Source of the DNA: an uncultured Bacteroidales bacterium | Lineage (GTDB): Bacteria > Bacteroidota > Bacteroidia > Bacteroidales > ML635J-15 | Reading direction: 5' to 3' | Assembly: GCA_937982115.1 (NCBI GenBank) | Contig: CALJNE010000009.1 | Span: 24,582 to 88,581, forward strand | Length of the DNA: 64,000 nucleotides | Shown: positions 1 to 64,000 of the stretch, piece after piece | How the letters are laid out: every line of letters begins with the position of its first letter | Position numbering within the stretch: position 1 is the stretch's first letter | Made by a program: the position numbers and the translations under genes | The notes under the pieces: generated by a model | Seen by the model: only the letters and a program-made list of their open reading frames with translations | Told to the model about the DNA's origin: nothing | The model's database searches: none

Positions 1-3000
1 ACGGAAAAAAAGTTTTAAGTTTGGATATTGTTGATAATTAATGCTATCTGCAAGTCCATCAATAATTCCGGAAAAATCTGTAAGTTCGGGGAAAATTTGC
101 TCGTATTGATTTTGAGAATTTAATCCCAGAATTTTTATTCTTATTTCATCAGTAACAGGGTCTTCATTTTCTGTAGTTTCCCACACAAAACTTTGCCATT
201 CTTGAGATGGACCTACATCAACCGAGGTGATAAATCCGTTGTCGAAATTTGTAAAAAGATCTGTCTGAAAAATTATTGTATCTGTACTGCTATTTCCGTA
301 TAGTTCCTGAGCACTCGAGGGGATTCCTTTTTTCGCAAAGAAAATATAAGGATTGCCGTTTTGCAAATTTCTGATATTGACAGAACCAAGGCTCTCGAAA
401 GTTTGATAAAGACTTTCGGGCCACTGTCTGAAATAAGCATTACCCCACGAATAGGACAAAACATAATGACCATCCGGAATATCATTTAACATATTTTCGA
501 AATTTTCAAGACTTTCATAATTAACTGTATTACCTGACCCTGTACTAAAACTGAAGAAATACTGAGGACGAATTGAAGAAAAACATTGCGGATAATTCCT
601 ATGACCATAATCCTGAATATTTGACGGCCAGGCCAACAATGTCTCCGGATCAATTACTGCCACAAGCATAGCAGCTGCAGTACCGCAATTCCCGAAATCT
701 CCCAATCCATTACCTATTGAACCGTCAATCTTCCACGAAACAAACTCATAACCATCAATCCAGTAAGAGCCGGTATTTTTGCAAACTAATCTTCGAGGAT
801 AATCAACATAACGAAATTCTCTCGCAACACGATCATAATCTATAAAGTGAAAAGAATTTTCTTTAAACTGGAAAAAATGCGCCTGCGACCACCCCTCTTC
901 CCCTTCGATATAAATAAACGAAGACTCCATCCATACAATAGAATCGGGATTTGAATGCTGTGCTGCTATCTGCCAATAATAAACAGTATTCTCATCTAAT
1001 TCAAAAGGTAACTGCCAGACCACAAGTCCTCCCGAGGATTGAACACTCGCCTGTCGTAACAACGGGCTATTAAAAAGATCTGTTGTATCAATTCTGAAAA
1101 GATAATTCTGTGGTTCAGAAAAAGGATTTCCTGTAGAAGCAATTAAAGAAATATTTTTTATAGGGACAATTGAATATTTATATGGATAAACTGGGAAGAG
1201 ATCTCCGGTCTTTATTAAAAAGTTTATATTTGAAACATTATTATCTTCGTTTAGTTCGTCAACATCATTTCCGGAATCCAGATAAATTCTAATTGTATTT
1301 AAGCCAGGTGCTTTTAGTCTATCCACAGGAAGTTTTAAACTTACTGTTTTTTCAAAGTAACAATAATCAACCGGAATCGAATATTCAGAGATACTGCCAT
1401 CAGAAAAGATTCGTGTAAGCCCTGTGATAAAACTTTCATTTGTAGCTTTACCTATATTTTTAATTAATATTTTCACCTCAAAACTATCGGCAACAGTACT
1501 TACCTGAATAGGATTCAGTGCAATCTGAGCCGGAGTAATAACAAAATCCGGTTTTTCGTGCGAATTTATTATTATTGCAGGATCCCCGTGTAAAGTAAAT
1601 TCGTGACAGGTAATCTCCATCAACAAATTTGACCAGTAAGAGTTCTGTAAATTTTTAATTGCGTTAATTATCTGAAATGAAACAGGACGATTGTAAAGTT
1701 TATAGGCAATATTTTTATATAGCTCGTTGCTGAAAATATTAAGATACGAAGAAAACCCATCTCCGACAGAAGCAAGAAAAGCTATAGAACCGCCATTTAC
1801 AGCTTTTACCCATCTTTCGCTGATACTGCCAGAACCTCGCTGATGTATGTCGCCGGAAAAACAAGAATTGGCAAGAATAAAAGGATATTTTCCTTTGTTA
1901 GAATAAGTTTCGGGAAAATCAATATCCTGATCAAAACCTGAAGCCGAGGCATGACCAAAAAATGTCATCATCGAGACACCGCCGTTAATCAAATTTCTAA
2001 CACTGTCAGTCTGAGTAATTTGAATAGGTTCGGATGATGTTTTCAGAAAAGTACTGACCCTTGCACCAAAAAGAGTGTCTTCGATTATATTTTTATAATT
2101 ATTCAAATACGAAGCAAAAGTGTTTTGTTCGTTTGCATTAGATCCGCCGCCGAAATGGACTACATATTTCATCCACTCTGCCGGTAAGTTTGATTCATAC
2201 TCAATAACTTTGTTAAGATATGACAATACTTCTTCATTATTACGAGCACTCAGACGTCCGGTTCCAAAAAGTGGTTCAAAATGTGTTAGTCCTAAACCGG
2301 CAGTAAGGAGATTATCACTTGAAGGATTTCCAGCACTTGGAACCAAACATTCGGCATACCTTGCAGAATCTTTGCGATATAATCGAGTATGAAGAGATTT
2401 GCCAAGTAAAAACAACATTCGCGGACGTTGATTAAAGCTGTAAAGATGTTCTATAAAACGTCTGATGGCAACAGGATGTTTACCAACTCCGTAAGCATAT
2501 TGATCGCAAAGATGATCTATGTCAACTAATGCTACATTCATTCCTTTTGATGCTCTGTAATTGGCATATTGTTGTGCCGAACTCCATAAACTTTTATTTG
2601 TAACAATAACGTAATCGCTCGTCTTAAATTGATCAAAATAATTCGTAAACTTATTGTCGTTACTAACTTTTGTGATTCGGTCAACACTTTTAATTCCTGC
2701 CTCATTTACTAAAACTAAAAATCTTAGAGATGAAGTATTTGAAACCAGAGCCTTTAAAAGTCCTTGATCCTTAACAATCGAAATTCGTTTGTGATTAGTA
2801 AGATCGTAAAGTATATATTCATTTCCTGAAGCAAAGTTTGAAATTTCCAGATAATCCTTTTCTGTTGTAAAATTGGCGGGCAAATAAAATTCAAAATGAT
2901 TTTTATTCTCAAAATCCCATGTATGAGGATAAATAATTTGAATATAAGAAACTGCATTTCTGTCGGGGATATTTGGCTGAGTGGCGTCATTAGCAGAGAA

Positions 3001-3837
3001 CTGAATACTTATATTGTTAGTTAATTGGTTTGAAGGAACAGATATGCTTTCTCTTACAAATTGATAGCCTGTGTATGTTCTATTAATTCTCTCCTGTCCT
3101 AAAAAATTTACTTTTAGATGATGTGGAACATTAGAAGTTACCTGATTAGCCGGAACTCCTACCACTGCAATTTCAAATACTGCCGGCACTAATGATGAAT
3201 GAAAATTCGGGACAGATATTGTTTTTGTAACAGGATTAGTCTCGGTAATTACCGAATTATCAAACCAACCTTCGCCTTCGGTAAAAGGATTTCTTGTTGA
3301 TCCCCAATAATATGTAGAAACATAATTAGTCCTTATTTTTCGCAGACAATACTCCTGAGCAAAAGACACATAAGTAGAAAAATTATTATCGTTTTCAACA
3401 GCAAATCTTCTGTTACCGGTAGAATAAGACCAAGTAAGAAAATAAACAGAAGTATCGTTGTAAAAACTGTAATCATTATTTACTCTTGAATCCGGCGAAT
3501 CGAAAAATTCGAGGTCGTCATCTCCCCTGTTTCTTATTCCATAAAACTCAATATATCCACTTGGATCAAATATTCCTGTAGAACTTTCCCCTTTTATATA
3601 GATGTATTGTTCTTCGCCTCTGTAAAACAGTTGTATCCCCCTCGGATCAATCTGATTTACCGGAACACCGGCATTAAGGAGTTCAGAATAAGAAATTCTA
3701 TATATCCCATCAGCGGAGATATGAATTTTAAAATATTGTTTATTATAATCAATCCAGGAATTTGCCTGAGTAAAAGCTGAAAAATAAAAAAGCAATGAAA
3801 GAATAAGGTTTATAATTATTTTATATTCTTTCTGCAT
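1..3837 (-). CDS. Peptidase C25 (gingipain-fold) family protein, PorU-like T9SS sortase candidate; 3' end beyond left window edge (>=1279 codons)
   Basis: Uninterrupted minus-strand frame from ATG 3837-3835 to position 1 (1279 codons, no stop). It is absent from the supplied track because it has no in-window stop. The N-terminus MQKEYKIIINLILSLLFYFSAFTQA looks like a signal peptide. A clan-CD His/Cys dyad sits in MMTFFGHASASGF (His codon 1953-1951) and FILANSCFSGD (Cys codon 1863-1861). The gene starts 33 nt downstream of a PorV-family gene. Confidence 0.7.
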   Translation of the reverse strand, partial: MQKEYKIIINLILSLLFYFSAFTQANSWIDYNKQYFKIHISADGIYRISYSELLNAGVPVNQIDPRGIQLFYRGEEQYIYIKGESSTGIFDPSGYIEFYGIRNRGDDDLEFFDSPDSRVNNDYSFYNDTSVYFLTWSYSTGNRRFAVENDNNFSTYVSFAQEYCLRKIRTNYVSTYYWGSTRNPFTEGEGWFDNSVITETNPVTKTISVPNFHSSLVPAVFEIAVVGVPANQVTSNVPHHLKVNFLGQERINRTYTGYQFVRESISVPSNQLTNNISIQFSANDATQPNIPDRNAVSYIQIIYPHTWDFENKNHFEFYLPANFTTEKDYLEISNFASGNEYILYDLTNHKRISIVKDQGLLKALVSNTSSLRFLVLVNEAGIKSVDRITKVSNDNKFTNYFDQFKTSDYVIVTNKSLWSSAQQYANYRASKGMNVALVDIDHLCDQYAYGVGKHPVAIRRFIEHLYSFNQRPRMLFLLGKSLHTRLYRKDSARYAECLVPSAGNPSSDNLLTAGLGLTHFEPLFGTGRLSARNNEEVLSYLNKVIEYESNLPAEWMKYVVHFGGGSNANEQNTFASYLNNYKNIIEDTLFGARVSTFLKTSSEPIQITQTDSVRNLINGGVSMMTFFGHASASGFDQDIDFPETYSNKGKYPFILANSCFSGDIHQRGSGSISERWVKAVNGGSIAFLASVGDGFSSYLNIFSNELYKNIAYKLYNRPVSFQIINAIKNLQNSYWSNLLMEITCHEFTLHGDPAIIINSHEKPDFVITPAQIALNPIQVSTVADSFEVKILIKNIGKATNESFITGLTRIFSDGSISEYSIPVDYCYFEKTVSLKLPVDRLKAPGLNTIRIYLDSGNDVDELNEDNNVSNINFLIKTGDLFPVYPYKYSIVPIKNISLIASTGNPFSEPQNYLFRIDTTDLFNSPLLRQASVQSSGGLVVWQLPFELDENTVYYWQIAAQHSNPDSIVWMESSFIYIEGEEGWSQAHFFQFKENSFHFIDYDRVAREFRYVDYPRRLVCKNTGSYWIDGYEFVSWKIDGSIGNGLGDFGNCGTAAAMLVAVIDPETLLAWPSNIQDYGHRNYPQCFSSIRPQYFFSFSTGSGNTVNYESLENFENMLNDIPDGHYVLSYSWGNAYFRQWPESLYQTFESLGSVNIRNLQNGNPYIFFAKKGIPSSAQELYGNSSTDTIIFQTDLFTNFDNGFITSVDVGPSQEWQSFVWETTENEDPVTDEIRIKILGLNSQNQYEQIFPELTDFSGIIDGLADSINYQQYPNLKLFFR

Positions 3838-3869
3838 ATTTTACTTTTACTTCAAAGATATAGAAATTC

Positions 3870-4970
3870 TTAATTCAATGGTTCAGATTGTTTGAAAAAG
3901 TTTTTTGTATCAAATCTGTATGATAAAGAGAATATGTGAGAATAAAGGGCTATACTCTTATTTCCGATATCAGTATAGGCATAATCAAGATTAAATCCGT
4001 AAAGTTTAATTCCAAGTCCAATATTTGGTTGCCAGCTGAAAGATGTGGTATTGTTGTATTCCGGGATTTGTTGAAAATTATTTACTCCACCCCTAACAAA
4101 TATCATATCATTATAAGAAAACTCTATTCCCAAAGAAGGATCTGCACTAATTAGGTTTGATTTCAAAATAGTATTTCTTTTTCCGTCGGTAGTAACAATC
4201 ATTCCAATTTCGGGATAAACCGAAAAGTTTTTATCAAGATTAACTTTGTAACCTGCACCTATTAATAATCTTGGTAGAGTAATTTCAAGACCGTTTTCAG
4301 GAATCTCATTTCCGGTTGCAATAAAAACATCTTCAAACATTTCGCGATTAAATGACCATGCATTAAAAGTTCCAAAAACATCACGAAGATTAACCCCCAA
4401 ATATAAATTTTTCATCTTATATGAAGCAGCTGCATCTATCCCAAATCCCCATGCATCTGCAAAACTTCCTACTACTCTCCTTATAACTTTAGCACTGCCG
4501 CCTATGCTTAATCCGTCAATCGGCATCAAACGACTGTATGAAAACAAAAAAGCATAATCAGCAACAGAAAAGGAACTGATTCTGTCATAACGTATATTGC
4601 CGTCACTATCAATAAGGTCAAGAGTATTCGGAATATCATCTACGCCGAAACGTATCATCGAAAAACCTGCAACTGATTTATCGTCAAGTCTGTAAGAGGC
4701 ACCCAAAAAATCATATTTTGCAATTCCGGCAAAATACTCTGCATGCATACCTCCTATTTCCATCTGCTTATCAAGACTCGTTAGCAAAGCCGGATTCCAA
4801 TAAACACCACTAATATCTTTTGCAGACGCAATTACAGAGTTCCCCATTGCAAAAGATCTTCCTCCAACACCTATGGAAAGAAATTCATTACTGTATTTTG
4901 GAGCATTCTGAGAAAATCCCCAAACAGAACAAAATATTAAAAATATTATTATTTTTGACTTCAGTTTCAT
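3870..4970 (-). CDS. PorV/PorQ-family outer-membrane beta-barrel protein (T9SS-associated)
   Basis: 366-aa ORF with signal peptide MKLKSKIIIFLIFCSVWGFSQ. The N-terminal motif FLSIGVGGRSFAMGNSVIASAKDISGVYWNPALL resembles PorV/LptO-type barrels. It shows an alternating beta-strand pattern to the C-terminus (..FSLSYRFD). Confidence 0.6.
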   Translation of the reverse strand: MKLKSKIIIFLIFCSVWGFSQNAPKYSNEFLSIGVGGRSFAMGNSVIASAKDISGVYWNPALLTSLDKQMEIGGMHAEYFAGIAKYDFLGASYRLDDKSVAGFSMIRFGVDDIPNTLDLIDSDGNIRYDRISSFSVADYAFLFSYSRLMPIDGLSIGGSAKVIRRVVGSFADAWGFGIDAAASYKMKNLYLGVNLRDVFGTFNAWSFNREMFEDVFIATGNEIPENGLEITLPRLLIGAGYKVNLDKNFSVYPEIGMIVTTDGKRNTILKSNLISADPSLGIEFSYNDMIFVRGGVNNFQQIPEYNNTTSFSWQPNIGLGIKLYGFNLDYAYTDIGNKSIALYSHIFSLSYRFDTKNFFKQSEPLN

Positions 4971-5039
4971 AAAACAACTTTATTCTTACAAAATAACAAC
5001 ATGTTTTTGTATTTATTGTAAAATTAATTAAAAAAATGT

Positions 5040-5762
5040 ATGAACCTAAAATACTTTATTCCATCACTTTTAACCTCAACCAATATATTTTTGGGTTCTG
5101 CTGCGGTTTTTTGTGCAGTTGAAGGACAAACAGACCTTGCTGTTTATCTTGTTTTGTTTGCAGCACTATTTGATTTTGCAGATGGTTTTTTTGCTAGAAT
5201 ATTAAATGCCGTCAGTGATTTCGGGAAGCAACTTGATTCACTATCAGACCTGATAAGTTTCGGTTTTGCTCCGGCAAGTATCTTATATTATCATATTTCC
5301 ACAAACCTAAATTCAAATCTTTTAGCCTTTACTCCAATACTTATTGTAATATTTTCAGCTCTAAGACTTGCAAAATTCAATATTGATCCCGAACAGAAAA
5401 GCAGTTTCAAAGGACTACCAACACCTGCTAATGCAATATTTTTAATAACATTATTCCATTCAGATTCAACAAAAATTTCATTTATCGAAACATTATTGAA
5501 AAACGATATTTTCATAGTAATATTAATAATTGTTTTATCGACATTACTTGTTTTGCCATTAGAATTTTTCTCATTAAAAATTAAAAAATTGGTTATCAGA
5601 GAAAATATATTTCAAATCATATTGATTTTAAGCGGGATAGCACTTTTTTTATTTTTTGGAATAGCAGGAATTTCATTTTCAATAATTTTATATATTGCAC
5701 TTTCAATTTTTAAAAGTATTTTTGGCAAAAAAAAGAGCAATGAAATATTTAGCACAGATTGA
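5040..5762 (+). CDS. pssA: CDP-diacylglycerol--serine O-phosphatidyltransferase (phosphatidylserine synthase)
   Basis: 240-aa polytopic ORF carrying the CDP-alcohol phosphatidyltransferase motif DG-FF-AR-x8-G-x3-D-x3-D (DFADGFFARILNAVSDFGKQLDSLSD). Ends in a TGA stop at the expected length. Confidence 0.75.
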   Translation: MNLKYFIPSLLTSTNIFLGSAAVFCAVEGQTDLAVYLVLFAALFDFADGFFARILNAVSDFGKQLDSLSDLISFGFAPASILYYHISTNLNSNLLAFTPILIVIFSALRLAKFNIDPEQKSSFKGLPTPANAIFLITLFHSDSTKISFIETLLKNDIFIVILIIVLSTLLVLPLEFFSLKIKKLVIRENIFQIILILSGIALFLFFGIAGISFSIILYIALSIFKSIFGKKKSNEIFSTD

Positions 5763-5991
5763 TATCATGCCTCAAAAGGCCTTATTAGATCCACAGGGTA
5801 AAGCAGTGTTAAACTCTTCGCAAAAAATCGGATTTGATTTTGTTGAAAATGTAAGAGTAGGCAAACACATTGAAGTTGAACTCGAAGCAGCATCAAAAGA
5901 AGATGCTCAGGCAAAAACAGATGAATTGTGCCGTAAAATTTTAATAAACCCGATCATAGAATATTACGAATTTCATATCACAGAAATTTAA
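5740..5991 (+). CDS. purS: Phosphoribosylformylglycinamidine synthase subunit PurS
   Basis: 83 aa from ATG 5740 (MKYLAQIDIMPQKALLDPQGKAVLNSSQKIGF...VRVGKHIEVELEA), a PurS-like pattern. The longer 5695 start in the track lies inside pssA, so I prefer the ATG. The gene overlaps the pssA 3' end by 23 nt. Confidence 0.7.
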   Translation: MKYLAQIDIMPQKALLDPQGKAVLNSSQKIGFDFVENVRVGKHIEVELEAASKEDAQAKTDELCRKILINPIIEYYEFHITEI

Positions 5992-6019
5992 AAAATTTTT
6001 GCTGCATTAATTTTTTTTA

Positions 6020-6027
6020 TATATTTG
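6020..6027 (+). promoter_or_regulatory. Bacteroidota sigma-A -7 box (TAnnTTTG) for tRNA-His
   Basis: tatatttg lies 12 nt upstream of the tRNA 5' end. Confidence 0.5.
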
Positions 6028-6038
6028 CAGCCCGAAAT

Positions 6039-6113
6039 GGTGATTGTAGCTCAGTTGGTTAGAGCGCCAGATTGTGGCTCTGGAGGTCGCGAGTTCGAGT
6101 CTCGTCTTTCACC
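6039..6113 (+). tRNA. tRNA-His (anticodon GTG at 6074-6076), with encoded G-1; no CCA encoded
   Basis: Hand-folded cloverleaf. G-1 (6039) lies opposite C73 (6113). D arm is gctc/agttggtta/gagc; anticodon arm is ccaga/ttGTGgc/tctgg; T arm is gcgag/ttcgagt/ctcgt. Acceptor pairs 5:68 and 6:67 are T:T mismatches. Confidence 0.8.
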
Positions 6114-6121
6114 CTTAAAAA

Positions 6122-6149
6122 CTGCTCATTCTTTGGGCAGTTTTTTTTT
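6122..6149 (+). terminator. Rho-independent terminator after tRNA-His
   Basis: Stem ctgctca/tgggcag (one G-U), loop ttctt, followed by a T9 run. Confidence 0.7.
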
Positions 6150-6302
6150 GAGGTCGCGAGCTCCGAAAAATAAAAATTTCAATTATTTACAATACCAACT
6201 CCTTTAACAATATTTCTGCCGCGATAATATCTCGGAGATTCTAATTACAGTAACATTACCTGAAATTAAGATTGCGGGAGAAAGATGTTAAGACCAACAT
6301 TT

Positions 6303-7283
6303 CTACACAATCCCTTCTCGTATCAAATCGTGAAGATGCACCATTCCCAAATAAGTATTATTTTTATCCACTACTACTACCTGAGTAATGTTATTTTCTC
6401 TGATAATCTTCAAGGCATTTATTGCGGGTTCTTCTTTTTGAATTGTCTTTGGATTGGGGGACATTATATCTCCGGCAGTTATTTCAGTAATTATGGAAAG
6501 CCTTGACTCTATAGTTCTTCTTAAATCACCATCAGTAATTATGCCTAACAATTTATTTTCTGTATCAACAACAGCAGTTGCACCTAAACGTTTAGAAGTA
6601 ATTTCCGAAATTATTCGTTTAATGTCATCTTCCGGAAAGACTTTTGGTTTTTCATTAAGTATATAAATATCTTCTACTCTCAAATAAAGTTTTTTACCAA
6701 TAGAGCCCCCAGGATGAAGTTTTGCAAAATCTTCAGGAGTAAAACCTTTGTATTTCAGAAGAGCTATGGTTAAGGCATCTCCAAGTACCAATTGAGCAGT
6801 TGTACTTGCTGTAGGGACAAGATTATCGGGACTGGCTTCTTTTTCAATTTCAGCATGCAGAATATAATCGGCTGATTTTGCCAAAAACGAATCTAAATCC
6901 GATACTATTGCAATAATTTTGTTTTTGTTAGCTTTAATTAATGGTATCAATACTTTTATTTCTGGAGTGTTACCACTTTTTGAAATACAAATAACAATAT
7001 CTTCTTGTTGTACTATGCCTAAATCACCGTGGATAGCATCAGCGGCGTGCATAAATATTGCCGGTGTTCCTGTGGAATTTAAACTTGCAACAATTTTAAT
7101 CCCGATGTTGGCACTTTTGCCTATTCCTGTAACAATAACTCTCCCTTTACCACAAGCAATTAATTCTACTATTTCGGCAAAACTATCATCTATTTTTTCT
7201 GAAAGTCGCAAAATGGTTTCACCTTCGATTTTGATAGTATTTTTTGCTGCTTGTAAAATGTTTTCTTTTAAATATCTTTGCAT
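6303..7283 (-). CDS. kdsD: Arabinose-5-phosphate isomerase, KpsF/GutQ family (SIS + tandem CBS)
   Basis: 326 aa. SIS motifs GRVIVTGIGKSANIG and ISKSGNTPE, followed by a C-terminal CBS pair. Confidence 0.8.
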   Translation of the reverse strand: MQRYLKENILQAAKNTIKIEGETILRLSEKIDDSFAEIVELIACGKGRVIVTGIGKSANIGIKIVASLNSTGTPAIFMHAADAIHGDLGIVQQEDIVICISKSGNTPEIKVLIPLIKANKNKIIAIVSDLDSFLAKSADYILHAEIEKEASPDNLVPTASTTAQLVLGDALTIALLKYKGFTPEDFAKLHPGGSIGKKLYLRVEDIYILNEKPKVFPEDDIKRIISEITSKRLGATAVVDTENKLLGIITDGDLRRTIESRLSIITEITAGDIMSPNPKTIQKEEPAINALKIIRENNITQVVVVDKNNTYLGMVHLHDLIREGIV

Positions 7284-7398
7284 CCCAAAATTTTTTGCTA
7301 AATTAGAAATATTTAAAAATTAATTAGTGTGAAATTTTTGAAATAATTTTTTGTGATTAAAAAATTTATTAAATTTGAATAAATATAAATTTCTGGAA

Positions 7399-9576
7399 AT
7401 GGGAAATAAAGAGCAGTTAATATATAAAGTTTTAAAAGAGTATTTTGGTTTTGACAATTTCAAAGGGTTACAAAAAGAGGTTATATTAAGTTTGCTTGAT
7501 GGTAAAGATGTTTTTGTTTTGATGCCAACCGGTGGAGGAAAATCTTTATGTTTTCAGTTACCTGCTCTTATTCTTGACGGAGTTGCTGTTGTTATTTCTC
7601 CACTTATTGCCTTGATGAAAAATCAGGTTGACTCTATGAGGGGTTTCAGCACAGAAGAAGGCGTAGCACATTTTCTTAACTCTTCATTAACGAAAACAGA
7701 AATTACCAGAGTAAAAGAAGATATTTTAAAAGGTAAGACCAAATTATTATATGTAGCTCCAGAATCTCTGACAAAAGAAGAAAACGTTGAGTTCTTACAA
7801 AAAATAAAAATTTCTTTCTACGCTATTGACGAAGCTCATTGTATATCGGAATGGGGACATGATTTCAGACCTGAGTACAGAAGAATCCGAGAAATTGTTA
7901 ATGTGGTTGGAAGAGCTCCAATAATGGCATTAACAGCAACAGCGACACCAAAAGTACAGCATGATATCCAGAAAAACTTGGATATGATGGATGCTGTTGT
8001 TCATAAATCTTCATTCCGCAGACCTAATCTATACTACGAGGTACGTCCAAAAGTAAAAGCAGCCAAAGAAATAATCAAATTCATCAAAAACAACCCGGGA
8101 AAATCCGGTATTGTGTATTGTTTAAGCCGCAAAAAAGTTGAGGAGCTTGCAGAAATGTTTGCTATCAATGGTATAAAAGCTCTCCCATACCATGCCGGCT
8201 TGGATTCCAATACTCGTAACCGCAATCAAGACATGTTTCTGAACGAAGAAATTGATGTAATTGTAGCTACAATAGCTTTCGGTATGGGGATTGATAAACC
8301 AGATGTGAGATTTGTAATTCACTATAATATTCCGAAAAGTCTCGAAGGCTACTATCAAGAAACAGGAAGAGCAGGTCGTGACGGTGGTGAAGGAAAATGT
8401 ATTACTTTTTACAGTTACGATGATATTCAAAAGCTCGAAAAGTTCATGCAAAACAAAAGCGTAAGCGAACAGGAAATAAGTAAACAATTACTTTCCGAAA
8501 CTGTTTCTTATGCCGAAAGCAGCACTTGTAGAGTTCGTCAGCTTTTGAATTATTTCGGAGAAGAAATGAAAGAAGATTGCGGCAATTGTGACAATTGTCT
8601 GAACCCAAAACCAAAATTCGATGCAAAAGAAGATGTTCTTACTGTTTTGGAAACAATTCTTTCCGTAAAAGAAAAATTCAAAGCCGAACATATTGTAAAT
8701 ATAATTATAGGTAAAAAAACTGCTGACATTGTTACATACAAACATCAGGATTTACCCATGTTCGGAGTAGGTGGAGATGATGCATTGCATTGGAAATCAG
8801 TTATTAGACAGATGCTTATTGCAAAATTAGTAGAAAAAGAAATTGTTAATTACGGATTATTAAAAATAACTCCTGCCGGACATGATTTTATGAAAAATTC
8901 CAAAACTATTATGTTCTCCAAAGATCATGATTACGAAGAAGGGGATTCTGATGAAGCAATGTTCAGCGGAGGAACAGCTCTTGATAATGAATTATTTTCC
9001 ATGCTTAAGGATTTACGTAAAGATGTATCAAAAAAACTCGGAGTTCCGCCATTTGTTATTTTTTCCGACCCATCTTTACAGGAAATGGCTACACAATATC
9101 CGATTACCATGGATGAACTCACAACCATTACAGGAGTTGGACAAGGTAAAGCACAAAAATACGGAAAAGAATTTCTCGAATTAATTAAAAAACACGTTGA
9201 AGAAAACGAAATTGAACGACCTCAGGATTTCGTGGTTAAATCAGCTGTAAATAAATCTTCAAATAAGGTATTTATCATTAAAAATATTGATAAAAAAATG
9301 CCTCTCGAAGAAATTTGCAATTCTTTGGGAATAGAGATGATTGACCTTATTGAAGAAATGGAAGCCATTGTAAATTCAGGAACACGAATAAACATTGACT
9401 ATCACATCAACTCTGTAATGGATGAAGATGTAGTTGATGATATTTACACCTATTTTAAAGAAGATGCAGAATCAGATTCTATTGAAGATGCCTTGAAAGA
9501 ACTCGAACCCGAAGGCTATTCAGAAGAAGAAATAAGACTGGTAAGAATAAAATTTATAAGTGAGGTAGGTAACTAA
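7399..9576 (+). CDS. recQ: ATP-dependent DNA helicase RecQ
   Basis: Walker A MPTGGGKS, DEAH box AIDEAHCISEWGHDFRPEY, RQC zinc cysteines (CRVRQLLNYFGE..CGNCDNC) and an HRDC-like C-terminus. I prefer ATG 7399 over the TTG at 7375. Confidence 0.9.
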   Translation: MGNKEQLIYKVLKEYFGFDNFKGLQKEVILSLLDGKDVFVLMPTGGGKSLCFQLPALILDGVAVVISPLIALMKNQVDSMRGFSTEEGVAHFLNSSLTKTEITRVKEDILKGKTKLLYVAPESLTKEENVEFLQKIKISFYAIDEAHCISEWGHDFRPEYRRIREIVNVVGRAPIMALTATATPKVQHDIQKNLDMMDAVVHKSSFRRPNLYYEVRPKVKAAKEIIKFIKNNPGKSGIVYCLSRKKVEELAEMFAINGIKALPYHAGLDSNTRNRNQDMFLNEEIDVIVATIAFGMGIDKPDVRFVIHYNIPKSLEGYYQETGRAGRDGGEGKCITFYSYDDIQKLEKFMQNKSVSEQEISKQLLSETVSYAESSTCRVRQLLNYFGEEMKEDCGNCDNCLNPKPKFDAKEDVLTVLETILSVKEKFKAEHIVNIIIGKKTADIVTYKHQDLPMFGVGGDDALHWKSVIRQMLIAKLVEKEIVNYGLLKITPAGHDFMKNSKTIMFSKDHDYEEGDSDEAMFSGGTALDNELFSMLKDLRKDVSKKLGVPPFVIFSDPSLQEMATQYPITMDELTTITGVGQGKAQKYGKEFLELIKKHVEENEIERPQDFVVKSAVNKSSNKVFIIKNIDKKMPLEEICNSLGIEMIDLIEEMEAIVNSGTRINIDYHINSVMDEDVVDDIYTYFKEDAESDSIEDALKELEPEGYSEEEIRLVRIKFISEVGN

Positions 9577-9604
9577 ATCATAACTCTCACTTATATTGCT
9601 AATT

Positions 9605-10300
9605 ATGAAATTCAAGAAAGATATTATTAAAATTGCTGTTGACGGTTTTTCCTCTTGCGGGAAAAGTACACTTGCTAAAGACCTTGCCTCAGAATTAGGA
9701 TTTATTTACATAGATTCGGGGGCAATGTATAGAGCAGTTACACTTTATGCAATTCGTAAAGGTTTCTTTGTGGATCAAAATCTAAATTCTGTTGAACTAA
9801 TCAATTCTCTTAATCAGGTAAACATAGATTTTACTACTGACGAAAATTCAAATCTAATTACACTCTTAAACGAAGAAAATGTAGAAGCTGAGATACGTTC
9901 TCTTTCGGTTTCGTCCAAAGTAAGTATAATTAGCTCTGTTCCGGAAGTAAGAAAAAAAATGGTTGAACTCCAACGACAAATGTCCGCAAAGAAATCTGTA
10001 GTTATGGATGGAAGAGATATCGGGACAGTTGTTTTTCCAGATGCGGACATTAAATTTTTCGTTACTGCCGACATTGAAACACGAGCAAAAAGACGTTTTC
10101 TGGAGCTTTTAGAAAAAGGTCAAAATCCCGACTTCGAAGAAGTAAAGAAAAATATATTTGACAGAGACTTTCTTGATCAAAACAGGAGCGATAGCCCTTT
10201 AATTAAAGCTCCCGACGCAATTCTTATTGACAATACCAACCTGAACAGAACAGGACAACTAGAACTGGCCTTATCTTACATCAAAAAAACATTATGTTAA
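9605..10300 (+). CDS. cmk: Cytidylate kinase
   Basis: P-loop IAVDGFSSCGKSTLAKDLA and the DSGAMYRA motif. ATG 9605 preferred over the TTG at 9596. Confidence 0.85.
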   Translation: MKFKKDIIKIAVDGFSSCGKSTLAKDLASELGFIYIDSGAMYRAVTLYAIRKGFFVDQNLNSVELINSLNQVNIDFTTDENSNLITLLNEENVEAEIRSLSVSSKVSIISSVPEVRKKMVELQRQMSAKKSVVMDGRDIGTVVFPDADIKFFVTADIETRAKRRFLELLEKGQNPDFEEVKKNIFDRDFLDQNRSDSPLIKAPDAILIDNTNLNRTGQLELALSYIKKTLC

Positions 10301-11169
10301 TCGAGATTGATAAATATGCAGGCTTTTGTTTTGGAGTAACTCAGGCAATTCAAAAAGCCGAAACTTTAATTAAAAATAAAATTGATTTTTATTGTATAGG
10401 AGAAATTGTGCATAACAAAAAAGAAGCTCAGAGGTTAGAAAATCTCGGCATGAAAAAAATAGAAAAAGCTGATATCGAAGAAATTAAGAACTCTGCCATA
10501 CTTATCCGAGCTCACGGTGAACCTCCCGAAACATATTTGCAAGCAACTAAAAATAACAATAAAATTTACGATGCCACCTGTCCTGTTGTTCTAAAATTAC
10601 AGCAAAAAATTAAAAATGTTTACAATCAGAACCCTGAAGCAACCATTATCATTTTTGGCAAAGCCGGACATCCCGAAGTCAACGGGTTAATGGGACAAAC
10701 CGACAATAAAGCAATCGTTGTAGGCAATTCCAAAGAAATTGATGATATCAACTTTTCAAATAATGTTATCCTTTTTTCGCAAACCACATCTGATTACTTT
10801 GAATATCAAAATTTAATAACATTAGTAGAGAATAAATTAAAAGAAACCTACGGAAAAGACTACATCCTTCAAGTTAATCAAACAATTTGTCCATCAGTTA
10901 AAAACAGAATTCCGGGCTTAAAAGATTTTTGTTCAAAATATGATATAATCATTTTTGTTTCAGATTATAGTTCTTCAAATGGAAAAAGTTTATTTGAAAT
11001 TTGTAAATCAGAAAAGCCGGGCAAAACATATTTTATTACCTCCACTAAAGATATCCAGAAAGAGTGGTTCATGAATATAAAATCAATTGGAATAACAGGA
11101 GCAACCTCAACTCCTTTATGGTTAATGGAAGATGTAAAAAACACAATCGAAAAAATAGTTAATAATTAA
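10294..11169 (+). CDS. ispH: 4-hydroxy-3-methylbut-2-enyl diphosphate reductase (LytB/IspH)
   Basis: 291 aa. Three conserved Cys contexts (FCFGV, ATCPVV, TICPSV). The start overlaps the cmk stop by 7 nt. Confidence 0.85.
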   Translation: MLIEIDKYAGFCFGVTQAIQKAETLIKNKIDFYCIGEIVHNKKEAQRLENLGMKKIEKADIEEIKNSAILIRAHGEPPETYLQATKNNNKIYDATCPVVLKLQQKIKNVYNQNPEATIIIFGKAGHPEVNGLMGQTDNKAIVVGNSKEIDDINFSNNVILFSQTTSDYFEYQNLITLVENKLKETYGKDYILQVNQTICPSVKNRIPGLKDFCSKYDIIIFVSDYSSSNGKSLFEICKSEKPGKTYFITSTKDIQKEWFMNIKSIGITGATSTPLWLMEDVKNTIEKIVNN

Positions 11170-11194
11170 TTAAAATGAAGGTTTTAATATTTAG

Positions 11195-11202
11195 TATATT
11201 TG
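11195..11202 (+). promoter_or_regulatory. -7 box TAnnTTTG upstream of pfkA
   Basis: tatatttg lies 16 nt before ATG 11218. Confidence 0.45.
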
Positions 11203-11217
11203 CAAAAAATTGTAAAA

Positions 11218-12198
11218 ATGGCAAAAATTAAGAAAATTGCAGTTTTAACTTCGGGAGGCGATGCTCCCGGTATGAATGCTGCTATAAGAGCAGTTGTTAG
11301 AAAAGCATTAAGTGAAAATCTGAAAGTATATGGAGTTTTAAGAGGATACGAAGGTCTGATAAAAGGGGATTTTATTCCCATGAACTCCAAAAGTGTTGGG
11401 AACATAATTCAATTGGGCGGAACAATTTTAAAGACAGCTAGATCCGAAAAATTCAGAAGTGTTGAGGGACGCCAACAAGCTTACAATAATTTAATAGAAA
11501 AAGAAATTGATGCTCTGGTGGTAATAGGTGGAGACGGGACTTTCAAAGGAGCCAGAATTTTTGCAGAAGAACACAATTTTCCCATTGTAGGACTTCCCGG
11601 AACAATTGATAATGACCTTTTCGGGACAGACATGACTATTGGTTTTGATACAGCCATAAATACCGCAGTCGAAGCTATTGATAAAATTAGGGATACTGCA
11701 GCCTCGCACGAAAGAATATTTTTTGTTGAAGTTATGGGCCGAGATGCAGGCTTTATTGCTCTAAGAGTTGGAATTGCCAGCGGAGCCGAAGCTGTTATTG
11801 TCCCCGAAGTTCCCACAGATCTTGAGCAGTTGCACAACAGACTTGTGGAATACATGCAACGCAAAAAAACATCAAGCATAATTATCGTCGCTGAAGGTGA
11901 TGATGCCGGAGGAGCTTTCGAAATTAAGAAAGCTATGGAAAAATACGGCGATGAATTTGATATGAAAGTTACCGTTCTCGGTCATATTCAAAGGGGCGGT
12001 TCTCCAACTGCCTACGACAGATACCTCGCAAGCCGTCTTGGAGTTGCTGCCATTGATGCCCTCCTCGACGACCAACGCAGTGTTATGGTTGGAATGATTA
12101 ATAGACAGATTGTATATGTACCTTTTAATCAAACAATTAAACACCATAAAACAATAGACCAAACTCTGCTCGATGTAGTTGATGTTCTTAATACTTAA
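11218..12198 (+). CDS. pfkA: ATP-dependent 6-phosphofructokinase
   Basis: Motifs VLTSGGDAPGMNAAIR, PGTIDND, VEVMGRDAG and GHIQRGG. Confidence 0.9.
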   Translation: MAKIKKIAVLTSGGDAPGMNAAIRAVVRKALSENLKVYGVLRGYEGLIKGDFIPMNSKSVGNIIQLGGTILKTARSEKFRSVEGRQQAYNNLIEKEIDALVVIGGDGTFKGARIFAEEHNFPIVGLPGTIDNDLFGTDMTIGFDTAINTAVEAIDKIRDTAASHERIFFVEVMGRDAGFIALRVGIASGAEAVIVPEVPTDLEQLHNRLVEYMQRKKTSSIIIVAEGDDAGGAFEIKKAMEKYGDEFDMKVTVLGHIQRGGSPTAYDRYLASRLGVAAIDALLDDQRSVMVGMINRQIVYVPFNQTIKHHKTIDQTLLDVVDVLNT

Positions 12199-12207
12199 TT
12201 TATTTTA

Positions 12208-14664
12208 ATGTTAAATTATCGTTTTGCCGAAATTTTATTACCTCTAAACGTTGATAATACATATACTTACGAACTTACCGAAACACAGGGATTTGTGGAT
12301 GTTGGTTTTCGTGTAATTGTGAGTTTCGGTAAAAATAAATTATACACCGGTATTGTAAATGAATTACACAATAATACTCCAAATTATCCCACAAAACCTA
12401 TAATCGAAATAGTTGATTCTGCTCCTATTGTAACAAAAAAACAATTGCAGCTGTTATTCTGGATACGAGATTATTATTGCTGTAATGCAGGTGAAGTATT
12501 AGCTGCCATGTTGCCCGGAGACCTTTTACCCGGCGACGAATCCATCATTTATTTTAATCAAGAAAATTCAGAAAATTTTGATTTAGCCTCACTTAACGAT
12601 ACTGAATTTTTAATAATTCAGGAACTCAAAAAGAATGAAAAAATCTCTGTTAATCATCTAAAATCCATTACAAAAATTAAAAATATCCTAAAAAACATAA
12701 ATAATTTACAAAAATACCAACTTTTAAGTGTAGGAAAAGAAATTACCGAAACTTATGCTCCTAAATTAAAAAAAATAGTGGTTTTCAATCCCGAAAGACT
12801 GTCTTTATTGGATTCAATAAAACTTAGAGGTCCTAAACAAAACGATTTAATAGCTTATCTTACAGAAATCTCTATAGCAAACAATAATCAAACCGTTGAA
12901 ATTCCGCAAGAAGAACTCGAAAAACAAACAAGAGTATCATTACAAACAATCAAAACATTAGTTGACAAGGGAATTATTGAAATAAAAACCATACAAATTT
13001 CAAGATCAATAGAAAATAAAGATTTTGATTTTTCAGGCAATTCAGAAATTGTTCTTTCGGAGCATCAAACAGAAGCATATAAGAATATTTTACAAAATTT
13101 TGCGGAAAATAAACCTGTTCTGCTGCATGGTGTAACATCAAGCGGAAAGACCGAAATTTATATTAAACTTATAGAAAAAATCATATCCGAAGAGAAACAA
13201 GTTTTATATCTGCTGCCCGAAATAGCTATTACAGGACAAATCATTTCAAGGCTGCAACAAATTTTCGGTAAAATTGTAGGAGTTTATCACAGCAGATTTA
13301 ATAAAAACTACAAAATTGATTTATACAATGACCTATTAAAAAATGATCTCAAAATTATTATAGGAGTTAGGTCTTCAATCTTTTTGCCTTTTTCTGATTT
13401 AGGATTAATAATTGTTGATGAAGAAAATGATCCATCGTACAAGCAGCAAGATCCCGATCCTCGTTATAATGCAAGAGATGTAGCATTGATACTGGCAAGA
13501 TTTCATTCATCAAAAGTAATTTTAGGCTCAGCAACACCTTCGCTTGAATCTTATTACAATACTATCAAGGGAAAATACAAACTCGTTGAACTAACCAGAA
13601 GATATAATGAAGTACTTTTGCCCGAAATACATATTGCCGACATTAAAGATGCTTACCGCAGAAAAATAATGAAAGGGCATTTTCATCCATTGCTTTTTGA
13701 TAAAATAATATCCAATCTTAATGCCGGGAATCAAATAATTTTATTTCAGAACCGTAGAGGATTTTCACCATACATAGAATGTGCAGACTGCGGTCATATT
13801 CCAACTTGTAAATCTTGCAACGTAAGTCTCACTTTTCATAAAAACAATAATTCATTGCTTTGTCATTACTGCGGACAATCTTATAAATACTCCGATTCGT
13901 GTGAGAAGTGCGGCAGTACCAAACTTAAAACCAAAGGATTTGGCACAGAAAGAATAGAAGATGAAGTAAAACTTTTGTTTCCGCAGGCAAGAGTTGCCCG
14001 GCTCGATCACGACAATGCAAATTCAAAAACAAAATTTGAAACAATTTTAAACAACTTCAAAGAAGGGCTCATTGATATCCTGATAGGAACGCAGATGATT
14101 GGTAAAGGACTTGATTTTGAAAGAGTTAAGCTCGTCGGGATATTGAATGCCGACAACATGATAAATTTTCCTGATTTCAGAGCTTTCGAACGTTCGTGGC
14201 AATTGATGGCACAAGTTAGCGGAAGATCTGGACGCAGAACAGACAGAGGCGAAGTAGTTATTCAAACGTTTTCACCCAATCATAAAATCATTGATTGGGT
14301 GATTAATAACAGCTACAAAGAAATGTTTTATGACCAGATAAAAGAAAGAAATGCTTTCAAATATCCTCCTATATTTTCATTTATAACCGTAAAAGTAAAA
14401 CATAAAGATAAAACAAAGGCATATAGTGCTGCTGAGTTTTTTGCAAAAACCATTAAAGCTAATCCACATTTAATTGTCAACGGACCTTTTGAACCTGTGA
14501 TAAATAAAATTAGTAATTTCTTTATTTATAACGTATTAATAAAAATGCCCAGAACTATTAACAATAAAGAAATTAAGGATCTTATCCGTAAATTGATTAT
14601 TGAAACAAAAAAAGATAACAGGTTTGTTTCGGTAAATTTTGAAATTGATGTTGATCCATATTAG
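12208..14664 (+). CDS. priA: Primosomal replication restart protein N' (PriA helicase)
   Basis: 818 aa. Walker A HGVTSSGKTE, IIVDEEND box and a Cys-rich zinc region (CADCGHIPTCKSC...CHYCG...CEKCG). Confidence 0.9.
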   Translation: MLNYRFAEILLPLNVDNTYTYELTETQGFVDVGFRVIVSFGKNKLYTGIVNELHNNTPNYPTKPIIEIVDSAPIVTKKQLQLLFWIRDYYCCNAGEVLAAMLPGDLLPGDESIIYFNQENSENFDLASLNDTEFLIIQELKKNEKISVNHLKSITKIKNILKNINNLQKYQLLSVGKEITETYAPKLKKIVVFNPERLSLLDSIKLRGPKQNDLIAYLTEISIANNNQTVEIPQEELEKQTRVSLQTIKTLVDKGIIEIKTIQISRSIENKDFDFSGNSEIVLSEHQTEAYKNILQNFAENKPVLLHGVTSSGKTEIYIKLIEKIISEEKQVLYLLPEIAITGQIISRLQQIFGKIVGVYHSRFNKNYKIDLYNDLLKNDLKIIIGVRSSIFLPFSDLGLIIVDEENDPSYKQQDPDPRYNARDVALILARFHSSKVILGSATPSLESYYNTIKGKYKLVELTRRYNEVLLPEIHIADIKDAYRRKIMKGHFHPLLFDKIISNLNAGNQIILFQNRRGFSPYIECADCGHIPTCKSCNVSLTFHKNNNSLLCHYCGQSYKYSDSCEKCGSTKLKTKGFGTERIEDEVKLLFPQARVARLDHDNANSKTKFETILNNFKEGLIDILIGTQMIGKGLDFERVKLVGILNADNMINFPDFRAFERSWQLMAQVSGRSGRRTDRGEVVIQTFSPNHKIIDWVINNSYKEMFYDQIKERNAFKYPPIFSFITVKVKHKDKTKAYSAAEFFAKTIKANPHLIVNGPFEPVINKISNFFIYNVLIKMPRTINNKEIKDLIRKLIIETKKDNRFVSVNFEIDVDPY

Positions 14665-14703
14665 TAATTTATGAATTAATTTAGAATAATTTTGAAAAAT
14701 AAT

Positions 14704-14711
14704 TAATTTTG
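14704..14711 (+). promoter_or_regulatory. -7 box TAnnTTTG upstream of yebC-family gene
   Basis: taattttg lies 26 nt before ATG 14737. Confidence 0.4.
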
Positions 14712-14736
14712 CCGTTGAAACAAAAACTATAATATT

Positions 14737-15483
14737 ATGTCTGGACATAGTAAGTGGTCAACAATTAAGCGTAAAAAAGGGGCTTTGGATGCCAAAAGAT
14801 CAAAGATTTTTTCAAAGTTATCAAAAGAAATTACTATTGCAGTAAAAGAAGGAGGCGGTCCTGACCCTGATTACAATCCTCGTTTAAGATTAGCTATTCA
14901 AAATGCTCGTGGTGCCAATATGCCAAAAGATAATATAGAAAGAGCTATAAATAAAGGGAATCAAGACGGCAACAATTTTGTGCCTGTTACTTTCGAAGGA
15001 TATGGGGCACATGGCATAGCTATTTTTGTAGAATGCTTAACCGACAACAACAACAGAACCGTATCAAATATTAGAGCTGCCTTTAATAAATATAATGGTT
15101 CATTAGGAACAAACGGGTCCTTAAGCTTCTTATTCGAACGCAAAGGCGTTTTTGAGTTTGAAAAACCTGATTCAATGAATATGGAAGACCTCGAACTCGA
15201 ACTTATTGATGCCGGAGCCGAAGAAATTGAAGTCGAAGATAATATGGTTACTGTTTATTGTGCAATGGAAGACTTCGGAAATCTGAATAAAAAATTTGAA
15301 GAACTAAAAATCACTCCTTCAAATGCAGAACTTCAGAGAATTCCAAATGATACCAAAACTCTTGGCGTTGAAGAAGCCAAATCTGTACTTAAATTGATAG
15401 ATGCTCTGGAAGATGATGATGATGTTCAAAAAGTCTTCCATAATCTCGAAATGACAGACGAGCTTGCAAATGCTATGGAATAA
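14737..15483 (+). CDS. YebC/PmpR family DNA-binding transcriptional regulator
   Basis: N-terminus MSGHSKWSTIKRKKGALDAKRSKIFSKL is the family signature; 248 aa. Confidence 0.9.
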   Translation: MSGHSKWSTIKRKKGALDAKRSKIFSKLSKEITIAVKEGGGPDPDYNPRLRLAIQNARGANMPKDNIERAINKGNQDGNNFVPVTFEGYGAHGIAIFVECLTDNNNRTVSNIRAAFNKYNGSLGTNGSLSFLFERKGVFEFEKPDSMNMEDLELELIDAGAEEIEVEDNMVTVYCAMEDFGNLNKKFEELKITPSNAELQRIPNDTKTLGVEEAKSVLKLIDALEDDDDVQKVFHNLEMTDELANAME

Positions 15484-15507
15484 AAGATTTTTACAATTTT
15501 TTAAAAA

Positions 15508-15534
15508 AGAGCGAAGATTCTCGCTCTTTTTTTT
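15508..15534 (+). terminator. Rho-independent terminator
   Basis: Stem agagcga/tcgctct, loop agattc, then a T-run. Confidence 0.7.
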
Positions 15535-15609
15535 GAATTTTTTTTTAAAAAAATTTGGAAGAAATATTTTTTTTGTTTTTCTTTGCAGTCCCAAAAGTGA
15601 ATGGGAAAC

Positions 15610-15684
15610 GGTCCATTCGTCTAGCGGTTAGGACGCCAGATTTTCATTCTGGTAGCAGGGGTTCGATTCCCCTATGGACTGCCA
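15610..15684 (+). tRNA. tRNA-Glu (anticodon TTC), CCA encoded
   Basis: Hand-folded. Acceptor is ggtccat/atggact (G1:U72). D arm is gtct/agcggtta/ggac; anticodon arm is ccaga/ttTTCat/tctgg; T arm is agggg/ttcgatt/cccct; ends gcca. Confidence 0.85.
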
Positions 15685-15686
15685 AA

Positions 15687-15715
15687 AGCTATCTCAAGAA
15701 GAGATAGCTTTTTTG
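15687..15715. terminator. Bidirectional hairpin terminator between tRNA-Glu and the convergent membrane-protein gene
   Basis: Perfect 9-bp stem agctatctc/gagatagct, loop aagaa, with an A-run on the left and a T-run on the right. Confidence 0.75.
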
Positions 15716-15724
15716 TTTTTCAAA

Positions 15725-16558
15725 TTATTTCACTAAAACAAACTCAAGAATTGAAAATATTAGATATATTATTAGTAAAAAACTGATTGTAAATAACATA
15801 ATTACGTAAAATCCGGACAGCCATTCGCTCAAATAACTAACTCCATCTTGAACTGCTGTTGTTTGCCACATTGTAGTAATGTTTAATACAAATAAGGACA
15901 AAACAAATATTCCAAATCCTTTGCCTGCACTTCTAATATCAGGTAAACTTAAATTTATCGAACTTCCTATGGAAATAAATAAATAAAACAATAAAACTAC
16001 TCTCCAAACTTGGGATAGTTCAATGCTAATTAAAGACTGAAAAAAACTAATATAAGCATTATAGTAATTTCCTAAGTATATTTGTAATGAATACCAGCTA
16101 TAAAAGCGATCCGGAAAATCTATGGTTTTAAAATAGACAAAAACATCATATTCAAACAAAAAATATGAAATACTAAAAAGAGCCAGAGTTCCTAAAATTA
16201 TTGGACCAATTCCGATAAAAAGGTTTCCTATTTGTGCCCATAAACTGTTGGGTTTATATGTATGCCTTACATAACCTAAAGTTCCGGATTCATAATCAAT
16301 TTCAAATAATTTCATATTTATGATTTTATGGCTAAAAACCGGACAGAATATTGCATGTCCGAGTTCGTGGATTGCACTTCCCAAAGCAGCAAAACTATAT
16401 AAATAAAACTTAATTCCAAAAATTCTTATACCTGCTTTTTGAATTGCCTTTGAAAGATAATGTAAAATCAATCCGAGAATAATTAAAGGAAGAAAAAGAA
16501 CCAAAATTTGATTACCTGTTTGAAAAAATGTTATAAAAAAATAATCCAGAAAACCCAT
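15725..16558 (-). CDS. Polytopic membrane protein with HExxH zinc-metalloprotease motif (function unknown)
   Basis: 277 aa with about 7 hydrophobic segments. The motif AIHELGHAIFCP sits at a membrane-segment boundary, as in intramembrane metalloproteases. Confidence 0.5.
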   Translation of the reverse strand: MGFLDYFFITFFQTGNQILVLFLPLIILGLILHYLSKAIQKAGIRIFGIKFYLYSFAALGSAIHELGHAIFCPVFSHKIINMKLFEIDYESGTLGYVRHTYKPNSLWAQIGNLFIGIGPIILGTLALFSISYFLFEYDVFVYFKTIDFPDRFYSWYSLQIYLGNYYNAYISFFQSLISIELSQVWRVVLLFYLFISIGSSINLSLPDIRSAGKGFGIFVLSLFVLNITTMWQTTAVQDGVSYLSEWLSGFYVIMLFTISFLLIIYLIFSILEFVLVK

Positions 16559-16597
16559 TATAATTTTTTAGGTTAACTATTATTTTGATTGTTGTTG

Positions 16598-16669
16598 AGC
16601 GGGAAACGGGGCTCGAACCCGCGACCCTCAGCTTGGGAAGCTGATGCTCTACCACTGAGCTACTCCCGC
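16598..16669 (-). tRNA. tRNA-Gly (anticodon CCC)
   Basis: The reverse complement folds as gcgggag-ta-gctc/agtggta/gagc-a-tcagc/ttCCCaa/gctga-gggtc-gcggg/ttcgagc/cccgt-ttcccgc-t. Confidence 0.85.
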
Positions 16670-16677
16670 TTTTTTTA

Positions 16678-16685
16678 CAAATTTA
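16678..16685 (-). promoter_or_regulatory. -7 box TAnnTTTG for tRNA-Gly
   Basis: The minus strand reads taaatttg, 8 nt upstream of the tRNA 5' end. Confidence 0.45.
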
Positions 16686-16724
16686 TATAGTTTTTTTTTT
16701 CTATCAAAATCAAAACGAAAAAAT

Positions 16725-17417
16725 TCAATTAAAAATCAAATATTTTTCAATAAATACTTTCATTCCCTCAACAGCATTTGATTTAATATGTATAAAATTT
16801 TCTGGGGGTCCAAATTCCGCTCCGGGATCAATCAAAAAATTCCTACAATTTCTTGGAGTATAATGAATTAGGCTGGCGGCTGGATAAACCTTTAAACCTG
16901 TTCCTATAACTAAAAAAATGTTGGCAGTTTTAACAATTTCGATAGCCTTATCAATATAGGAAACAGGCTCTCCAAACCAAACTATATGCGGACGCAGCTG
17001 AGATCCCAGCGGACATTTATCTCCGATATTCAATTCATCAGTGTCCAAATCAATAATAATTTCAGGATTAGCGGTGCTGCGAGCTTTCATTATTTCGCCG
17101 TGCAAGTGTAAAATGTTCTTTGAGCCCGCCCTTTCGTGTAAATCATCAACATTTTGAGTTATAATCACAACATCAAAATCTTTTTCTAATTCTGCAAGAG
17201 CAATATGAGCATAGTTAGGATGAGCATTTCTTACTATTTTTCTCCTGTAATTATAAAATTCCAATACCATTTCAGGATCTCTTCTCCATGCTTCGGGACT
17301 TGCAACCTCTTCAAAACGATATTGCTTCCACAAACCGTTATTATCTCTGAAAGTCGGGATTCCGCTTTCTTTACTTATTCCTGCACCGGAAAGAACAACC
17401 AATTTTTTTCGAGTCAT
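16725..17417 (-). CDS. cobB: NAD-dependent protein deacylase, Sir2 family
   Basis: Motifs GAGISKESGIPTFR and QNVDDLHERAG; 230 aa. Confidence 0.85.
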   Translation of the reverse strand: MTRKKLVVLSGAGISKESGIPTFRDNNGLWKQYRFEEVASPEAWRRDPEMVLEFYNYRRKIVRNAHPNYAHIALAELEKDFDVVIITQNVDDLHERAGSKNILHLHGEIMKARSTANPEIIIDLDTDELNIGDKCPLGSQLRPHIVWFGEPVSYIDKAIEIVKTANIFLVIGTGLKVYPAASLIHYTPRNCRNFLIDPGAEFGPPENFIHIKSNAVEGMKVFIEKYLIFN

Positions 17418-17433
17418 TCCACTGATTGAATTG

Positions 17434-18561
17434 TTAAGAATTTACAAACTCCAAAACACTGTCGGTGATATACTTTAAAACTTCTTCATTTAACTCAGTA
17501 TTCATTGGAAGAGACAAAACTTGTTCGCAAAGCATATTAGTTACCGGAAAATCCGAAGGATTGTATTCGAATTGCTGAAAAGCTTTTTGTTTGTGCAAAG
17601 GTACAGGATAATATACTGCAGATGCAATTCCTTTGGATGTTAAATGATCCATTAACTTTTGTCTGTTAACATCAACCAAACGTAAAGTATATTGGTGAAA
17701 AGTATGAGTTGATTTTTCAAATCTCTTTGGAGTTATAATTTTTTCACATCCGGCAAATGCGTTATCATAATAATTTGCCGCATTCAACCGAGCTTGATTA
17801 TAGGAATCCAAATGTGGAAGTTTTATTCTTAATATAGCAGCTTGAATTGTATCAAGTCTGGAGTTTACACCAATAACATCGTGATAATATCTCACTTTCA
17901 TTCCATGATTAACTAAAATACTAATTTTTTGGGCTAATTCATCATCATTGGTAAAAATAGCACCACCATCCCCGTAACATCCGAGATTTTTAGATGGGAA
18001 AAATGATGTACAGCCAATATTTCCTATCGTTCCGGCTTTTTTTACCCATCCTTTTTCAGATTTAAAATCGCTGCCAATAGCTTGAGCAGTATCTTCTATT
18101 ACGAAAAGATTATACTTTTCGGCAATTGCCATAATTCTGTCCATATCGGAACATTGTCCAAAAAGGTGAACCGGCATTATAGCTTTAGTGCGCGGAGTTA
18201 TTGCTTTTTCAATTTTATCCGGATCAATCAGGAAAGTATCTGGGTCAACGTCAACCATTACAGGTTTTAGTCCAAGTAATGCAATTGTTTCAACTGTTGC
18301 AATAAAAGTAAAATCGGTCGAAATAATTTCGTCTCCCGGTTTTAAGTCCAGTGCCATAAGAGCGACCTGAAGAGCATCTGTTCCATTTCCACAAGGAATA
18401 ACATGTTTTACGTTAAGATATTCAGCAAGTTCGTTTTTAAAAAGCTTCACCTCATCGCCATTTATAAATTGAGTTTTATCTATAACATTAAGAATAGCAT
18501 TGTCAATTTGATCTTTAATTTTTAAATACTGATTTTTAAGATCTACCATCGGAATGTTCAT
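17434..18561 (-). CDS. DegT/DnrJ/EryC1/StrS family PLP-dependent sugar aminotransferase
   Basis: 375 aa. It has the typical N-terminus (PMVDLKNQY), a GDEII..FTF segment, and the FFPSKNLG context of the PLP lysine. Confidence 0.85.
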   Translation of the reverse strand: MNIPMVDLKNQYLKIKDQIDNAILNVIDKTQFINGDEVKLFKNELAEYLNVKHVIPCGNGTDALQVALMALDLKPGDEIISTDFTFIATVETIALLGLKPVMVDVDPDTFLIDPDKIEKAITPRTKAIMPVHLFGQCSDMDRIMAIAEKYNLFVIEDTAQAIGSDFKSEKGWVKKAGTIGNIGCTSFFPSKNLGCYGDGGAIFTNDDELAQKISILVNHGMKVRYYHDVIGVNSRLDTIQAAILRIKLPHLDSYNQARLNAANYYDNAFAGCEKIITPKRFEKSTHTFHQYTLRLVDVNRQKLMDHLTSKGIASAVYYPVPLHKQKAFQQFEYNPSDFPVTNMLCEQVLSLPMNTELNEEVLKYITDSVLEFVNS

Positions 18562-18744
18562 AATGCGAAAGTTTAAATTGTTTATAAAAATTTTACCGCT
18601 GCGAAATTAATTAAAAAATAGGAATGCAGTATAGGCTGACCTGAAAATATAAATAACTGATCTACAAAAAAATGAAGCTTTAAGTTCAATAAAAATATGT
18701 TTCTTAACATATTTGCTATCAATTTTTAGTCTGAATAAAAAATA

Positions 18745-18752
18745 TAATTTTG
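18745..18752 (+). promoter_or_regulatory. -7 box TAnnTTTG upstream of the 18791 gene
   Basis: taattttg lies 39 nt before the ATG. Confidence 0.35.
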
Positions 18753-18790
18753 TGCTTATTAAATAAAAGTCAAATAAAAAATAAACAGTT

Positions 18791-20128
18791 ATGGCAAAGA
18801 ATGTAATTATTATTGGAGCAGCGGGAAGAGATTTCCACAATTTCAACACTTACTACCGCAACAACCCGGATTATAGAGTTGTAGCTTTCACAGCAGCACA
18901 AATTCCTGACATTGATGGCAGAAAATATCCGGCAGAATTGGCAGGAGAACTTTATCCGGCAGGAATTCCAATTTATGCACAAGAAGATTTACCAAAATTA
19001 ATTAAAGAATTAGACGCTGATGAATGCGTATTCTCTTATAGCGATGTTCCCTACCAATACGTAATGAATTTAGGGGCTTTAGTTAATGCTAATGGAGCCA
19101 ACTTTACACTATTAGGTCCGAAAAGAACACAATTAAAATCAACAAAACCGGTTATTGCTGTTGGAGCTGTTCGTACTGGTTGTGGTAAATCACAAACTTC
19201 AAGACGTATTATTGAACTTTTAATGGAAGCCGGACTTAAAGTTGTTGCTGTTCGTCACCCAATGCCTTATGGTGATTTAGTAGCACAAAAAGTTCAACGT
19301 TTTGCCTCTGTGGAAGATTTAGCAAAACACAAATGTACAATCGAAGAAATGGAAGAATACGAACCACACGTAACTCGTGGTAACGTAATTTATGCAGGGG
19401 TTGACTATGAAGCAATTCTTCGTGCTGCTGAAAACGATCCCGATGGTTGTGATGTTATTTTATGGGACGGTGGAAATAACGATTTCCCATTCTTCAAACC
19501 GGATTTAATGGTTACTGTTGTTGACCCACACAGACCAGGTCATGAATTAACTTATTATCCAGGTGAAGTTACTTTAAGACTTGCTGACATTGTTGTTATT
19601 AACAAAATGGATTCTGCAGGTCCTGAAGCAATTCAAATTGTACGCGAAAACATTGCTAAAGTTAATCCTAATGCTGCAGTTGTTGATGGAGCTTCTCCAT
19701 TATCAATTGACAAACCCGAACTTATTAAAGGTAAAAAAGTATTAGTTGTTGAAGACGGTCCAACATTAACTCATGGTGAAATGAAAATTGGTGCCGGTGT
19801 TGTTGCTGCAAGAAAATGTGGTGCTGCAGAACTCGTTGACCCAAGACCTTATGTTGTTGGTAAATTAGCCGAAACTTTCAGAATTTATCCTAACATCGGT
19901 ACATTATTGCCGGCAATGGGCTATGGCGAACAACAAGTTAAAGACCTCGAACGCACTATTGCAAATACTCCTTGTGATGCTGTTGTTATTGCAACTCCGA
20001 TTGATCTTAACAGAATCGTTAAGATTGACAAACCTACCGTAAAAGTTGGTTACGATTTGCAAGAAATCGGCACTCCAAATCTCAAAATGTTCATTGATGA
20101 ATTTGTTGCTAAATACGTAAAAAAGTAA
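18791..20128 (+). CDS. COG2403-type P-loop protein (cyclic 2,3-diphosphoglycerate synthetase-like / predicted GTPase)
   Basis: 445 aa. N-terminus IIIGAAGRDFHNFN, Walker A GAVRTGCGKSQT and a NKMD-like INKMD motif. The family call is from memory of the COG2403 architecture. Confidence 0.6.
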   Translation: MAKNVIIIGAAGRDFHNFNTYYRNNPDYRVVAFTAAQIPDIDGRKYPAELAGELYPAGIPIYAQEDLPKLIKELDADECVFSYSDVPYQYVMNLGALVNANGANFTLLGPKRTQLKSTKPVIAVGAVRTGCGKSQTSRRIIELLMEAGLKVVAVRHPMPYGDLVAQKVQRFASVEDLAKHKCTIEEMEEYEPHVTRGNVIYAGVDYEAILRAAENDPDGCDVILWDGGNNDFPFFKPDLMVTVVDPHRPGHELTYYPGEVTLRLADIVVINKMDSAGPEAIQIVRENIAKVNPNAAVVDGASPLSIDKPELIKGKKVLVVEDGPTLTHGEMKIGAGVVAARKCGAAELVDPRPYVVGKLAETFRIYPNIGTLLPAMGYGEQQVKDLERTIANTPCDAVVIATPIDLNRIVKIDKPTVKVGYDLQEIGTPNLKMFIDEFVAKYVKK

Positions 20129-20151
20129 TCCTTTAACACATAATTTTAAAA

Positions 20152-20177
20152 AGCCCTTCATTCGGAGGGCTTTTTTA
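20152..20177 (+). terminator. Rho-independent terminator
   Basis: Stem agcccttc/ggagggct around tetraloop attc, then T6. Confidence 0.75.
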
Positions 20178-20199
20178 TTTAAAATTCCCTAATTTATTT

Positions 20200-20207
20200 T
20201 ATCTTTG
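20200..20207 (+). promoter_or_regulatory. -7 box TAnnTTTG upstream of lepA
   Basis: tatctttg lies 19 nt before ATG 20226. Confidence 0.45.
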
Positions 20208-20225
20208 CGGCAATTTTTAACTAAT

Positions 20226-22013
20226 ATGAAGAATATAAGAAACTTTTGCATAATTGCCCACATAGATCACGGTAAAAGTACTCTTGCCGATCGTTTATTG
20301 CAAGAAACCAAAACTATTGACGAAAGAAAATTTCAGGATCAGGTTCTCGATAATATGGATCTTGAAAGAGAACGAGGCATTACCATTAAAAGTCATGCTA
20401 TTCAAATGGAGTATATTTATAATGATGAAAAATATATTTTAAACCTTATTGATACTCCCGGGCATGTTGACTTTTCATACGAAGTAAGTCGTTCTATTGC
20501 TGCATGCGAAGGTGCGTTACTTATTGTTGATGCTACTCAAGGAGTTCAAGCTCAAACTATTTCTGTACTGTACCAAGCAATTGACAATAATCTTGAAATA
20601 ATTCCAATAGTAAATAAGATTGACCTCGACGCTGCTATGGTTGAAGATACCGAAGATCAGATAATTGACTTAATCGGTTGTAAACGCGAAGAAATCATTC
20701 ATGCAAGCGGAAAAACAGGTTTTGGCGTAGAGGAAATCTTAAAAGCTATTATTGAACGTATTCCTCCACCTTTTGGCGATGAAAATACTCCGCTCGAAGC
20801 ACTGATTTTTGACTCCGTTTTTAATTCTTATCGGGGAGTTATTGCTTATTTCAGAATTTTTAACGGCACACTAAGAGTTAAAGACCATGTAAAGTTTTTT
20901 AATACCGGAAGCGATTATCACGCAGATGAAATCGGAATTTTAAAACTTGGATACCAACCGCGAGATGTTTTAAAAGCCGGTGATGTAGGATATATAATCT
21001 CAGGAATAAAATCTGCTGCCGAAGTCAAAGTCGGTGATACAATAACTCACGTTGAACGCCCGTGCGAAAAAGCTATTGAAGGTTTTTCTGAAGTTAAACC
21101 TATGCTTTTTGCCGGTATATATCCGGTTGATGCTGATGACTATGAAGAACTGCGAGCATCTCTGGAAAGATTGCAATTAAATGATGCATCCCTTACATTT
21201 GTTCCTGAATCTTCTGCAGCTCTTGGTTTTGGATTTCGCTGCGGATTCCTTGGACTATTACACATGGAAATCGTACAGGAACGCCTCGACCGCGAATTCG
21301 ATATGGATGTAATAACTACTGTACCGAACGTTCAATATCTAGCATATACCACAAAAGGAGAATGTATAGAAGTCCATAACCCATCGGGAATGCCTGCTCC
21401 TAATCACCTCGACAGGGTCGAAGAACCTTATATTAAAGGTACGGTTATCACCAGATCAGAATATGTAGGTTCTATTATAAAACTTTGTCTTGATAAACGC
21501 GGAACTTTATTAAACCAAATATATTTAAGTACAGATAGAGTAGAATTAACTTTTGATTTACCCTTGGGCGAAATAGTATTTGATTTTTACGACAAACTAA
21601 AAAGCATTTCGAGAGGCTATGCATCTTTCGACTATCACCATTCCGGGTATAAAGAATCAAAACTTGTTCGCCTGGACATATTACTCAACGGAGATATGGT
21701 TGATGCTCTCTCCACCCTTACCCATGTTAATAACGCATACAATTTCGGGAGGAGAATGTGTGAAAAACTTAGGGAGTTGATCCCAAGACAACAGTTTGAT
21801 GTTGCAATTCAAGCTGCTATAGGCAGTAAAATCATTGCCCGCGAAACAGTTAAAGCTCTTCGTAAGGATGTTACTGCTAAATGTTATGGAGGTGATATTA
21901 CCCGTAAACGTAAATTGCTCGAAAAACAGAAAAAAGGTAAAAAACGAATGAGACAAATTGGTAATGTCGAAGTACCTCAATCAGCATTCTTAGCAGTATT
22001 ACGACTCGACTAA
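20226..22013 (+). CDS. lepA: Translation elongation factor 4 (LepA)
   Basis: Motifs [28 protein letters not shown] and NKID, plus the LepA-specific C-terminus ([18 protein letters not shown]). Confidence 0.95.
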
Positions 22014-22022
22014 ATTACTGCC

Positions 22023-23162
22023 TTAATTATTTTTATTTTTTAGAGCTTCTTTCAACATTGCGAGTTCTGATTTCGATTGTGATGAAGCTGATGAATTTTC
22101 CTGTGCTCTGCGAATTAAATAAGGAATTACCTTATTTACAGGTCCGTAAGGAATGTATTTCGCAACATTAAAGCCTTCAGAAGCCAGAACAAAACTAATG
22201 TTATCACGCATACCGTATAACTGACTAAAAAATACTCTCTCATCAGAAGGCAAAATTTTCAAAGTATCCATCAAAGAAATTAAATACAGAGTTGATTCTT
22301 CATTATGAGTTGCACAAAAAATATTTATCCGATTAATATTATTTACAGCAAATTTTAGTGCAGAATTATATGCATTGTCCGTTTCTTCTTTAGTTTTATA
22401 AATTGGATCAGGATAATTAAATTTTTTTGCCATTGCCCTTTCTTTTTCCATATATGCACCACGAACAAACTTAATTCCAAGAATAAAATCATTTTTTTCT
22501 GCTTCGGCGAGCAAAAACTTTAAGTAATCCAATCTATCTGTTCTATACATCTGTAAAGTAGTAAATACAGCAGGGAAAGACTTGTTGTAAAGTTTCATAA
22601 AATCCAGCAGAGTATCGTCAATTTTTTGTTGATATTCAAAATCTTCGGCATCAACAAGTACCCTCACATTTAATTCACGAGCATAACTAAAAATTTTATG
22701 TAGTCGTTCGATAAATTTTTTAAATTCAGGATTTTGAGTATCAGCATCTTTTGTCAAAAGTTTTGGATTTACCAAACCGGTTGGTTTAAAAACGGCAAAC
22801 GGAATACAAGGATTATTGTGAGCGATTTTTATAGTTTTAAGTATTTCATTTTCGAGTTTAGCAAAAGATTCTTCATCAGCCTGTCCTTCAACGGAATAGT
22901 CAGGAATACTTTTCACTCCATATTTTGACAACTTTTCAGATAAAGCAATTACCTCATCCAGACTTTCTCCCCCGCAAAAGTGTTTATAAATATTTGCAGT
23001 AAAAGGATTAAGCGGCAATTTCAAGCTTTGAGCTATTTTCACCAGACTACTTCCAAGACTCACTAAGAAAGGGCTTGTGATAATTTTAAAGACTATTAAA
23101 GAATTTCTCAATTCTTTCTTTGATTTGTATCTATATGCAAGATCAAAATTTTGAAAATTCAT
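22023..23162 (-). CDS. Proline dehydrogenase family protein
   Basis: 379 aa. TIM-barrel PutA-type features (VLVDAEDFEYQ, VRGAYMEKER, QLYGMRD, YIPYGPV..PYLIRRAQEN). Confidence 0.7.
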   Translation of the reverse strand: MNFQNFDLAYRYKSKKELRNSLIVFKIITSPFLVSLGSSLVKIAQSLKLPLNPFTANIYKHFCGGESLDEVIALSEKLSKYGVKSIPDYSVEGQADEESFAKLENEILKTIKIAHNNPCIPFAVFKPTGLVNPKLLTKDADTQNPEFKKFIERLHKIFSYARELNVRVLVDAEDFEYQQKIDDTLLDFMKLYNKSFPAVFTTLQMYRTDRLDYLKFLLAEAEKNDFILGIKFVRGAYMEKERAMAKKFNYPDPIYKTKEETDNAYNSALKFAVNNINRINIFCATHNEESTLYLISLMDTLKILPSDERVFFSQLYGMRDNISFVLASEGFNVAKYIPYGPVNKVIPYLIRRAQENSSASSQSKSELAMLKEALKNKNN

Positions 23163-23204
23163 TTTAGTAGATTTTCCTCCAAAACAAAATTCTATATTAA
23201 AAGT

Positions 23205-24266
23205 TTAGTCGTTTTTTGTATTAAGGTGAACAACACGTTGTGGGAAAGGAATCTGAACATTATTTTCTCTAAACAACTTATCAATCTGGAAACGGATATC
23301 GCTTTTAGTTTTTTCTATTCTGAAATTATTTTGAGAATAAAAGAATAATCGAAACTGTAAAGCAGAATCAGCAAAATCAATGAATTGCACAGATGGAGGA
23401 ATCTCTTCAGAAACATCAGGAGATGATTTTGCTGCTTTAATAAGAAGAGATTCAACTAATCTTACATCACTGCCATAAGCAACCCCAACATCTATATAAT
23501 GACGAGTAACAGGGCTGTTAAGAGTCCAATTAATAATATTCTCAACAATGAATCTACTATTAGGCACAATTATTTCGACATCATTTCGAGTTATTAAAAC
23601 AGAAGACCTTAATCTTATTTTTGTAACCCTGCCAATAAGCCCGTTATTTAATTCAACAATGTCTCCCACTTTTATTGTTCGTTCAAATAAAATAAGAAAT
23701 CCTGAAACTAAATCTTTAAAAACATCCTGAATACCAAAACCTAAACCAATAAAAAGTGCTGATAACGAGGCAATTAATATGGTTACATTAAATCCTAAAG
23801 ATTCAACAAAAATGGTTATTGCAATTACATAAATAAAGTATCTTGCAATCAAATAAAAACTGTGAGCTTTGCCTTTTTCGAAATCTTCGTTTTTGTACTT
23901 TTTATTAAAACTAAACTCCAATAATATTATCAACACCTTGGTACCAACAATTATCAAATACAAAATCAACAAATGGTACAGAAATATTTTAACATTTTGA
24001 GTTGATATGATTTTTATGTTTAAAATCCTTTTGAAGTTGAAGCCTAAGGCTTCTGACAAGGATAATATTCCAAGGAAGAATATTAAAGCAAAAAAGAAAT
24101 TTGATAAGATTCGAGAATTTTTTATTCCCAAAACTGTCATGATTTTTTTCCGTCTAAAAAACAATTTGTTAATATAATTCAAAAAAAACATTGCAAATAG
24201 TGAGATTGTCGCCAGAACTATTTGCGTAATAGTAAAAGTTTTATTAAAAATTTCGATATCACTCAT
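23205..24266 (-). CDS. Mechanosensitive ion channel family protein (MscS-type)
   Basis: 353 aa. N-terminal TM helices are followed by the MscS beta-domain motif (FKDLVSGFLILFERTIKVGDIVEL). Confidence 0.8.
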   Translation of the reverse strand: MSDIEIFNKTFTITQIVLATISLFAMFFLNYINKLFFRRKKIMTVLGIKNSRILSNFFFALIFFLGILSLSEALGFNFKRILNIKIISTQNVKIFLYHLLILYLIIVGTKVLIILLEFSFNKKYKNEDFEKGKAHSFYLIARYFIYVIAITIFVESLGFNVTILIASLSALFIGLGFGIQDVFKDLVSGFLILFERTIKVGDIVELNNGLIGRVTKIRLRSSVLITRNDVEIIVPNSRFIVENIINWTLNSPVTRHYIDVGVAYGSDVRLVESLLIKAAKSSPDVSEEIPPSVQFIDFADSALQFRLFFYSQNNFRIEKTKSDIRFQIDKLFRENNVQIPFPQRVVHLNTKND

Positions 24267-25357
24267 TTTACTTTATTTTCGTTTTTATAAAACTCGGCAG
24301 TAATACAATAATGGTCAGACAAATCCTCTCTAATAATCTTATGAGAATAACAATCGAACTTTGACGGATTATAAAAAATATAATCAATCCTGAACTTCAA
24401 TCCTGCTGCTTCCCAGGTATAACCCGGCATTTTTCCACGTCTGATATAGGTATCTTTTAGCCCTCTTGATAATTTAACATGTGTATTTGAAAGCGGAAAA
24501 TCATTAAAATCACCACATAAAAAAATCGGATATAAGGTAGTATCCATAACCTGGCGTATAATATCTACCTGTTCTTGTTTCTTTATTGCCGAACGAAAAT
24601 ACTTTTTTAGAATTCTTTTATCAATTTTATTTTCAGAAGAAATATCTTTTAATGTTTCGTAATCACTTTCATCAAACTGAAGTGATTCCAGATGACAATT
24701 AAAGACTCTGACCGTATCATAGTTAATAATGATATCTGCAAACATAAATCCATTATAAGATTTTTCGAAACGGTGCTTATAAGTGTTTATCACAGGAAAC
24801 CGTGTCAAAACAGCCAAACCGTAATTATCTTTTTTGTCTTCTCCCTGCAAAATAGAAAAACTGACTTCATTCTTTAGATTAAGTAGATTTTTAATTTCTG
24901 ATATTGTTTTAAACTCTTTATTAATAGTATGCCAATATGCTTCCTGCAAACAAATAATATCAGGCTTTTCCTCAGTTATCAATTTTATGATATTGGTTTT
25001 TAGTTCCAGATTTTTTTTCCAATTATACAAGCCAAAGTTAGAAACATTATAGCTCATTATTTTAAATTCAGGTTCTTTTTGAGGACTTGAAAAGTATGAC
25101 TCAACTGGAATAACCATCAAAACATATTCAATTCCTAAAATAATTGGCAAAACAGAAATTGTTGAGTATTTCCAATTGATAAATAGCCAAAAAACAATAA
25201 AAAAAACATTGACGACAAACAAAATAATAAAAATAAAAGGGATAATGATACTCAAATGTTTTATCCCGCCAATATTTAAGGATACATAAGAAAGCAACAA
25301 TGAAACTGAAAAAACAATGTTGATAATAAGTAAAGTTATTTTTAACAACTTTTTCAT
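24263..25357 (-). CDS. Membrane-anchored endonuclease/exonuclease/phosphatase (EEP) family protein
   Basis: Three N-terminal TM segments followed by EEP motifs (MSYNV, DIICLQE, GDFND, SDH). Confidence 0.75.
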   Translation of the reverse strand: MKKLLKITLLIINIVFSVSLLLSYVSLNIGGIKHLSIIIPFIFIILFVVNVFFIVFWLFINWKYSTISVLPIILGIEYVLMVIPVESYFSSPQKEPEFKIMSYNVSNFGLYNWKKNLELKTNIIKLITEEKPDIICLQEAYWHTINKEFKTISEIKNLLNLKNEVSFSILQGEDKKDNYGLAVLTRFPVINTYKHRFEKSYNGFMFADIIINYDTVRVFNCHLESLQFDESDYETLKDISSENKIDKRILKKYFRSAIKKQEQVDIIRQVMDTTLYPIFLCGDFNDFPLSNTHVKLSRGLKDTYIRRGKMPGYTWEAAGLKFRIDYIFYNPSKFDCYSHKIIREDLSDHYCITAEFYKNENKVK

Positions 25358-26250
25358 TTTCGATTACTCATATTAAAAAGTTTTACTTTTTCTTCATCAC
25401 TTAAACTTTCATAACCGGATCGGGAAATTTTTTCAAGGATAGCATTAATTTCTTCTTGTTCGGCTTTTTTTCTTGCATTATATTCCCCATCAGTTTCGTA
25501 TCTTGCTTGTTTTTTGGTATTATTTACCTTAATACGTAACTTCTTTTGAGGAATAAAAAATTCTTTAATTCCATAAATTAATCGTGATAGCCAGATAGTA
25601 ATGTCTGTCCCGTTTCGATAAAAATATACAAACAATGCTCCCGAAAAAGCACCGCCGATATGAGCGATATGTCCTCCTGCATTACTTAATGGGATGCTCA
25701 CCAAATCAAGTACAATAAATGCAAAAGCAATATATTTTAATTTCACTTCGCCAAAAAACAAAAGGTAAACAGTTTGATTAGGAACCAAAAGAGCTATACT
25801 AAAAACTACAGCCATAACAGAAGCTGATGCTCCAATAGCAATAGAAATTTCGGAATATTTTGCAAAAACAGGAATCAGATTAAAGGCTGCTATGTAAAAC
25901 AAAGCTCCGCAAAGCCCTCCAATAATGTATATACTCAACAATTGGCGTTGTGAAAAATACATCAGGAACATTCTTGCAAACCAATAAAAGGCAAGCAAAT
26001 TAAACAAAATATGCAGAAAATTTTCATGAGTGAACATGTAAGAGATTATTGTCCAGGGCTTAACTATAAGGGTGTTCAAGTCGGCAGGAACAGCAAACCA
26101 ATGAATTATTTCGATTGGATTTTCACCGATAATAAAATAAATAAGCTCGATAAGTTTGATAGCAATAAACACTATCAAATTAAGATAGATAAGAATATTA
26201 AAGTTATTCTTCGTTTTCCAGCTATATTTGAATTCTTGTGCAAAGTTCAT
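25354..26250 (-). CDS. Rhomboid family intramembrane serine protease
   Basis: Motifs HxxxxHxxxN (HENFLHILFN), GASASVMAV (catalytic Ser) and HIAHIGG (catalytic His), plus a charged C-terminal tail. Confidence 0.8.
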   Translation of the reverse strand: MNFAQEFKYSWKTKNNFNILIYLNLIVFIAIKLIELIYFIIGENPIEIIHWFAVPADLNTLIVKPWTIISYMFTHENFLHILFNLLAFYWFARMFLMYFSQRQLLSIYIIGGLCGALFYIAAFNLIPVFAKYSEISIAIGASASVMAVVFSIALLVPNQTVYLLFFGEVKLKYIAFAFIVLDLVSIPLSNAGGHIAHIGGAFSGALFVYFYRNGTDITIWLSRLIYGIKEFFIPQKKLRIKVNNTKKQARYETDGEYNARKKAEQEEINAILEKISRSGYESLSDEEKVKLFNMSNRK

Positions 26251-26251
26251 T

Positions 26252-26983
26252 TTAATTCCATCTGTTATAATCGAATTTTCCCCAAATTAAAATAAATATT
26301 AGCCCGAAAAGCATACCTCCAAGATGAGCAAAATGAGCAATATTATCGCCCGCTCTGTTGAGGAATCCGAGATATAATTCAATAGCCATGAAAATTAAAA
26401 CAAGATATTTTGCTTTCATAGGTATAGCAAAATAAACATAAACTACAGCATTGGGAAACAACATTCCAAAAGCCAGCAATAAACCGTAAATTGCACCTGA
26501 TGCCCCTACTGTCGGAGTATTAAGCATAAGATTCAAATCCCTCATTTGAGGATCTACAAAATTACGACCTGTCAGTAAAGCCTGTGCCCCTTGACTAAAA
26601 ACCAAATCTATTTTTTTGGGCGTCATTTGAGACATTAGAATATTCATTTCTACGCTCATTACAGTCATGTGGATTAGTGCAGCTCCAATTCCTGTAACAA
26701 AATAATAAATAAAAAACCTTTTGGGACCCCATACTTCTTCGAGAATTCTGCCAAACATGTACAGTGCAAACATATTAAAGAATAAGTGCCAGAAATCTCC
26801 ATGCATAAACATGTGAGTTATAAACTGAAATGGACGGAAAAACTCCGATTTGTAATTAAAAATAGCAAGGTGCATTACTAATTCCGGAAATATCATTCTT
26901 AAAAAAAAGAACAAAATATTTAAACCTAATAAGGTTTGAACCACCGGGGGTAAATCAAAAAATCCTCTTCGTTGATAGAACAT
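26252..26983 (-). CDS. Rhomboid family intramembrane serine protease
   Basis: Motifs HGDFWHLFFN, GASGAIYG and AHFAHLGG. Confidence 0.8.
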   Translation of the reverse strand: MFYQRRGFFDLPPVVQTLLGLNILFFFLRMIFPELVMHLAIFNYKSEFFRPFQFITHMFMHGDFWHLFFNMFALYMFGRILEEVWGPKRFFIYYFVTGIGAALIHMTVMSVEMNILMSQMTPKKIDLVFSQGAQALLTGRNFVDPQMRDLNLMLNTPTVGASGAIYGLLLAFGMLFPNAVVYVYFAIPMKAKYLVLIFMAIELYLGFLNRAGDNIAHFAHLGGMLFGLIFILIWGKFDYNRWN

Positions 26984-26986
26984 AAT

Positions 26987-28825
26987 TTAATAATTTAATT
27001 TTTTTTCAATTTCCTCTGAGCTCAATATTTCGATAATTTTTTTTCCATCGGGAGTATGATTGTGATTTTTACAACTCATAAGATCATAAAAAAGTGTTTG
27101 CATTTCGTTTTCGGAAAGAATTCTGTTGGTTTTTGAAGCTGCTGCTTTCGAAAGTGCCAGAGCAATTTTTTCGTTTAGCACAAATTTAGGATCCGCTGAA
27201 ACTTCTGCCATAACGTAAATCATATCTCTCACCAACTCTACGGGATTCATATCTGTAAGTTCTCCAGGTATCCCTTGAATCTCGCACTTATCAGTTCCTT
27301 TTAAAACAATCAGAAATCCTATGTTGTTCAATTCGATTATTATTTCCATCAAAATTGCTCTTTCCTCAGGGCTTGGTTCGTATATTACAGGGAATAAAGT
27401 TTTCTGGCAGACAGCTTTACGTGTCTCTAACAAGAGCATAAATTTTTCAAATAATATTCGTTCAAGTGCTCTGTCCTGGTCAATAATCATCATCCCGGAC
27501 TTCACGGATGTTATGATATATTTTTGTTTTATCTGTAAAAATTTATTCTGGACTTTTTCGTCATTTGTTATACTCTCTAAATTTATTTTTGTTTGAGTAT
27601 CATCCTGAGTATCATATCCCGGTAAGTAAAAATCATCAGGGTTCTTTTCAATCTCGGAATTAGCCGTGTATAGTTTTTCCCAGTTTCTCGGAACAGGATT
27701 TCGTTTGTAAGTATTTTCTTTACCAAAAGGATTATAATCCGGATTTACTGTTATTGTTGGTGGCTTAAATTCGGTTTTTGATGTTAAATGAACATCTCTT
27801 GTAATGTCTTCTTCAAATTCCAGTGGGGGAACAATCGAAAATTTTCCGAGACTTTCTTTTACAGCAGCATGCAGAATAGGAAAGATGGAGTTTTCGTCTT
27901 CAAATTTTATTTCAGTCTTGGTGGGATGAATATTCACATCAATTCCGGAGGGATCAGTTTCGAAGAATATGAAAAAAGACGAATATTCTCCTTCGGGAAT
28001 TAGTTTTTCGTAAGCATTCTGAACAGCTTTTCTGAAATAAGGATGTATCATAAATCTGTTATTAACAAAGAAAAACTGTTCGTTTGTGGTTTTTCGTGTT
28101 CTATCAGGTTTCCCGATGTATCCGTAAATTTTAATTATTGATGTATCTACATTTATCTGTATTAAACTATTTAATATGCTTTTCCCGAAAATTGCGGCGA
28201 TTCGTTGTTTTAGTTGTTCGGGTTTTAAGTTTAGTTCTACATTACCATTATTAATTAATTCAAAAGCAATTTCGGGATAAGCTAAAGCAACTCTATGTAT
28301 TTCGTTTAAGATATGTTTATATTCTACCTGATCTGATTTAAGGAATTTTCTTCTGGCAGGGATGTTGAAAAAAATATTTTTAACGCTAAAACTTGCTCCG
28401 GCAGGACATGATACCGGTTCCTGACTTTTTACTTCTGAACCGGAAATTACAATATGAGTACCGATTTCGTCCTCAGGGCGGCGGGTTTTTAATTCAACAG
28501 TAGCAACAGCAGCAATAGAAGCCAGAGCTTCGCCTCTGAAGCCCATAGTGCGAATTTTGAAAAGATCCTCGGCACTGGAAATTTTTGATGTGGCATGTCG
28601 TTCAAAACACATTCTGGCATCAATTGGAGTCATGCCTTTTCCATTGTCAAAAACCTGAATAAGGGTTTTTCCGGCATCTTTTATTATTATTTTTATTTCT
28701 TTAGCACCGGCATCTATTGCATTTTCAACTAATTCCTTAACAACAGAAGCCGGGCGTTGAACGACCTCCCCTGCAGCTATCTGATTAGCAACGGAATCCG
28801 GCAATAACTTAACTACATCCGACAT
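26987..28825 (-). CDS. mutL: DNA mismatch repair endonuclease MutL
   Basis: N-terminus LPDSVANQIAAGEVVQRPASVVKELVENAIDAG, then GFRGEAL; 612 aa. Confidence 0.95.
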   Translation of the reverse strand: MSDVVKLLPDSVANQIAAGEVVQRPASVVKELVENAIDAGAKEIKIIIKDAGKTLIQVFDNGKGMTPIDARMCFERHATSKISSAEDLFKIRTMGFRGEALASIAAVATVELKTRRPEDEIGTHIVISGSEVKSQEPVSCPAGASFSVKNIFFNIPARRKFLKSDQVEYKHILNEIHRVALAYPEIAFELINNGNVELNLKPEQLKQRIAAIFGKSILNSLIQINVDTSIIKIYGYIGKPDRTRKTTNEQFFFVNNRFMIHPYFRKAVQNAYEKLIPEGEYSSFFIFFETDPSGIDVNIHPTKTEIKFEDENSIFPILHAAVKESLGKFSIVPPLEFEEDITRDVHLTSKTEFKPPTITVNPDYNPFGKENTYKRNPVPRNWEKLYTANSEIEKNPDDFYLPGYDTQDDTQTKINLESITNDEKVQNKFLQIKQKYIITSVKSGMMIIDQDRALERILFEKFMLLLETRKAVCQKTLFPVIYEPSPEERAILMEIIIELNNIGFLIVLKGTDKCEIQGIPGELTDMNPVELVRDMIYVMAEVSADPKFVLNEKIALALSKAAASKTNRILSENEMQTLFYDLMSCKNHNHTPDGKKIIEILSSEEIEKKLNY

Positions 28826-29151
28826 TATTTCATAAATAATTTAATCAACGAAGAAAAATCTGCAATTAAAATTATATAAGCCATAAAAAGCAGGAATATG
28901 GTAATTACAATTAATCTCAAAGTTCTATTTCTGTCACGATATGATCGTCTTTTGATTTTAGGACGAAAGTTGCCTTTTATTAAGCTCCCGGGTTTATATT
29001 CTTCCTCTGCATTATCATATAAAGGTTCTTTCCCCTGACTAACCCGAAGTTCGTTAAGTTTTTCACGGCGTTCTTCTTTTTCCGGATCGTAAAATCTGGG
29101 TTTATAATCAAAAACATTATGCGAAGGCAATCTAAAAAAGCTAAATCCCAT
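28825..29151 (-). CDS. Small hypothetical membrane-anchored protein
   Basis: ORF with ATG at 29151 (MGFSFFRLPSHNVFDYKPRFYDPEKEERREKL...) and a single C-terminal TM segment. Its stop overlaps the mutL start. Confidence 0.4.
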   Translation of the reverse strand: MGFSFFRLPSHNVFDYKPRFYDPEKEERREKLNELRVSQGKEPLYDNAEEEYKPGSLIKGNFRPKIKRRSYRDRNRTLRLIVITIFLLFMAYIILIADFSSLIKLFMK

Positions 29152-29209
29152 ATTTATTTTTTTTACAAAAATACCATTTTCAAACGAAAGTTTCAAAAAT
29201 CATTCAAAT

Positions 29210-29234
29210 AAAAAAGGCTGCCTAATTGACAGCC
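29210..29234 (-). terminator. Rho-independent terminator after lipoprotein gene
   Basis: The minus strand reads ggctg-tcaattagg-cagcc followed by T6. Confidence 0.55.
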
Positions 29235-29258
29235 CTTTCCATTATTATACTTTATTTA

Positions 29259-30314
29259 TTAAGCTTTACCTTTATATGCAAAACCTAAAATATTTCCTGT
29301 AGTAGGTGAACGATGTCCAAACTTATACCATACTAATTTATATGTATTGTCAGTAAATTTAACTGCAAAATATTTAACCTGATAAGCTCTTATTTCATCA
29401 ACATTCAGGTCGTACTGAGTTACAGGAGTTCCATTATTGTAAGCATTTACCAAGTTATCATAGCTTGTAACATTAGCGATATTCACTTCAACAAAACCTG
29501 AGCAATTGGAAGTAGTGGTAATTCTGCCAATGCCTGCATTTGTATAAGTATAAGCCATCCCAATATCATTTGATTGGTATTGACCTACTAATGTACCATT
29601 ATAAGTAGCCCAACTAACTTGTGTAGATAAAGCTAATACTATATCTGCTGACCACGAAGAAGCTAATTTTGTTGTCATAACAACATTAATAGTGGTATCA
29701 TTATTAGGCATGGTTAAAGTTCCTGATACAGTTTCATAACCATTACGAACGACTTCGTAGTTGTATTCTTGTTCCGGTTCGATGTATTCAAAAAGATAAA
29801 CTCCTGCATCATTGGTTTTTGTACCAAGAGTAATAACTGCATCAGTAATATTGTTATTAAAGCCGTCTTTAACAACAAAAGTTACATTGAATGCTTCAAT
29901 AACAAAGAAAGTATAAGTTTTGCTTGCTGTTTGACCTTGTTTGTCTTTTACTATAAATTCATAAACAATTTTAGTAACCCCACCTGTAAAATCACTTAAA
30001 GTGTGGTTCATAATAAAGTTGTAGTCAAAGGTAGTTAGGCCGGCATAACCTGTTGGATCTGCAAGTCTTACTTCAGTAACATCCAGACCTTGGTGAATGT
30101 TTTTCCAGATTTGAATTTCATCAATTCCTGCTTCTGCTGTAAAAGTAATGTTTAAGTCAAGGTTCCAATTTGAATCGTCATCAAAACTGATGATACGAGA
30201 TACTGAACCTGTCCAGCTAATTGTAGGTTCTGCATATTCTTTTTTACAGCTGTTAAAAATCACAGCTCCAAAAGCTATTGCCAATAAGGCAAAATAAATT
30301 CTCATTTTTTTCAT
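29259..30314 (-). CDS. Hypothetical lipoprotein with carboxypeptidase-regulatory-like beta-sandwich segment
   Basis: Lipobox AVIFNSC. The central segment FNVTFVVKDG..ITDAVITLG..TNDAGVYLF resembles CarboxypepD_reg-type domains. Confidence 0.5.
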   Translation of the reverse strand: MKKMRIYFALLAIAFGAVIFNSCKKEYAEPTISWTGSVSRIISFDDDSNWNLDLNITFTAEAGIDEIQIWKNIHQGLDVTEVRLADPTGYAGLTTFDYNFIMNHTLSDFTGGVTKIVYEFIVKDKQGQTASKTYTFFVIEAFNVTFVVKDGFNNNITDAVITLGTKTNDAGVYLFEYIEPEQEYNYEVVRNGYETVSGTLTMPNNDTTINVVMTTKLASSWSADIVLALSTQVSWATYNGTLVGQYQSNDIGMAYTYTNAGIGRITTTSNCSGFVEVNIANVTSYDNLVNAYNNGTPVTQYDLNVDEIRAYQVKYFAVKFTDNTYKLVWYKFGHRSPTTGNILGFAYKGKA

Positions 30315-30403
30315 AGTTCTAAAAATTTAGTTAATAATTATTTTCTACAAATTTAATATTTTTATCTGATACAAACATTTTTTTTGCAAAAAAGTTTACG
30401 ATA

Positions 30404-33331
30404 TTAATAATTAAAAATTTCTTCAAGCGTTAATTCCTTGACTTCGCCATATTTTTTCAACAGTTCGAAATCTATTTTTTCCTTGTTGCCAAGGATTAAA
30501 ATATCATAATTTTTACCTTTAACATGCCTGTCAAAGAACGTTTTTACATCATTTAATTTGTATTTTTTCACTTTTTCGTAAACCTCGCTGCGATAATCAA
30601 AATTTATACCACGTTTAAGATTAGATTCATAATTCCAGAAAATATCATCCTTAATTATTCTTTCAGTTTCGATTTGTTTTAAAACGGATTCCCTTGCAAT
30701 TTCAAATGATTTTTCCGACAAAGCCAATTCATTCAAAAGATTTGTCAGAGCGTCGAGAGCTTCTTTCATTTTATCGGGTTGAGTACTTAAAAATCCGGTT
30801 ACAAAATTTGGTTTATTCTTTTCTACTGCCAATCTGTATCTGACATTTGCAGAATAAGCAAGGCTTTTTGCTTCACGAATTTCCTGAAATACTACACTCG
30901 ACATTGATCCTCCGTAATATTCGTTAAACATTGTAGCAGGAGCAATTTGTGAAGCGTCAAAAACTACGTCTTTACTAACAACGGCTATCATAGCCTGAAC
31001 CATATCATAATTTACAAACAAAATCTGCGGTTTAGTATAATCTTTTTCTTTAAATTCAACACTTGCAGGTATTGGCTGTAAATTTTTCGGAGTTTTATGA
31101 TACTTCTTCAAAACGCTATTTACATTTTTCAATTCACGAGGACCGTAGTAAAACAATTTATGTTCATAACCCGGAAGATTATTAATTAGTGAAGTAAGCT
31201 CTTCGGGTTTTATTTCTCTCAATTCTGACTCTGACAAAATGTCGGTAAATGGTGATTTTTCTCCATAAACAGAATAATTATACATTGCTCCCCATAAAAT
31301 TCTGTTTTTATTTAGTTTGTCATCTTTTCTTTGTTTAAGAATAGAATTAACATATTCGTTATAAACTTCTGCATCAGGTTTTATGTTTTTGAAAATATCT
31401 TCAAGGATTCTGACTGCTGCTTCGAAATTCTTGTCTAAACCGCTAACGTAAGCATATACTCTGTCATCGCCGGCAGAAACATTAAAACTTATGCCCAATC
31501 TGAATAATTCCTGCTGTAATTCATCAAGAGTTTTATCTTTTGTACCTAAAAATTTCATGTAATTAACAGCAATGGGTATTTTTTTGTCATGTTTTTTACC
31601 AATATCAAAAATGTAATACAAACTAAAAATCTCATTGGTAGTATTTTTAATATAGTTAACGGGGACTTTACCCAAATTTTGCTTTTGAATTAAAGAATTG
31701 TAATCTACAAAAACAGGTTCAACAGAACCTGGAGTAATATTTCTAAACATCTTCACATAATCAGATTCAGCATTTCTGTTTATGGTTATTGGAGTAATTT
31801 GAGGTTTCTCAATTCTGAATACATCGTTATCAGTTCCTAAACGTTTATAAATAACAACGTAATTATCTTTGAAAAATTCGTTGGCGAATTTCACCAGTTC
31901 GTCTTTTTTGATTTTTTCATATTCATCTATTTCATAAACCCAATCTTCCCAATTTCTGTTCTGAATAAAATTACGAACAAAAGAATAAGCAATGGAATTG
32001 CCTTCTATTGAACGTATGCGATTAAGTTTCATCTCGTTTATAATAGCTTCGATGAGCCAATCTTCAAATTCTCCTTTTTTAATTTTTTCGAGTTCTACAA
32101 ACAAAAGTTTTTCAACATCTTCGAGGCTTTGATCGGCTCTGGGATAACCACCTAACTGGAAAACTCCGTAGTCATTCATCGCCCAGGCTGAAGCATAGGC
32201 TGACATCACTTTTTGTTTTTTTACCAAATTCAAATCAATTAAACCTGCTTTTCCATTGTATAATATGCGAGCAATCAAATATAGCATTTTGGCTTCCTTT
32301 GTCTTTTCGTTTGGCGTTCGCCATGCAATTGTAACATATTCTTGTTCAGGACCATAAACGTCAATCCTGTCAATACTTGATCTTTCTTCTTCAGGTTTAT
32401 ATGTAAATTCAGGAATATTTGGATTTGCTTTCCAATCGCCCCAATATTTATCAATCAATTTAACGGTTTTTTCTGGATCAATATCTCCTGCAAGACAAAT
32501 TGCTATGTTGTTGGGGACATAATATTTACTTTTAAAATTCAGAATATTTTTCATCGAAGGATTTTTGAGGTGTTCGCCTTTACCTATAACACTTACTCCA
32601 TAGGGATGATTTTTAAACAATGTGACCATCATTCGAGAACTCACTTTACGACCGTCTCTATCCTGCCCCATGTTGAATTCTTCAAAGACTGTTTCCAATT
32701 CGGTATGGAATAATCGCAGAACAAGATTTTCGAAACGATCACGTTCCATCATTAACCACCTTTCCATTTCGTTGGAAGGAATTTCATTTACATAAACAGT
32801 TTCCTCATAAGAGGTCCAGGCATTTGTGCCACTTGCTCCGAGCATCGAGCAAATTTTGTCGTACTCGTTTGCAATGGCATATTTTGATGCAATTTGTGAT
32901 ATACTGTCAATTTGACGATAAATTCTATCTTTCTCTGCAAGATCGTCGGTTGCATTTCTTAACTCAAATAAATCAATTATTTGTTCGATATAAACTTTTT
33001 CTTTTTCCCAATCAATCGTACCGAATTTATCGGTTCCTTTAAACATCATGTGTTCAAAATAATGAGCCAGTCCTGTTGTCTCTCTGGGATCATTCTTTGC
33101 TCCTGCTCTTACGGCAATAAGTGTTTGAACTCTTGGCTTATCTTTGTTTACCGAAATGTAAATTTTCAATCCGTTGTCCAAAGTATAAATCCTTGCATTT
33201 GACGGATCGCCTATTACATACTCGTACTTGTAACCATTAGAGTCAACTGCTGTTTTTGTTTTTGACCCTTGAGCTAACAAGAATACATTCACAGAAATGA
33301 ATAAACTCAAAAATAATATCGCTTTTCTCAT
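30404..33331 (-). CDS. M16 family (insulinase/pitrilysin-type) zinc peptidase, double-length
   Basis: 975 aa with a signal peptide and the inverted zinc motif HxxEH (GLAHYFEHMMFKGT). Confidence 0.85.
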   Translation of the reverse strand: MRKAILFLSLFISVNVFLLAQGSKTKTAVDSNGYKYEYVIGDPSNARIYTLDNGLKIYISVNKDKPRVQTLIAVRAGAKNDPRETTGLAHYFEHMMFKGTDKFGTIDWEKEKVYIEQIIDLFELRNATDDLAEKDRIYRQIDSISQIASKYAIANEYDKICSMLGASGTNAWTSYEETVYVNEIPSNEMERWLMMERDRFENLVLRLFHTELETVFEEFNMGQDRDGRKVSSRMMVTLFKNHPYGVSVIGKGEHLKNPSMKNILNFKSKYYVPNNIAICLAGDIDPEKTVKLIDKYWGDWKANPNIPEFTYKPEEERSSIDRIDVYGPEQEYVTIAWRTPNEKTKEAKMLYLIARILYNGKAGLIDLNLVKKQKVMSAYASAWAMNDYGVFQLGGYPRADQSLEDVEKLLFVELEKIKKGEFEDWLIEAIINEMKLNRIRSIEGNSIAYSFVRNFIQNRNWEDWVYEIDEYEKIKKDELVKFANEFFKDNYVVIYKRLGTDNDVFRIEKPQITPITINRNAESDYVKMFRNITPGSVEPVFVDYNSLIQKQNLGKVPVNYIKNTTNEIFSLYYIFDIGKKHDKKIPIAVNYMKFLGTKDKTLDELQQELFRLGISFNVSAGDDRVYAYVSGLDKNFEAAVRILEDIFKNIKPDAEVYNEYVNSILKQRKDDKLNKNRILWGAMYNYSVYGEKSPFTDILSESELREIKPEELTSLINNLPGYEHKLFYYGPRELKNVNSVLKKYHKTPKNLQPIPASVEFKEKDYTKPQILFVNYDMVQAMIAVVSKDVVFDASQIAPATMFNEYYGGSMSSVVFQEIREAKSLAYSANVRYRLAVEKNKPNFVTGFLSTQPDKMKEALDALTNLLNELALSEKSFEIARESVLKQIETERIIKDDIFWNYESNLKRGINFDYRSEVYEKVKKYKLNDVKTFFDRHVKGKNYDILILGNKEKIDFELLKKYGEVKELTLEEIFNY

Positions 33332-33526
33332 AATTTAAAAAATTTGTTTTTGTAAAAGTATAAATTATATCAGATTTAGATTAGTCAGCTTAAAAATTTT
33401 TGTTAAAAAAAACTAAAACAACAAAAATTTATATTCTGTAAAAATTCCACCAGGCATTTGTTTGTAAAAAATTTTTTAAAGCCGCTGTCTTTTTATATTT
33501 TTGAAGCGTAATAAAACTATATTTTC

Positions 33527-34795
33527 ATGAAGGTACTTGTTTTGGGCTCAGGCGGAAGAGAACATGCAATTTCAAAAAAAATTGCAGAAAGTAAACTAGT
33601 TGATAAATTATTTGTTGCACCCGGTAATGCAGGAACATCAATTGATTTTGAAAACATCCCTATTTCAGTAAATGATTTTGAAAAGATAGGAGAATTCATT
33701 TTAAATGAAGGGATTAATCTTCTTGTTATTGGTCCGGAGGATCCTCTTGTTCAAGGCATACGTAATTTTCTGGAAAATGACGACAGGTATAATGATTTAC
33801 TCATAATCGGGCCGGATGCTTATGCCGCACAGCTCGAAGGCAGTAAGGATTTTGCCAAAGAATTCATGCTCAAATACAATATTCCGACAGCAGCATATTT
33901 CAAGGCCGAAAAAAGCAATTATAAAGAAGCCACCAAATTCATGAAAAATCTAAATCCTCCTTATGTTCTTAAAGCTGATGGGCTTGCTGCCGGAAAGGGA
34001 GTTATTATTGAACATAATTACGAAACTGCCTGCAATGAATTGTGGGAAATGCTAAACGGAAAATTTGGCAGGGCCTCTGAAAAAGTTTTAATAGAAGAAT
34101 TTTTAGACGGAATTGAATGTTCTGCTTTTGTTATCACCGACGGAAAAGATTTTGTTCTTTTACCCGAAGCCAAAGACTACAAAAGAATTGGAGAAGACAA
34201 TACCGGACCTAATACCGGAGGAATGGGAGCTGTATCCCCTGTACCTTTCTTTAATGGAGATTTCAGAAACAAAGTATTACAAAAAGTTATTATTCCAACA
34301 GTAGATGGAATAAAAAAAGAAAAAATGAATTACAAAGGCTTCATCTTTTTCGGGCTTATCAATGTTAAAGGAGAACCTTACGTTATTGAGTATAATGTTC
34401 GAATGGGCGACCCCGAAACTGAAGTTGTAATGCCAAGGATAAAATCCGATTTAGTCGAAATTCTAATTGCCGCAGCTAAAGGAAATTTGAAGGATAAAAA
34501 CATAGAAATAGATTCAAAAGTTTGTACTACTATTATTTTAGCATCTAAAGGCTATCCCGGCAGTTATGAAACTAACAAGGAGATTTCTGGATTGGAAAAC
34601 ATTAGCGAGAGCATAGTTTATCATGCCGGGACAAAGTTGGTTCAAGGTAAAATTTTTACATCCGGAGGAAGAGTGCTTGCAATAAGCTCTCTGGGAAAAA
34701 CTATGCAAGAAGCCTTAAAAAAATCCTATACTTCTGTAGAAAAAATAAATTTTGACAATAAATACTACAGAAGAGATATTGGTTTTGATTTATGA
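33527..34795 (+). CDS. purD: Phosphoribosylamine--glycine ligase
   Basis: N-terminus MKVLVLGSGGREHAI and ATP-grasp motifs (VLKADGLAAGKGV, EYNVRMGDPE). Confidence 0.95.
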   Translation: MKVLVLGSGGREHAISKKIAESKLVDKLFVAPGNAGTSIDFENIPISVNDFEKIGEFILNEGINLLVIGPEDPLVQGIRNFLENDDRYNDLLIIGPDAYAAQLEGSKDFAKEFMLKYNIPTAAYFKAEKSNYKEATKFMKNLNPPYVLKADGLAAGKGVIIEHNYETACNELWEMLNGKFGRASEKVLIEEFLDGIECSAFVITDGKDFVLLPEAKDYKRIGEDNTGPNTGGMGAVSPVPFFNGDFRNKVLQKVIIPTVDGIKKEKMNYKGFIFFGLINVKGEPYVIEYNVRMGDPETEVVMPRIKSDLVEILIAAAKGNLKDKNIEIDSKVCTTIILASKGYPGSYETNKEISGLENISESIVYHAGTKLVQGKIFTSGGRVLAISSLGKTMQEALKKSYTSVEKINFDNKYYRRDIGFDL

Positions 34796-34802
34796 TGATT
34801 TT

Positions 34803-35801
34803 ATGTTAAATACATTTAAGACAAACAGTCCGTTTAATTATATTTTAATACTCATAATATTTTTGATTTTTTGGGTATATAAAATTATATATGTTCCAAC
34901 AGATATTGAGTCATATCCAATAATTAGCCCATTATTACCTAATTTCCCAGAATCGTTTTTTTTTAATAGACTTCAAACTTTTTTGGGATTAATTTTATAT
35001 TTCATAATCGCCTTTTTAATAATTAAAACAAACTCGGATTTATTTATTGTAGAAAACGGGTATCAATCTCCCGGAGTAATTTTCGCATTATTAAGCGGTT
35101 ATTACATAAATAATCAAAGAATAACAGGAGTTTTGTTGGGCAGCATGTTTTTATTTTTAACCTTTTCGAGAATTTTCAAGTCTATTAACGATTACAAAGC
35201 TTATGGTAACTTTTTTAATGCAGGGTTATTTTGGGGAGTGGGCATATTGTTTTACCCAAAGCTTATTGTAATGTTTCCCATAATTGCAATTTCAATGTTT
35301 ATGATTCGGTCTGTTTTATGGAGAGAACCACTTTTTTTCTTAACAGGATTTCTGACGCCCATTTTATATTATTTTGCATTTTATTTTTTTAAATTCGATT
35401 ACACACGTGCAGTTTTTGAGGTTAGAGATTTATTTTATAATGCTGTCATTCCGGTTGCAAAAACATATTTAACTTTTCAATATTTGATTTTTGTTCCTCA
35501 ATTAATAATAATATTGATTGCCGTAATTTCCAGATTTACAATAAAAAAATCATCCAAAGTAAGTTCAAGAAGATTTTTAAATGTTATCACACTGATAAGC
35601 ATTTTTATTTTGACATATTTTGTAAGTCATTTAGCAGAATTAGAAGCAGTAATAATAATTTATCCATTCGTTTCAATTTTGTTGTCGTACATGTTTGTAA
35701 ATCTAAAAGAAAAGCCGGCAAAAATTTTTATTGGCATTTTTGTTTTATCAATAATATTCACACATGTTTTACAGATATATTATTATTCGAGAATTTTTTG
35801 A
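34803..35801 (+). CDS. Polytopic membrane protein of unknown function
   Basis: 332 aa from ATG 34803 with about 9 hydrophobic segments. The longer 34752 start would overlap purD. Confidence 0.5.
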   Translation: MLNTFKTNSPFNYILILIIFLIFWVYKIIYVPTDIESYPIISPLLPNFPESFFFNRLQTFLGLILYFIIAFLIIKTNSDLFIVENGYQSPGVIFALLSGYYINNQRITGVLLGSMFLFLTFSRIFKSINDYKAYGNFFNAGLFWGVGILFYPKLIVMFPIIAISMFMIRSVLWREPLFFLTGFLTPILYYFAFYFFKFDYTRAVFEVRDLFYNAVIPVAKTYLTFQYLIFVPQLIIILIAVISRFTIKKSSKVSSRRFLNVITLISIFILTYFVSHLAELEAVIIIYPFVSILLSYMFVNLKEKPAKIFIGIFVLSIIFTHVLQIYYYSRIF

Positions 35802-35821
35802 TTAAATTTTTGAATAATAAA

Positions 35822-35829
35822 TATCTTTG
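35822..35829 (+). promoter_or_regulatory. -7 box TAnnTTTG upstream of flippase gene
   Basis: tatctttg. It contains the TTG (35827) that the track uses as the start codon. Confidence 0.4.
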
Positions 35830-37305
35830 CAAAAAAATAAGGTTTTGAGAAAAAATTTTATAATAAATTTAATTTTCTTATTATTTCTAAATGTTCTGAT
35901 TAAGCCATTCTGGATTTTCGGAGTGGAAAGGTCTGTTCAGAATATTGTCGGGGCTGAAGAGTTTGGGCTATATTTCTCGTTATTTAATTTTTCTTTGCTT
36001 TTAAATATATTGCTGGATTTAGGGATTACCAATTTCAACAATCGCAATATATCTCAAAACCCTTCCTTGCTAACCAAGCATGTTTCTAACATTGTTTCAC
36101 TAAAACTTCTTCTGGCAATATTTTATGCAATTCTCACTCTTAGCATTGCTTTAATTGTAGGATACGACGAGCGGCAGTTCCGGATATTATCGTTGCTGAT
36201 TGTAAATCAATTTTTTCTAAGTTTAATTTTATATTTAAGATCAAATTTAAGCGGTTTGCATCTTTTCAAAACCGACAGTGTTGTTTCTGTACTCGACAGA
36301 TTTTTGATGATTATTTTGTGCAGCATCCTGATTTGGGGAAATGTAACTTCTACGCCTTTTAAAATCGAATGGTTTGTGCTGATTCAAACATTTTCATATC
36401 TACTAACAGCACTTGTTGCATTTATTCTGGTTTTGCGTAAAACAAAATTCTTCAAATTAAATTTTGATTTCAGATTCTTTAGAGTATTTCTATACAAGAG
36501 CTATCCTTATGCATTATTAATCTTGTTAATGGGTTTTTACAACAGAATTGATTCCGTGATGCTCGAAAGACTTCTTCCCGACGGAAAAGAACAAGCCGGA
36601 ATATATGCACAGGCTTATCGTATTCTGGAAGCAGCCTCCATGTATCCGTATCTTTTTTCCATTTTACTTTTGCCAATGTTTGCCAGAATGATTAAGAAAA
36701 AAGAAAATATTTTTCCACTTATAAAATTGTCGTTTTTACTTGTTATAATTCCTGCAATAATTTTATTGAATATATGCATTACTCATGGCGAAGATATTAT
36801 GGATCTTATGTATGTAGAACATGTTGATTCCAGTTCCACAATTTTATATTTATTGATAATTGGATTTTCGGGAATTTCGACAACATATATTTTCGGCACC
36901 TTATTGACTGCGAACGGCAACCTGAAGTATTTAAACATCATGGCAAGCTTTGGTATGCTATTAAACGTGGTACTGAATTTTATTCTAATTCCTAAATACA
37001 ATGTTTTAGGAGCTGCTGTTTCGAGTATGACAACTCAAATTTTCACCGCTTTGTCACAAGTTTTTATTGCTAAAAAAGTTTTTGATATGAAAATTGACTA
37101 TAAACTTTTAGTTTCCTTAATCATTTTTGTTGGCGTAAGTTTTATTATCTCAAAAATACTCAGCCTATACGTCCAGCATTGGATTAAAGAGGCATTTTTA
37201 ACAGGAATATTATGTTTAATTCTTGCATTTGTTACCGGATTATTCAAAATTAATGCTATTTTTGATATTTTAAAAGAAAGAGCAAAAACAGAAACTAAAA
37301 TTTAA
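35827..37305 (+). CDS. MOP-superfamily polysaccharide/oligosaccharide flippase (Wzx-like); start uncertain (TTG 35827 or TTG 35845)
   Basis: About 490 aa and about 12-14 TM segments, with typical Wzx-like topology. There is no in-frame ATG in the first ~160 codons. Confidence 0.7.
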   Translation: MQKNKVLRKNFIINLIFLLFLNVLIKPFWIFGVERSVQNIVGAEEFGLYFSLFNFSLLLNILLDLGITNFNNRNISQNPSLLTKHVSNIVSLKLLLAIFYAILTLSIALIVGYDERQFRILSLLIVNQFFLSLILYLRSNLSGLHLFKTDSVVSVLDRFLMIILCSILIWGNVTSTPFKIEWFVLIQTFSYLLTALVAFILVLRKTKFFKLNFDFRFFRVFLYKSYPYALLILLMGFYNRIDSVMLERLLPDGKEQAGIYAQAYRILEAASMYPYLFSILLLPMFARMIKKKENIFPLIKLSFLLVIIPAIILLNICITHGEDIMDLMYVEHVDSSSTILYLLIIGFSGISTTYIFGTLLTANGNLKYLNIMASFGMLLNVVLNFILIPKYNVLGAAVSSMTTQIFTALSQVFIAKKVFDMKIDYKLLVSLIIFVGVSFIISKILSLYVQHWIKEAFLTGILCLILAFVTGLFKINAIFDILKERAKTETKI

Positions 37306-37324
37306 AAATTTATTATCATCGTTT

Positions 37325-38293
37325 ATGCAGGAGACTCGAAAAAAAACTTTATCTATTGTTATTCCGGTATTTAACGAAGAAAAGAATATTTCTGCATTAC
37401 ATAAATCTTTAATATCAGAGATTTCTAAACTTGAAAATTTTGATTATGAAATAGTATTTGTTAACGATGGCAGCACCGACAACTCATTAGAAGAGATAAA
37501 AATAATTACTCAAGATGATTCTAAGGTAAAATATATTGATTTCAGTCGTAATTTCGGACAGCAAGTAGCTCTTTCGGCAGGAATTGATTATGCAAAAGGA
37601 GATTATATAATTTTAATGGATGCTGATTTTCAGGACCCTCCTGAATTAATTCCCGAACTTGTCGCTCTGTCCGAAGCTGGAAATGATGTTGTTTATGCTA
37701 AAAGAAAAAGCCGTAAGGGCGAATCGTTTCTAAAAAAACTGACGGCTAAAATTTTTTATAGATTTTTAAATCTGATTACAAATTGTAAAATTCCACTTGA
37801 TACAGGTGATTTCAGGATAATTTCCAGAAAAGTTGCCGATATTCTTAAACAAATGCCCGAACAACAAAAGTTTTTACGAGGTCAGATTGCGTGGATTGGA
37901 TTCAGACAAAAAATGATAGAATACGATCGCCCGGTAAGAACAAAAGGCAGAAGCAATTATTCTTACGGAAAAATGATAAGATTTGCTATTGACGGGATAA
38001 CCTCTTTTTCTGATTTTCCGTTGAAATTTGCAACATTTCTGGGATTTTTTGTAAGCATTATTGCTTTTATTCTAATGCTTTGGGCTATTTATCAAAGATT
38101 AATAGCTAAAGAATATGTTCAAGGGTGGACATCTTTGATTCTGAGTGTTCTTTTTATCGGAGGCATACAGCTAATTAGCATTGGTATTATAGGAGAATAT
38201 ATTGGCAGAATTGCCGGAAACATACGAAAAAGGCCATTATACATTGTTAATGAAACAAACTGTGAGGAGAATAAGGATGACGGCAAGAAATAA
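37325..38293 (+). CDS. Family 2 glycosyltransferase, polyprenyl-phosphate sugar synthase type (DPM1/ArnC-like)
   Basis: Motifs LSIVIPVFNEE, VNDGSTD and MDADFQDPPE, plus two C-terminal TM helices. Confidence 0.85.
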   Translation: MQETRKKTLSIVIPVFNEEKNISALHKSLISEISKLENFDYEIVFVNDGSTDNSLEEIKIITQDDSKVKYIDFSRNFGQQVALSAGIDYAKGDYIILMDADFQDPPELIPELVALSEAGNDVVYAKRKSRKGESFLKKLTAKIFYRFLNLITNCKIPLDTGDFRIISRKVADILKQMPEQQKFLRGQIAWIGFRQKMIEYDRPVRTKGRSNYSYGKMIRFAIDGITSFSDFPLKFATFLGFFVSIIAFILMLWAIYQRLIAKEYVQGWTSLILSVLFIGGIQLISIGIIGEYIGRIAGNIRKRPLYIVNETNCEENKDDGKK

Positions 38294-40385
38294 AATTATA
38301 ATTTCAGTTTTTTCTCTTATTGTGTTATTAGGAGTATTTGTAATTTATTTTGTGGGTCGTAAACTAGATAAATTGTCAACAAAAAACCTGAATTTTAATG
38401 AATTAAAATTTTCCGAACAAGATTCGGGCGTTTATATTTTTGATTTTGAAACCACAATGTATCTTCAAAATACAGGAAAACTTAGCACCGAAAAAGCTTT
38501 TTCAGGCAAATACAGCAGTTATGTTAAAGATTATAATGACTTCAGCACATCTATTTTTATGCCAATGCCGGAATTAGACACAAGCTCAGCATCAAATGTA
38601 AATATCGGATTTTGGCTACTTCCCGAAAGTTCATCAATTAATGCAGTATTTGTACTTTCTATTTTTGATAAAAATAATAATCAAATTTATTGGGAAGGAT
38701 TTCAAATCAACGATAATATTTTTGTAGCAAACAATTGGCAATATTTTGAGAAGAATTTTATTATCCCGAAAGAATGCTTGTCTAAAGAAAATAATCTAAA
38801 AATATATTTGTGGCAAAAAAATAAAAATAATGAAAAAATATTTATTGATGATATATCAATAAATTTTGAATTAAATGAATTAAAAAAACCATGGACATTC
38901 TTCGAAAGTTTCGAAGAATATTCTGGAGAGAAAATCAGTTCTAAAAAAGCAAAAACCGGCTTCTATTCGACAGTTGTAAAAAATGCCAACGACTTTTCCG
39001 CCTCCATGATTTACCCCATGAACAATCTTAAATATAATAATTTGGGATCTATCTTATTAAGTTTCAACATATATTCTGAAGAAAAGAATATAGATGCTGT
39101 TTTTGTTATTACAATAAAAGACTCAATTGGAAATCAATTATTATGGCAGGGTATTCAAATCAATAATACTAATTTTTCTCCCGGAGATTGGAAAATGTAT
39201 AATGCAGTTATAAGCATTCCGGAGGAAATGTGTTCTGCAAAAAATAATATTACGTTTTATCTATGGAACAGAAAAAAAGCAGAAGTTTTCCTCGATGATG
39301 TATATATTATTTTTAAGGAAAGAAATGTGTATGGAATCGAAGAAGAACCCGCATTGGATTTAATGAAGAAAAAAGAATTCAGCAAAGAAAAAAATTCTCC
39401 TCCCTATGACTTTGATTTTGTTTTCAATTATGATATTAATCCAAAATATAAAGGAATTCTAACAAAGATATTTAATGGCAAAAACTTTCATCGCGGCCGA
39501 TTCGACAAAACAAAAAATTTCGATCAGATTTTATATAATTCTAAAAATGGTTTCGAATTGTTTTATTTTAATCAGGGGAATTGTTACTCCGAAAAAATTA
39601 AGTTTTTCCCGGAAATCAAACTCGACTCAAAAATATTCAGCGATGAGGATGTTGTTTTTGTTCAGTCGCTATCTCCAGCTTATCTAGTAAATATTTATAC
39701 CTATAATCCCTCAAAAAAAGAATTTGAATTAATCAATCAATTAAAAATTGAAAAAACAGAAAATTCAAACATCGCTTATATAAGTAAAAATTCTACGGAT
39801 TCTTACAGTATTGTTTTTGAAAATGGCGTTATTCAAAACTATCTTCAAAATCAAAATGCAGAGCTAAAATATAAGTCAAACTCCAGAATACTTCCCTCAA
39901 ATACAACTAGAGTAAAAGTTTTAAAAGCCGGTTTTCTTGGTAATGGCAAAAGACAATTATTATTGATATATCAGGAGAATAACCTCACTTTTTATTTATT
40001 GCTTGATTATCTTAATAACAATTGGCAATTATCTCCTCATCACTCAAATAACAAGAGCATTTTTAAAGACAATCTGGATTTTAACAGCGATTTCCAGGTA
40101 TTGTCGGGAATGAGAAAAGAAAAAGATCTCTTATTGCAGTTAAACAGAGATAAACGATTTGAATTAAAAATGATTGAATTCTCAAGAGAAACTTACGAAA
40201 TTTTGAAACTTATTGAATTTAAAGATTTTCCACACCGACAAAATCCTAAATATTACGAAATAATAAAATACTTAACTGGAGACTTTTTGGGAGAAGGGGA
40301 ATCTCAGATTTTTATTTTTCAAGATAATAAAACAAAAACAGACTGGTTGGTTCAAAAAACTGAGTTGTATTATTTTAAAGATTGA
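38277..40385 (+). CDS. TM-anchored protein with two tandem beta-sandwich (CBM-like) repeats and FG-GAP-like C-terminal half; function unknown
   Basis: 702 aa from ATG 38277, which overlaps the GT2 stop. It has an N-terminal TM anchor (IIISVFSLIVLLGVFVIYFV). Repeats at aa 52-198 and 206-347 share a pattern (KA.sGxYSxxVK..NDFSxSxxxPM..., IDAVFV..I.D..., W.G.QIN, IFIDD/VFLDD). C-terminal motifs are AGFLGNGKRQLLLIY and TGDFLGEGESQIFIF. Confidence 0.55.
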   Translation: MTARNKIIISVFSLIVLLGVFVIYFVGRKLDKLSTKNLNFNELKFSEQDSGVYIFDFETTMYLQNTGKLSTEKAFSGKYSSYVKDYNDFSTSIFMPMPELDTSSASNVNIGFWLLPESSSINAVFVLSIFDKNNNQIYWEGFQINDNIFVANNWQYFEKNFIIPKECLSKENNLKIYLWQKNKNNEKIFIDDISINFELNELKKPWTFFESFEEYSGEKISSKKAKTGFYSTVVKNANDFSASMIYPMNNLKYNNLGSILLSFNIYSEEKNIDAVFVITIKDSIGNQLLWQGIQINNTNFSPGDWKMYNAVISIPEEMCSAKNNITFYLWNRKKAEVFLDDVYIIFKERNVYGIEEEPALDLMKKKEFSKEKNSPPYDFDFVFNYDINPKYKGILTKIFNGKNFHRGRFDKTKNFDQILYNSKNGFELFYFNQGNCYSEKIKFFPEIKLDSKIFSDEDVVFVQSLSPAYLVNIYTYNPSKKEFELINQLKIEKTENSNIAYISKNSTDSYSIVFENGVIQNYLQNQNAELKYKSNSRILPSNTTRVKVLKAGFLGNGKRQLLLIYQENNLTFYLLLDYLNNNWQLSPHHSNNKSIFKDNLDFNSDFQVLSGMRKEKDLLLQLNRDKRFELKMIEFSRETYEILKLIEFKDFPHRQNPKYYEIIKYLTGDFLGEGESQIFIFQDNKTKTDWLVQKTELYYFKD
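38430..39317 (+). repeat. Intragenic tandem duplication (2 x ~145 aa beta-sandwich module)
   Basis: The protein-level repeat was aligned by eye: aa 52-198 against aa 206-347 of the 38277 ORF. Confidence 0.6.
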
Positions 40386-40387
40386 TT

Positions 40388-42310
40388 ATGAAAGGATATA
40401 AACTAATTTACATTTTATTTGTTTCCATAGTTTTCACATTTTCCTGTAAAAATGACAAATCGAAAATTTCGGATAAAATAATTATTAAAGACATTAAAGT
40501 ACCTGCAAATTATTCGTCTGCAACAATCTGGATGGATTATGAAAATGCTATTATTACCGGTTTTATTATTCCATCAAAAAAACAAACTACAAACGGATAT
40601 TTTAATTTTGAATTTACAATAAAAAACAATTCGGATAAAGAAGATGAGTATTATTACAAGATTTATTATCAAAACGAATCCTACAAATGGCCTGAAGTTT
40701 CAAAAACAAATCCAATTTTGCAACATGAATTTGCCCACGAAAACTTTTACGGAAGCTGGGAAGATACTAACATAGAATTCAAATTTGCAGGAAAAATAAA
40801 ACCTGGAGAAACTGCTAATATCACTGATAGCTTCAGGATAGTTGGTAATCCGCGTAATGAAGAGAAATATTTCTGGGAAGGAGAAAACGACAGGTGGAAA
40901 AGAAATCCGAGAGTCGGAGATTATAGTTTTATGATTGTTGCAGTTAATAAAAATGACTTAGGTAAAATTCCCGAATACATCAAAAACATCAATCTCACAA
41001 AAAACAATACTTTTATAAATCCGTTTTACTACTTCAGATTTGGAGATGGGAAGAAATTTGAAAACATTAAAGTGGAATATATTCCAAAATTTATAAATAT
41101 AAAAGCCTCTCCTGATCTGGGGAAAGGTATTTATGCTCGAGAATGGGAATTTGAAAACAAAAATTCCAAAGATTTCAGGAAGTTTTATTCTTGTACTTGC
41201 GGCACTGATGATGAATTATACAGAAATGCTCCGGTTTTACAGTTTATTCACTATATTGATGAAAGCTCAAAATTTGACAATATTCCGGTTATTGCAGATA
41301 TTTTTGACGGCAGCTTTACAAAAGAAGAATATAACTGGGTAAGAGCTTTTTACAAAACAAAAGACAGAATAAGAGTTTTGCCAAAAACCGCTCCTCAACC
41401 TTGTGAAATTATACATTGCGATACTATAAACAGAAAAATTATCATTCGAAATCCGAAATCTGAATTTGGCAACTGGCAAAAACAAAATGCGGGAATGATT
41501 ACAAGGCATGGGTTTACTTACGGAAAATTTACGGTTAAAGCAAAACTTACACGGCTGCTTAATGATGACGGAGTCTGGAATGGCATAACGAATGCTATCT
41601 GGTTAATATATCAAGGAGGAAGAGGAGAAGCCGAAACAGGGTGGAATCTTCGTCGTCCGTGCCGTAAGAAAGGCTATATGAAAACATACTGGGGAGGACG
41701 CCTCGACGATAGAGTTGAACGTGTTGCTTACAGCGAAATAGATTTTGAAATTTTAAAAACTGTACCTTATTGTCCTGATGGTTGCTATCCTCCAATTTAT
41801 GAAAATTTCGAAGGCATCCCTACGAAAATCAACGCATGGAATATTAAACTTCCGGACGATGTTTTAAAAGATGACAAAAACATTGCCGTGTGTTGTACTA
41901 ACTGGGATATGGCCTGCTGGGAGCCTGAAAATTTTGGAACAGGTTGCCATCCTGTTAAACATGGCAATAAAACATATTTAGCTCATCGTTGGGAAGATGT
42001 TTACAGAGCTGTAACAACCAAATATATGGCTCCGGACAAAGAATTATTCGGCAGAGATTACTATTATTTTCAGATTGACTGGCAACCGGACAAAATAATT
42101 TGGAGAATAGGTCCCGAAAAAGACAAACTTTATGAAGTGGGATATATTGATTATACTGTATCAATGATTCCGGATAACCAGATGCTTTTAATCGTTACTC
42201 AGGAATTTCACAACACCAACTGGTGGCCTGGTTCACCATATTTACAAGAAAACATCCCATTCCCAGCAAAAGACTATGTAGGAGAGATTTTAGAAATAAC
42301 TATAGAATAA
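40388..42310 (+). CDS. Lipoprotein with C-terminal GH16-like (concanavalin-A-fold glucanase/transglycosylase) domain
   Basis: Lipobox VFTFSC. The C-terminal half has NAIWLIY and YSEIDFEILK (E-I-D-F-E at 41735-41749), which match the GH16 E-x-D-x(x)-E catalytic strand. The N-terminal ~330 aa are unassigned. Confidence 0.5.
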   Translation: MKGYKLIYILFVSIVFTFSCKNDKSKISDKIIIKDIKVPANYSSATIWMDYENAIITGFIIPSKKQTTNGYFNFEFTIKNNSDKEDEYYYKIYYQNESYKWPEVSKTNPILQHEFAHENFYGSWEDTNIEFKFAGKIKPGETANITDSFRIVGNPRNEEKYFWEGENDRWKRNPRVGDYSFMIVAVNKNDLGKIPEYIKNINLTKNNTFINPFYYFRFGDGKKFENIKVEYIPKFINIKASPDLGKGIYAREWEFENKNSKDFRKFYSCTCGTDDELYRNAPVLQFIHYIDESSKFDNIPVIADIFDGSFTKEEYNWVRAFYKTKDRIRVLPKTAPQPCEIIHCDTINRKIIIRNPKSEFGNWQKQNAGMITRHGFTYGKFTVKAKLTRLLNDDGVWNGITNAIWLIYQGGRGEAETGWNLRRPCRKKGYMKTYWGGRLDDRVERVAYSEIDFEILKTVPYCPDGCYPPIYENFEGIPTKINAWNIKLPDDVLKDDKNIAVCCTNWDMACWEPENFGTGCHPVKHGNKTYLAHRWEDVYRAVTTKYMAPDKELFGRDYYYFQIDWQPDKIIWRIGPEKDKLYEVGYIDYTVSMIPDNQMLLIVTQEFHNTNWWPGSPYLQENIPFPAKDYVGEILEITIE

Positions 42311-42323
42311 AAATGCTGCCAAA

Positions 42324-43016
42324 ATGAGTAAAAATTATAAAGCAAAAATACTCCTAGTGGATGACGATACCGATATTTTGGAATTTTTATCGTACAATTT
42401 GAAAAAAGAAAATTATAAAGTTTACACAGCCGAAAATGGCGAAGAAGCTATTGAAAAATCTTTGAAACACAATCCGGACTTAATCCTGCTGGATGTAATG
42501 ATGCCAAAAAAAGATGGTATGGATGTTTGCAAAGAATTAAGAGCAAATCCTAAACTTGATGATATAATTATTTGTTTTCTAACAGCTCGGAACGAAGATT
42601 ACAGTCAAATTGTCGGATTTGAAGCCGGTGCAGATGATTATGTAGCCAAACCTATTAAACCTTCAGTGTTAATAAAAAGAATTGAAGCCTTGTTGAAACG
42701 AAAAACAAGAAAACAAGAGCCCGAAAATAAAGTTTTTATCTCAGGAGATTTAAAAATTGATTTCGAAGCAAGAGTTGTTTTTGTCGGAAAAAAAGAAATT
42801 TTATTGCCAAAGAAAGAATTTAAATTACTAAAACTCCTTGTATCACAACCCGGAAAAGTTTTTACCCGTGACGAAATTTATTCCAAAGTTTGGGGCAATG
42901 ATGTAATTGTAGGAGACCGAACTATTGATGTTCACATTAAAAAGTTAAGAGAAAAAATCGGTAACGATTACATTACCACTATAAAAGCAGTAGGTTATAA
43001 ACTTAATGCAGAATAA
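42324..43016 (+). CDS. OmpR/PhoB-family response regulator
   Basis: Receiver domain (ILLVDDD, DLILLDVMMP, phospho-Asp context, K in AKPI) plus a winged-helix output domain (RTIDVHIKKLREKI). Confidence 0.9.
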   Translation: MSKNYKAKILLVDDDTDILEFLSYNLKKENYKVYTAENGEEAIEKSLKHNPDLILLDVMMPKKDGMDVCKELRANPKLDDIIICFLTARNEDYSQIVGFEAGADDYVAKPIKPSVLIKRIEALLKRKTRKQEPENKVFISGDLKIDFEARVVFVGKKEILLPKKEFKLLKLLVSQPGKVFTRDEIYSKVWGNDVIVGDRTIDVHIKKLREKIGNDYITTIKAVGYKLNAE

Positions 43017-44070
43017 TATGTTAAAAGAATATAGTGCAAATAACATTTCGTTTTATTTTTCATTCTTTCTAAGTATATTCATCGGAATTTTACTATTCAT
43101 TGGAGATTTGATTTTTAGTTTCGAAGTTAATTGGAATGTTGCTTTAATCTACTTCCTGATAGCTTTTATTTTTTCTTTTCTTTTGTTGCGAACAATGATT
43201 TTATCATTTCTTTACAAGAGGATAAGACTAATCTATAAAACAATTAATCAGCACAAGACAGGAAAACCCGGGAATCCCGAAAAATTCAATTACAGCACAG
43301 ACCTTATCCGACAAGTTAATTCAGATGTTAATCGCTGGATGGAAGAACAAGAACAAAAAATGAACGAACTCATAAACTTGAGTAATTATCGTAAAGAATT
43401 TGTGGGAAATGTATCGCACGAGTTAAAAACTCCAATCTTTAACATTCAAGGTTACACTATTACCTTGCTCGAAGGAGGATTAAAAGACGATAGCATAAAC
43501 GAAAAATATCTGCGAAAAATTGAAAAAAACATTAATCGAATGATTAATATTGTAACCGACCTTGATTCAATTACAAAGTTAGAATCGGGACAACTTAAAC
43601 TCAGGATGCAATCATTCAATCCGGTGGAGATTTGCAAGGATTGCATCGAAGCCGTAGAAGAAATCAGCAAAGAGAAAAAAATAAAAATCGAAATAATTAA
43701 ACATTACGACAAAAATTATTATTGCATTGGTGACAAAGAGTACATTCGTCAAGTTTTTTCAAATTTAATTATCAATGCTATAAACTACAACAACGAAGGA
43801 GGTTTCGTAAAAGCCGAATTTTTTGATATGGATGAGAACATCCTTGTAGAAATTACAGATAATGGTATTGGTATTCCTGCAGAAGATTTGCCTCGAATTT
43901 TTGAAAGATTTTACAGAGTTGACAAAAGCAGGTCATTAAACAGCGGAGGATCCGGATTAGGACTCGCTATTGTAAAACATATTATCGAAGCACACGGACA
44001 AAAAGTCAATGCAAGAAGTACTCTTGGTGTTGGGACAACAATAGCTTTTACTCTACAACGAGATATGTAA
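43006..44070 (+). CDS. Sensor histidine kinase (two TM, HisKA + HATPase_c)
   Basis: H-box VSHELKTP, N-box NLIINAINYN, G-boxes DNGIGIP and GGSGLGLAIV. Overlaps the regulator stop by 11 nt. Confidence 0.9.
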   Translation: MQNNMLKEYSANNISFYFSFFLSIFIGILLFIGDLIFSFEVNWNVALIYFLIAFIFSFLLLRTMILSFLYKRIRLIYKTINQHKTGKPGNPEKFNYSTDLIRQVNSDVNRWMEEQEQKMNELINLSNYRKEFVGNVSHELKTPIFNIQGYTITLLEGGLKDDSINEKYLRKIEKNINRMINIVTDLDSITKLESGQLKLRMQSFNPVEICKDCIEAVEEISKEKKIKIEIIKHYDKNYYCIGDKEYIRQVFSNLIINAINYNNEGGFVKAEFFDMDENILVEITDNGIGIPAEDLPRIFERFYRVDKSRSLNSGGSGLGLAIVKHIIEAHGQKVNARSTLGVGTTIAFTLQRDM

Positions 44071-44122
44071 ACAAGTGCATAAATATTACACAGTCTCGGC
44101 CTTAACTGTAATCAAATAATTT

Positions 44123-44130
44123 TAATTTTG
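44123..44130 (+). promoter_or_regulatory. -7 box TAnnTTTG upstream of EamA gene
   Basis: taattttg lies 14 nt before ATG 44144. Confidence 0.4.
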
Positions 44131-44143
44131 CCGAAAATTTTTT

Positions 44144-45055
44144 ATGTTTAATAATTATTACGGTGAAATTTTTGCGATTCTTACTTCATTTTGTTGGACA
44201 GTAAGTGCTTTGAGTTACGAATATGCTGGCAAAAGAATAGGCAGCGTACCGATGAACATGATAAGAATGTTTATTGCTCTTGGTTACATGAGTCTATTCC
44301 TGTTTATAACACGAGGATTTGTTGTTCCTGCACATATTCCGATAAATAATTGGATTTGGTTGCTTATTTCAGGACTTGTAGGTTTTGTTGTTGGAGATAT
44401 AATGTTGTTTCAATCATTTGTTGTAATAGGTGCTCGCCTTTCGATGTTGGTAATGTCTTTAGTACCTCCTCTGGCTGCAATTTTCGGGATTTTGATACTC
44501 AACGAAAAAATGAGTTATTTTCAGGTTTTTGCAATGTTAGTTACAATTTCAGGTATTGCAATAGTTGTGTATTTTGGTCGAAGAAATCGCAAAAATACAG
44601 AACCCGAAGCAAAAAATCTTTTCACGCGATTAAAAGGATTCTTGCTTGCATTTGGCGGGGCAGCCGGACAAGCCGGCGGATTAGTTTTGAGTAAAAAAGG
44701 AATGTCAGGATATGACGCTTTTGAATCAACTCAAATAAGAATAATTGCAGGTGTAATTGGCTATATAATTATAATTTCATCATTCAAACTTTGGCGAAAA
44801 ACATTTGAGGGATTAAAAAACAAAGCGGCAATTGGAGCCGTATCTCTTGGTTCGTTCATTGGTCCTTTCATAGGAGTTAGTTTCTCGTTAATTGCACTAA
44901 AACACACTTCGGCAGGAATCGCAGCAACTTTAACTTCTCTTGCTCCGGTTATCATTATTTATCCATCCATGTTAATAAACAAAGAAAAAATAAAACCTTT
45001 TGAAGTAATCGGAACTATCATTTCTATAATTGGAGTAGCATTGTTTTTTATGTAA
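44144..45055 (+). CDS. DMT superfamily (EamA-type) transporter
   Basis: 303 aa with 10 predicted TM segments in two EamA-like halves. Confidence 0.8.
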   Translation: MFNNYYGEIFAILTSFCWTVSALSYEYAGKRIGSVPMNMIRMFIALGYMSLFLFITRGFVVPAHIPINNWIWLLISGLVGFVVGDIMLFQSFVVIGARLSMLVMSLVPPLAAIFGILILNEKMSYFQVFAMLVTISGIAIVVYFGRRNRKNTEPEAKNLFTRLKGFLLAFGGAAGQAGGLVLSKKGMSGYDAFESTQIRIIAGVIGYIIIISSFKLWRKTFEGLKNKAAIGAVSLGSFIGPFIGVSFSLIALKHTSAGIAATLTSLAPVIIIYPSMLINKEKIKPFEVIGTIISIIGVALFFM

Positions 45056-45146
45056 GGAAAATTACTCAGATGTTTAGTTTCTCGTCCTAAAGTAGGTTTT
45101 TACAAAAAAGAATAAAATTATAGCTGGAAGAGTTATATTTTTCCAA

Positions 45147-46262
45147 TTACTTAATTTTTCTGCCCTTCCACAAAGGCTTATAGAATATAGAAATTAATGC
45201 AGTGCTGATAATGTATATCGGATGAAATAATTCAAGCAAAATAAAAACCTGTAAAAGTTTTTTCTGTTTATAAAAATCAGTTACTGTTATTAAAAATAAG
45301 AAGTCTATTGATAACTTCATAAAAATAAGCCATGGGTAAAATTCAGTATTTTGTGTAAAAAAAATAATTACTATAGAGAATAAAAGTGCAAATGACATTA
45401 TGAATCCAGTAATGGAGACATAAATTGCAAAAAAATCCCGGTATCCTTTAATTTTTGATGCCCATCGTAAACGTTGACTGAAAAATTCTTTTAAAGATTC
45501 AGGTGCTTTTGTTCTGACAATAGCCTCATACGAGTTGCAAAATGTAACCTTATGCTTTTGTTTTACTTTATGCAGCAAAAAAACATCATCTCCGGATGAA
45601 AATTCATCCTTTATAAATGGCATGGAATCATGATAAATATTTTTATAAACTGCATAATTTGCACCGTTACACATAAAAGGTTTATGAACGAAAAAAGATG
45701 CTGCTCCAATTCCTGTCAAACTTAAAAATTCGAGTTTAATAATCTCGGTGAACAAATTTTCTTTTCCATAAAACTCAACAGGTCCGCAAACCATTTGAGA
45801 ATTATTACTTTGAAACTGACTCAACAATGTGTATAACCAATTTTCGGGGACAACACAATCCGCATCGGTAAAAGCAAGTATATTTCCTTTTGAATTAAAA
45901 AATCCGAATTTTAAGGACTCTTTTTTCCCTATCTTTCCATCAGGCAATTGCAAAACTCTAAATTTATCGTCAATTGTCTGCAAAGCTATGTCAATAGTTT
46001 TATCTTCGGAATGGTCGTCAATAAGTAGTACTTCGTAGTTACTAATTCCTTTCTGGTGTTTAAGACTCCGTATAAGAGCCTCAATGTTTTTTTCTTCGTT
46101 TCTTACAGCAACAATTACACTTACAAAATACTGGGATAAAATACTCTTTTGTTTTTCAGTATATTTAATTTTACGTGTAGCAAAAAAAACAGCAAAAATT
46201 AAGAACAGTAACACATAGTTTACTGTGGATATAATAAAAAAATATAGAATAAAATTTTCCAT
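45147..46262 (-). CDS. Membrane-integrated family 2 glycosyltransferase with processive-type QxxRW motif
   Basis: Motifs VSVIVAVRNEE, IDDHSED, TDADCV and QRLRWASK, with an N-terminal TM segment and several C-terminal TM segments. Confidence 0.8.
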   Translation of the reverse strand: MENFILYFFIISTVNYVLLFLIFAVFFATRKIKYTEKQKSILSQYFVSVIVAVRNEEKNIEALIRSLKHQKGISNYEVLLIDDHSEDKTIDIALQTIDDKFRVLQLPDGKIGKKESLKFGFFNSKGNILAFTDADCVVPENWLYTLLSQFQSNNSQMVCGPVEFYGKENLFTEIIKLEFLSLTGIGAASFFVHKPFMCNGANYAVYKNIYHDSMPFIKDEFSSGDDVFLLHKVKQKHKVTFCNSYEAIVRTKAPESLKEFFSQRLRWASKIKGYRDFFAIYVSITGFIMSFALLFSIVIIFFTQNTEFYPWLIFMKLSIDFLFLITVTDFYKQKKLLQVFILLELFHPIYIISTALISIFYKPLWKGRKIK

Positions 46263-46324
46263 AAAAACAAAAAAGTTCGTTCAGGAAATTTCCGGAAACG
46301 AACTTTTTAAAGAGTTTTTAAATA

Positions 46325-47572
46325 TTATAATTTATGAATTACCAAACCTGAGCGTAATTTCGGCTCAAACCAGGTTGTTTTAGGCGGCATGATATTACCT
46401 GTATCGGCTATTTTAATAAGCTGATCCATAGAAACCGGATACAGTGCAAAAGCAACTTTCATTTCTCCGCTGTCAACTCTTTTCTTTAATTCACCTAAGC
46501 CTCTGATACCTCCGACAAAGTCAATTCGTTTGCTTGTTCTCAAATCCGAAATGCCGAGAATATTATCAAGAACATATTTTGAAAGCACATTCACATCAAG
46601 AGTTTCGAGAGGATCGTCATCATTGTATGTATGTGGTTTTGCATTTAATTTATACCAGCGACCATCGAGGTACATACTAAATTCGTGATGAGCAGATGGT
46701 TTGTAAATTTCCGTTCCCATATCCTGAACAAAGAAATCCTGTACCAAACGGTTCATAAAGTCTTCCGAGCTGAGTCCGTTGAGGTCTTTAACAACGCGAT
46801 TGTAGTCAATAATTTTCAATTGATTGTCAGGGAAATATACTGCCATAAAATAGCAATATTCTTCTTCTCCTGTATGATTAGGATTTTTTTCAGCTCTTTC
46901 TTTACCGATTCTTGATGCAGCTGCTGTACGATGGTGCCCGTCGGCAACATATACATAAGGAACTTTAGTTGCAAATAATTCTTCGATTCTTTTATTTATT
47001 TCCTGATCATAGATTACCCAGAAATGATGTCCAAAACCATCTTCGGCAACAAAATCATATTCCGGGTCCTGATTTTTAACTATATTTTCAACGATCTGAT
47101 CGAGTTCTTCAATAGCTTTATAAGAGAAAAATACAGGCTCAATATTGGCATTGGTATAGTTTGTAAGAATCATTCTGTCTTCTTCTTTATCAGGACGAGT
47201 TAATTCGTGTTTTTTGATTATGCCGTTGAAGTAATCTTCAAAATGAGCACAACCTACAATACCATATTGAGTACGGACTTCCATAGTTTGAGCATAAATA
47301 TAAAATCTTCTTTCTGGATCTTCCTTAAGCCATCCGTTTTCCTGCATTTTTTTGAAATTTTCAACAGCTTTTTCATAAACAACTTCGCTATGAATGTCTG
47401 TACCTGCAGGTAAATCAATTTCTGCTCTTGTAACGTGCAATAAAGATTCTGGTTTTCCGTCTGCCATCTGAGCAGCTTCTTCGCTATTCATTACATCATA
47501 AGGTAAACACGAAACTCTTTCAACAATTTCTTTCGGCGGACGAAGCCCTTTAAATGGTTTTACTATTGTCAT
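46325..47572 (-). CDS. DUF1015 family protein
   Basis: 415 aa. N-terminus VKPFKGLRPP...LPYDV and a central ADGHHR motif, typical of DUF1015. Confidence 0.75.
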   Translation of the reverse strand: MTIVKPFKGLRPPKEIVERVSCLPYDVMNSEEAAQMADGKPESLLHVTRAEIDLPAGTDIHSEVVYEKAVENFKKMQENGWLKEDPERRFYIYAQTMEVRTQYGIVGCAHFEDYFNGIIKKHELTRPDKEEDRMILTNYTNANIEPVFFSYKAIEELDQIVENIVKNQDPEYDFVAEDGFGHHFWVIYDQEINKRIEELFATKVPYVYVADGHHRTAAASRIGKERAEKNPNHTGEEEYCYFMAVYFPDNQLKIIDYNRVVKDLNGLSSEDFMNRLVQDFFVQDMGTEIYKPSAHHEFSMYLDGRWYKLNAKPHTYNDDDPLETLDVNVLSKYVLDNILGISDLRTSKRIDFVGGIRGLGELKKRVDSGEMKVAFALYPVSMDQLIKIADTGNIMPPKTTWFEPKLRSGLVIHKL

Positions 47573-47676
47573 ATCTCAAATTATTTAGTTTTTTAATTAA
47601 ATTTCGGCAAATATATTCAATTCAATCAATTAAAAAAATATATTTACAACATAATAGTATTACAAAAAAGTTAAAG

Positions 47677-48198
47677 ATGAAAATAAGAATCAGTCGCGGT
47701 AATCTGCTTTTATTAAGCCTGCTATTGGTTATTACATTTTATTTTATAAATCGTTTTGAGAAGATTCGTAAAAGCGAATTTACAACAGGAAAAATCATTG
47801 AATTAGAAATTATTTCGGATAAGGAAACAAAAGAAGTTTTGCAAATTATTCCCTTAATAAAGTATGAAATTGATGGTAAGGCATACAAAATTAAAGCTAA
47901 TTCAAATCTTGACGCAGAAAAATACAGCTCTGTAAAAATCATTTACAATCCCAAACATCCTGAGGATGGCATTGTTTATAATTTTGCAGAATTTTGGATA
48001 CCGGCATTAATATATTGCATTGTTCCATTAATGATTTTATTTGCTGTTATACTTGGGATGATAGACTCCAAAGGTTGTCTTGTGATAAAAATTAATAAAG
48101 GCAATTTTCTTTCAATTCGAAAAACGGCTTTCGATGAAGAACAAAAGAAATGTGATCAAAACTACCCCGAAATACTAAATAAATCAGAAGAAGAATAG
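47677..48198 (+). CDS. DUF3592-like small membrane protein
   Basis: 173 aa from ATG 47677, with TM - beta-rich segment - TM topology. The upstream 47554 extension has no support. Confidence 0.5.
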   Translation: MKIRISRGNLLLLSLLLVITFYFINRFEKIRKSEFTTGKIIELEIISDKETKEVLQIIPLIKYEIDGKAYKIKANSNLDAEKYSSVKIIYNPKHPEDGIVYNFAEFWIPALIYCIVPLMILFAVILGMIDSKGCLVIKINKGNFLSIRKTAFDEEQKKCDQNYPEILNKSEEE

Positions 48199-48199
48199 A

Positions 48200-49042
48200 T
48201 TATTGCATGAAATGAATTTCGTCAATCCAGCTTATGATGTATTCAAGATCGCAAAGATTGGGATTATGAATGTGCCACTTCCCGCGTATGTTTAGCTCAT
48301 TTAGAGCCATTTTAAAATGAGATAGAGCTATTCCCATATCAATTTTTTGCAGATCTGTAGATTTGGGAGCTCCGGTAATTTTTTCTCTTTTGAGGTAAAA
48401 GTGATATTTACTTCCCACCTTAATAACTCGCCATGGCTGTTTATTTACTGCTGAGGGAGCAAGGCGAACACACTCAAGTGCTTGATGATATGGATCGTCA
48501 GGATCGAAAATCAAAGGATTATTTAAACTTTCTTCAAAAAATAATGTTTCGAAGTTATATCTTTTGCTTCCGTCGGTAAATGTAAGTCCTAATTTTTCTC
48601 TTAAGGTTTTATCTGCAGCTTTATATCCCACCGGAGTTATTGCCGGTATTGTTTCGTTAGGTTTTAAATCTAATAATTTAGCATAGTCTTTACGATTGAA
48701 AGTCCCGCCAATCCAGCAGGTTCCAATACCCATTGAAGTAAGACGAATTATAATTTTTTCGAGGCAGTACCCGTAATCTACTTCTGAAAATTCAAATTTT
48801 TCAACACATCCGCCAATAAAATACGAAGCATTAGAGATAAAACCATAAGTACCAAGCCTAACTTTTTCCTTAGCTTTAGCAACAGGTTTTTCAATAAAAA
48901 TAAATCTTGGTTCATTTCCAAAAGGACCCTTACAAGGATTTTGAATTAAATGAATAATTTCCTTTATAATTTCGGGGCTAAGTTCTCGTTTTTCGTACTT
49001 GCGAACAGATTTGCGTATTTTAATGGCTTCAATGTCAGTCAT
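48200..49042 (-). CDS. Nitroreductase family protein
   Basis: N-terminus IEAIKIRKSVRKY; later PSAVNKQPW, consistent with a duplicated nitroreductase fold. ATG 49042 preferred over the TTG at 49072. Confidence 0.7.
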   Translation of the reverse strand: MTDIEAIKIRKSVRKYEKRELSPEIIKEIIHLIQNPCKGPFGNEPRFIFIEKPVAKAKEKVRLGTYGFISNASYFIGGCVEKFEFSEVDYGYCLEKIIIRLTSMGIGTCWIGGTFNRKDYAKLLDLKPNETIPAITPVGYKAADKTLREKLGLTFTDGSKRYNFETLFFEESLNNPLIFDPDDPYHQALECVRLAPSAVNKQPWRVIKVGSKYHFYLKREKITGAPKSTDLQKIDMGIALSHFKMALNELNIRGKWHIHNPNLCDLEYIISWIDEIHFMQ

Positions 49043-49128
49043 TTCAATTAAAAATTCTTTGCAAAAATACAATTGCTTTTACAAATAAAATAAGGTTTTA
49101 TCTTAATAGAATATAAAATTATACTTAA

Positions 49129-52056
49129 TTATTGTTTTAAAGCATTAAACAATACTTCGATTGGATGTAAAGCATTTGCTCCCGTACCGTCTTGAATCTG
49201 ACACCTGCAACTTGTACCGGCAGCCACAATAATTTCATCATTAGCAACAGCTTTTCTAACTGCTGGAAACAAAACAAGCTCACCTATTTTCATTGAAACA
49301 TCATAATGTTCTTTTTCATATCCGAAACTACCGGCCATCCCACAACAACCAGAAGGAATTTCTTCAACATTATAATTCTTTGGCAAACTTAACATCTTTA
49401 AAGTATAATTTGTTCCGGTAATTGCTTTTTGCTGGCAATGACCATGAAACTTTATTCTGCGAATTTCATCTGTAAAATATTCTGATTGAATATTCCCTTT
49501 TTCTATCTCGGAACAGATAAACTCGTCAAATACCATAGCATTTTTAGCAAGTTTCTCAGCAATATCTCGATTTTCTTTATATGCGAGATCAGGATATTCA
49601 TCCCTAAAGGCAAGTATTGCCGATGGTTCTATTCCAACGAGCGGAGTATTTTCGTCAATCAAATCCTTTAGAATTTCAATATTCTTATTTGCTACTTTTT
49701 TAGCTTTCTTCAATAATCCTTTGCTTAAAAATGTGCGGCCGCTGATTTCAATTGGAGCAATTTTTACATCATAACCAAGACTGCTGAATAATTTTATGGC
49801 TGCAATTCCTATGTGTGAGTCTAAATATCTGGTAAACTCATCAGCAAATAGATAAATTTTCTTTTTATATTCAGCTTTTTCAGATGGAATTTGAGTTTTA
49901 AGAGTTTTTGAAAAATTTGTATAATTCAATAAAGGGAAATGTCTGTAGGGGCTGAAACCAATTATTCTTTTAAGAATTCTGGCAGGAAATTTATTTTTCA
50001 TAAAGAAATTAGAAATTCCTGAAAATGGAGTCATTAGTTTATGAAAAATCGGCAGATACCCAACAGCAAGCGATCTGAGCGGAATTGCATTATAATCATA
50101 ATAATGTTGTAAGAATTCCATTTTCAGTTTTGCGACATCAACTCCAGAAGGACATTCAGATTTACAGGCTTTGCATAAAAGACACAAATCCAGCACATCT
50201 TTAATTTCCTTAGAGTTAAATGCATAATTAAGACTATAATTTGTAAAAATTTCGCGTATAATATTAGCTCTTGCACGAGTTGAATGCTTTTCATCCAGAG
50301 TCGCCTGAAAACTTGGACAAAGAGTTCCACCGATAACTGCAGTTTTTCGACAATCACCGCTTCCGTTACATTTTTCGGCAGTTCGCAAAAAACCACCTGT
50401 TCGGCTGAAGTCAAAATAAGTTTCAAATTCAGGAGTTATCATTCCGGGCTGAAAACGCAAAGAAGTATTCATTGGTGGAGTATCCACAATTTTATTCGGA
50501 TTTAAGATTCCTTTCGGATCCCAAACTGTTTTAATTTGTTTGAATAGGTCGTAAAGCTTTTGACCATACATTAACGGAATAAATTCTCCCCGCAGACGTC
50601 CGTCTCCGTGCTCACCACTGAGAGAACCTCGATGTTTTTTTACCAGCAAAGCCGTTTCGTAGGCCACAGTGTGAAAAAGTTTTACGTGTTCGGGATCTTT
50701 GAGATTTAATACTGGTCTCAGGTGCAACTCCCCTGTTCCAATGTGTGCATAGTAAACACACTCAAGACCTAATTTCCCCAGAAGTGCCGAAAATTCTTCC
50801 ATATAATTGGGCAAGTCTTCAGTCCTAACTGCAGTATCTTCAACCACAGGAACAGGTTTTGCATCACCCGGCATATTTGTTAAAACGCCCAAACCTGCTT
50901 TTCGTAATTCCCATACTCGCGAAATATCTTTTCCTTTGATCACGGGATAAGCATACCCTATTCCGTTGGCGATTAGTTCATTCTTTAGATTTTCGGCTAA
51001 AATGTCTATTTCGGCAGGATCATTGGCAAACCACTCTACTATTAAAATCGCAGCAGGATCTCCATCAACAAAAAAGCGGTTTCGGTTTTGATTAATATTC
51101 TCTTTTGTAAGATCCATGATTTTTTTGTCCATCAATTCAATTGAAACCGGCTTGTGCTTCAGGGCAATTAAATTTGCATAAAACACCTCTTTAAGTTCAT
51201 TAACGTGAACACACATCAGAGCTTTGTGTTTTGGAGGCATATCCACAAGATTGAGTTTCAATTCAGTTACTACGGCCAATGTTCCTTCGGAACCGGCAAT
51301 CAACTTTGACAGATTAAACTTATTACTGCTTTCGGAAAAAATACAAGTATCAAGTAGTATATCCAGAGCATAGCCTGTATTTCGCCTTTTAATATCAGGA
51401 TGCGGATATTGCTGTTTTATTTCATCAACAATTTCCTTATTACTGAGAATTTCATTTATCTTTCTGTAGATTTTTCCTTCGAGACTTGCTAATTTGAGTT
51501 TTTCCAGAAATTCATCTTTATCAAGATCTTTAAAAACAACCACAGAACCATCAGCCAGAATAGCTTCAATTTCGAGAATATGATCCCTGACAGAGCCGTA
51601 AATTAATGAATGAGCCCCGCAGGAATTGTTTCCCAGCATTCCTCCAATCATACATCTGTTGGAGGTAGAAGTTTCAGGCCCGAAAAATAAATTGTGTTTT
51701 GCAAGTTCTTTGTTCAATTCATCTAAAACTACTCCGGGCTGAAGTCTTACCCATTTTTCTCCGGTATTAATTTCGATGATTTTCGAAAAATTATGACCTA
51801 TATAAACGACTACACCACCACCCACAACCTGTCCCGCCAGAGATGTACCTGCAGCACGAGGAATCAAATTAACTTTATGTTTATCAGCTGCTTTTACTAT
51901 GGTAATCAAATCATCCTTATCCTTCGGAATCAAAATCATTGCAGGAATTTCGCGATATGCCGAGGCATCGGTAGCATAAAGTTTTTTATAGATTTCATCA
52001 TTCTTTATTTCACCCTTGAAAGATTTTTTTAACTCTTTGTAAAAACTCTGAATCAT
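49129..52056 (-). CDS. FAD-linked oxidase fused to Fe-S/CCG domains (GlcD-GlcF/D-lactate dehydrogenase-like)
   Basis: FAD-binding PCMH motifs (PRAAGTSLAGQ), a ferredoxin-like cluster (CLLCKACKSECP) and C-terminal CCG-type cysteines (CCGMAGSFG). ATG 52056 preferred. Confidence 0.85.
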   Translation of the reverse strand: MIQSFYKELKKSFKGEIKNDEIYKKLYATDASAYREIPAMILIPKDKDDLITIVKAADKHKVNLIPRAAGTSLAGQVVGGGVVVYIGHNFSKIIEINTGEKWVRLQPGVVLDELNKELAKHNLFFGPETSTSNRCMIGGMLGNNSCGAHSLIYGSVRDHILEIEAILADGSVVVFKDLDKDEFLEKLKLASLEGKIYRKINEILSNKEIVDEIKQQYPHPDIKRRNTGYALDILLDTCIFSESSNKFNLSKLIAGSEGTLAVVTELKLNLVDMPPKHKALMCVHVNELKEVFYANLIALKHKPVSIELMDKKIMDLTKENINQNRNRFFVDGDPAAILIVEWFANDPAEIDILAENLKNELIANGIGYAYPVIKGKDISRVWELRKAGLGVLTNMPGDAKPVPVVEDTAVRTEDLPNYMEEFSALLGKLGLECVYYAHIGTGELHLRPVLNLKDPEHVKLFHTVAYETALLVKKHRGSLSGEHGDGRLRGEFIPLMYGQKLYDLFKQIKTVWDPKGILNPNKIVDTPPMNTSLRFQPGMITPEFETYFDFSRTGGFLRTAEKCNGSGDCRKTAVIGGTLCPSFQATLDEKHSTRARANIIREIFTNYSLNYAFNSKEIKDVLDLCLLCKACKSECPSGVDVAKLKMEFLQHYYDYNAIPLRSLAVGYLPIFHKLMTPFSGISNFFMKNKFPARILKRIIGFSPYRHFPLLNYTNFSKTLKTQIPSEKAEYKKKIYLFADEFTRYLDSHIGIAAIKLFSSLGYDVKIAPIEISGRTFLSKGLLKKAKKVANKNIEILKDLIDENTPLVGIEPSAILAFRDEYPDLAYKENRDIAEKLAKNAMVFDEFICSEIEKGNIQSEYFTDEIRRIKFHGHCQQKAITGTNYTLKMLSLPKNYNVEEIPSGCCGMAGSFGYEKEHYDVSMKIGELVLFPAVRKAVANDEIIVAAGTSCRCQIQDGTGANALHPIEVLFNALKQ

Positions 52057-52132
52057 AATAAACTTTTTTTGCAAAGTTATTTTTATATCCACAAATTGAA
52101 ATGATAATTATTAGTAAATAGCCACATTTTTT

Positions 52133-52140
52133 TAATTTTG
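52133..52140 (+). promoter_or_regulatory. -7 box TAnnTTTG upstream of holA
   Basis: taattttg lies 14 nt before ATG 52154. Confidence 0.4.
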
Positions 52141-52153
52141 TGAGAAATAAAAA

Positions 52154-53161
52154 ATGATGGAATACGAAAAGATATTAAATAATCTTAAAAATAAGATTTT
52201 TAAACCGATATATGTGTTTTACGGTGAAGAATCTTACTTTATTGATAAACTGACAGACTTCATTGAGGAGGATGTTCTTCTACCGTCGGAAAAAGCTTTT
52301 AATCAAACTATTTTGTATGGAAAAGATGTAACAGCAAAGGATATAATTGAAGTTGCCCGACGTTTTCCGATGGCTGCTAATCATCAGGTTGTAATTGTAA
52401 AAGAAGCCCAGGACGTAAGTGATTTGCAAAAGTTAGATGTTTATCTTACTAACCCGATGATTTCTACTTTGCTGGTGTTAAATTTAAAAAACACAAAAAC
52501 ACTTGACAAAGGAGCTAAAATTTTTAAACCTGCAAACAAATTCGTTGAATTTTTTGAATCAAAAAAATTAACCGAAAAACAAATATACGCATGGATTAAT
52601 AATTTTCTTAAAAACGAAGGACTTACAATTTATCCCGATGCCTTGAGACTATTTTACGAAAGTATCGGCAATAATCTTAATGCAATTAATAATGAACTCG
52701 AAAAAATAAAGATTTTTTTACCTAAAGGGTCCAATATTAATGTTGAAACCATTGCTTCCTTAATTGGCGTAAGCAGGGATTTTAATGTATTCGAACTGCA
52801 AAAAGCCCTCGGATATCGGGATATTCCAAAAATTTACAAAATTATGGATTATCTGATGACAAGCAACAATAAGGAAAATTCATTAATAGCTGTTACCATC
52901 AGACTTTTTGACTATTTTTCCAAAATAATCAAAGTTCACACACTTAAACAGAAAGATAAAAATTCTATTGCCGCAGAGATTGGAGTTCCGTCATTCTTTG
53001 CCGATGAATATATAACTGCTTGCAGAAATTATTCACTTGCAAAATGTTTTATGATTGTTTCATATTTACGCGAGACACACATGAAAGCTCTTGGCGTGAA
53101 TAATAATGTTAAATCCGAAAAAGAGCTCGCCATTGAACTAATTTTTAAAATGATACATTAA
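52154..53161 (+). CDS. holA: DNA polymerase III subunit delta
   Basis: 335 aa. The N-terminal pattern PIYVFYGEESYFID...VVIVKEAQ and the overall size are typical of HolA. Confidence 0.7.
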   Translation: MMEYEKILNNLKNKIFKPIYVFYGEESYFIDKLTDFIEEDVLLPSEKAFNQTILYGKDVTAKDIIEVARRFPMAANHQVVIVKEAQDVSDLQKLDVYLTNPMISTLLVLNLKNTKTLDKGAKIFKPANKFVEFFESKKLTEKQIYAWINNFLKNEGLTIYPDALRLFYESIGNNLNAINNELEKIKIFLPKGSNINVETIASLIGVSRDFNVFELQKALGYRDIPKIYKIMDYLMTSNNKENSLIAVTIRLFDYFSKIIKVHTLKQKDKNSIAAEIGVPSFFADEYITACRNYSLAKCFMIVSYLRETHMKALGVNNNVKSEKELAIELIFKMIH

Positions 53162-53170
53162 TCTTTTTTT

Positions 53171-53779
53171 ATGGTAACAATAATAATAGTAGTAACTCTA
53201 ATAATTTCAGTCTATGCATGGCAGGACAAAAATTTGTTTCAAAAGTTTTTATTGTCTCCGTATATTTTAGTGAGGAATAAAGAATATCACAGATTGCTTA
53301 CTCATGGATTTCTTCACGGGAATTGGCTACATCTTATCGTAAACATGCTGGTTTTTTGGTCGTTCGGAAGAGTTTTATTGATTTATTTTAATATCATCTG
53401 GAGTAATGGTAATTTGGTTTTTCTTTTATTCTATATGAGTGCAATAGTGCTATCTTCGTTATATTCGGTTGTTAAACACAAAGATAATTATGAATACAGT
53501 GCAGTTGGAGCAAGCGGCGCAACCTCGGCAATAGTATTTGCATTTATTTTCTTTGAGCCATGGAATTTGGTTTATTTTTTCGGAGTATTGCCCGTTCCGG
53601 GAATAATTTTCGGATTGTTTTACTTAATTTATTCCTATAAAATGGCTCAAAAACAAATTGACAATATTGGTCATGACGCACATTTTTGGGGAGCAGTTTA
53701 TGGTTTTTGTTTCCCGATTATTTTCAAACCACAGCTGATTCAACATTTTATCCAAAGCTTATTAAGTTTTAACTTTTAA
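53171..53779 (+). CDS. Rhomboid family protein (third in window)
   Basis: Motifs HGFLHGNWLHLIVN, GASGATSA and HDAHFWGAVYG. Confidence 0.7.
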   Translation: MVTIIIVVTLIISVYAWQDKNLFQKFLLSPYILVRNKEYHRLLTHGFLHGNWLHLIVNMLVFWSFGRVLLIYFNIIWSNGNLVFLLFYMSAIVLSSLYSVVKHKDNYEYSAVGASGATSAIVFAFIFFEPWNLVYFFGVLPVPGIIFGLFYLIYSYKMAQKQIDNIGHDAHFWGAVYGFCFPIIFKPQLIQHFIQSLLSFNF

Positions 53780-53782
53780 AAA

Positions 53783-54283
53783 ATGAATAAAGCAGTTTTT
53801 CTCGATAGAGATGGAGTTATAAATAAAGAAACAGGACAATATACAACCCGTGTTGAAGATTTCATAATAAATGAAGGTACTGGCGAAAGCATAAAACTTT
53901 TAAAAGATTCCGGATTTTTAGTTATCGTAATTTCAAATCAGGGAGGAATTGCAAAATCACTGTATTCCCATGAAGATGTACTGGAAATGCACTTAAAACT
54001 ATGTGAATACCTTTATAATTATAATACTGCCATAGACGACTTTTATTACTGTCCTCATCACCCCGACACCGGTCTATGCTTATGCAGAAAACCCGACAGC
54101 TTGTTAATCGAAAAAGCTATAGCAAGATATAATATTTCAATCGAAAATTCATATTTCATTGGAGATTCCGAAAGAGACATTGAAGCTGCTAAAAAAGTTG
54201 GCATTAAAGGAATTAAAATAACTCCTAATGAAAATATATATAATATCTGTAAAAACATTTGCAACCGGAATAATAGCGAGTAA
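53783..54283 (+). CDS. gmhB: D-glycero-beta-D-manno-heptose-1,7-bisphosphate 7-phosphatase-like HAD-IIIA phosphatase
   Basis: Motifs FLDRDGVIN, VISNQGG, the zinc-site cysteines CPHHP..C.CRKP, and GDSERD. Confidence 0.75.
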   Translation: MNKAVFLDRDGVINKETGQYTTRVEDFIINEGTGESIKLLKDSGFLVIVISNQGGIAKSLYSHEDVLEMHLKLCEYLYNYNTAIDDFYYCPHHPDTGLCLCRKPDSLLIEKAIARYNISIENSYFIGDSERDIEAAKKVGIKGIKITPNENIYNICKNICNRNNSE

Positions 54284-54294
54284 AAATATTTAAG

Positions 54295-55158
54295 ATGACA
54301 AAACACATAATGCTTAACGGAGAAATCATGCCGGCAGGAAGTCCTGTTTTGCATCATAACAGCAGAGCCATTCGTTTTGGAGATTGTTTTACTGTTGTGT
54401 TACGAGGTAATTCATCAAAAATATTTTTCCCGGATGAGTATTTCGAATACATGCTTCTGTGTTTGCAAGAACTTAATTATACAATTCCCGAAACTTTTGT
54501 AAAGTCCATATTTTACAATGACTTATACCTGATTCTGCAAAAAAATCGCATTTATAAAGGATTCAAAGCTTACATTAGTTTTATCAGAGATTTAGATGAA
54601 AATAATCGCGAACAGCAAAGCACATCTATTTTAATTTCTCCTGAGAAAATCACTCCAGAGTTTTATGAGATTAAAGAACCCGGAAAAACTATAGATATTT
54701 CTATTTCTCAATGTATTCCGCAATTTTTATTTGAGCAAAAATATTCTCATCTTATTGAAAATTATCTTATAAGTAAAAAAATCTATCCCGCTGCTTCCGG
54801 AATTGATATTTTTCTTTTTGATGAAAATAAAAACATCATCAGAACAAGAAATTCAGCAGTATTTTTTGTAAAAAAAGACAAAATATTTATCCCCGAAAAT
54901 CTTCCGAATGACAGTTTAAAGATTTTTACATACATCATAATTGCCATTGCCGAAATTTCGGGAATAAAAACAGAAAAGTTACAAATCAATATTTCCGACC
55001 TGAATAAATTCGATGAAATTTTTACAGCAGATTTGATTAATGGAATTCAATACGTTAACGGGATAGAAGATATAAGATATTATAAAAACATTTCAAGACA
55101 TTTAGCTCAAAAACTTGATAAAGTGATTAAAAAGACTTTGGAGGATAAAGTTTTATAA
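54295..55158 (+). CDS. Aminotransferase class IV-like (PabC/BCAT fold) protein, tentative
   Basis: 287 aa. The call rests only on N-terminal similarity (LNGEIMPAGSPVLHHNSRAIRFGD) and the length. Confidence 0.35.
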   Translation: MTKHIMLNGEIMPAGSPVLHHNSRAIRFGDCFTVVLRGNSSKIFFPDEYFEYMLLCLQELNYTIPETFVKSIFYNDLYLILQKNRIYKGFKAYISFIRDLDENNREQQSTSILISPEKITPEFYEIKEPGKTIDISISQCIPQFLFEQKYSHLIENYLISKKIYPAASGIDIFLFDENKNIIRTRNSAVFFVKKDKIFIPENLPNDSLKIFTYIIIAIAEISGIKTEKLQINISDLNKFDEIFTADLINGIQYVNGIEDIRYYKNISRHLAQKLDKVIKKTLEDKVL

Positions 55159-55179
55159 ATAAGTCAGGAGCACGACGTG

Positions 55180-55301
55180 AATGTCTCGACCTAAAATAAG
55201 ATTACACAAAAAGTAAAATTTTGAGATAAAAAAAGAAATTATGTATAAATTTGTGGTAGAATTTAAATGTTAAACTGTAAACTTTTTTAGGACGAGACAT
55301 T
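55180..55301. repeat. 17-bp inverted repeat pair (1 mismatch) separated by 88 nt in convergent intergenic region
   Basis: aatgtctcgAcctaaaa (55180-55196) against ttttaggAcgagacatt (55285-55301). It lies at the left border of the decayed R-M islet. Confidence 0.6.
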
Positions 55302-55384
55302 ATAATCATTTGTGCTTGTTTGACATTAAAGCATGCTTCGAATTACCCGCAAACTTTTAGGCTCAAACGTCAGCATATAATTTT

Positions 55385-56263
55385 TTAAAATTCTAATTCA
55401 CAACCGTAATCAGTTTTTGATTCTTCAATCAAAAATAATTTAAGTTGGCTGTTATCAATAAAACCTTCAATTTTTTTTCTAAACTTTGTTGCAATTTTTG
55501 GATCTTCAATTTCCATTTTTCTTTTTTTACTCAAAATCAAATATTCTTCCTGCAAATCAATTACTAAAAACTTTCTATTTGCCAAATTGGCTGCAATACC
55601 TGTTGTAGAACTACCTGTAAATGGGTCTAAAATCCAGAAGTTTGGCTTTGTTGAAGCCAAAATAAGTCTTGTCAAAACTGAAAGTGGTTTTTGGGTGGGG
55701 TGTTTGCCACACGATTTTTCCCATAGTGCAATTGCGGGCAATCTCCATACATCTTTCATTTGTTTATTCCCGTTGAGTTTTTTCATTAATTCATAATTAA
55801 AATAATGAGGTATTTTTTCAGTTTTACGTGCCCAAATTATTTGTTCGGTTGAATGAGTAAAGTAACGACAAGAAAAATTTGGAGGTGGATTTGTCTTTTC
55901 CCATGTAATAATATTTAAAATCTTAAAACCTAATTCCATTAAAATTTGTCCAATAGAAAAAATATTGTGCACTGTACCACTTATCCAAATAGTGGCATCG
56001 TCTTTCATTTTATCACGAACCAATGAAAGTCATTGGCGATTAAATTGATTTATATATTCTAATCCATGAGATTTGTCCCAGGCACCTTTGTTTACACTTG
56101 CAATTTTTCCGTTTTGAATTGTTAATCCATCATTTGATAAAAAATAGGGAGGATCAGCAAAAACCATATCGAACTTGTGGTGGAATTGAGGTAAAAGTTC
56201 CATTGTATCTTCTTTGAGGAGATAGAATTTTTTGTCGTTAGATTTAAAATATGGTTCTAGCAT
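55385..56263 (-). pseudogene. Beta-class N6-adenine DNA methyltransferase, DpnA/M.MboIC-like (GATC type), interrupted by in-frame TGA
   Basis: A single frame runs 56263->55385 and is split into 77-aa and 212-aa ORFs in the track. Motif IV is FADPPYFLSN; motif I is LDPFTGSSTTG; also WISGTVHNIFS and SCRYFTHSTE. The TGA at 56032-56030 replaces the conserved Trp in ..QFNRQ[W]LSLV... Confidence 0.8.
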
Positions 56264-56281
56264 TTACGAAATTTCATTTTT

Positions 56282-56796
56282 TTATTCTTCAATTCCTGCC
56301 CAAGACATATTTCTACCTTCTCCAGTTGGATAGTTTACATCTTCTTGTCCCCAAACCCATTTGTATGCTTTTATTAAGCATTCTTGACTTTCTCCATTTC
56401 GAAATTTGAGAGCATAGATTTCATCTATAAATCGTTTGGTTCTTCTCCATTCAAAGTTCTCTCTAGAATAGCAATTAATTTTAACGTTTCATCTTTGTCT
56501 TACTCTGATTTATAATCTAAATCTTCTAAAATTTGCTTGTGAGTATTTTGCCATAATCCATTTTCACTTGGTTGAAAAATAAAAACGAGAAAATCCTCCT
56601 TCTTTGGACAACCACATACAGACTTTCCCCCTGGTTTAGTTATGACAATTTTTCTTCCGTCAGCTAATTGCTCTACCTCATAGACTCTGTATTCTATTGC
56701 TTCAAGCTTCTGAACGAAATTTTCTCGTGTATCGTTCCTGATTTCTAATCTTTTTAAGTCTATAGAATGTTTATAGTAATTTTTCTTTTTAAAACT
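56282..56796 (-). pseudogene. Broken ORF of unknown function between endonuclease and methyltransferase (no start codon, in-frame TAA, frameshift)
   Basis: Frame A is open 56796->56503 (98 codons, no ATG/GTG/TTG), with TAA at 56502-56500. Coding-like sequence then continues in frame A to 56425 and in the -1 frame from 56488 to a TAA at 56284-56282. No part of it appears in the track. Confidence 0.5.
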
Positions 56797-57580
56797 CTAT
56801 TACAATTTCATCTCTGATTTTTTTAATAAAGTTTTCAAGTGTTTTTAGATTATACATACTCGGAATAATGTTAAATGCCTCTTCCAATTTATTTTTAGCA
56901 GATAACCATCCCTTACCATCGGTAATCCATACAAATTCAAAATTTTCATATTGATTAATTTTAGGTGCAAGATCGGAATAGGACCTCGCTGTTTCATTCA
57001 GTTTGGAACCTCCACCATTATAGAAATTTGTTTCAATTAAATACGTTTTCTTTTTGGTTTTAATCACAAAATCAAAACATTTAATATCAGCTCCTAAACT
57101 TGATATTTCTGGGAATTCAGTGCTGCTCACCTCCTTTTTATAAAAGATTTTTGCTTTATCAAAAAACAAAGATATTGCTTTTGACATATTTTCACCACCT
57201 CGGTTTTTTCTGGCATTAGTGTCTAAACCAACTTCAACACCAAAAACATAATCTACTAAATTCTTTATTTCTTTATTCCTAAAAATTTCACCTAAACCTG
57301 TTTCTTCCACATATTCACATATACTTTCAGGTGACGAGAAGTAAGTATCAAGAAACACAATTTCACCCTTATTATTAAAAGTTTTTGCTTTTTTATTTTT
57401 TCGAACGGCAATTAAAATATCCAATATCTCGAAGCATCGGGGATTTTCTTTGTAAAGTTCTTTTACAGCTTTTTTAACATTATTAAATCTATTCATCATC
57501 CAGAACAAAACTGCCCCACTTCCCACAAATGGTTCAATAAAAGTAAAATTACTGTCATAAACAAATTTTGTAAAGCCTTT
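56789..57580 (-). pseudogene. Chimeric ORF: Dam-type methyltransferase motif-I segment fused in frame to DpnII/MboI-family restriction endonuclease body
   Basis: The open frame reads KGFTKFVYDSNFTFIEPFVGSGAVLFWMMNRFNNVKKAV (Dam motif I) and then continues directly into an endonuclease-like sequence (NLVDYVFGVEVGLDTNARKNRGG...FDFVIK...YLIETNFYNGGGSKLNETARSY...WITDGKGW). There is no DPPY motif anywhere in the ORF. Confidence 0.6.
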
Positions 57581-57651
57581 TCAATTACATCAATTAACTG
57601 AGTTTTCCCTCCTGCCCACTTCAAAAAAGGTTTTGCTGAAATTTTATTCAT
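57496..57651 (-). pseudogene. Dam-family adenine methyltransferase N-terminal fragment (51 codons), out of frame with the downstream motif-I segment
   Basis: ATG 57651. MNKISAKPFLKWAGGKTQLIDVIEK.. matches the Dam/DpnM N-terminus. The frame is lost at or near the A4 run (57581-57578). Adding one A would give ..IEKGFTKFVYDSNFTFIEPFVGSG. Confidence 0.65.
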
Positions 57652-57707
57652 GAAATTTATTTTCTTATTTTTTTTTTATTCAAGCAAATATACAAATTTT
57701 TAAGGCT

Positions 57708-57746
57708 AAAAAAATAACCCCCAAATAAATTCTGGAGGTTATTTTT
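57708..57746. terminator. Bidirectional hairpin terminator downstream of the giant T9SS cargo gene
   Basis: Stem taaccccca/tggaggtta (one mismatch) flanked by A7 on the left and T5 on the right. Confidence 0.55.
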
Positions 57747-57763
57747 CTTGATTGAATTTAAAA

Positions 57764-60700
57764 CTACTTCTTAACAATCTTATGCAGAATGTGGTTGTTT
57801 TTACCAAAAACTTTTAAAATATAAGTTCCGGAACTTAAATCAGGCAAATCAATTGTCAGATTATCGGATTGAATTTCTGTTTCAAAAACTATTCTGCCTG
57901 TAATATCAGTAATACTGAGTTTTTCGTAACCGCCCGAATAAGCATTTTCAATTTTTATGTTAGTATCAAAAGGATTTGGATAAATCAAAATAGCAGCTCC
58001 ATTTTCGGTAATATTTACTGCCGGATATACTTCAATGGTAAAAATACAATTTCCGATACAACCAGTATTTGGGTTTTGATAGTAATAATAGATTTCATGA
58101 ACGCCAATTCCGGCAGCAAGAGGATCAAATTCCGTAACAGTTTCATTATTAAACACATACCATCCACCTTGAGGACTTGCTCCGGTTAATTCAAAAACTC
58201 CGCCATAGTATGAAACTAATTGATTTTCGGGGCATTCCACAACAGGAATCGGATAAACTAAAACATTGAAACTGCATGAAAAATTTCCATAAGTATAAGT
58301 TATTTGATGATAACCGGGATTTACTGCATTGGGATTGAAAACTCCGGAAACGACACCATTTCCGGAATATACCCCTCCTTCAGGACTTGCTCCGGTTAAC
58401 ACTACAGGTTCAGAATTCTTACATACGGAAAATCCTTCAGGACATGTTACTGTTACAGGTTCATACACATTTATAATAAACGAGCAAGAATTTTCACACA
58501 ATTCACCATAAACATAAGTAATTTCGTGCTGTCCGATTCCGGTTTGAGCAGGATCAAACATTGTGGTCTGGATCCCGTTATAAAAGTAAGTTCCGCCTTG
58601 TGGATAAGCTCCCGACAAGGTAAAGGAAGCAGAATTTACCGCAATGCTGATATTCCCGGGACAGCTTACTTCAGGAATAGTATTTACAATTATTTCATAA
58701 CTGCATGTACCGGTTTGTGTTTGATAAATTACCGTATGCGAACCTGCACCGTATTGTGAAGGATTAAAACTTGTAACCGGACTGCCATTTATAAAATAAG
58801 TTCCGCCAACAGGTGTTGCTCCGCTTAAAGTAAAAGAATTGCCATTTTCACACACATAAACATTCAAAGGACACTGAACTGCAGGTTCAACCTGAATTGT
58901 AAAATTACAGGACGCACTGCAAGAATTTGGATCAGTATAAGTATAGGTTACTGTATAATTACCAACACCATAAATGTCTGGATCGAAATTACTTACTGTA
59001 ACACCATTGATAGTAAAAACTCCTCCACCCGGAGAAACCGCTAATCCTGATAAATTCAATGGGTTATCATTTACATTCATAAGTAAATTCCCCGGACATG
59101 TTACAACAGGAGGATTTACTACATTTATGTAAAACTGACATGACTGTGAGTTGTAAGTATAGCTTATAAGTTTTTGTCCTACACCGGCAATTGAAGGATA
59201 GAAAACTCCATCAACTACTCCAGTTCCCGAATAAACTCCGCCCGGAGGTGTTCCTCCTTGCAGAATCACACTGTTAACATTCGAACAAACCGAAAAGTTT
59301 GAGGGGCATTCAACTACATCGGGTTGATATACGCTTACAATAAAACTGCAAGTATTTGAACATAATGTAGTTGGATTTGTATATGAATATTGAACAATAT
59401 AATCTCCTACTCCATAGGTTGATGGGTTAAATGTGCTAATCACATTAGAATTTAATCTGTATTGACCACCAACTGGACTTGCTCCGGTTAAAGTAAATTC
59501 CGGATCGGTAATTTGCTTGTAAATATTTGCTGGACAACTTACGGTTGGCAGTGGATTTACCGTAATACTGAACTGACAGCTTTCTGTTTCGAGAGTGTAA
59601 GAGATAGTATGTACCCCAACTCCTGCAAATGCGGGATTAAAAACACCTCCAGCCACTCCAGTTCCTGTGTATATTCCTCCTACAGGACTAGCACCTGTTA
59701 AAGCAAATGCGGGCTCAGAAATACAAACTGAATAATTAGAAGGACAATCAGGCACTACCGGTGGATTTAAGGCTCTAACACCATCCGATGTCCGAACATT
59801 ACTATATAATCCTGCATTATTATGTGCTTTCACACTAACATAATACATTGTTCCCGGAATGAGAGTAACAGAATTATTTGTGAAAGAAAGATTTAATCCA
59901 TTATTTGTCCAGTTAATCAGTTCTGTACCACCGGGAGTAGTTCCAACAGCATAATAATAAGCCTGAATTCCGCTTTGTGGGTCGGAACTTGCTGTCCAGT
60001 TAGCTGAAATGCTGTTGGAAACATAAGTTGTATCAATATCAGCTCCTAATCCATCGTTTACAGTAGCAACCATCACTGGTGCTGTCCAATCAGTTTTTAT
60101 TGATTGCTGAGCAATAGCACTAATATTTTTTGCAGAATCTGAAACAATGGAATATATTTTTGCAGAATATGAAGTTGAATTTGGACTCTGATATCTTATG
60201 TCGGAGTTAGCATCCCCCATAGAAATAGTTACATCAGGATATCTTGTTCTGAAAACTCTGAAATTATCAACCGACATTAAGGAATTTCCCGAACGGAACG
60301 AAACATAATCTCCTGTTTGATAGGGATTTTCATCCTTATATTCTCCCACAAGGACATTATTCATATAGACATAATGCTCGCCGGTAATTCTGTCGCAAAC
60401 AAGTTTTATATTGTACCATTGTCCAAGGTTCAACGAAATATTATAATATTTTTCGAGTGAGAAGACATTATCGGTTACTTTATAGAATTCTAATTGTTGT
60501 GAAGTGTGTCTGAACCAGATAAAATATCCGTTTCCTCTGTTTGTTTGAGTGGGATCAGATGCAAAATAATGAAATCCTCCTCTTCTATTAGTTCCAGAAC
60601 CTTCAATTTTTAAATCAAATTCATATAAGTATCTGTTGGATAAATTTTGTTTGAGGTATGCCCAAATATTGGTATTTCCCTCAGATTCGTTAGTTTGTAC

Positions 60701-62968
60701 AAGAGCTCCGTTTGAAATAGTCCATGTTCCAACCTGCTGAGTCCATTCAGCTCCGATTTCTGAATCAAAATTATTGTAAGCAAAACCGCGTTCGGCATTA
60801 GCTGTCCATTTTGTACCATTAAAATCCGATACCGAATAAAATCTTTTTTCTATTCCGCTTAATTCATCACTGTCATTGAAATTAATCTGGAAATTTGAAG
60901 TCTGCCATTCTCCGCTGACATTAAAACTTGTTTGCGGATTTGTAAAATCAGTAAATATGTTTTCGGCATAACTTGTTGACCAATTATTATTGTTGTCTAT
61001 TAATAAAGTTCTGATTCTACCGGCTTCCTGTGAAGAAGAGGCACTTTGATATCTGATTTCTTTTGAGGTATTAAGTCCTGCAGTTACATTAACACTTGTA
61101 GTACGGTTCACATAAACTTTCACGTCATCGTATTCAGCCTGACATTCTCCTGCTCTAAGCGAAATAGCAGTTCCTGAGGTAAATGGAGATGAATCAGTAG
61201 TTGTGGCCGCAAGAATATTATCAACGTAAACGTCTATTTTTCCTGTATTGGTATTTAGTACCACCTTAACATCATACCATTGATTAACATTAATTGTGAA
61301 ATTTTGTGTTACATAATATCCTCCACCTGAAGAATATGAATTATTTACATATTTATAAATCTGAACGGTATTATTATCTGCCCTGAGATATACCATATAA
61401 GAGTTACCTCTTCCGTCAGCAGCCGGGTCGGAACAGAAAAAATGCATACCTGCTCTTCGATTTGTTCCTGTTCCGGAAATTTTCATTTGCCAGTGGTAAA
61501 GATAGATATTTCCACTTTGTTGTGTTACATTGGCATAAATGTTTGTGTTTACTAAGCTTTGATTAGATTGCAATAATCTTCCTCCCGAAATACTCCATGT
61601 TCCGCTGACAGTTGTCCATTCCGTATGAATTGCAGAAGTAAAATTGTCGTTGAAAAACCCACGTGAAGAATTTGCACGCCATTCAGTGCCATTATAATCC
61701 ATTACTTGATAAAAGCTATGTTTTACACCTGTTCCGCCAACATTATCAGCATCAGAAAAGTTTACAAAAAAATCTGAATTATACCATTTTCGAGATTTAT
61801 TTATTTCTGTTGTTGGAGGAATATTATCTGTAGGTGTAGTACAATCATCTATTATTTGTTTTGTTTGGGTTCTAATATTTGGTAAAAGAGCGTACAAAGC
61901 ATTACCTGGACAGGTAGTTCCTCCGGGATTTACATCTTTGTGCCCGCAAATTCGCGGTAGAGTTATCCATTGAGTTCCGGCTTGATTTAAAATAGATACA
62001 GAACTTAAAGGATCGTAACTTTTATGGTCATACCACCACGCTAAAAACTCTGCGCATTTTTGCAATTGAGGTGTAGTTGGTGCAGTTCCAGGAGCATCAC
62101 TATTTCCCAAAAAATTCAACCCAATGGAATATGAATTAGAATACCCGGCATGTGCTCCTTTTACATCTTGATTTGGAAGATTAGGATTATGACGTCCCTG
62201 ATAAAAGTTCCCGTATTTATCAAATAAATAATTATATCCAATATCACTCCAACCATTGCTGTTTACATGATAATTCCAATATGATCTCACTACTGCAGCT
62301 CCATCAGTGTAAGAATCCGGGCTTGCCCCATGATGTATAACTGTATGAGTACAACTTGTAAGATAGGTAGGAGTATAATTAGGATTATGACAATTTTGAT
62401 AAGAACCGCACCATGATGATCTTGGAATTATAACCGGAAACTCCGGGCAGGATTTCGCTCCATTAAGTTCTTCTTCCCCTGACTTAAAATTAAGTTCAGA
62501 AGTCGGTTTTACATTTAATAAAATAAGATAAACCTCGGTAATATAATCTGATTCCGGAGGAAAAATATAAAACTCGACCGAATCGTGCTCAAATTCATTA
62601 AATCCGAACATTAGGTCGGATTTATAAAAATTATCTTTTGTGTCTTTTGGATTATAATGTCCGTCAGAATATTTCCAATCGCTCCAACCTGTTTTATTCT
62701 GATATACTCGATATGCAATTTCGTAATTTCCTGCATCCCAAGAGCCTACTCCAGATTTCCAGCCCAAAGCAAGCGAAGTATATGCAACCGGGGTTTTTAA
62801 CTTTAGCCCATAAGCTCCATTAGCTTCGGAATAAATCTCGCTCTCAATTTTATAACAAACCAGCAAATCATCTCCTGTTCGTACTGAATAAAACTCTTTT
62901 AAAACTTCTTGTGAATAAACGTAAAAGAACAGATTAATAAAAATCAATGTGTAAATGACTCTTCTCAT
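57764..62968 (-). CDS. Giant T9SS-secreted multidomain protein: N-acetylmuramoyl-L-alanine amidase (PGRP/Amidase_2) + 2x LamG-like modules + FN3-like + 8 Cys-framed repeats + T9SS C-terminal sorting domain
   Basis: 1734 aa from ATG 62968 (signal peptide MRRVIYTLIFINLFFYVYSQ; the track uses TTG 63001). Amidase_2 motifs are THTVIHHGAS, GWSDIGYNYLF, GAHAGYSNSYSIGL and ICGHKDVNPGGTTCPG. See the separate repeat and CTD features. Confidence 0.8.
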   Translation of the reverse strand: MRRVIYTLIFINLFFYVYSQEVLKEFYSVRTGDDLLVCYKIESEIYSEANGAYGLKLKTPVAYTSLALGWKSGVGSWDAGNYEIAYRVYQNKTGWSDWKYSDGHYNPKDTKDNFYKSDLMFGFNEFEHDSVEFYIFPPESDYITEVYLILLNVKPTSELNFKSGEEELNGAKSCPEFPVIIPRSSWCGSYQNCHNPNYTPTYLTSCTHTVIHHGASPDSYTDGAAVVRSYWNYHVNSNGWSDIGYNYLFDKYGNFYQGRHNPNLPNQDVKGAHAGYSNSYSIGLNFLGNSDAPGTAPTTPQLQKCAEFLAWWYDHKSYDPLSSVSILNQAGTQWITLPRICGHKDVNPGGTTCPGNALYALLPNIRTQTKQIIDDCTTPTDNIPPTTEINKSRKWYNSDFFVNFSDADNVGGTGVKHSFYQVMDYNGTEWRANSSRGFFNDNFTSAIHTEWTTVSGTWSISGGRLLQSNQSLVNTNIYANVTQQSGNIYLYHWQMKISGTGTNRRAGMHFFCSDPAADGRGNSYMVYLRADNNTVQIYKYVNNSYSSGGGYYVTQNFTINVNQWYDVKVVLNTNTGKIDVYVDNILAATTTDSSPFTSGTAISLRAGECQAEYDDVKVYVNRTTSVNVTAGLNTSKEIRYQSASSSQEAGRIRTLLIDNNNNWSTSYAENIFTDFTNPQTSFNVSGEWQTSNFQINFNDSDELSGIEKRFYSVSDFNGTKWTANAERGFAYNNFDSEIGAEWTQQVGTWTISNGALVQTNESEGNTNIWAYLKQNLSNRYLYEFDLKIEGSGTNRRGGFHYFASDPTQTNRGNGYFIWFRHTSQQLEFYKVTDNVFSLEKYYNISLNLGQWYNIKLVCDRITGEHYVYMNNVLVGEYKDENPYQTGDYVSFRSGNSLMSVDNFRVFRTRYPDVTISMGDANSDIRYQSPNSTSYSAKIYSIVSDSAKNISAIAQQSIKTDWTAPVMVATVNDGLGADIDTTYVSNSISANWTASSDPQSGIQAYYYAVGTTPGGTELINWTNNGLNLSFTNNSVTLIPGTMYYVSVKAHNNAGLYSNVRTSDGVRALNPPVVPDCPSNYSVCISEPAFALTGASPVGGIYTGTGVAGGVFNPAFAGVGVHTISYTLETESCQFSITVNPLPTVSCPANIYKQITDPEFTLTGASPVGGQYRLNSNVISTFNPSTYGVGDYIVQYSYTNPTTLCSNTCSFIVSVYQPDVVECPSNFSVCSNVNSVILQGGTPPGGVYSGTGVVDGVFYPSIAGVGQKLISYTYNSQSCQFYINVVNPPVVTCPGNLLMNVNDNPLNLSGLAVSPGGGVFTINGVTVSNFDPDIYGVGNYTVTYTYTDPNSCSASCNFTIQVEPAVQCPLNVYVCENGNSFTLSGATPVGGTYFINGSPVTSFNPSQYGAGSHTVIYQTQTGTCSYEIIVNTIPEVSCPGNISIAVNSASFTLSGAYPQGGTYFYNGIQTTMFDPAQTGIGQHEITYVYGELCENSCSFIINVYEPVTVTCPEGFSVCKNSEPVVLTGASPEGGVYSGNGVVSGVFNPNAVNPGYHQITYTYGNFSCSFNVLVYPIPVVECPENQLVSYYGGVFELTGASPQGGWYVFNNETVTEFDPLAAGIGVHEIYYYYQNPNTGCIGNCIFTIEVYPAVNITENGAAILIYPNPFDTNIKIENAYSGGYEKLSITDITGRIVFETEIQSDNLTIDLPDLSSGTYILKVFGKNNHILHKIVKK
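57767..58012 (-). other. T9SS C-terminal sorting domain (CTD) of the giant protein
   Basis: The last 82 aa read ..AILIYPNPFDTNIKIE...LSITDITGRIVFETEIQ...IDLPDLSSGTYILKVFGKN..., a canonical Por secretion tail pattern. Confidence 0.85.
58013..59746 (-). repeat. Intragenic array of 8 Cys-framed ~70-76-aa repeats organised as (A-B) x 4
   Basis: Every repeat starts CP and contains L(T/S)GA.P.GG.Y. A-type repeats have C-x6-C near the start and SC.F near the end. B-type repeats end in C-x3-C-x-F. Boundaries were computed from the protein positions (aa 1086-1663 of the 1745-aa track ORF). Confidence 0.8.
60077..61813 (-). repeat. Intragenic tandem duplication of a ~290-aa module containing a LamG/concanavalin-like jelly roll
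   Basis: aa ~397-685 align with aa ~686-975. Shared strings include NF(S/N)D.D..(G/S)G..K.FY.V.D.NGT.W.AN..RGF, GTW.IS.G.L.Q.N.S..NTNI, YLY...KI.G.GTNRR.G.H.F.SDP...RGN.Y and QWY..K.V. Confidence 0.7.
61874..62434 (-). other. PGRP/Amidase_2 catalytic domain of the giant protein
   Basis: aa ~190-376 of the track ORF. Candidate Zn ligands are present: His in VIHHG, and His and Cys in GHKDVNPGGTTCPG. Confidence 0.7.
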
Positions 62969-63148
62969 AATGTATTTTTTTGATTTTTTGGCAATATACA
63001 AAATTTTAAAAATACAACAATGTTAAAATTCAATTTTTTAGATATAACAACGTTTTTCATTACATATTATAATGTTTTTTGATATTTTTCAACATCGTGT
63101 TTAACCTGTCATATCGAATAAATAATTCATAATTTTTAAGAATTTAAC

Positions 63149-63156
63149 TATGTTTG
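63149..63156 (+). promoter_or_regulatory. -7 box TAnnTTTG upstream of the 63178 gene
   Basis: tatgtttg lies 22 nt before the ATG. Confidence 0.4.
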
Positions 63157-63177
63157 TACTAAATTTTTAAGATTTTG

Positions 63178-63600
63178 ATGAAGGCAAAAAAAATAAAACT
63201 CTCTCCGGATTTCGATTTTGAAATAATTGGAATTTCAAGTTCAGCTTATGACTATCAAATTGCATGGGAGTTAACACAATTATTTGAATTTGAATTTGAA
63301 AAATCTTCTGATATAACCATTATAGATGAAAAATACAGCGAATATCAAGTGTTCAATGTGTTTGAAGTAAAAAATGAAGAAGATGAATGTTTAGCAAAAC
63401 TAATTTCCAATAAAGCAAATAACATTGGTTATCTTTGCGATGAGCTAAAAAACATTGATTTCTTTTTATTAATTTTCGATAATAATAAATTTCCGGAAAT
63501 AAATGAATTGAAGAAAGAACTAAAAAAATCAAAAAATATTAGCGCAGTTTTTATCTTTGATATTGAAAACATAAAGTCAAAAGAAAAATTTATTTTTTAA
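63178..63600 (+). CDS. Small conserved Bacteroidota protein, IPExxxVDY-family-like
   Basis: 140 aa. LCDELKNIDFFLLIF occupies the place of the family's IPExxxVDY motif, and the N-terminus FDFEIIGISSS..DYQIAWEL is typical. The assignment is from memory. Confidence 0.45.
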   Translation: MKAKKIKLSPDFDFEIIGISSSAYDYQIAWELTQLFEFEFEKSSDITIIDEKYSEYQVFNVFEVKNEEDECLAKLISNKANNIGYLCDELKNIDFFLLIFDNNKFPEINELKKELKKSKNISAVFIFDIENIKSKEKFIF

Positions 63601-63602
63601 AC

Positions 63603-64000
63603 ATGGGAATAATAACTCGACAATCAATAAAGGGCACAATATATTCTTATATTGGTGTGATTTTGGGGTTTATCAATGTAGGGTTATTAATGCCACATAT
63701 ATTCTCAACGGAGGAAATCGGATTGGTAAATCTTTTAGTTGCTCTTTCGGCAATTATCGGCCAATTTGGAACTCTTGGAATGATGAACGTTACAATCCGG
63801 CAGTTCCCGTTTTTCAGAGATAAAGAAAAAAAGCACAACGGATTTTTGTTTTTATTAATGTCGGTTGGGCTATTTGGTTTTTTATTATCGGCACTCGGCT
63901 ATTATGCTTCTAAAGACTGGCTTATAGAAACTAACATAGAAAAATCACCATTATTTGCAGAATATGTTTATCTTTTGCTCCCGCTAATTTTTGCCACAAT
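63603..64000 (+). CDS. MOP-superfamily polysaccharide biosynthesis/flippase protein, 5' part only (runs off right edge)
   Basis: ATG 63603 opens a frame with no stop to 64000, so it is absent from the track. MGIITRQSIKGTIYSYIGVILGFINVGLLMPHIFSTEEIGLVNLLVALSAIIGQF.. looks like a typical Wzx/polysaccharide-biosynthesis N-terminus. Confidence 0.6.
   Translation, partial: MGIITRQSIKGTIYSYIGVILGFINVGLLMPHIFSTEEIGLVNLLVALSAIIGQFGTLGMMNVTIRQFPFFRDKEKKHNGFLFLLMSVGLFGFLLSALGYYASKDWLIETNIEKSPLFAEYVYLLLPLIFAT

Follow-up and report, generated by a model that had tools for sequence, protein, structure and literature searches.

Near the left edge of the stretch of DNA analyzed here, a 64-kb window from the genome of an uncultured member of the Bacteroidales with a low GC content (33%), a gene for an outer-membrane barrel is followed on the minus strand by a gene for a large C25 peptidase. 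[quoted passage not shown] To our knowledge, surface attachment by the T9SS is understood from one complex only, namely PorU/PorV/PorQ/PorZ of Porphyromonas gingivalis.

The features of the locus are listed in Table 1. The unbroken minus-strand frame reported in the first-pass annotation is real, with 1279 codons translated without a stop; it is absent from the ORF list, from which frames running past the end of the source were left out. The remaining C-terminal 388 aa come from a metagenome contig (L001), the DNA of which is identical to that of the window across the 3837 common bases, and the full-length protein (L001:5489-10492) comprises 1667 aa. The barrel gene described upstream of the peptidase on the same strand is also as claimed, and its product passes the PorV/PorQ family model NF033709 (109.4 bits, cut-off 90). 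The spacer between the two genes, in contrast, is one nucleotide shorter than the 33 nt originally given. Within this spacer, TATCTTTG matches TAnnTTTG, which we take to be the Bacteroidota -7 promoter consensus; the reading of the spacer as an internal promoter is weakened by the fact that this motif is not enriched in the AT-rich window (126 occurrences, not significantly above the 104 +/- 10 found in shuffled sequences).

Table 1. Features of the porV2-porU2 locus in the 64-kb window (aa, amino acid residues of the respective protein).
Feature	Position	Strand	Remarks
porU2, codons 1-1279 of 1667	1..3837	-	Open frame; stop beyond the window edge
PorU2-specific alpha/beta domain, ILEI/FAM3 (GG-lectin-like), aa ~1015-1200	238..795	-	Pfam ILEI, E=1e-8
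CARDB Ig-like domain of PorU2, aa 762-869	1231..1554	-	Pfam PF07705, E=2.5e-7
Peptidase C25 catalytic domain of PorU2, aa 409-755	1573..2613	-	Pfam PF01364, E=6e-60
Spacer from the porV2 stop (TAA) to the porU2 ATG, 32 nt	3838..3869	-	Contains TATCTTTG at 3860-3853
porV2, PorV/PorQ-family outer-membrane beta-barrel, 366 aa	3870..4970	-	First gene of the pair
Near-invariant segment of PorV2, RFGVDDIPNTLDLIDSDGNIRYDRISS, aa 107-133	4572..4652	-	Columns invariant among 18 sequences (52-95% identical)
Divergent intergenic region common to porV2 and pssA, 69 nt	4971..5039	.	
pssA (CDP-diacylglycerol-serine O-phosphatidyltransferase)	5040..5762	+	TIGR00473, 121.8 bits (cut-off 107)

Assignment of the pair to the PorU2 and PorV2 families

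When scored against PorU/PorV-specific and generic HMMs, the two proteins come out as PorU2 and PorV2, and both fall below the cut-offs for canonical PorU, PorV and PorQ. The peptidase scores 743.2 bits on NF052324 ('putative type IX secretion system sortase PorU2'; cut-off 450), with residues 11-867 aligned to positions 6-879 of the 879 in the model, and the full-length protein 741.8 bits; it fails the canonical PorU model NF033707 (cut-off 420), with 154.6 bits for the part inside the window and 221.8 bits at full length. For the barrel, the matching model is NF052325 ('putative type IX sorting system protein PorV2'; cut-off 325), on which it reaches 466 bits with residues 10-353 corresponding to positions 9-353 of 354; it fails the models for PorV (NF033710, 40.5 bits, cut-off 250) and PorQ (NF033711, 62.7 bits, cut-off 220). 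These identities are not a matter of chance because the match to Peptidase_C25 has E=6e-60 and the NCBIfam matches have E=4e-223 and 6.5e-140, respectively. The models are discriminating since the Fluviicola taffensis proteins used as a control, Fluta_2550 (1216 bits on PorU) and the partial Fluta_2551 (295 bits on PorV), as well as a pair from a Fluviicola MAG, score the opposite way. By these sequence criteria, the window pair belongs to the named NCBIfam families PorU2 and PorV2, the functions of which are putative. The suspicion that annotation pipelines already use such names was thus well founded (NCBI also names a relative, P0075, PorU2), and most of the novelty of the pair is therefore gone. 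Literature searches returned no experiment on, or description of, any member of the two families, and the hallmark motifs of PorV2 and PorU2, sought in the PeerJ 2020 supplements, were not present there.

The same scores bear on the possibility that this pair is the only porU/porV of the organism, that is, a variant of the core module with the gene order reversed. Such a reading would fit with the content of the 64-kb window, in which neither a canonical porU or porV nor any second C25 or PorV-like gene was found; nevertheless, it is very improbable. The canonical scores are far below the respective cut-offs where the PorU2 and PorV2 models are passed, and the Fluviicola control pair shows the reverse pattern. 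Furthermore, one metagenome contig (L093) encodes canonical PorU (1004 bits), PorP/SprF, GldJ and PorU2 (673 bits) together, so that PorU2 is a second putative sortase beside PorU, and the genus Fluviicola includes the canonical pair Fluta_2550/2551 along with PorV2-PorU2 pairs in six other species-level genomes. The proposal of a paralogous second sorting module, distinct from the core porU-porV, is accordingly supported by the HMM scores, by the reverse-scoring control and by the co-occurrence of both sortase types on one contig. On another contig (L090), PorP/SprF and a PorE-like gene adjoin PorU2. The canonical sequences with which the fetched loci were searched were taken from a paper supplement; a homolog search with the catalytic fragment of P. 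gingivalis PorU returned only short partial PorUs.

Domain architecture of PorU2 and fold of PorV2

PorU2 consists of a putative signal peptide, PorU-like N-terminal domains, the C25 domain, the CARDB Ig domain and beta-sandwiches, followed by the ILEI/FAM3 lectin-like domain, additional beta-sandwiches and, at aa ~1550-1667, a PorU-type CTD. The N-terminus, MQKEYKIIINLILSLLFYFSAFTQANSW, resembles a signal peptide when judged by eye from the sequence, in agreement with the first-pass annotation. Both parts of the gingipain-type dyad noted there are present as well, in the motifs FFGHASASGF (His629, positions 1951-1953) and LANSCFSG (Cys659, 1861-1863); the two residues are invariant in an alignment of 20 PorU2 members and align with His211 and Cys244 of RgpB (1cvr) and with the dyad of P. 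gingivalis PorU (6za2). The CARDB domain is a beta-sandwich that is well predicted in the AlphaFold2 (AF2) model. The ILEI-type domain, which is matched in 11 of 13 family members, has FAM3B (2yop, E=0.007) as the top PDB match of its profile and is predicted with pLDDT of about 85-92. The AF2 model of the C-terminal part as a whole (912 aa) is of moderate confidence (pLDDT 69, pTM 0.34), and a Foldseek search with it yielded only generic multi-Ig, complement and alpha-2-macroglobulin-like matches with TM of about 0.1. The final 113 aa, beyond the window, pass the type A CTD model TIGR04183 (26.3 bits, cut-off 23) and correspond to the C-terminus of the PorU model (53.6 bits, E=7.8e-15).

Compared with the known PorU proteins (P. 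gingivalis PG0026, 6ZA2; F. johnsoniae; Fluta_2550), PorU2 has a similar N-terminal region along with the dyad, Ig-like domains and a retained-type CTD, and its profile aligns with 6za2 across the C25 domain (404-757 versus 404-787, with the same start at 404) and the CTD. The proteins differ in size: those of PorU range from 1156 to 1294 aa, whereas the 1667-aa PorU2 is extended by about 500 residues, the ILEI/FAM3-like domain among them, that lie between the C25 domain and the CTD. Across the family, the median length is 1685 aa (range 1543-1747). The statements that the peptidase is longer than classical PorU (1156 aa in P. gingivalis) and the barrel shorter than classical PorV (402 aa in F. 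johnsoniae) hold for the complete proteins.

Given these features, PorU2 could be not a sortase but a T9SS-secreted surface protease, that is, a cargo protein with a degradative or maturation role similar to that of the gingipains, with PorV2 merely a dedicated anchor or shuttle. Like cargo, PorU2 does bear a CTD resembling type A, gingipains are also C25 peptidases, and the additional region with its lectin-like ILEI and Ig-like domains recalls the modules that serve secreted enzymes as adhesins or for binding. It is also compatible with a cargo role that, among the first genes downstream of PorU2 in 113 loci, there is no recurrent T9SS CTD or cargo family; the gene seen most often there, in 14 of the 113, encodes a phosphatase of the PP2C/SpoIIE type that is lineage-specific and lies on the opposite strand. 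However, although gingipain R (RgpB, 1CVR) shares the catalytic fold and the aligned dyad, its similarity to PorU2 is confined to the catalytic domain (E=4e-6), which in RgpB is set in another domain context without PorU-type flanks, whereas the homology with PorU extends over the N-terminal region of about 400 aa and the CTD. In addition, the CTD of PorU2 fits the retained CTD of PorU itself (53.6 bits) far better than it fits the generic model for cargo (26.3 bits), and PorU2 varies little in length or sequence between orders, an unusual pattern for a secreted hydrolase. A role as secreted protease thus appears unlikely.

The AF2 model of PorV2 is a barrel (pLDDT 74). In the fold search, PorV of F. 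johnsoniae, as seen in the complex with the SprA translocon (8gl6_F, E=3.6e-11, TM 0.57), ranks first, followed by FadL, and in the profile search against the PDB, PorV is the sole match even at E<=10. BamG, a subunit of the Bacteroidota BAM complex, is likewise conserved and homologous to FadL, with 14 strands and an N-terminus that is itself conserved (PMC12578637), and BAM-complex chains (9hiv_F, 9hjm_F and 9n2d_B) are indeed among the fold matches of PorV2. That the barrel is of the BamG type and no relative of PorV is nonetheless scarcely credible: the TM values for the BAM chains (0.32-0.44) are much lower than that for PorV, only PorV is recovered by the profile, the PorV/PorQ family model is passed, and this candidate identity was rejected. 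PorV2 thus shares with PorV (F. johnsoniae 6H3I/8GL6) and PorQ the NF033709 family, the N-terminal motif and the FadL-type fold, 14-stranded by homology, but differs from them in its shorter length, its failure on both equivalog models and a segment of its own, RFGVDDIPNT...DGNI..YD. This segment, RFGVDDIPNTLDLIDSDGNIRYDRISS, sits between strands 3 and 4 (E99-110 and E136-148), where pLDDT is low, and, by analogy with the topology of FadL and PorV, is probably an extracellular loop.

Gene order, spread and the pssA neighborhood

The barrel-first order, to which the first-pass annotation drew attention, is a trait of the family: PorV2 precedes PorU2 on one strand in all 114 loci that hold both genes, in contrast to porU, which lies upstream of its barrel gene. 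The gap between the two genes has a median of 1 nt and does not exceed 20 nt in 99 of the 114 loci, which suggests co-translation. The physical coupling is not obligatory, given that the two genes are apart in about 17-20% of the loci (split PorU2, 17%; orphan PorV2, 20%); Marinifilum and Ancylomarina are among the genomes with an orphan PorV2. Some 600 species-level genomes or more carry the module, including those of uncultured Bacteroidales, Marinifilaceae, Crocinitomicaceae and others; in the culturable Brumimicrobium aurantiacum and Wandonia haliotis, the pair is adjacent. T9SS cargo with type A CTDs is encoded in the window and just past its edge. The giant CTD-bearing protein encoded at 57.8-63.0 kb, suggested earlier as part of a cargo subset to which the pair might be dedicated, is one candidate that had to be dropped: its CTD is of the ordinary type A, its gene is 53 kb distant from the pair, and no cargo neighbor recurs in the family.

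On the other side, pssA is a conserved divergent neighbor of porV2, adjoining it in 65 of the 80 genome loci, among them most of those that lack porU2, and a functional link between the two genes is a candidate lead. Since pssA stays next to PorV2 where PorU2 is not adjacent (at least 12 of 17 loci), a PorU2-independent role for PorV2 is possible. In the strongest form of this idea, PorV2 would function primarily in outer-membrane lipid or envelope biology, together with phosphatidylserine synthase, and PorU2 would be a later or accessory partner. Consistent with such a role, conservation is higher in PorV2 (65% identity per column on average) than in PorU2 (54%), PorV2 is represented by at least 7997 database clusters, a far larger number than the 519 of PorU2, and PorV-type barrels are FadL homologues. 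However, co-conservation of purS in the pssA/porV2 block (41 of 80 loci) points to inherited housekeeping synteny rather than function; pssA is transcribed divergently and, where the PorV2-PorU2 pairs are more distant, about half lack it nearby (27 of 55 have it); and the similar fractions of split PorU2 and orphan PorV2 are what one would predict were both genes retained at other sites in these genomes. A primary lipid role of PorV2 is therefore quite doubtful.

The neighborhood also invites comparison with archaea, in which archaeosortase ArtA together with PssA/PssD is responsible for C-terminal lipid anchoring, so that a sorting transpeptidase is genetically tied to an enzyme of the phosphatidylserine synthase type. 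The similarity is by analogy only: the pssA product of the window does show a weak match to NF038086 ('protein sorting system archaetidylserine synthase'), with 58 bits against a cut-off of 200, but it passes the housekeeping pssA model, its gene is divergently transcribed, and the enzyme families are unrelated.

Proposed function of the PorV2-PorU2 module

Taken as a whole, the region from 4970 to 1 on the minus strand is best described as a porV2-porU2 operon that encodes a putative second T9SS sortase module beside canonical PorU/PorV, a reading to which we assign a probability of roughly 70%. By analogy with the PorU-PorV and PorZ-PorQ pairs, we infer that PorU2 would leave the cell through the T9SS by means of its own CTD, which would be retained and dock on PorV2, so that the enzyme would be held at the cell surface. 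There, PorU2 would remove the CTD signals from some of the T9SS cargo and may pass the processed cargo to a surface acceptor. The PorU2/PorV2 module would work alongside the canonical PorU/PorV module rather than replace it.

A more elaborate and highly speculative extension of this scheme is that PorU2 and PorV2 form a self-contained attachment module that dispenses with PorZ and PorQ, in which the ILEI/FAM3 domain and the beta-sandwiches would present the acceptor and a subset of cargo would be joined to an anchor other than A-LPS. The neighboring PssA could supply this anchor in the form of phosphatidylserine or phosphatidylethanolamine, the free amine of which would be the point of attachment, a scheme that would echo ArtA with PssA/PssD.

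Within the window, the pair itself is a matter of ordinary annotation. The PorU2/PorV2 module is, however, missing from the T9SS literature, including the 2020 phylogenetic survey of 20 T9SS components. The lectin-like insert of PorU2, the invariant loop of PorV2 and the synteny with pssA are leads for experiments in the culturable carriers Brumimicrobium or Wandonia. The existence of a second, highly conserved sortase-barrel module implies that many Bacteroidota may sort their T9SS cargo by two routes.

Family assignment of the two adjacent reading frames

Translation of the window yields 1279 stop-free codons on the minus strand (positions 3837→1), a frame that is missing from the ORF list only because it runs off the window. 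The unbroken frame, its His and Cys motifs and the 366-aa barrel gene on the same strand, all described in the first-pass annotation, were confirmed by translation and the ORF list; the close spacing of the two genes also stands, but the barrel ORF and the ATG of the large ORF are 32 nt apart rather than 33. The N-termini of both proteins, judged by eye from the sequence, resemble signal peptides (MKLKSKIIIFLIFCSVWGFSQ, followed by NAPKY…, and MQKEYKIIINLILSLLFYFSAFTQ…).

The large protein matches the Pfam families Peptidase_C25 (aa 409–755, E=6e-60), CARDB (aa 762–869) and, over a short stretch, ILEI (aa 1104–1171); the barrel matches only PorV, OMP_b-brl and Toluene_X, all below threshold. 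By the NCBIfam scores, which are decisive, the pair is assigned to the PorU2/PorV2 kind. The comparison of specific and family models proposed in the first-pass annotation puts the large protein at 743 bits, against a cut-off of 450, for NF052324 ("putative type IX secretion system sortase PorU2") and at only 155 bits, against 420, for NF033707, canonical PorU. For the barrel, NF052325 ("putative type IX sorting system protein PorV2") gives 466 bits against a cut-off of 325 and the PorV/PorQ family model 109 bits against 90; the values for PorV (40, cut-off 250) and PorQ (63, cut-off 220) stay below cut-off. The canonical control pair of Fluviicola taffensis DSM 16823 (supplementary FASTA of PMC7323717) behaves in the opposite way: Fluta_2550 (PorU, AEA44535.1) reaches 1216 bits on the PorU model and 117 on PorU2, and the first 320 aa of the adjoining Fluta_2551 (PorV, AEA44536.1) reach 295 bits on PorV with no match to PorV2. 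A pair from a Fluviicola MAG (L057) scores 712 bits on PorU2 and 483 on PorV2. Together these scores show that the models discriminate cleanly between the two kinds. That the window pair is a mere gene-order variant of canonical porU and porV is effectively excluded.

[quoted passage not shown]
Feature	Location	Strand	Basis or remark
His629 in FFGHASASGF	window 1951–1953	-	translated large ORF
Cys659 in LANSCFSG	window 1861–1863	-	translated large ORF
Barrel ORF, 366 aa	window 4970..3870	-, as large ORF	ORF list
PorV2 near-invariant stretch RFGVDDIPNTL·L·D··GNI·Y	aa 107–128		between strands 3 and 4; alignment and AF2
PorV2 near-invariant segment RFGVDDIPNTLDLIDSDGNIRYDRISS	window 4572-4652, aa 107-133	-	loop-like, low-pLDDT region
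pssA	window 5040–5762	+, divergent from porV2	TIGR00473, 121.8 bits (cut-off 107)
pssA-purS block	window 5040-5991	+, divergent from porV2	
tRNA-His	window 6040-6114	+	
tRNA-Glu(ttc)	window 15610-15684	+	
tRNA-Gly(ccc)	window 16597-16669	-	
Giant protein, 1744 aa	window 57764–63001	-	fn3 and HYR domains; standard type A CTD, 51.5 bits
Blc-type outer-membrane lipocalin	within L001:10506-14595	as porU2	13-nt gap after porU2
MltD-like SLT+LysM transglycosylase, then 626-aa type A CTD protein	within L001:10506-14595	opposite	
Canonical porU	within L093:2-10887	-	NF033707, 1004 bits, and "long form" N-terminal model; cut by locus edge
PorP/SprF-family gene	within L093:2-10887	divergent from porU	203 bits
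gldJ	within L093:2-10887		GldJ, 458 bits
porU2	within L093:2-10887		PorU2, 673 bits; type A CTD

Architecture of PorU2 and PorV2

An exact protein look-up located the barrel protein on metagenome contigs; one of them, L001, is identical to the window throughout the large ORF (3837 nt) and encodes a PorU2 of 1667 aa. Over its final 113 aa this protein matches the C terminus of the canonical PorU model (positions 998–1079 of 1095, E=7.8e-15), exceeds the cut-off for a T9SS type A CTD (26.3 bits versus 23) and weakly matches the PorZ CTD. Searching with a profile built from 20 full-length homologues recovers the crystal structure of Porphyromonas gingivalis PorU (6za2, E=2e-13), with the C25 domain (404–757) aligned on 404–787 and the CTD (1530–1632) on 1039–1141. 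PorU2 keeps the PorU plan but adds ~500 residues between these domains. The His and Cys align with the PorU dyad in 6za2 and with RgpB His211/Cys244, and both are invariant in the family alignment; the highest conservation lies in the C-terminal third. The AF2 model of residues 756–1667 (pLDDT 69, pTM 0.34) comprises, in order, the CARDB Ig domain, a beta-sandwich, an alpha/beta domain, more beta-sandwiches and the CTD. The alpha/beta domain (~1015–1200), predicted confidently, is assigned to the ILEI/FAM3 type by profile matches: Pfam ILEI is matched by 11 of 13 family members, and FAM3B is the best PDB match (E=0.007). A fold search with the whole C-terminal model was uninformative (multi-Ig proteins at TM ~0.1, PorU 6za2 at rank 15).

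PorV2 is modelled as a beta-barrel after an N-terminal segment (pLDDT 74, pTM 0.72). The closest fold is that of PorV from Flavobacterium johnsoniae, as seen bound in the SprA translocon complex (8gl6_F, E=3.6e-11, TM 0.57); FadL and TodX come next. That PorV2 is instead the BamG-type FadL barrel of the BAM complex of Bacteroidota (PMC12578637) is effectively excluded: the TM-scores are weaker (0.32–0.44), and a search of the entire PDB with the family profile matches nothing but PorV, even at E≤10. Conservation of PorV2 is unusually high (mean column identity 65%). By FadL/PorV topology, the near-invariant segment would be an extracellular loop, and it is a candidate binding site, since loops of outer-membrane barrels are not usually so conserved.

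Distribution, gene order and neighbourhoods

PorU2-like proteins of ~1640–1700 aa are numerous (519 clusters scored, with full-length coverage in all of the best 120); their named sources include Bacteroidales, Marinilabiliales and Flavobacteriales MAGs. PorV2 forms at least 7997 clusters. A PorV2 scan of a one-genome-per-species collection confirmed at least 598 loci, of which 80 were kept for neighbourhood analysis; cultured carriers include Ancylomarina euxinus, Marinifilum spp., Brumimicrobium aurantiacum, B. oceani and Wandonia haliotis. PorU2 is directly downstream in 63 of the 80 and absent within 10 kb in 17, one of them at a contig end. The reciprocal metagenome scan with PorU2 confirmed at least 526 loci; among the 80 analysed, PorV2 is directly upstream in 55, a contig edge intervenes in 14, and 11 are without PorV2.

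The barrel-first order noticed in the first-pass annotation recurs, on one strand, in 114 of the 114 loci from both scans that hold both genes, and so characterises the family; the canonical F. taffensis order is the reverse (Fluta_2550→2551, PorU and then PorV). The operon is tightly coupled (median gap 1 nt; ≤20 nt in 99 of the 114), with median lengths of 1685 aa for complete PorU2 ORFs (1543–1747) and 367 aa for PorV2. The similar frequencies of orphan PorV2 (~20%) and orphan PorU2 (~17%) suggest split pairs rather than gene loss. An unlikely rival to the main reading is a role of PorV2 independent of PorU2.

Beside porV2, pssA lies in divergent position in 65 of the 80 genome loci, including most of those that lack PorU2, and in 41 it is followed by purS; the block spans Bacteroidales and Flavobacteriales. 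Among the more distant PorV2–PorU2 pairs, pssA is near only 27 of 55. Inherited synteny explains this most simply, since purS travels with pssA and pssA itself passes an ordinary housekeeping model. In archaea, protein sorting by ArtA relies on PssA and PssD. The acceptor in the canonical PorU reaction is the amine of an N-seryl sugar in A-LPS (reviewed in PMC10202324). Given both, a phospholipid-amine acceptor for PorU2 is conceivable but unlikely.

All Marinifilaceae loci (L011, L017, L019, L024, L032 and L036, from Ancylomarina, Marinifilum and a Marinifilaceae MAG) are among the 17 without nearby PorU2; they keep the divergent pssA and porV2, followed by unrelated housekeeping genes. Over positions 1-6117, the window is 99.8-99.9% identical to L001 and to contig L002. 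All similarity to L001 is then lost, precisely at the 3' end of tRNA-His; L002 has only ~320 nt beyond this point, too little for the comparison. The window goes on with kpsF-like (SIS+CBS) and recQ genes, and L001 with two uncharacterised ORFs (a weak DUF4175 match). This is a strain-level synteny break at a tRNA, of the kind expected from an inserted island; the available 3.2 kb showed no integrase. The remaining sampled window is housekeeping (priA, mutL, a YdiJ-like dehydrogenase, an M16-type peptidase).

Relation to the type IX secretion system

The strong type A CTD of the giant protein shows that the organism uses the T9SS. The first-pass suggestion of a module dedicated to a cargo subset such as this protein was not borne out: the CTD is of the standard type, the gene is 53 kb from the porV2–porU2 pair, and no link between them was found. 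In a census of 113 loci, no T9SS CTD family recurs immediately downstream of PorU2; a PP2C/SpoIIE-type phosphatase, encoded on the opposite strand, takes this place most often (14 of 113, one lineage), and Lnt ranks second (6 of 113). The three L001 genes just past the window's left edge are not kept in other loci either. Without a recurrent CTD family or conserved neighbours downstream, the cargo-subset idea is pure conjecture.

No second C25 or PorV-like gene occurs within the 64-kb window. A search of 160 loci with canonical F. taffensis PorU, PorV and PorQ gave one canonical-type match, in L093 (the 21.4-kb metagenome contig Ga0272449_1001773), the only locus with both sortase types. Its gene content is direct evidence that PorU2 and PorU coexist in one genome and that PorU2 can sit among T9SS and gliding genes; in L090, too, PorU2 has PorP/SprF and a PorE-like gene upstream. 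The L093 cluster is compact, and its porU2 is without adjacent porV2. Both kinds of pair occur in the genus Fluviicola, the canonical one in F. taffensis and PorV2–PorU2 in six further species-level genomes. F. taffensis sequences fell outside the expected clades in 14 of 19 T9SS trees (PMC7323717). Since neither PorV2 nor PorU2 is present in the FASTA files of that 2020 PeerJ survey, which covered 20 T9SS components, confusion with these paralogues is not the cause of the odd placement.

The analysis establishes the family membership and architecture of the pair, the conserved dyad, the type of CTD, a conserved and tightly coupled operon, an association with T9SS genes and co-occurrence with PorU. 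What we infer concerns the location, docking, activity, cargo and acceptor of PorU2/PorV2. The evidence best supports a second T9SS module, for attachment or processing. In this reading, PorU2 would be exported through the T9SS via its PorU-type CTD, would be anchored by PorV2 in the way that PorV anchors PorU and PorQ anchors PorZ, and with its intact dyad would then act on the CTDs of some cargo. A less likely rival is that PorU2, itself bearing a type A CTD, is a cargo-type protease; against this, its C-terminal end matches that of the PorU model.

As the first-pass annotation had anticipated, both families are already curated and named by NCBI, and one PorU2-like match carries the name PorU2. 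A search of the available literature library found no experimental or descriptive papers on PorU2 or PorV2. The family gains a further member from the window, whose source is an uncultured Bacteroidales bacterium (GC 33%), and the role of PorU2/PorV2 is now easily testable in cultured carriers.

What the first reader, a model, noticed from the sequence alone, without database searches (positions are those of the whole stretch)
55385..57651. A GATC-type (MboI/DpnII-like) restriction-modification islet in which every gene is broken
Seen: minus-strand order is Dam-like M1 fragment, then a DpnII-family endonuclease body, then an unknown broken ORF, then a DpnA-like M2. The lesions are a frameshift near an A4 run (57581-57578) and loss of the entire M1 catalytic region (no DPPY), with M1 motif I joined in frame to the endonuclease. 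The middle ORF is startless and carries an internal TAA and a frameshift. M2 has a Trp->TGA nonsense codon. That is four or more independent lesions in 2.3 kb, while the other ~60 kb of the window contains no broken gene that I could find. Established: DpnII encodes dpnM/dpnA/dpnB, and MboI encodes two methylases flanking the endonuclease, both for GATC. Inference: this is a snapshot of complete R-M system death. The likely order is endonuclease inactivation by the deletion first, then drift of the now useless methylases. This is not sequencing noise. It also predicts that the host's GATC sites are unmethylated by this system.
Basis: partly seen in the sequence, partly recalled or inferred. 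Interest (0 to 1): 0.6.

Follow-up and report, generated by a model that had tools for sequence, protein, structure and literature searches.

The report
Dead GATC restriction-modification operon remnant
This 2.3-kb stretch is the decayed wreck of a four-gene MboI/DpnII-type (GATC) restriction-modification operon in an uncultured Bacteroidales bacterium; such decay is ordinary, but here it is well documented, because a sister species keeps only a 36-base scar at the same spot.

Summary
On the minus strand of 55385-57651 lie four remnants in order. First come about 62 codons of a Dam-class methylase (M1). They are fused in frame to a DpnII-family endonuclease that lacks its first ~52 codons. Next is a broken 174-codon gene (X), and last a beta-class N6-adenine methylase (M2) with Trp78 changed to TGA.

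I count eight lesions:
- a 1-nt deletion in M1;
- a ~0.88-kb deletion across the M1/R boundary at a GCTGTA microhomology;
- in X, a lost start codon, two TAA codons and a 1-nt deletion;
- the TGA in M2.

An independently assembled contig (5 SNPs in 12.9 kb) carries every lesion, plus two further GGA->TGA changes, so this is not sequencing noise. Fourteen assemblies of a sister species (flanks 91% identical) have the site "empty" except for the first 12 codons of M1. The operon was therefore ancestral at this locus and is being erased.

"Endonuclease died first" is not supported. The endonuclease body is the best-preserved part and X the most damaged.

The "unknown ORF" belongs to a widespread family with no family assignment, found between R and M2 of such operons. 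Its confident predicted fold has no PDB match. A decayed R-M system is a known kind of thing, so overall interest is low to moderate.

The parts
57652..57763 (-). Intergenic DNA upstream of M1. It holds the presumed M1 promoter region and the hairpin after the convergent T9SS-protein gene.
   Evidence: It aligns at 84% identity with the same interval of 14 sister-species loci, which otherwise lack the operon.
57571..57651 (-). M1 (Dam/D12-class methylase) codons 1-27, MNKISAKPFLKWAGGKTQLIDVIEKAL, in the original frame.
   Evidence: tblastn M1[3-27] at 88% identity; Pfam and TIGR00571 match the N-terminus. The first 12 codons survive as a scar in the sister species.
57570..57571 (-). Site of a 1-nt deletion (CC->C of a Pro codon) that shifts the M1 frame. 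The shifted frame ends at TGA 57498-57496.
   Evidence: DNA alignment to the M1 genes of L001, L003 and L004; 51-aa ORF 57496-57651.
57464..57569 (-). M1 codons ~28-62 in the shifted frame, including motif I (EPFVGSGAV).
   Evidence: tblastn M1[25-63]; three-frame translation.
57464..57469 (-). Junction of the ~0.88-kb deletion. GCTGTA is shared by M1 (..KKAV/I..) and R (..KAAV..), so M1 codon ~62 is fused in frame to R codon ~53.
   Evidence: In relative L003 both parent sequences, AAAAAAGCTGTTATT (M1) and GCCGCTGTAAAAGAG (R), match the window up to and from this hexamer. The distance between them is 881-886 bp in L003 and L001.
56789..57463 (-). Body of the DpnII/MboI-family endonuclease (codons ~53-279 plus TAA). 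It has no start of its own and no further lesion in the window.
   Evidence: Pfam PF04556 profile 38-277 of 278, E 1.5e-79. Identity to 80 genome loci is 84-86% for the closest. There are 0 private changes at invariant columns.
56264..56787 (-). Remnant of gene X (174-aa family of unknown function). It carries AAG instead of ATG (56787-56785), TAA at 56502-56500, a T4->T3 frameshift at 56431-56429, and TAA at 56284-56282. It also has G35V, I81N and I145V at invariant positions.
   Evidence: 1075 homologs, all about 174 aa, the best at 89% identity; alignment to L001; coordinates; invariant-column test.
55385..56263 (-). M2, a beta-class N6-adenine methylase (DPPY at codons 37-40, then DPFTGSSTTG). 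It is interrupted by TGA at 56032-56030 (Trp78) and carries G18E and G234V at invariant positions.
   Evidence: Pfam PF01555, E 2e-54; 80% identity to the L001 M2; private-change test.
55159..55384 (.). Non-coding tail downstream of M2. It is present only in this lineage and contains a 17-nt inverted repeat (55180-55196 / 55285-55301).
   Evidence: It is absent from the sister species, where homology ends near 55166; repeat found.

Best explanation
This is a non-functional, vertically inherited remnant of a four-gene MboI-type Type II restriction-modification operon.

The original order was Dam-class methylase M1, DpnII-family endonuclease R, accessory gene X, then beta-class N6-adenine methylase M2. 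Its presumed target is GATC.

The operon sat between the class-IV aminotransferase gene and the large T9SS-secreted protein gene before two Bacteroidales species diverged. In the window's lineage three kinds of damage disabled it:

- An illegitimate recombination or slippage event at a 6-nt microhomology removed ~0.88 kb. That took out the M1 catalytic domain and the first ~52 codons of R in a single step. Such a step is safe for the cell, because restriction is lost no later than modification.
- Point lesions hit M1 (frameshift) and M2 (Trp78 to stop).
- Four lesions hit X.

Nothing full-length can be made, so the locus now neither cuts nor methylates DNA. It is drifting and being erased. A co-occurring variant has two more stop codons, and the sister species has deleted everything except 12 codons of M1.

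Shown: the gene identities, the lesions, their reproducibility, the ancestral position and the sister-species scar. Inferred: the GATC specificity, the deletion mechanism, the absence of residual activity and the order of events.
For: - Family assignments.
- Intact four-gene reference operons: L001 and L002, L083 to L089.
- Lesion map from DNA alignment.
- Independent assembly: L090 shares all lesions, differs by 5 SNPs in 12,864 bp, and has new GGA->TGA changes at 57094 (R) and 56448 (X).
- Sister species: 14 loci carry an identical junction and the scar MNKIPAKSFLKW, with flanks 91% identical to the window.
- Genetic code: TGA is a normal stop in 7 window genes, and the 1745-codon neighbour has no in-frame stop.
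- Relaxed constraint: X has 3 private changes at invariant columns against a mean of 0.11 in relatives. M2 has 3 against 0.48.
- GATC is depleted in the window (117 observed against 187 expected, O/E 0.63). This fits past restriction pressure.
Against: - No read-level data could be inspected.
- The window and L090 might derive from related or even the same samples.
- Pairwise dN/dS against available relatives is below 0.1 with saturated dS. Most divergence therefore predates inactivation, and relaxed selection is visible only in a handful of sites.
- A 245-codon GTG-initiated ORF (56789-57526) covering the R body remains open in the window, so a truncated product cannot be excluded by sequence alone.
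- GATC specificity rests on family membership only.
Confidence: 0.9

Rival explanations
1. The lesions are sequencing or assembly artefacts in an otherwise intact operon.
For: Two of the eight lesions are 1-nt deletions in short homopolymers (CC, TTTT). The source appears to be a metagenome-assembled genome.
Against: A separately assembled contig has all eight lesions. Four lesions are base substitutions (one start-codon loss and three to stop codons) and one is an 0.88-kb deletion. The other ~60 kb shows no frameshifted gene. Conserved residues are also replaced. The sister species shows real loss at the same locus.
Confidence: 0.03
2. Part of the remnant is still active. M2 might be made at a low level by UGA read-through and act as an orphan GATC methylase, or the N-terminally truncated endonuclease might be expressed from the internal GTG.
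For: M2 has a single nonsense codon with an intact start and motifs, and the R body is an uninterrupted 245-codon ORF with no private change at invariant columns.
Against: M2 also has G18E and G234V at positions invariant in 63 relatives. An active nuclease without any cognate methylase would be lethal. In the variant L090 both the R body and X acquire new stop codons. The sister species dispenses with the whole operon.
Confidence: 0.05
3. The cassette was acquired recently by horizontal transfer in an already dead state. The sister species would then show the true empty site.
For: The same operon type sits in unrelated genomic contexts in other taxa, so it is mobile. The 226-bp tail 55159-55384 is unique to this lineage.
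Against: The 'empty' site of 14 sister loci contains the M1 start codon and 11 further M1 codons, including the conserved FLKW, together with the M1 upstream region. These are contiguous with the shared flank. A 12-codon M1 fragment cannot be an insertion target.
Confidence: 0.02

Closest known systems
MboI restriction-modification system of Moraxella bovis (mboA - mboB/R - mboC).
   Same: A Dam-class methylase, a DpnII-family endonuclease and a second, beta-class N6-adenine methylase lie in the order M-R-M on one strand. 76 of the 82 related loci fetched by then (L001-L082) have M1, R and M2, 73 of them in this order.
   Different: Here an extra 174-codon gene (X) lies between R and M2, and all four genes are broken. 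Specificity was not tested.
DpnII system of Streptococcus pneumoniae (dpnM-dpnA-dpnB) and LlaDCHI of Lactococcus.
   Same: The same three protein families are present (PF02086, PF01555, PF04556). A second methylase accompanies a Dam-type one.
   Different: The DpnII order is M1-M2-R. Among the fetched loci that order is seen only in L050, L051 and L055 (Cardiobacteriaceae, Neisseria, Eikenella). DpnII has no X gene.
Decay of R-M systems into pseudogenes or orphan methylases, as catalogued for example in Helicobacter pylori and Mycoplasma genomes. This is general knowledge; see PMC9465063 and PMC4687349 for context.
   Same: Multiple inactivating mutations in R and M genes, loss of R no later than loss of M, and eventual deletion.
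   Different: Here all genes are dead, so no orphan methylase is left. Successive stages are visible together: intact copies in other genomes, the decayed copy here, a variant with further stop codons, and a 36-nt scar in the sister species.

Membership tests
MboI/DpnII-type Type II R-M system (GATC) | Endonuclease of the DpnII family (PF04556) | tested here: met
   E 1.5e-79, profile positions 38-277 of 278; 84-86% identity to endonucleases of intact operons.
MboI/DpnII-type Type II R-M system (GATC) | Complete endonuclease with its N-terminal alpha-helical domain (DpnII/MboI-NTD, about 100 aa; PMC3710099) | tested here: not met
   The first ~52 codons are deleted and no start codon of its own remains.
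MboI/DpnII-type Type II R-M system (GATC) | Dam/D12-class methylase with motif I (FxGxG) and catalytic DPPY | tested here: not met
   Only profile positions 1-45 of 253 are present. Motif I (EPFVGSGAV) is there but frameshifted, and the DPPY region is deleted.
MboI/DpnII-type Type II R-M system (GATC) | Second, beta-class N6-adenine methylase (DPPY before FxGxG) | tested here: inconclusive
   PF01555 matches full length with DPPY and DPFTGSSTTG present, but codon 78 is TGA and two invariant Gly residues are replaced.
MboI/DpnII-type Type II R-M system (GATC) | Co-directional operon in the order M1-R-M2 | tested here: met
   The order in the window is the same as in 73 of the 82 related loci.
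MboI/DpnII-type Type II R-M system (GATC) | Recognition and cleavage of GATC, and protection by G6mATC | not testable with these tools
   Inferred from family membership only. GATC O/E of 0.63 in the window is compatible.
Functional R-M system (any type) | Uninterrupted reading frames for at least one methylase and the endonuclease | tested here: not met
   Eight lesions are spread over all four genes.
X family (174-aa protein between R and M2) | Sequence homology over the full length, and position between the DpnII-family R and the N6_N4 methylase | tested here: met
The position is the same in L001, L002, L005, L083-L086, L088 and L089; in L087, cut at the contig end, X lies just upstream of the methylase.
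Alternative genetic code (TGA = Trp or Gly) | In-frame TGA at conserved Trp/Gly positions across many genes, and TGA not used as a stop | tested here: not met
   TGA terminates 7 of 44 complete ORFs. The other long ORFs have no in-frame TGA, and the remaining lesions are TAA codons or frameshifts.

The most novel reading that the evidence does not exclude
The broken 'unknown ORF' is the window's copy of an undescribed, strongly conserved 174-aa protein family (X). X may be a genuine fourth component or hitch-hiking partner of MboI-type GATC R-M operons.

- It has more than 1000 close homologs at 60-89% identity across Bacteroidota and Campylobacterota.
- It always sits between R and M2, often with abutting or overlapping stop and start codons.
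- It has no Pfam, NCBIfam or PADLOC model.
- Its predicted fold is confident (pLDDT 89, pTM 0.86) and has no PDB match.
- Its only structural neighbour is an uncharacterised Streptomyces phage protein.

The R-M2 junction would then be a cargo slot of this operon family. In other genomes it holds GmrSD, an OLD-like ATPase-Toprim protein, a PD-(D/E)XK-like protein, or two other unknown small families. X would be a new accessory or defence module.
Probability: 0.4. Interest if true: 0.55.

Novelty: new member of a known kind. Interest (0 to 1): 0.3.

Why it matters
As a dead R-M system it changes little. R-M genes are known to be gained, inactivated and lost quickly.

Its value is as a clean, datable example:
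- A single microhomology deletion removes the methylase catalytic domain and the nuclease N-terminus together.
- A variant assembly of the same locus carries further stop codons.
- A sister species is reduced to a 36-nt scar.
- Residual GATC depletion remains in the host DNA.

It therefore shows one safe route by which a potentially addictive R-M module can be lost, and how fast the wreck is erased.

The practical consequence is for annotation. No GATC methylation or restriction should be attributed to this locus.

The more forward-looking lead is the X family and the variable cargo slot between R and M2. These are testable with intact operons from relatives.

Tried and rejected
- **Alternative genetic code.** Rejected from stop-codon usage.
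- **Phase variation or programmed frameshifting.** Rejected. There is no long repeat tract, the two 1-nt deletions sit in runs of 2 and 4 bases, and they coexist with nonsense codons and a large deletion.
- **Pairwise dN/dS to date the inactivation.** Uninformative. dS is saturated for R (pS 0.75) and omega is below 0.1 for all genes. I replaced it with counts of private changes at invariant columns.
- **Finding the source genome among GTDB representatives.** Not found. The best locus is 86% identical at protein level.
- **Exact look-up of the 245-aa fused ORF.** Not on record.
- **Function of X.** Nothing came from any of these:
  - Pfam, NCBIfam and PADLOC gave no family at the thresholds used. 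The one listed match is a marginal PADLOC Csm3 hit for P0043 (E 0.009).
  - PDB sequence profile: only a chance hit at E 0.17.
  - Foldseek against PDB: best E 0.09, TM 0.19.
  - BFVD: one uncharacterised phage protein at E 1e-3, TM 0.52.
  - Profile search of 1.84 billion representatives: 241 clusters, a few tandem duplications, and no fused known domain.
  - Distant relatives sit on short contigs without R-M genes upstream.
  - tblastn against plasmid and phage collections: no match.
- **Solved structure for a DpnII-family endonuclease.** None exists by sequence search. The effect of the N-terminal truncation on activity therefore cannot be judged structurally.
- **Cassette boundaries.** Not defined. 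The 226-bp tail and the M1 upstream region have no counterpart next to other cassettes.
Full report
**What is in the sequence.** I read 55385-57651 on the minus strand. It contains four pieces in order.

- A 51-codon ORF begins MNKISAKPFLKWAGGKTQLIDVIEKAL and runs into a stop.
- In another frame the sequence continues FVYDSNFTFIEPFVGSGAVLFWMMNRFNNVKKAV and runs straight into KELYKENPRCFEILD...IEF.
- A stretch follows with no long ORF.
- Last come two ORFs of 77 and 212 codons, separated by a single TGA.

Pfam assigns the fused frame to the D12/Dam methylase family (profile positions 1-45 of 253) followed by the DpnII endonuclease family (positions 38-277 of 278, E 1.5e-79). The last gene is a full-length N6_N4 methylase (E 2e-54). 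NCBIfam agrees, matching Dam TIGR00571 at the N-terminus only. The middle stretch matches nothing in either library.

**Reference operons.** The repaired middle ORF finds 1075 proteins with E <= 0.001. All those listed are about 174 aa, and the best is 89% identical. Contigs carrying the closest ones show an intact, tightly packed operon: M1 (307 aa), R (279 aa), X (174 aa) and M2 (315 aa).

A scan of one genome per species returned 80 loci with a related endonuclease. With the two metagenome contigs that makes 82 loci (L001-L082). tblastn with the four reference proteins shows M1-R-M2 in 73 of the 82, M1-M2-R in three (Neisseria, Eikenella and a Cardiobacteriaceae MAG), and no detectable M2 in six. 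The system is therefore MboI-like in order and not DpnII-like.

**Lesion map.** I aligned the window to L001, L003 and L004 base by base and took exact coordinates.

- M1 has lost one C at 57571/57570 (TTGCCAAAA has become TTA-CAAAA).
- About 0.88 kb is missing between M1 codon ~62 and R codon ~53. In L003 the M1 side reads AAAAAAGCTGTTATT and the R side reads GCCGCTGTAAAAGAG. The window reads AAAAAAGCTGTAAAAGAA. The junction therefore lies within GCTGTA (57469-57464), a microhomology. This points to slippage or illegitimate recombination, which is an inference. The fusion is in the original M1 frame.
- X has AAG for ATG (56787-56785), TAA for GAG (56502-56500), T3 for T4 (56431-56429) and TAA for TTA (56284-56282).
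- M2 has TGA for TGG at 56032-56030.

That makes eight lesions, and every gene is hit.

**Is it real?**

- TGA is an ordinary stop for 7 of the window's ORFs. The neighbouring 1745-codon gene has no in-frame stop, and the other lesions are TAA codons or frameshifts. A variant genetic code is therefore excluded.
- The rest of the window is densely packed with long ORFs. The only sizeable gaps hold three tRNAs, purS and a glycosyltransferase missed by my greedy ORF picker. Ten adjacent same-strand genes sampled with Pfam either match complete profiles or have no Pfam match.
- A contig assembled independently from run ERR9287621 (L090) covers window 48295-61158. It differs at only 5 positions and carries all eight lesions. 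Two of its five differences lie in the remnant, and both turn a conserved GGA (Gly) into TGA: 57094 in the R body and 56448 in X. Relatives have Gly at both sites, so the window has the older state and L090 has decayed further.
- The window's X has three private replacements at columns invariant in 45 relatives (G35V, I81N, I145V). The mean for the other sequences is 0.11. M2 has three (G18E, W78*, G234V) against a mean of 0.48. The R body has none.

**History at the locus.** The flanking proteins identify the host as an uncultured Bacteroidales bacterium and reveal a sister species. Fourteen contigs of that species come from different samples. They have the same gene order, with flanks 91% identical, but only 152 bp lie between the class-IV aminotransferase gene and the T9SS-protein gene.

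That short spacer is not a virgin site. It contains the M1 upstream region, the M1 start codon and 11 further codons (MNKIPAKSFLKW, 32 of 36 nt identical to the window). An identical junction follows in all 14 contigs.

The operon was therefore already at this locus in the common ancestor. The sister species later lost everything corresponding to window ~55167-57615 in one deletion. The window lineage took a different, slower path.

Among the 80 species-representative loci only two others show disruptive lesions. L031 has stops in M1 and R, and L073 has a frameshift in R.

**Order of events.** The data do not show this. The single deletion removes the M1 catalytic region and the R N-terminus simultaneously. 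That is a safe one-step route, but its timing relative to the other lesions is unknown.

The surviving R body is the cleanest part, with 0 small lesions in 690 nt. X carries 4 of the 6 small lesions in 525 of 2277 nt (binomial P = 0.028, post hoc). If lesion density tracks time since inactivation, X went first and the deletion is comparatively recent. The numbers are too small for more than a suggestion.

Pairwise dN/dS against the available relatives is below 0.1 with saturated dS. Nearly all divergence therefore predates inactivation.

**Host signature.** GATC occurs 117 times in the window against 187 expected from a second-order Markov model (O/E 0.63). This is compatible with a past of GATC restriction but not specific to it. 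GCGC (0.25) and GGCC (0.34) are rarer still. The prediction that this locus no longer methylates GATC follows from the lesions but cannot be tested here.

**The middle gene.** X is the only part of the finding that is not textbook.

- Close homologs (60-89% identity) lie between the DpnII-family R and the N6_N4 methylase in every fully covered context examined: metagenomic Bacteroidota, Riemerella and Lebetimonas (Campylobacterota). In L087, cut at the contig end, X lies just upstream of the methylase.
- X has no Pfam, NCBIfam or PADLOC family.
- No PDB relative was found by profile search.
- AlphaFold2 on a 45-sequence alignment gives a confident model (pLDDT 89.3, pTM 0.86). It has an N-terminal beta-rich half and a C-terminal five-helix half.
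- Foldseek finds nothing in the PDB (best E 0.09, TM 0.19). In BFVD it finds one uncharacterised Streptomyces phage protein (E 1e-3, TM 0.52).
- A profile search of 1.84 billion representatives finds 241 clusters. Most are stand-alone proteins, a few are tandem duplications, and none carries a known domain.
- Two distant relatives sit on short contigs without R-M genes upstream.
- The hallmark motif is KWIWGQEDxNYPxGxGR.

Across the related loci the R-M2 junction is a variable slot. It is empty or nearly so in about 30 loci. Elsewhere it holds X, an 86-89-aa family, a ~184-aa family, a ~177-aa PD-(D/E)XK-like protein, an OLD-like AAA-Toprim protein, a GmrSD Type IV enzyme or a 359-aa protein.

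This suggests a defence or accessory role for X, but it is an inference from position only.

**Verdict.** The proposed order of events is not supported. Decay of R-M systems is a known phenomenon, so the finding is a new instance of a known kind and of modest interest. The X family and the cargo slot are the leads worth following.

Noticed in passing
L003-L082, interval between the R and M2 genes (for example L009 2770-4492, L010 6673-8426, L074 6661-7192, L007 5107-5379): The R-M2 junction of this operon family is a variable cargo slot. It is empty in many genomes. Elsewhere it holds X, an 86-89-aa family (also fused into 474-782-aa proteins), a ~184-aa family, a 177-aa PD-(D/E)XK-like protein, a 589-aa OLD-like AAA+Toprim protein, a 554-aa GmrSD Type IV enzyme, or a 359-aa unknown protein.
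   Followed up: partly
window 56264-56787; intact copies L001 6001-6525, L083 5001-5534, L085 5001-5531: The X family (about 174 aa, motif KWIWGQEDxNYPxGxGR) has more than 1000 close homologs and no family assignment. Its confident AlphaFold model has no PDB fold match, and the only structural neighbour is an uncharacterised Streptomyces phage BillNye protein.
   Followed up: partly
L090 8800 and 8154 (= window 57094 and 56448): In the independent assembly, both SNPs that fall inside the remnant are G->T changes on the coding strand, each turning a conserved GGA (Gly) into TGA. Two of two being nonsense is more than neutral drift predicts. They could equally be oxidative-damage artefacts in a low-coverage contig. 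Unresolved.
   Followed up: partly
L091-L104, about 7840-7910 in each: The sister species keeps a 36-nt scar, the first 12 codons of M1 (MNKIPAKSFLKW) plus the M1 upstream region. The junction is identical in 14 assemblies from different samples.
   Followed up: yes
L031 4941-6669; L073 5836-6677: Two other species-representative genomes carry decayed copies of the same operon type. L031 has stop codons in M1 (codon 55) and R (codon 178). L073 has a frameshift in R.
   Followed up: no
window, whole 64 kb: Several palindromic tetramers are depleted: GCGC (O/E 0.25), GGCC (0.34), CTAG (0.23) and GATC (0.63). The first two hint at other restriction pressures on this host.
   Followed up: no
window 55180-55196 and 55285-55301: A 17-nt inverted repeat (16 of 17 complementary, 88 nt apart) lies in the 226-bp lineage-specific tail downstream of M2. 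Its function is unknown.
   Followed up: no
window 56264-56787 compared with 56789-57481 and 55385-56263: X is much closer to the L001 copy at synonymous sites (pS 0.39) than R (0.75) or M2 (0.51) are. This suggests the X segment has a different, more recent history, so the cassette may be a mosaic or X may have been exchanged.
   Followed up: no
L092 8011-13090 (orthologue of window 57764-63001): The large T9SS-secreted protein gene next to the islet varies in length between assemblies (1735-1767 aa). In one sister MAG it is split into 1147-aa and 512-aa ORFs.
   Followed up: no
L050, L051, L055: In the Cardiobacteriaceae, Neisseria and Eikenella loci the same three families occur in the DpnII order M1-M2-R, not M1-R-M2.
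   Followed up: no
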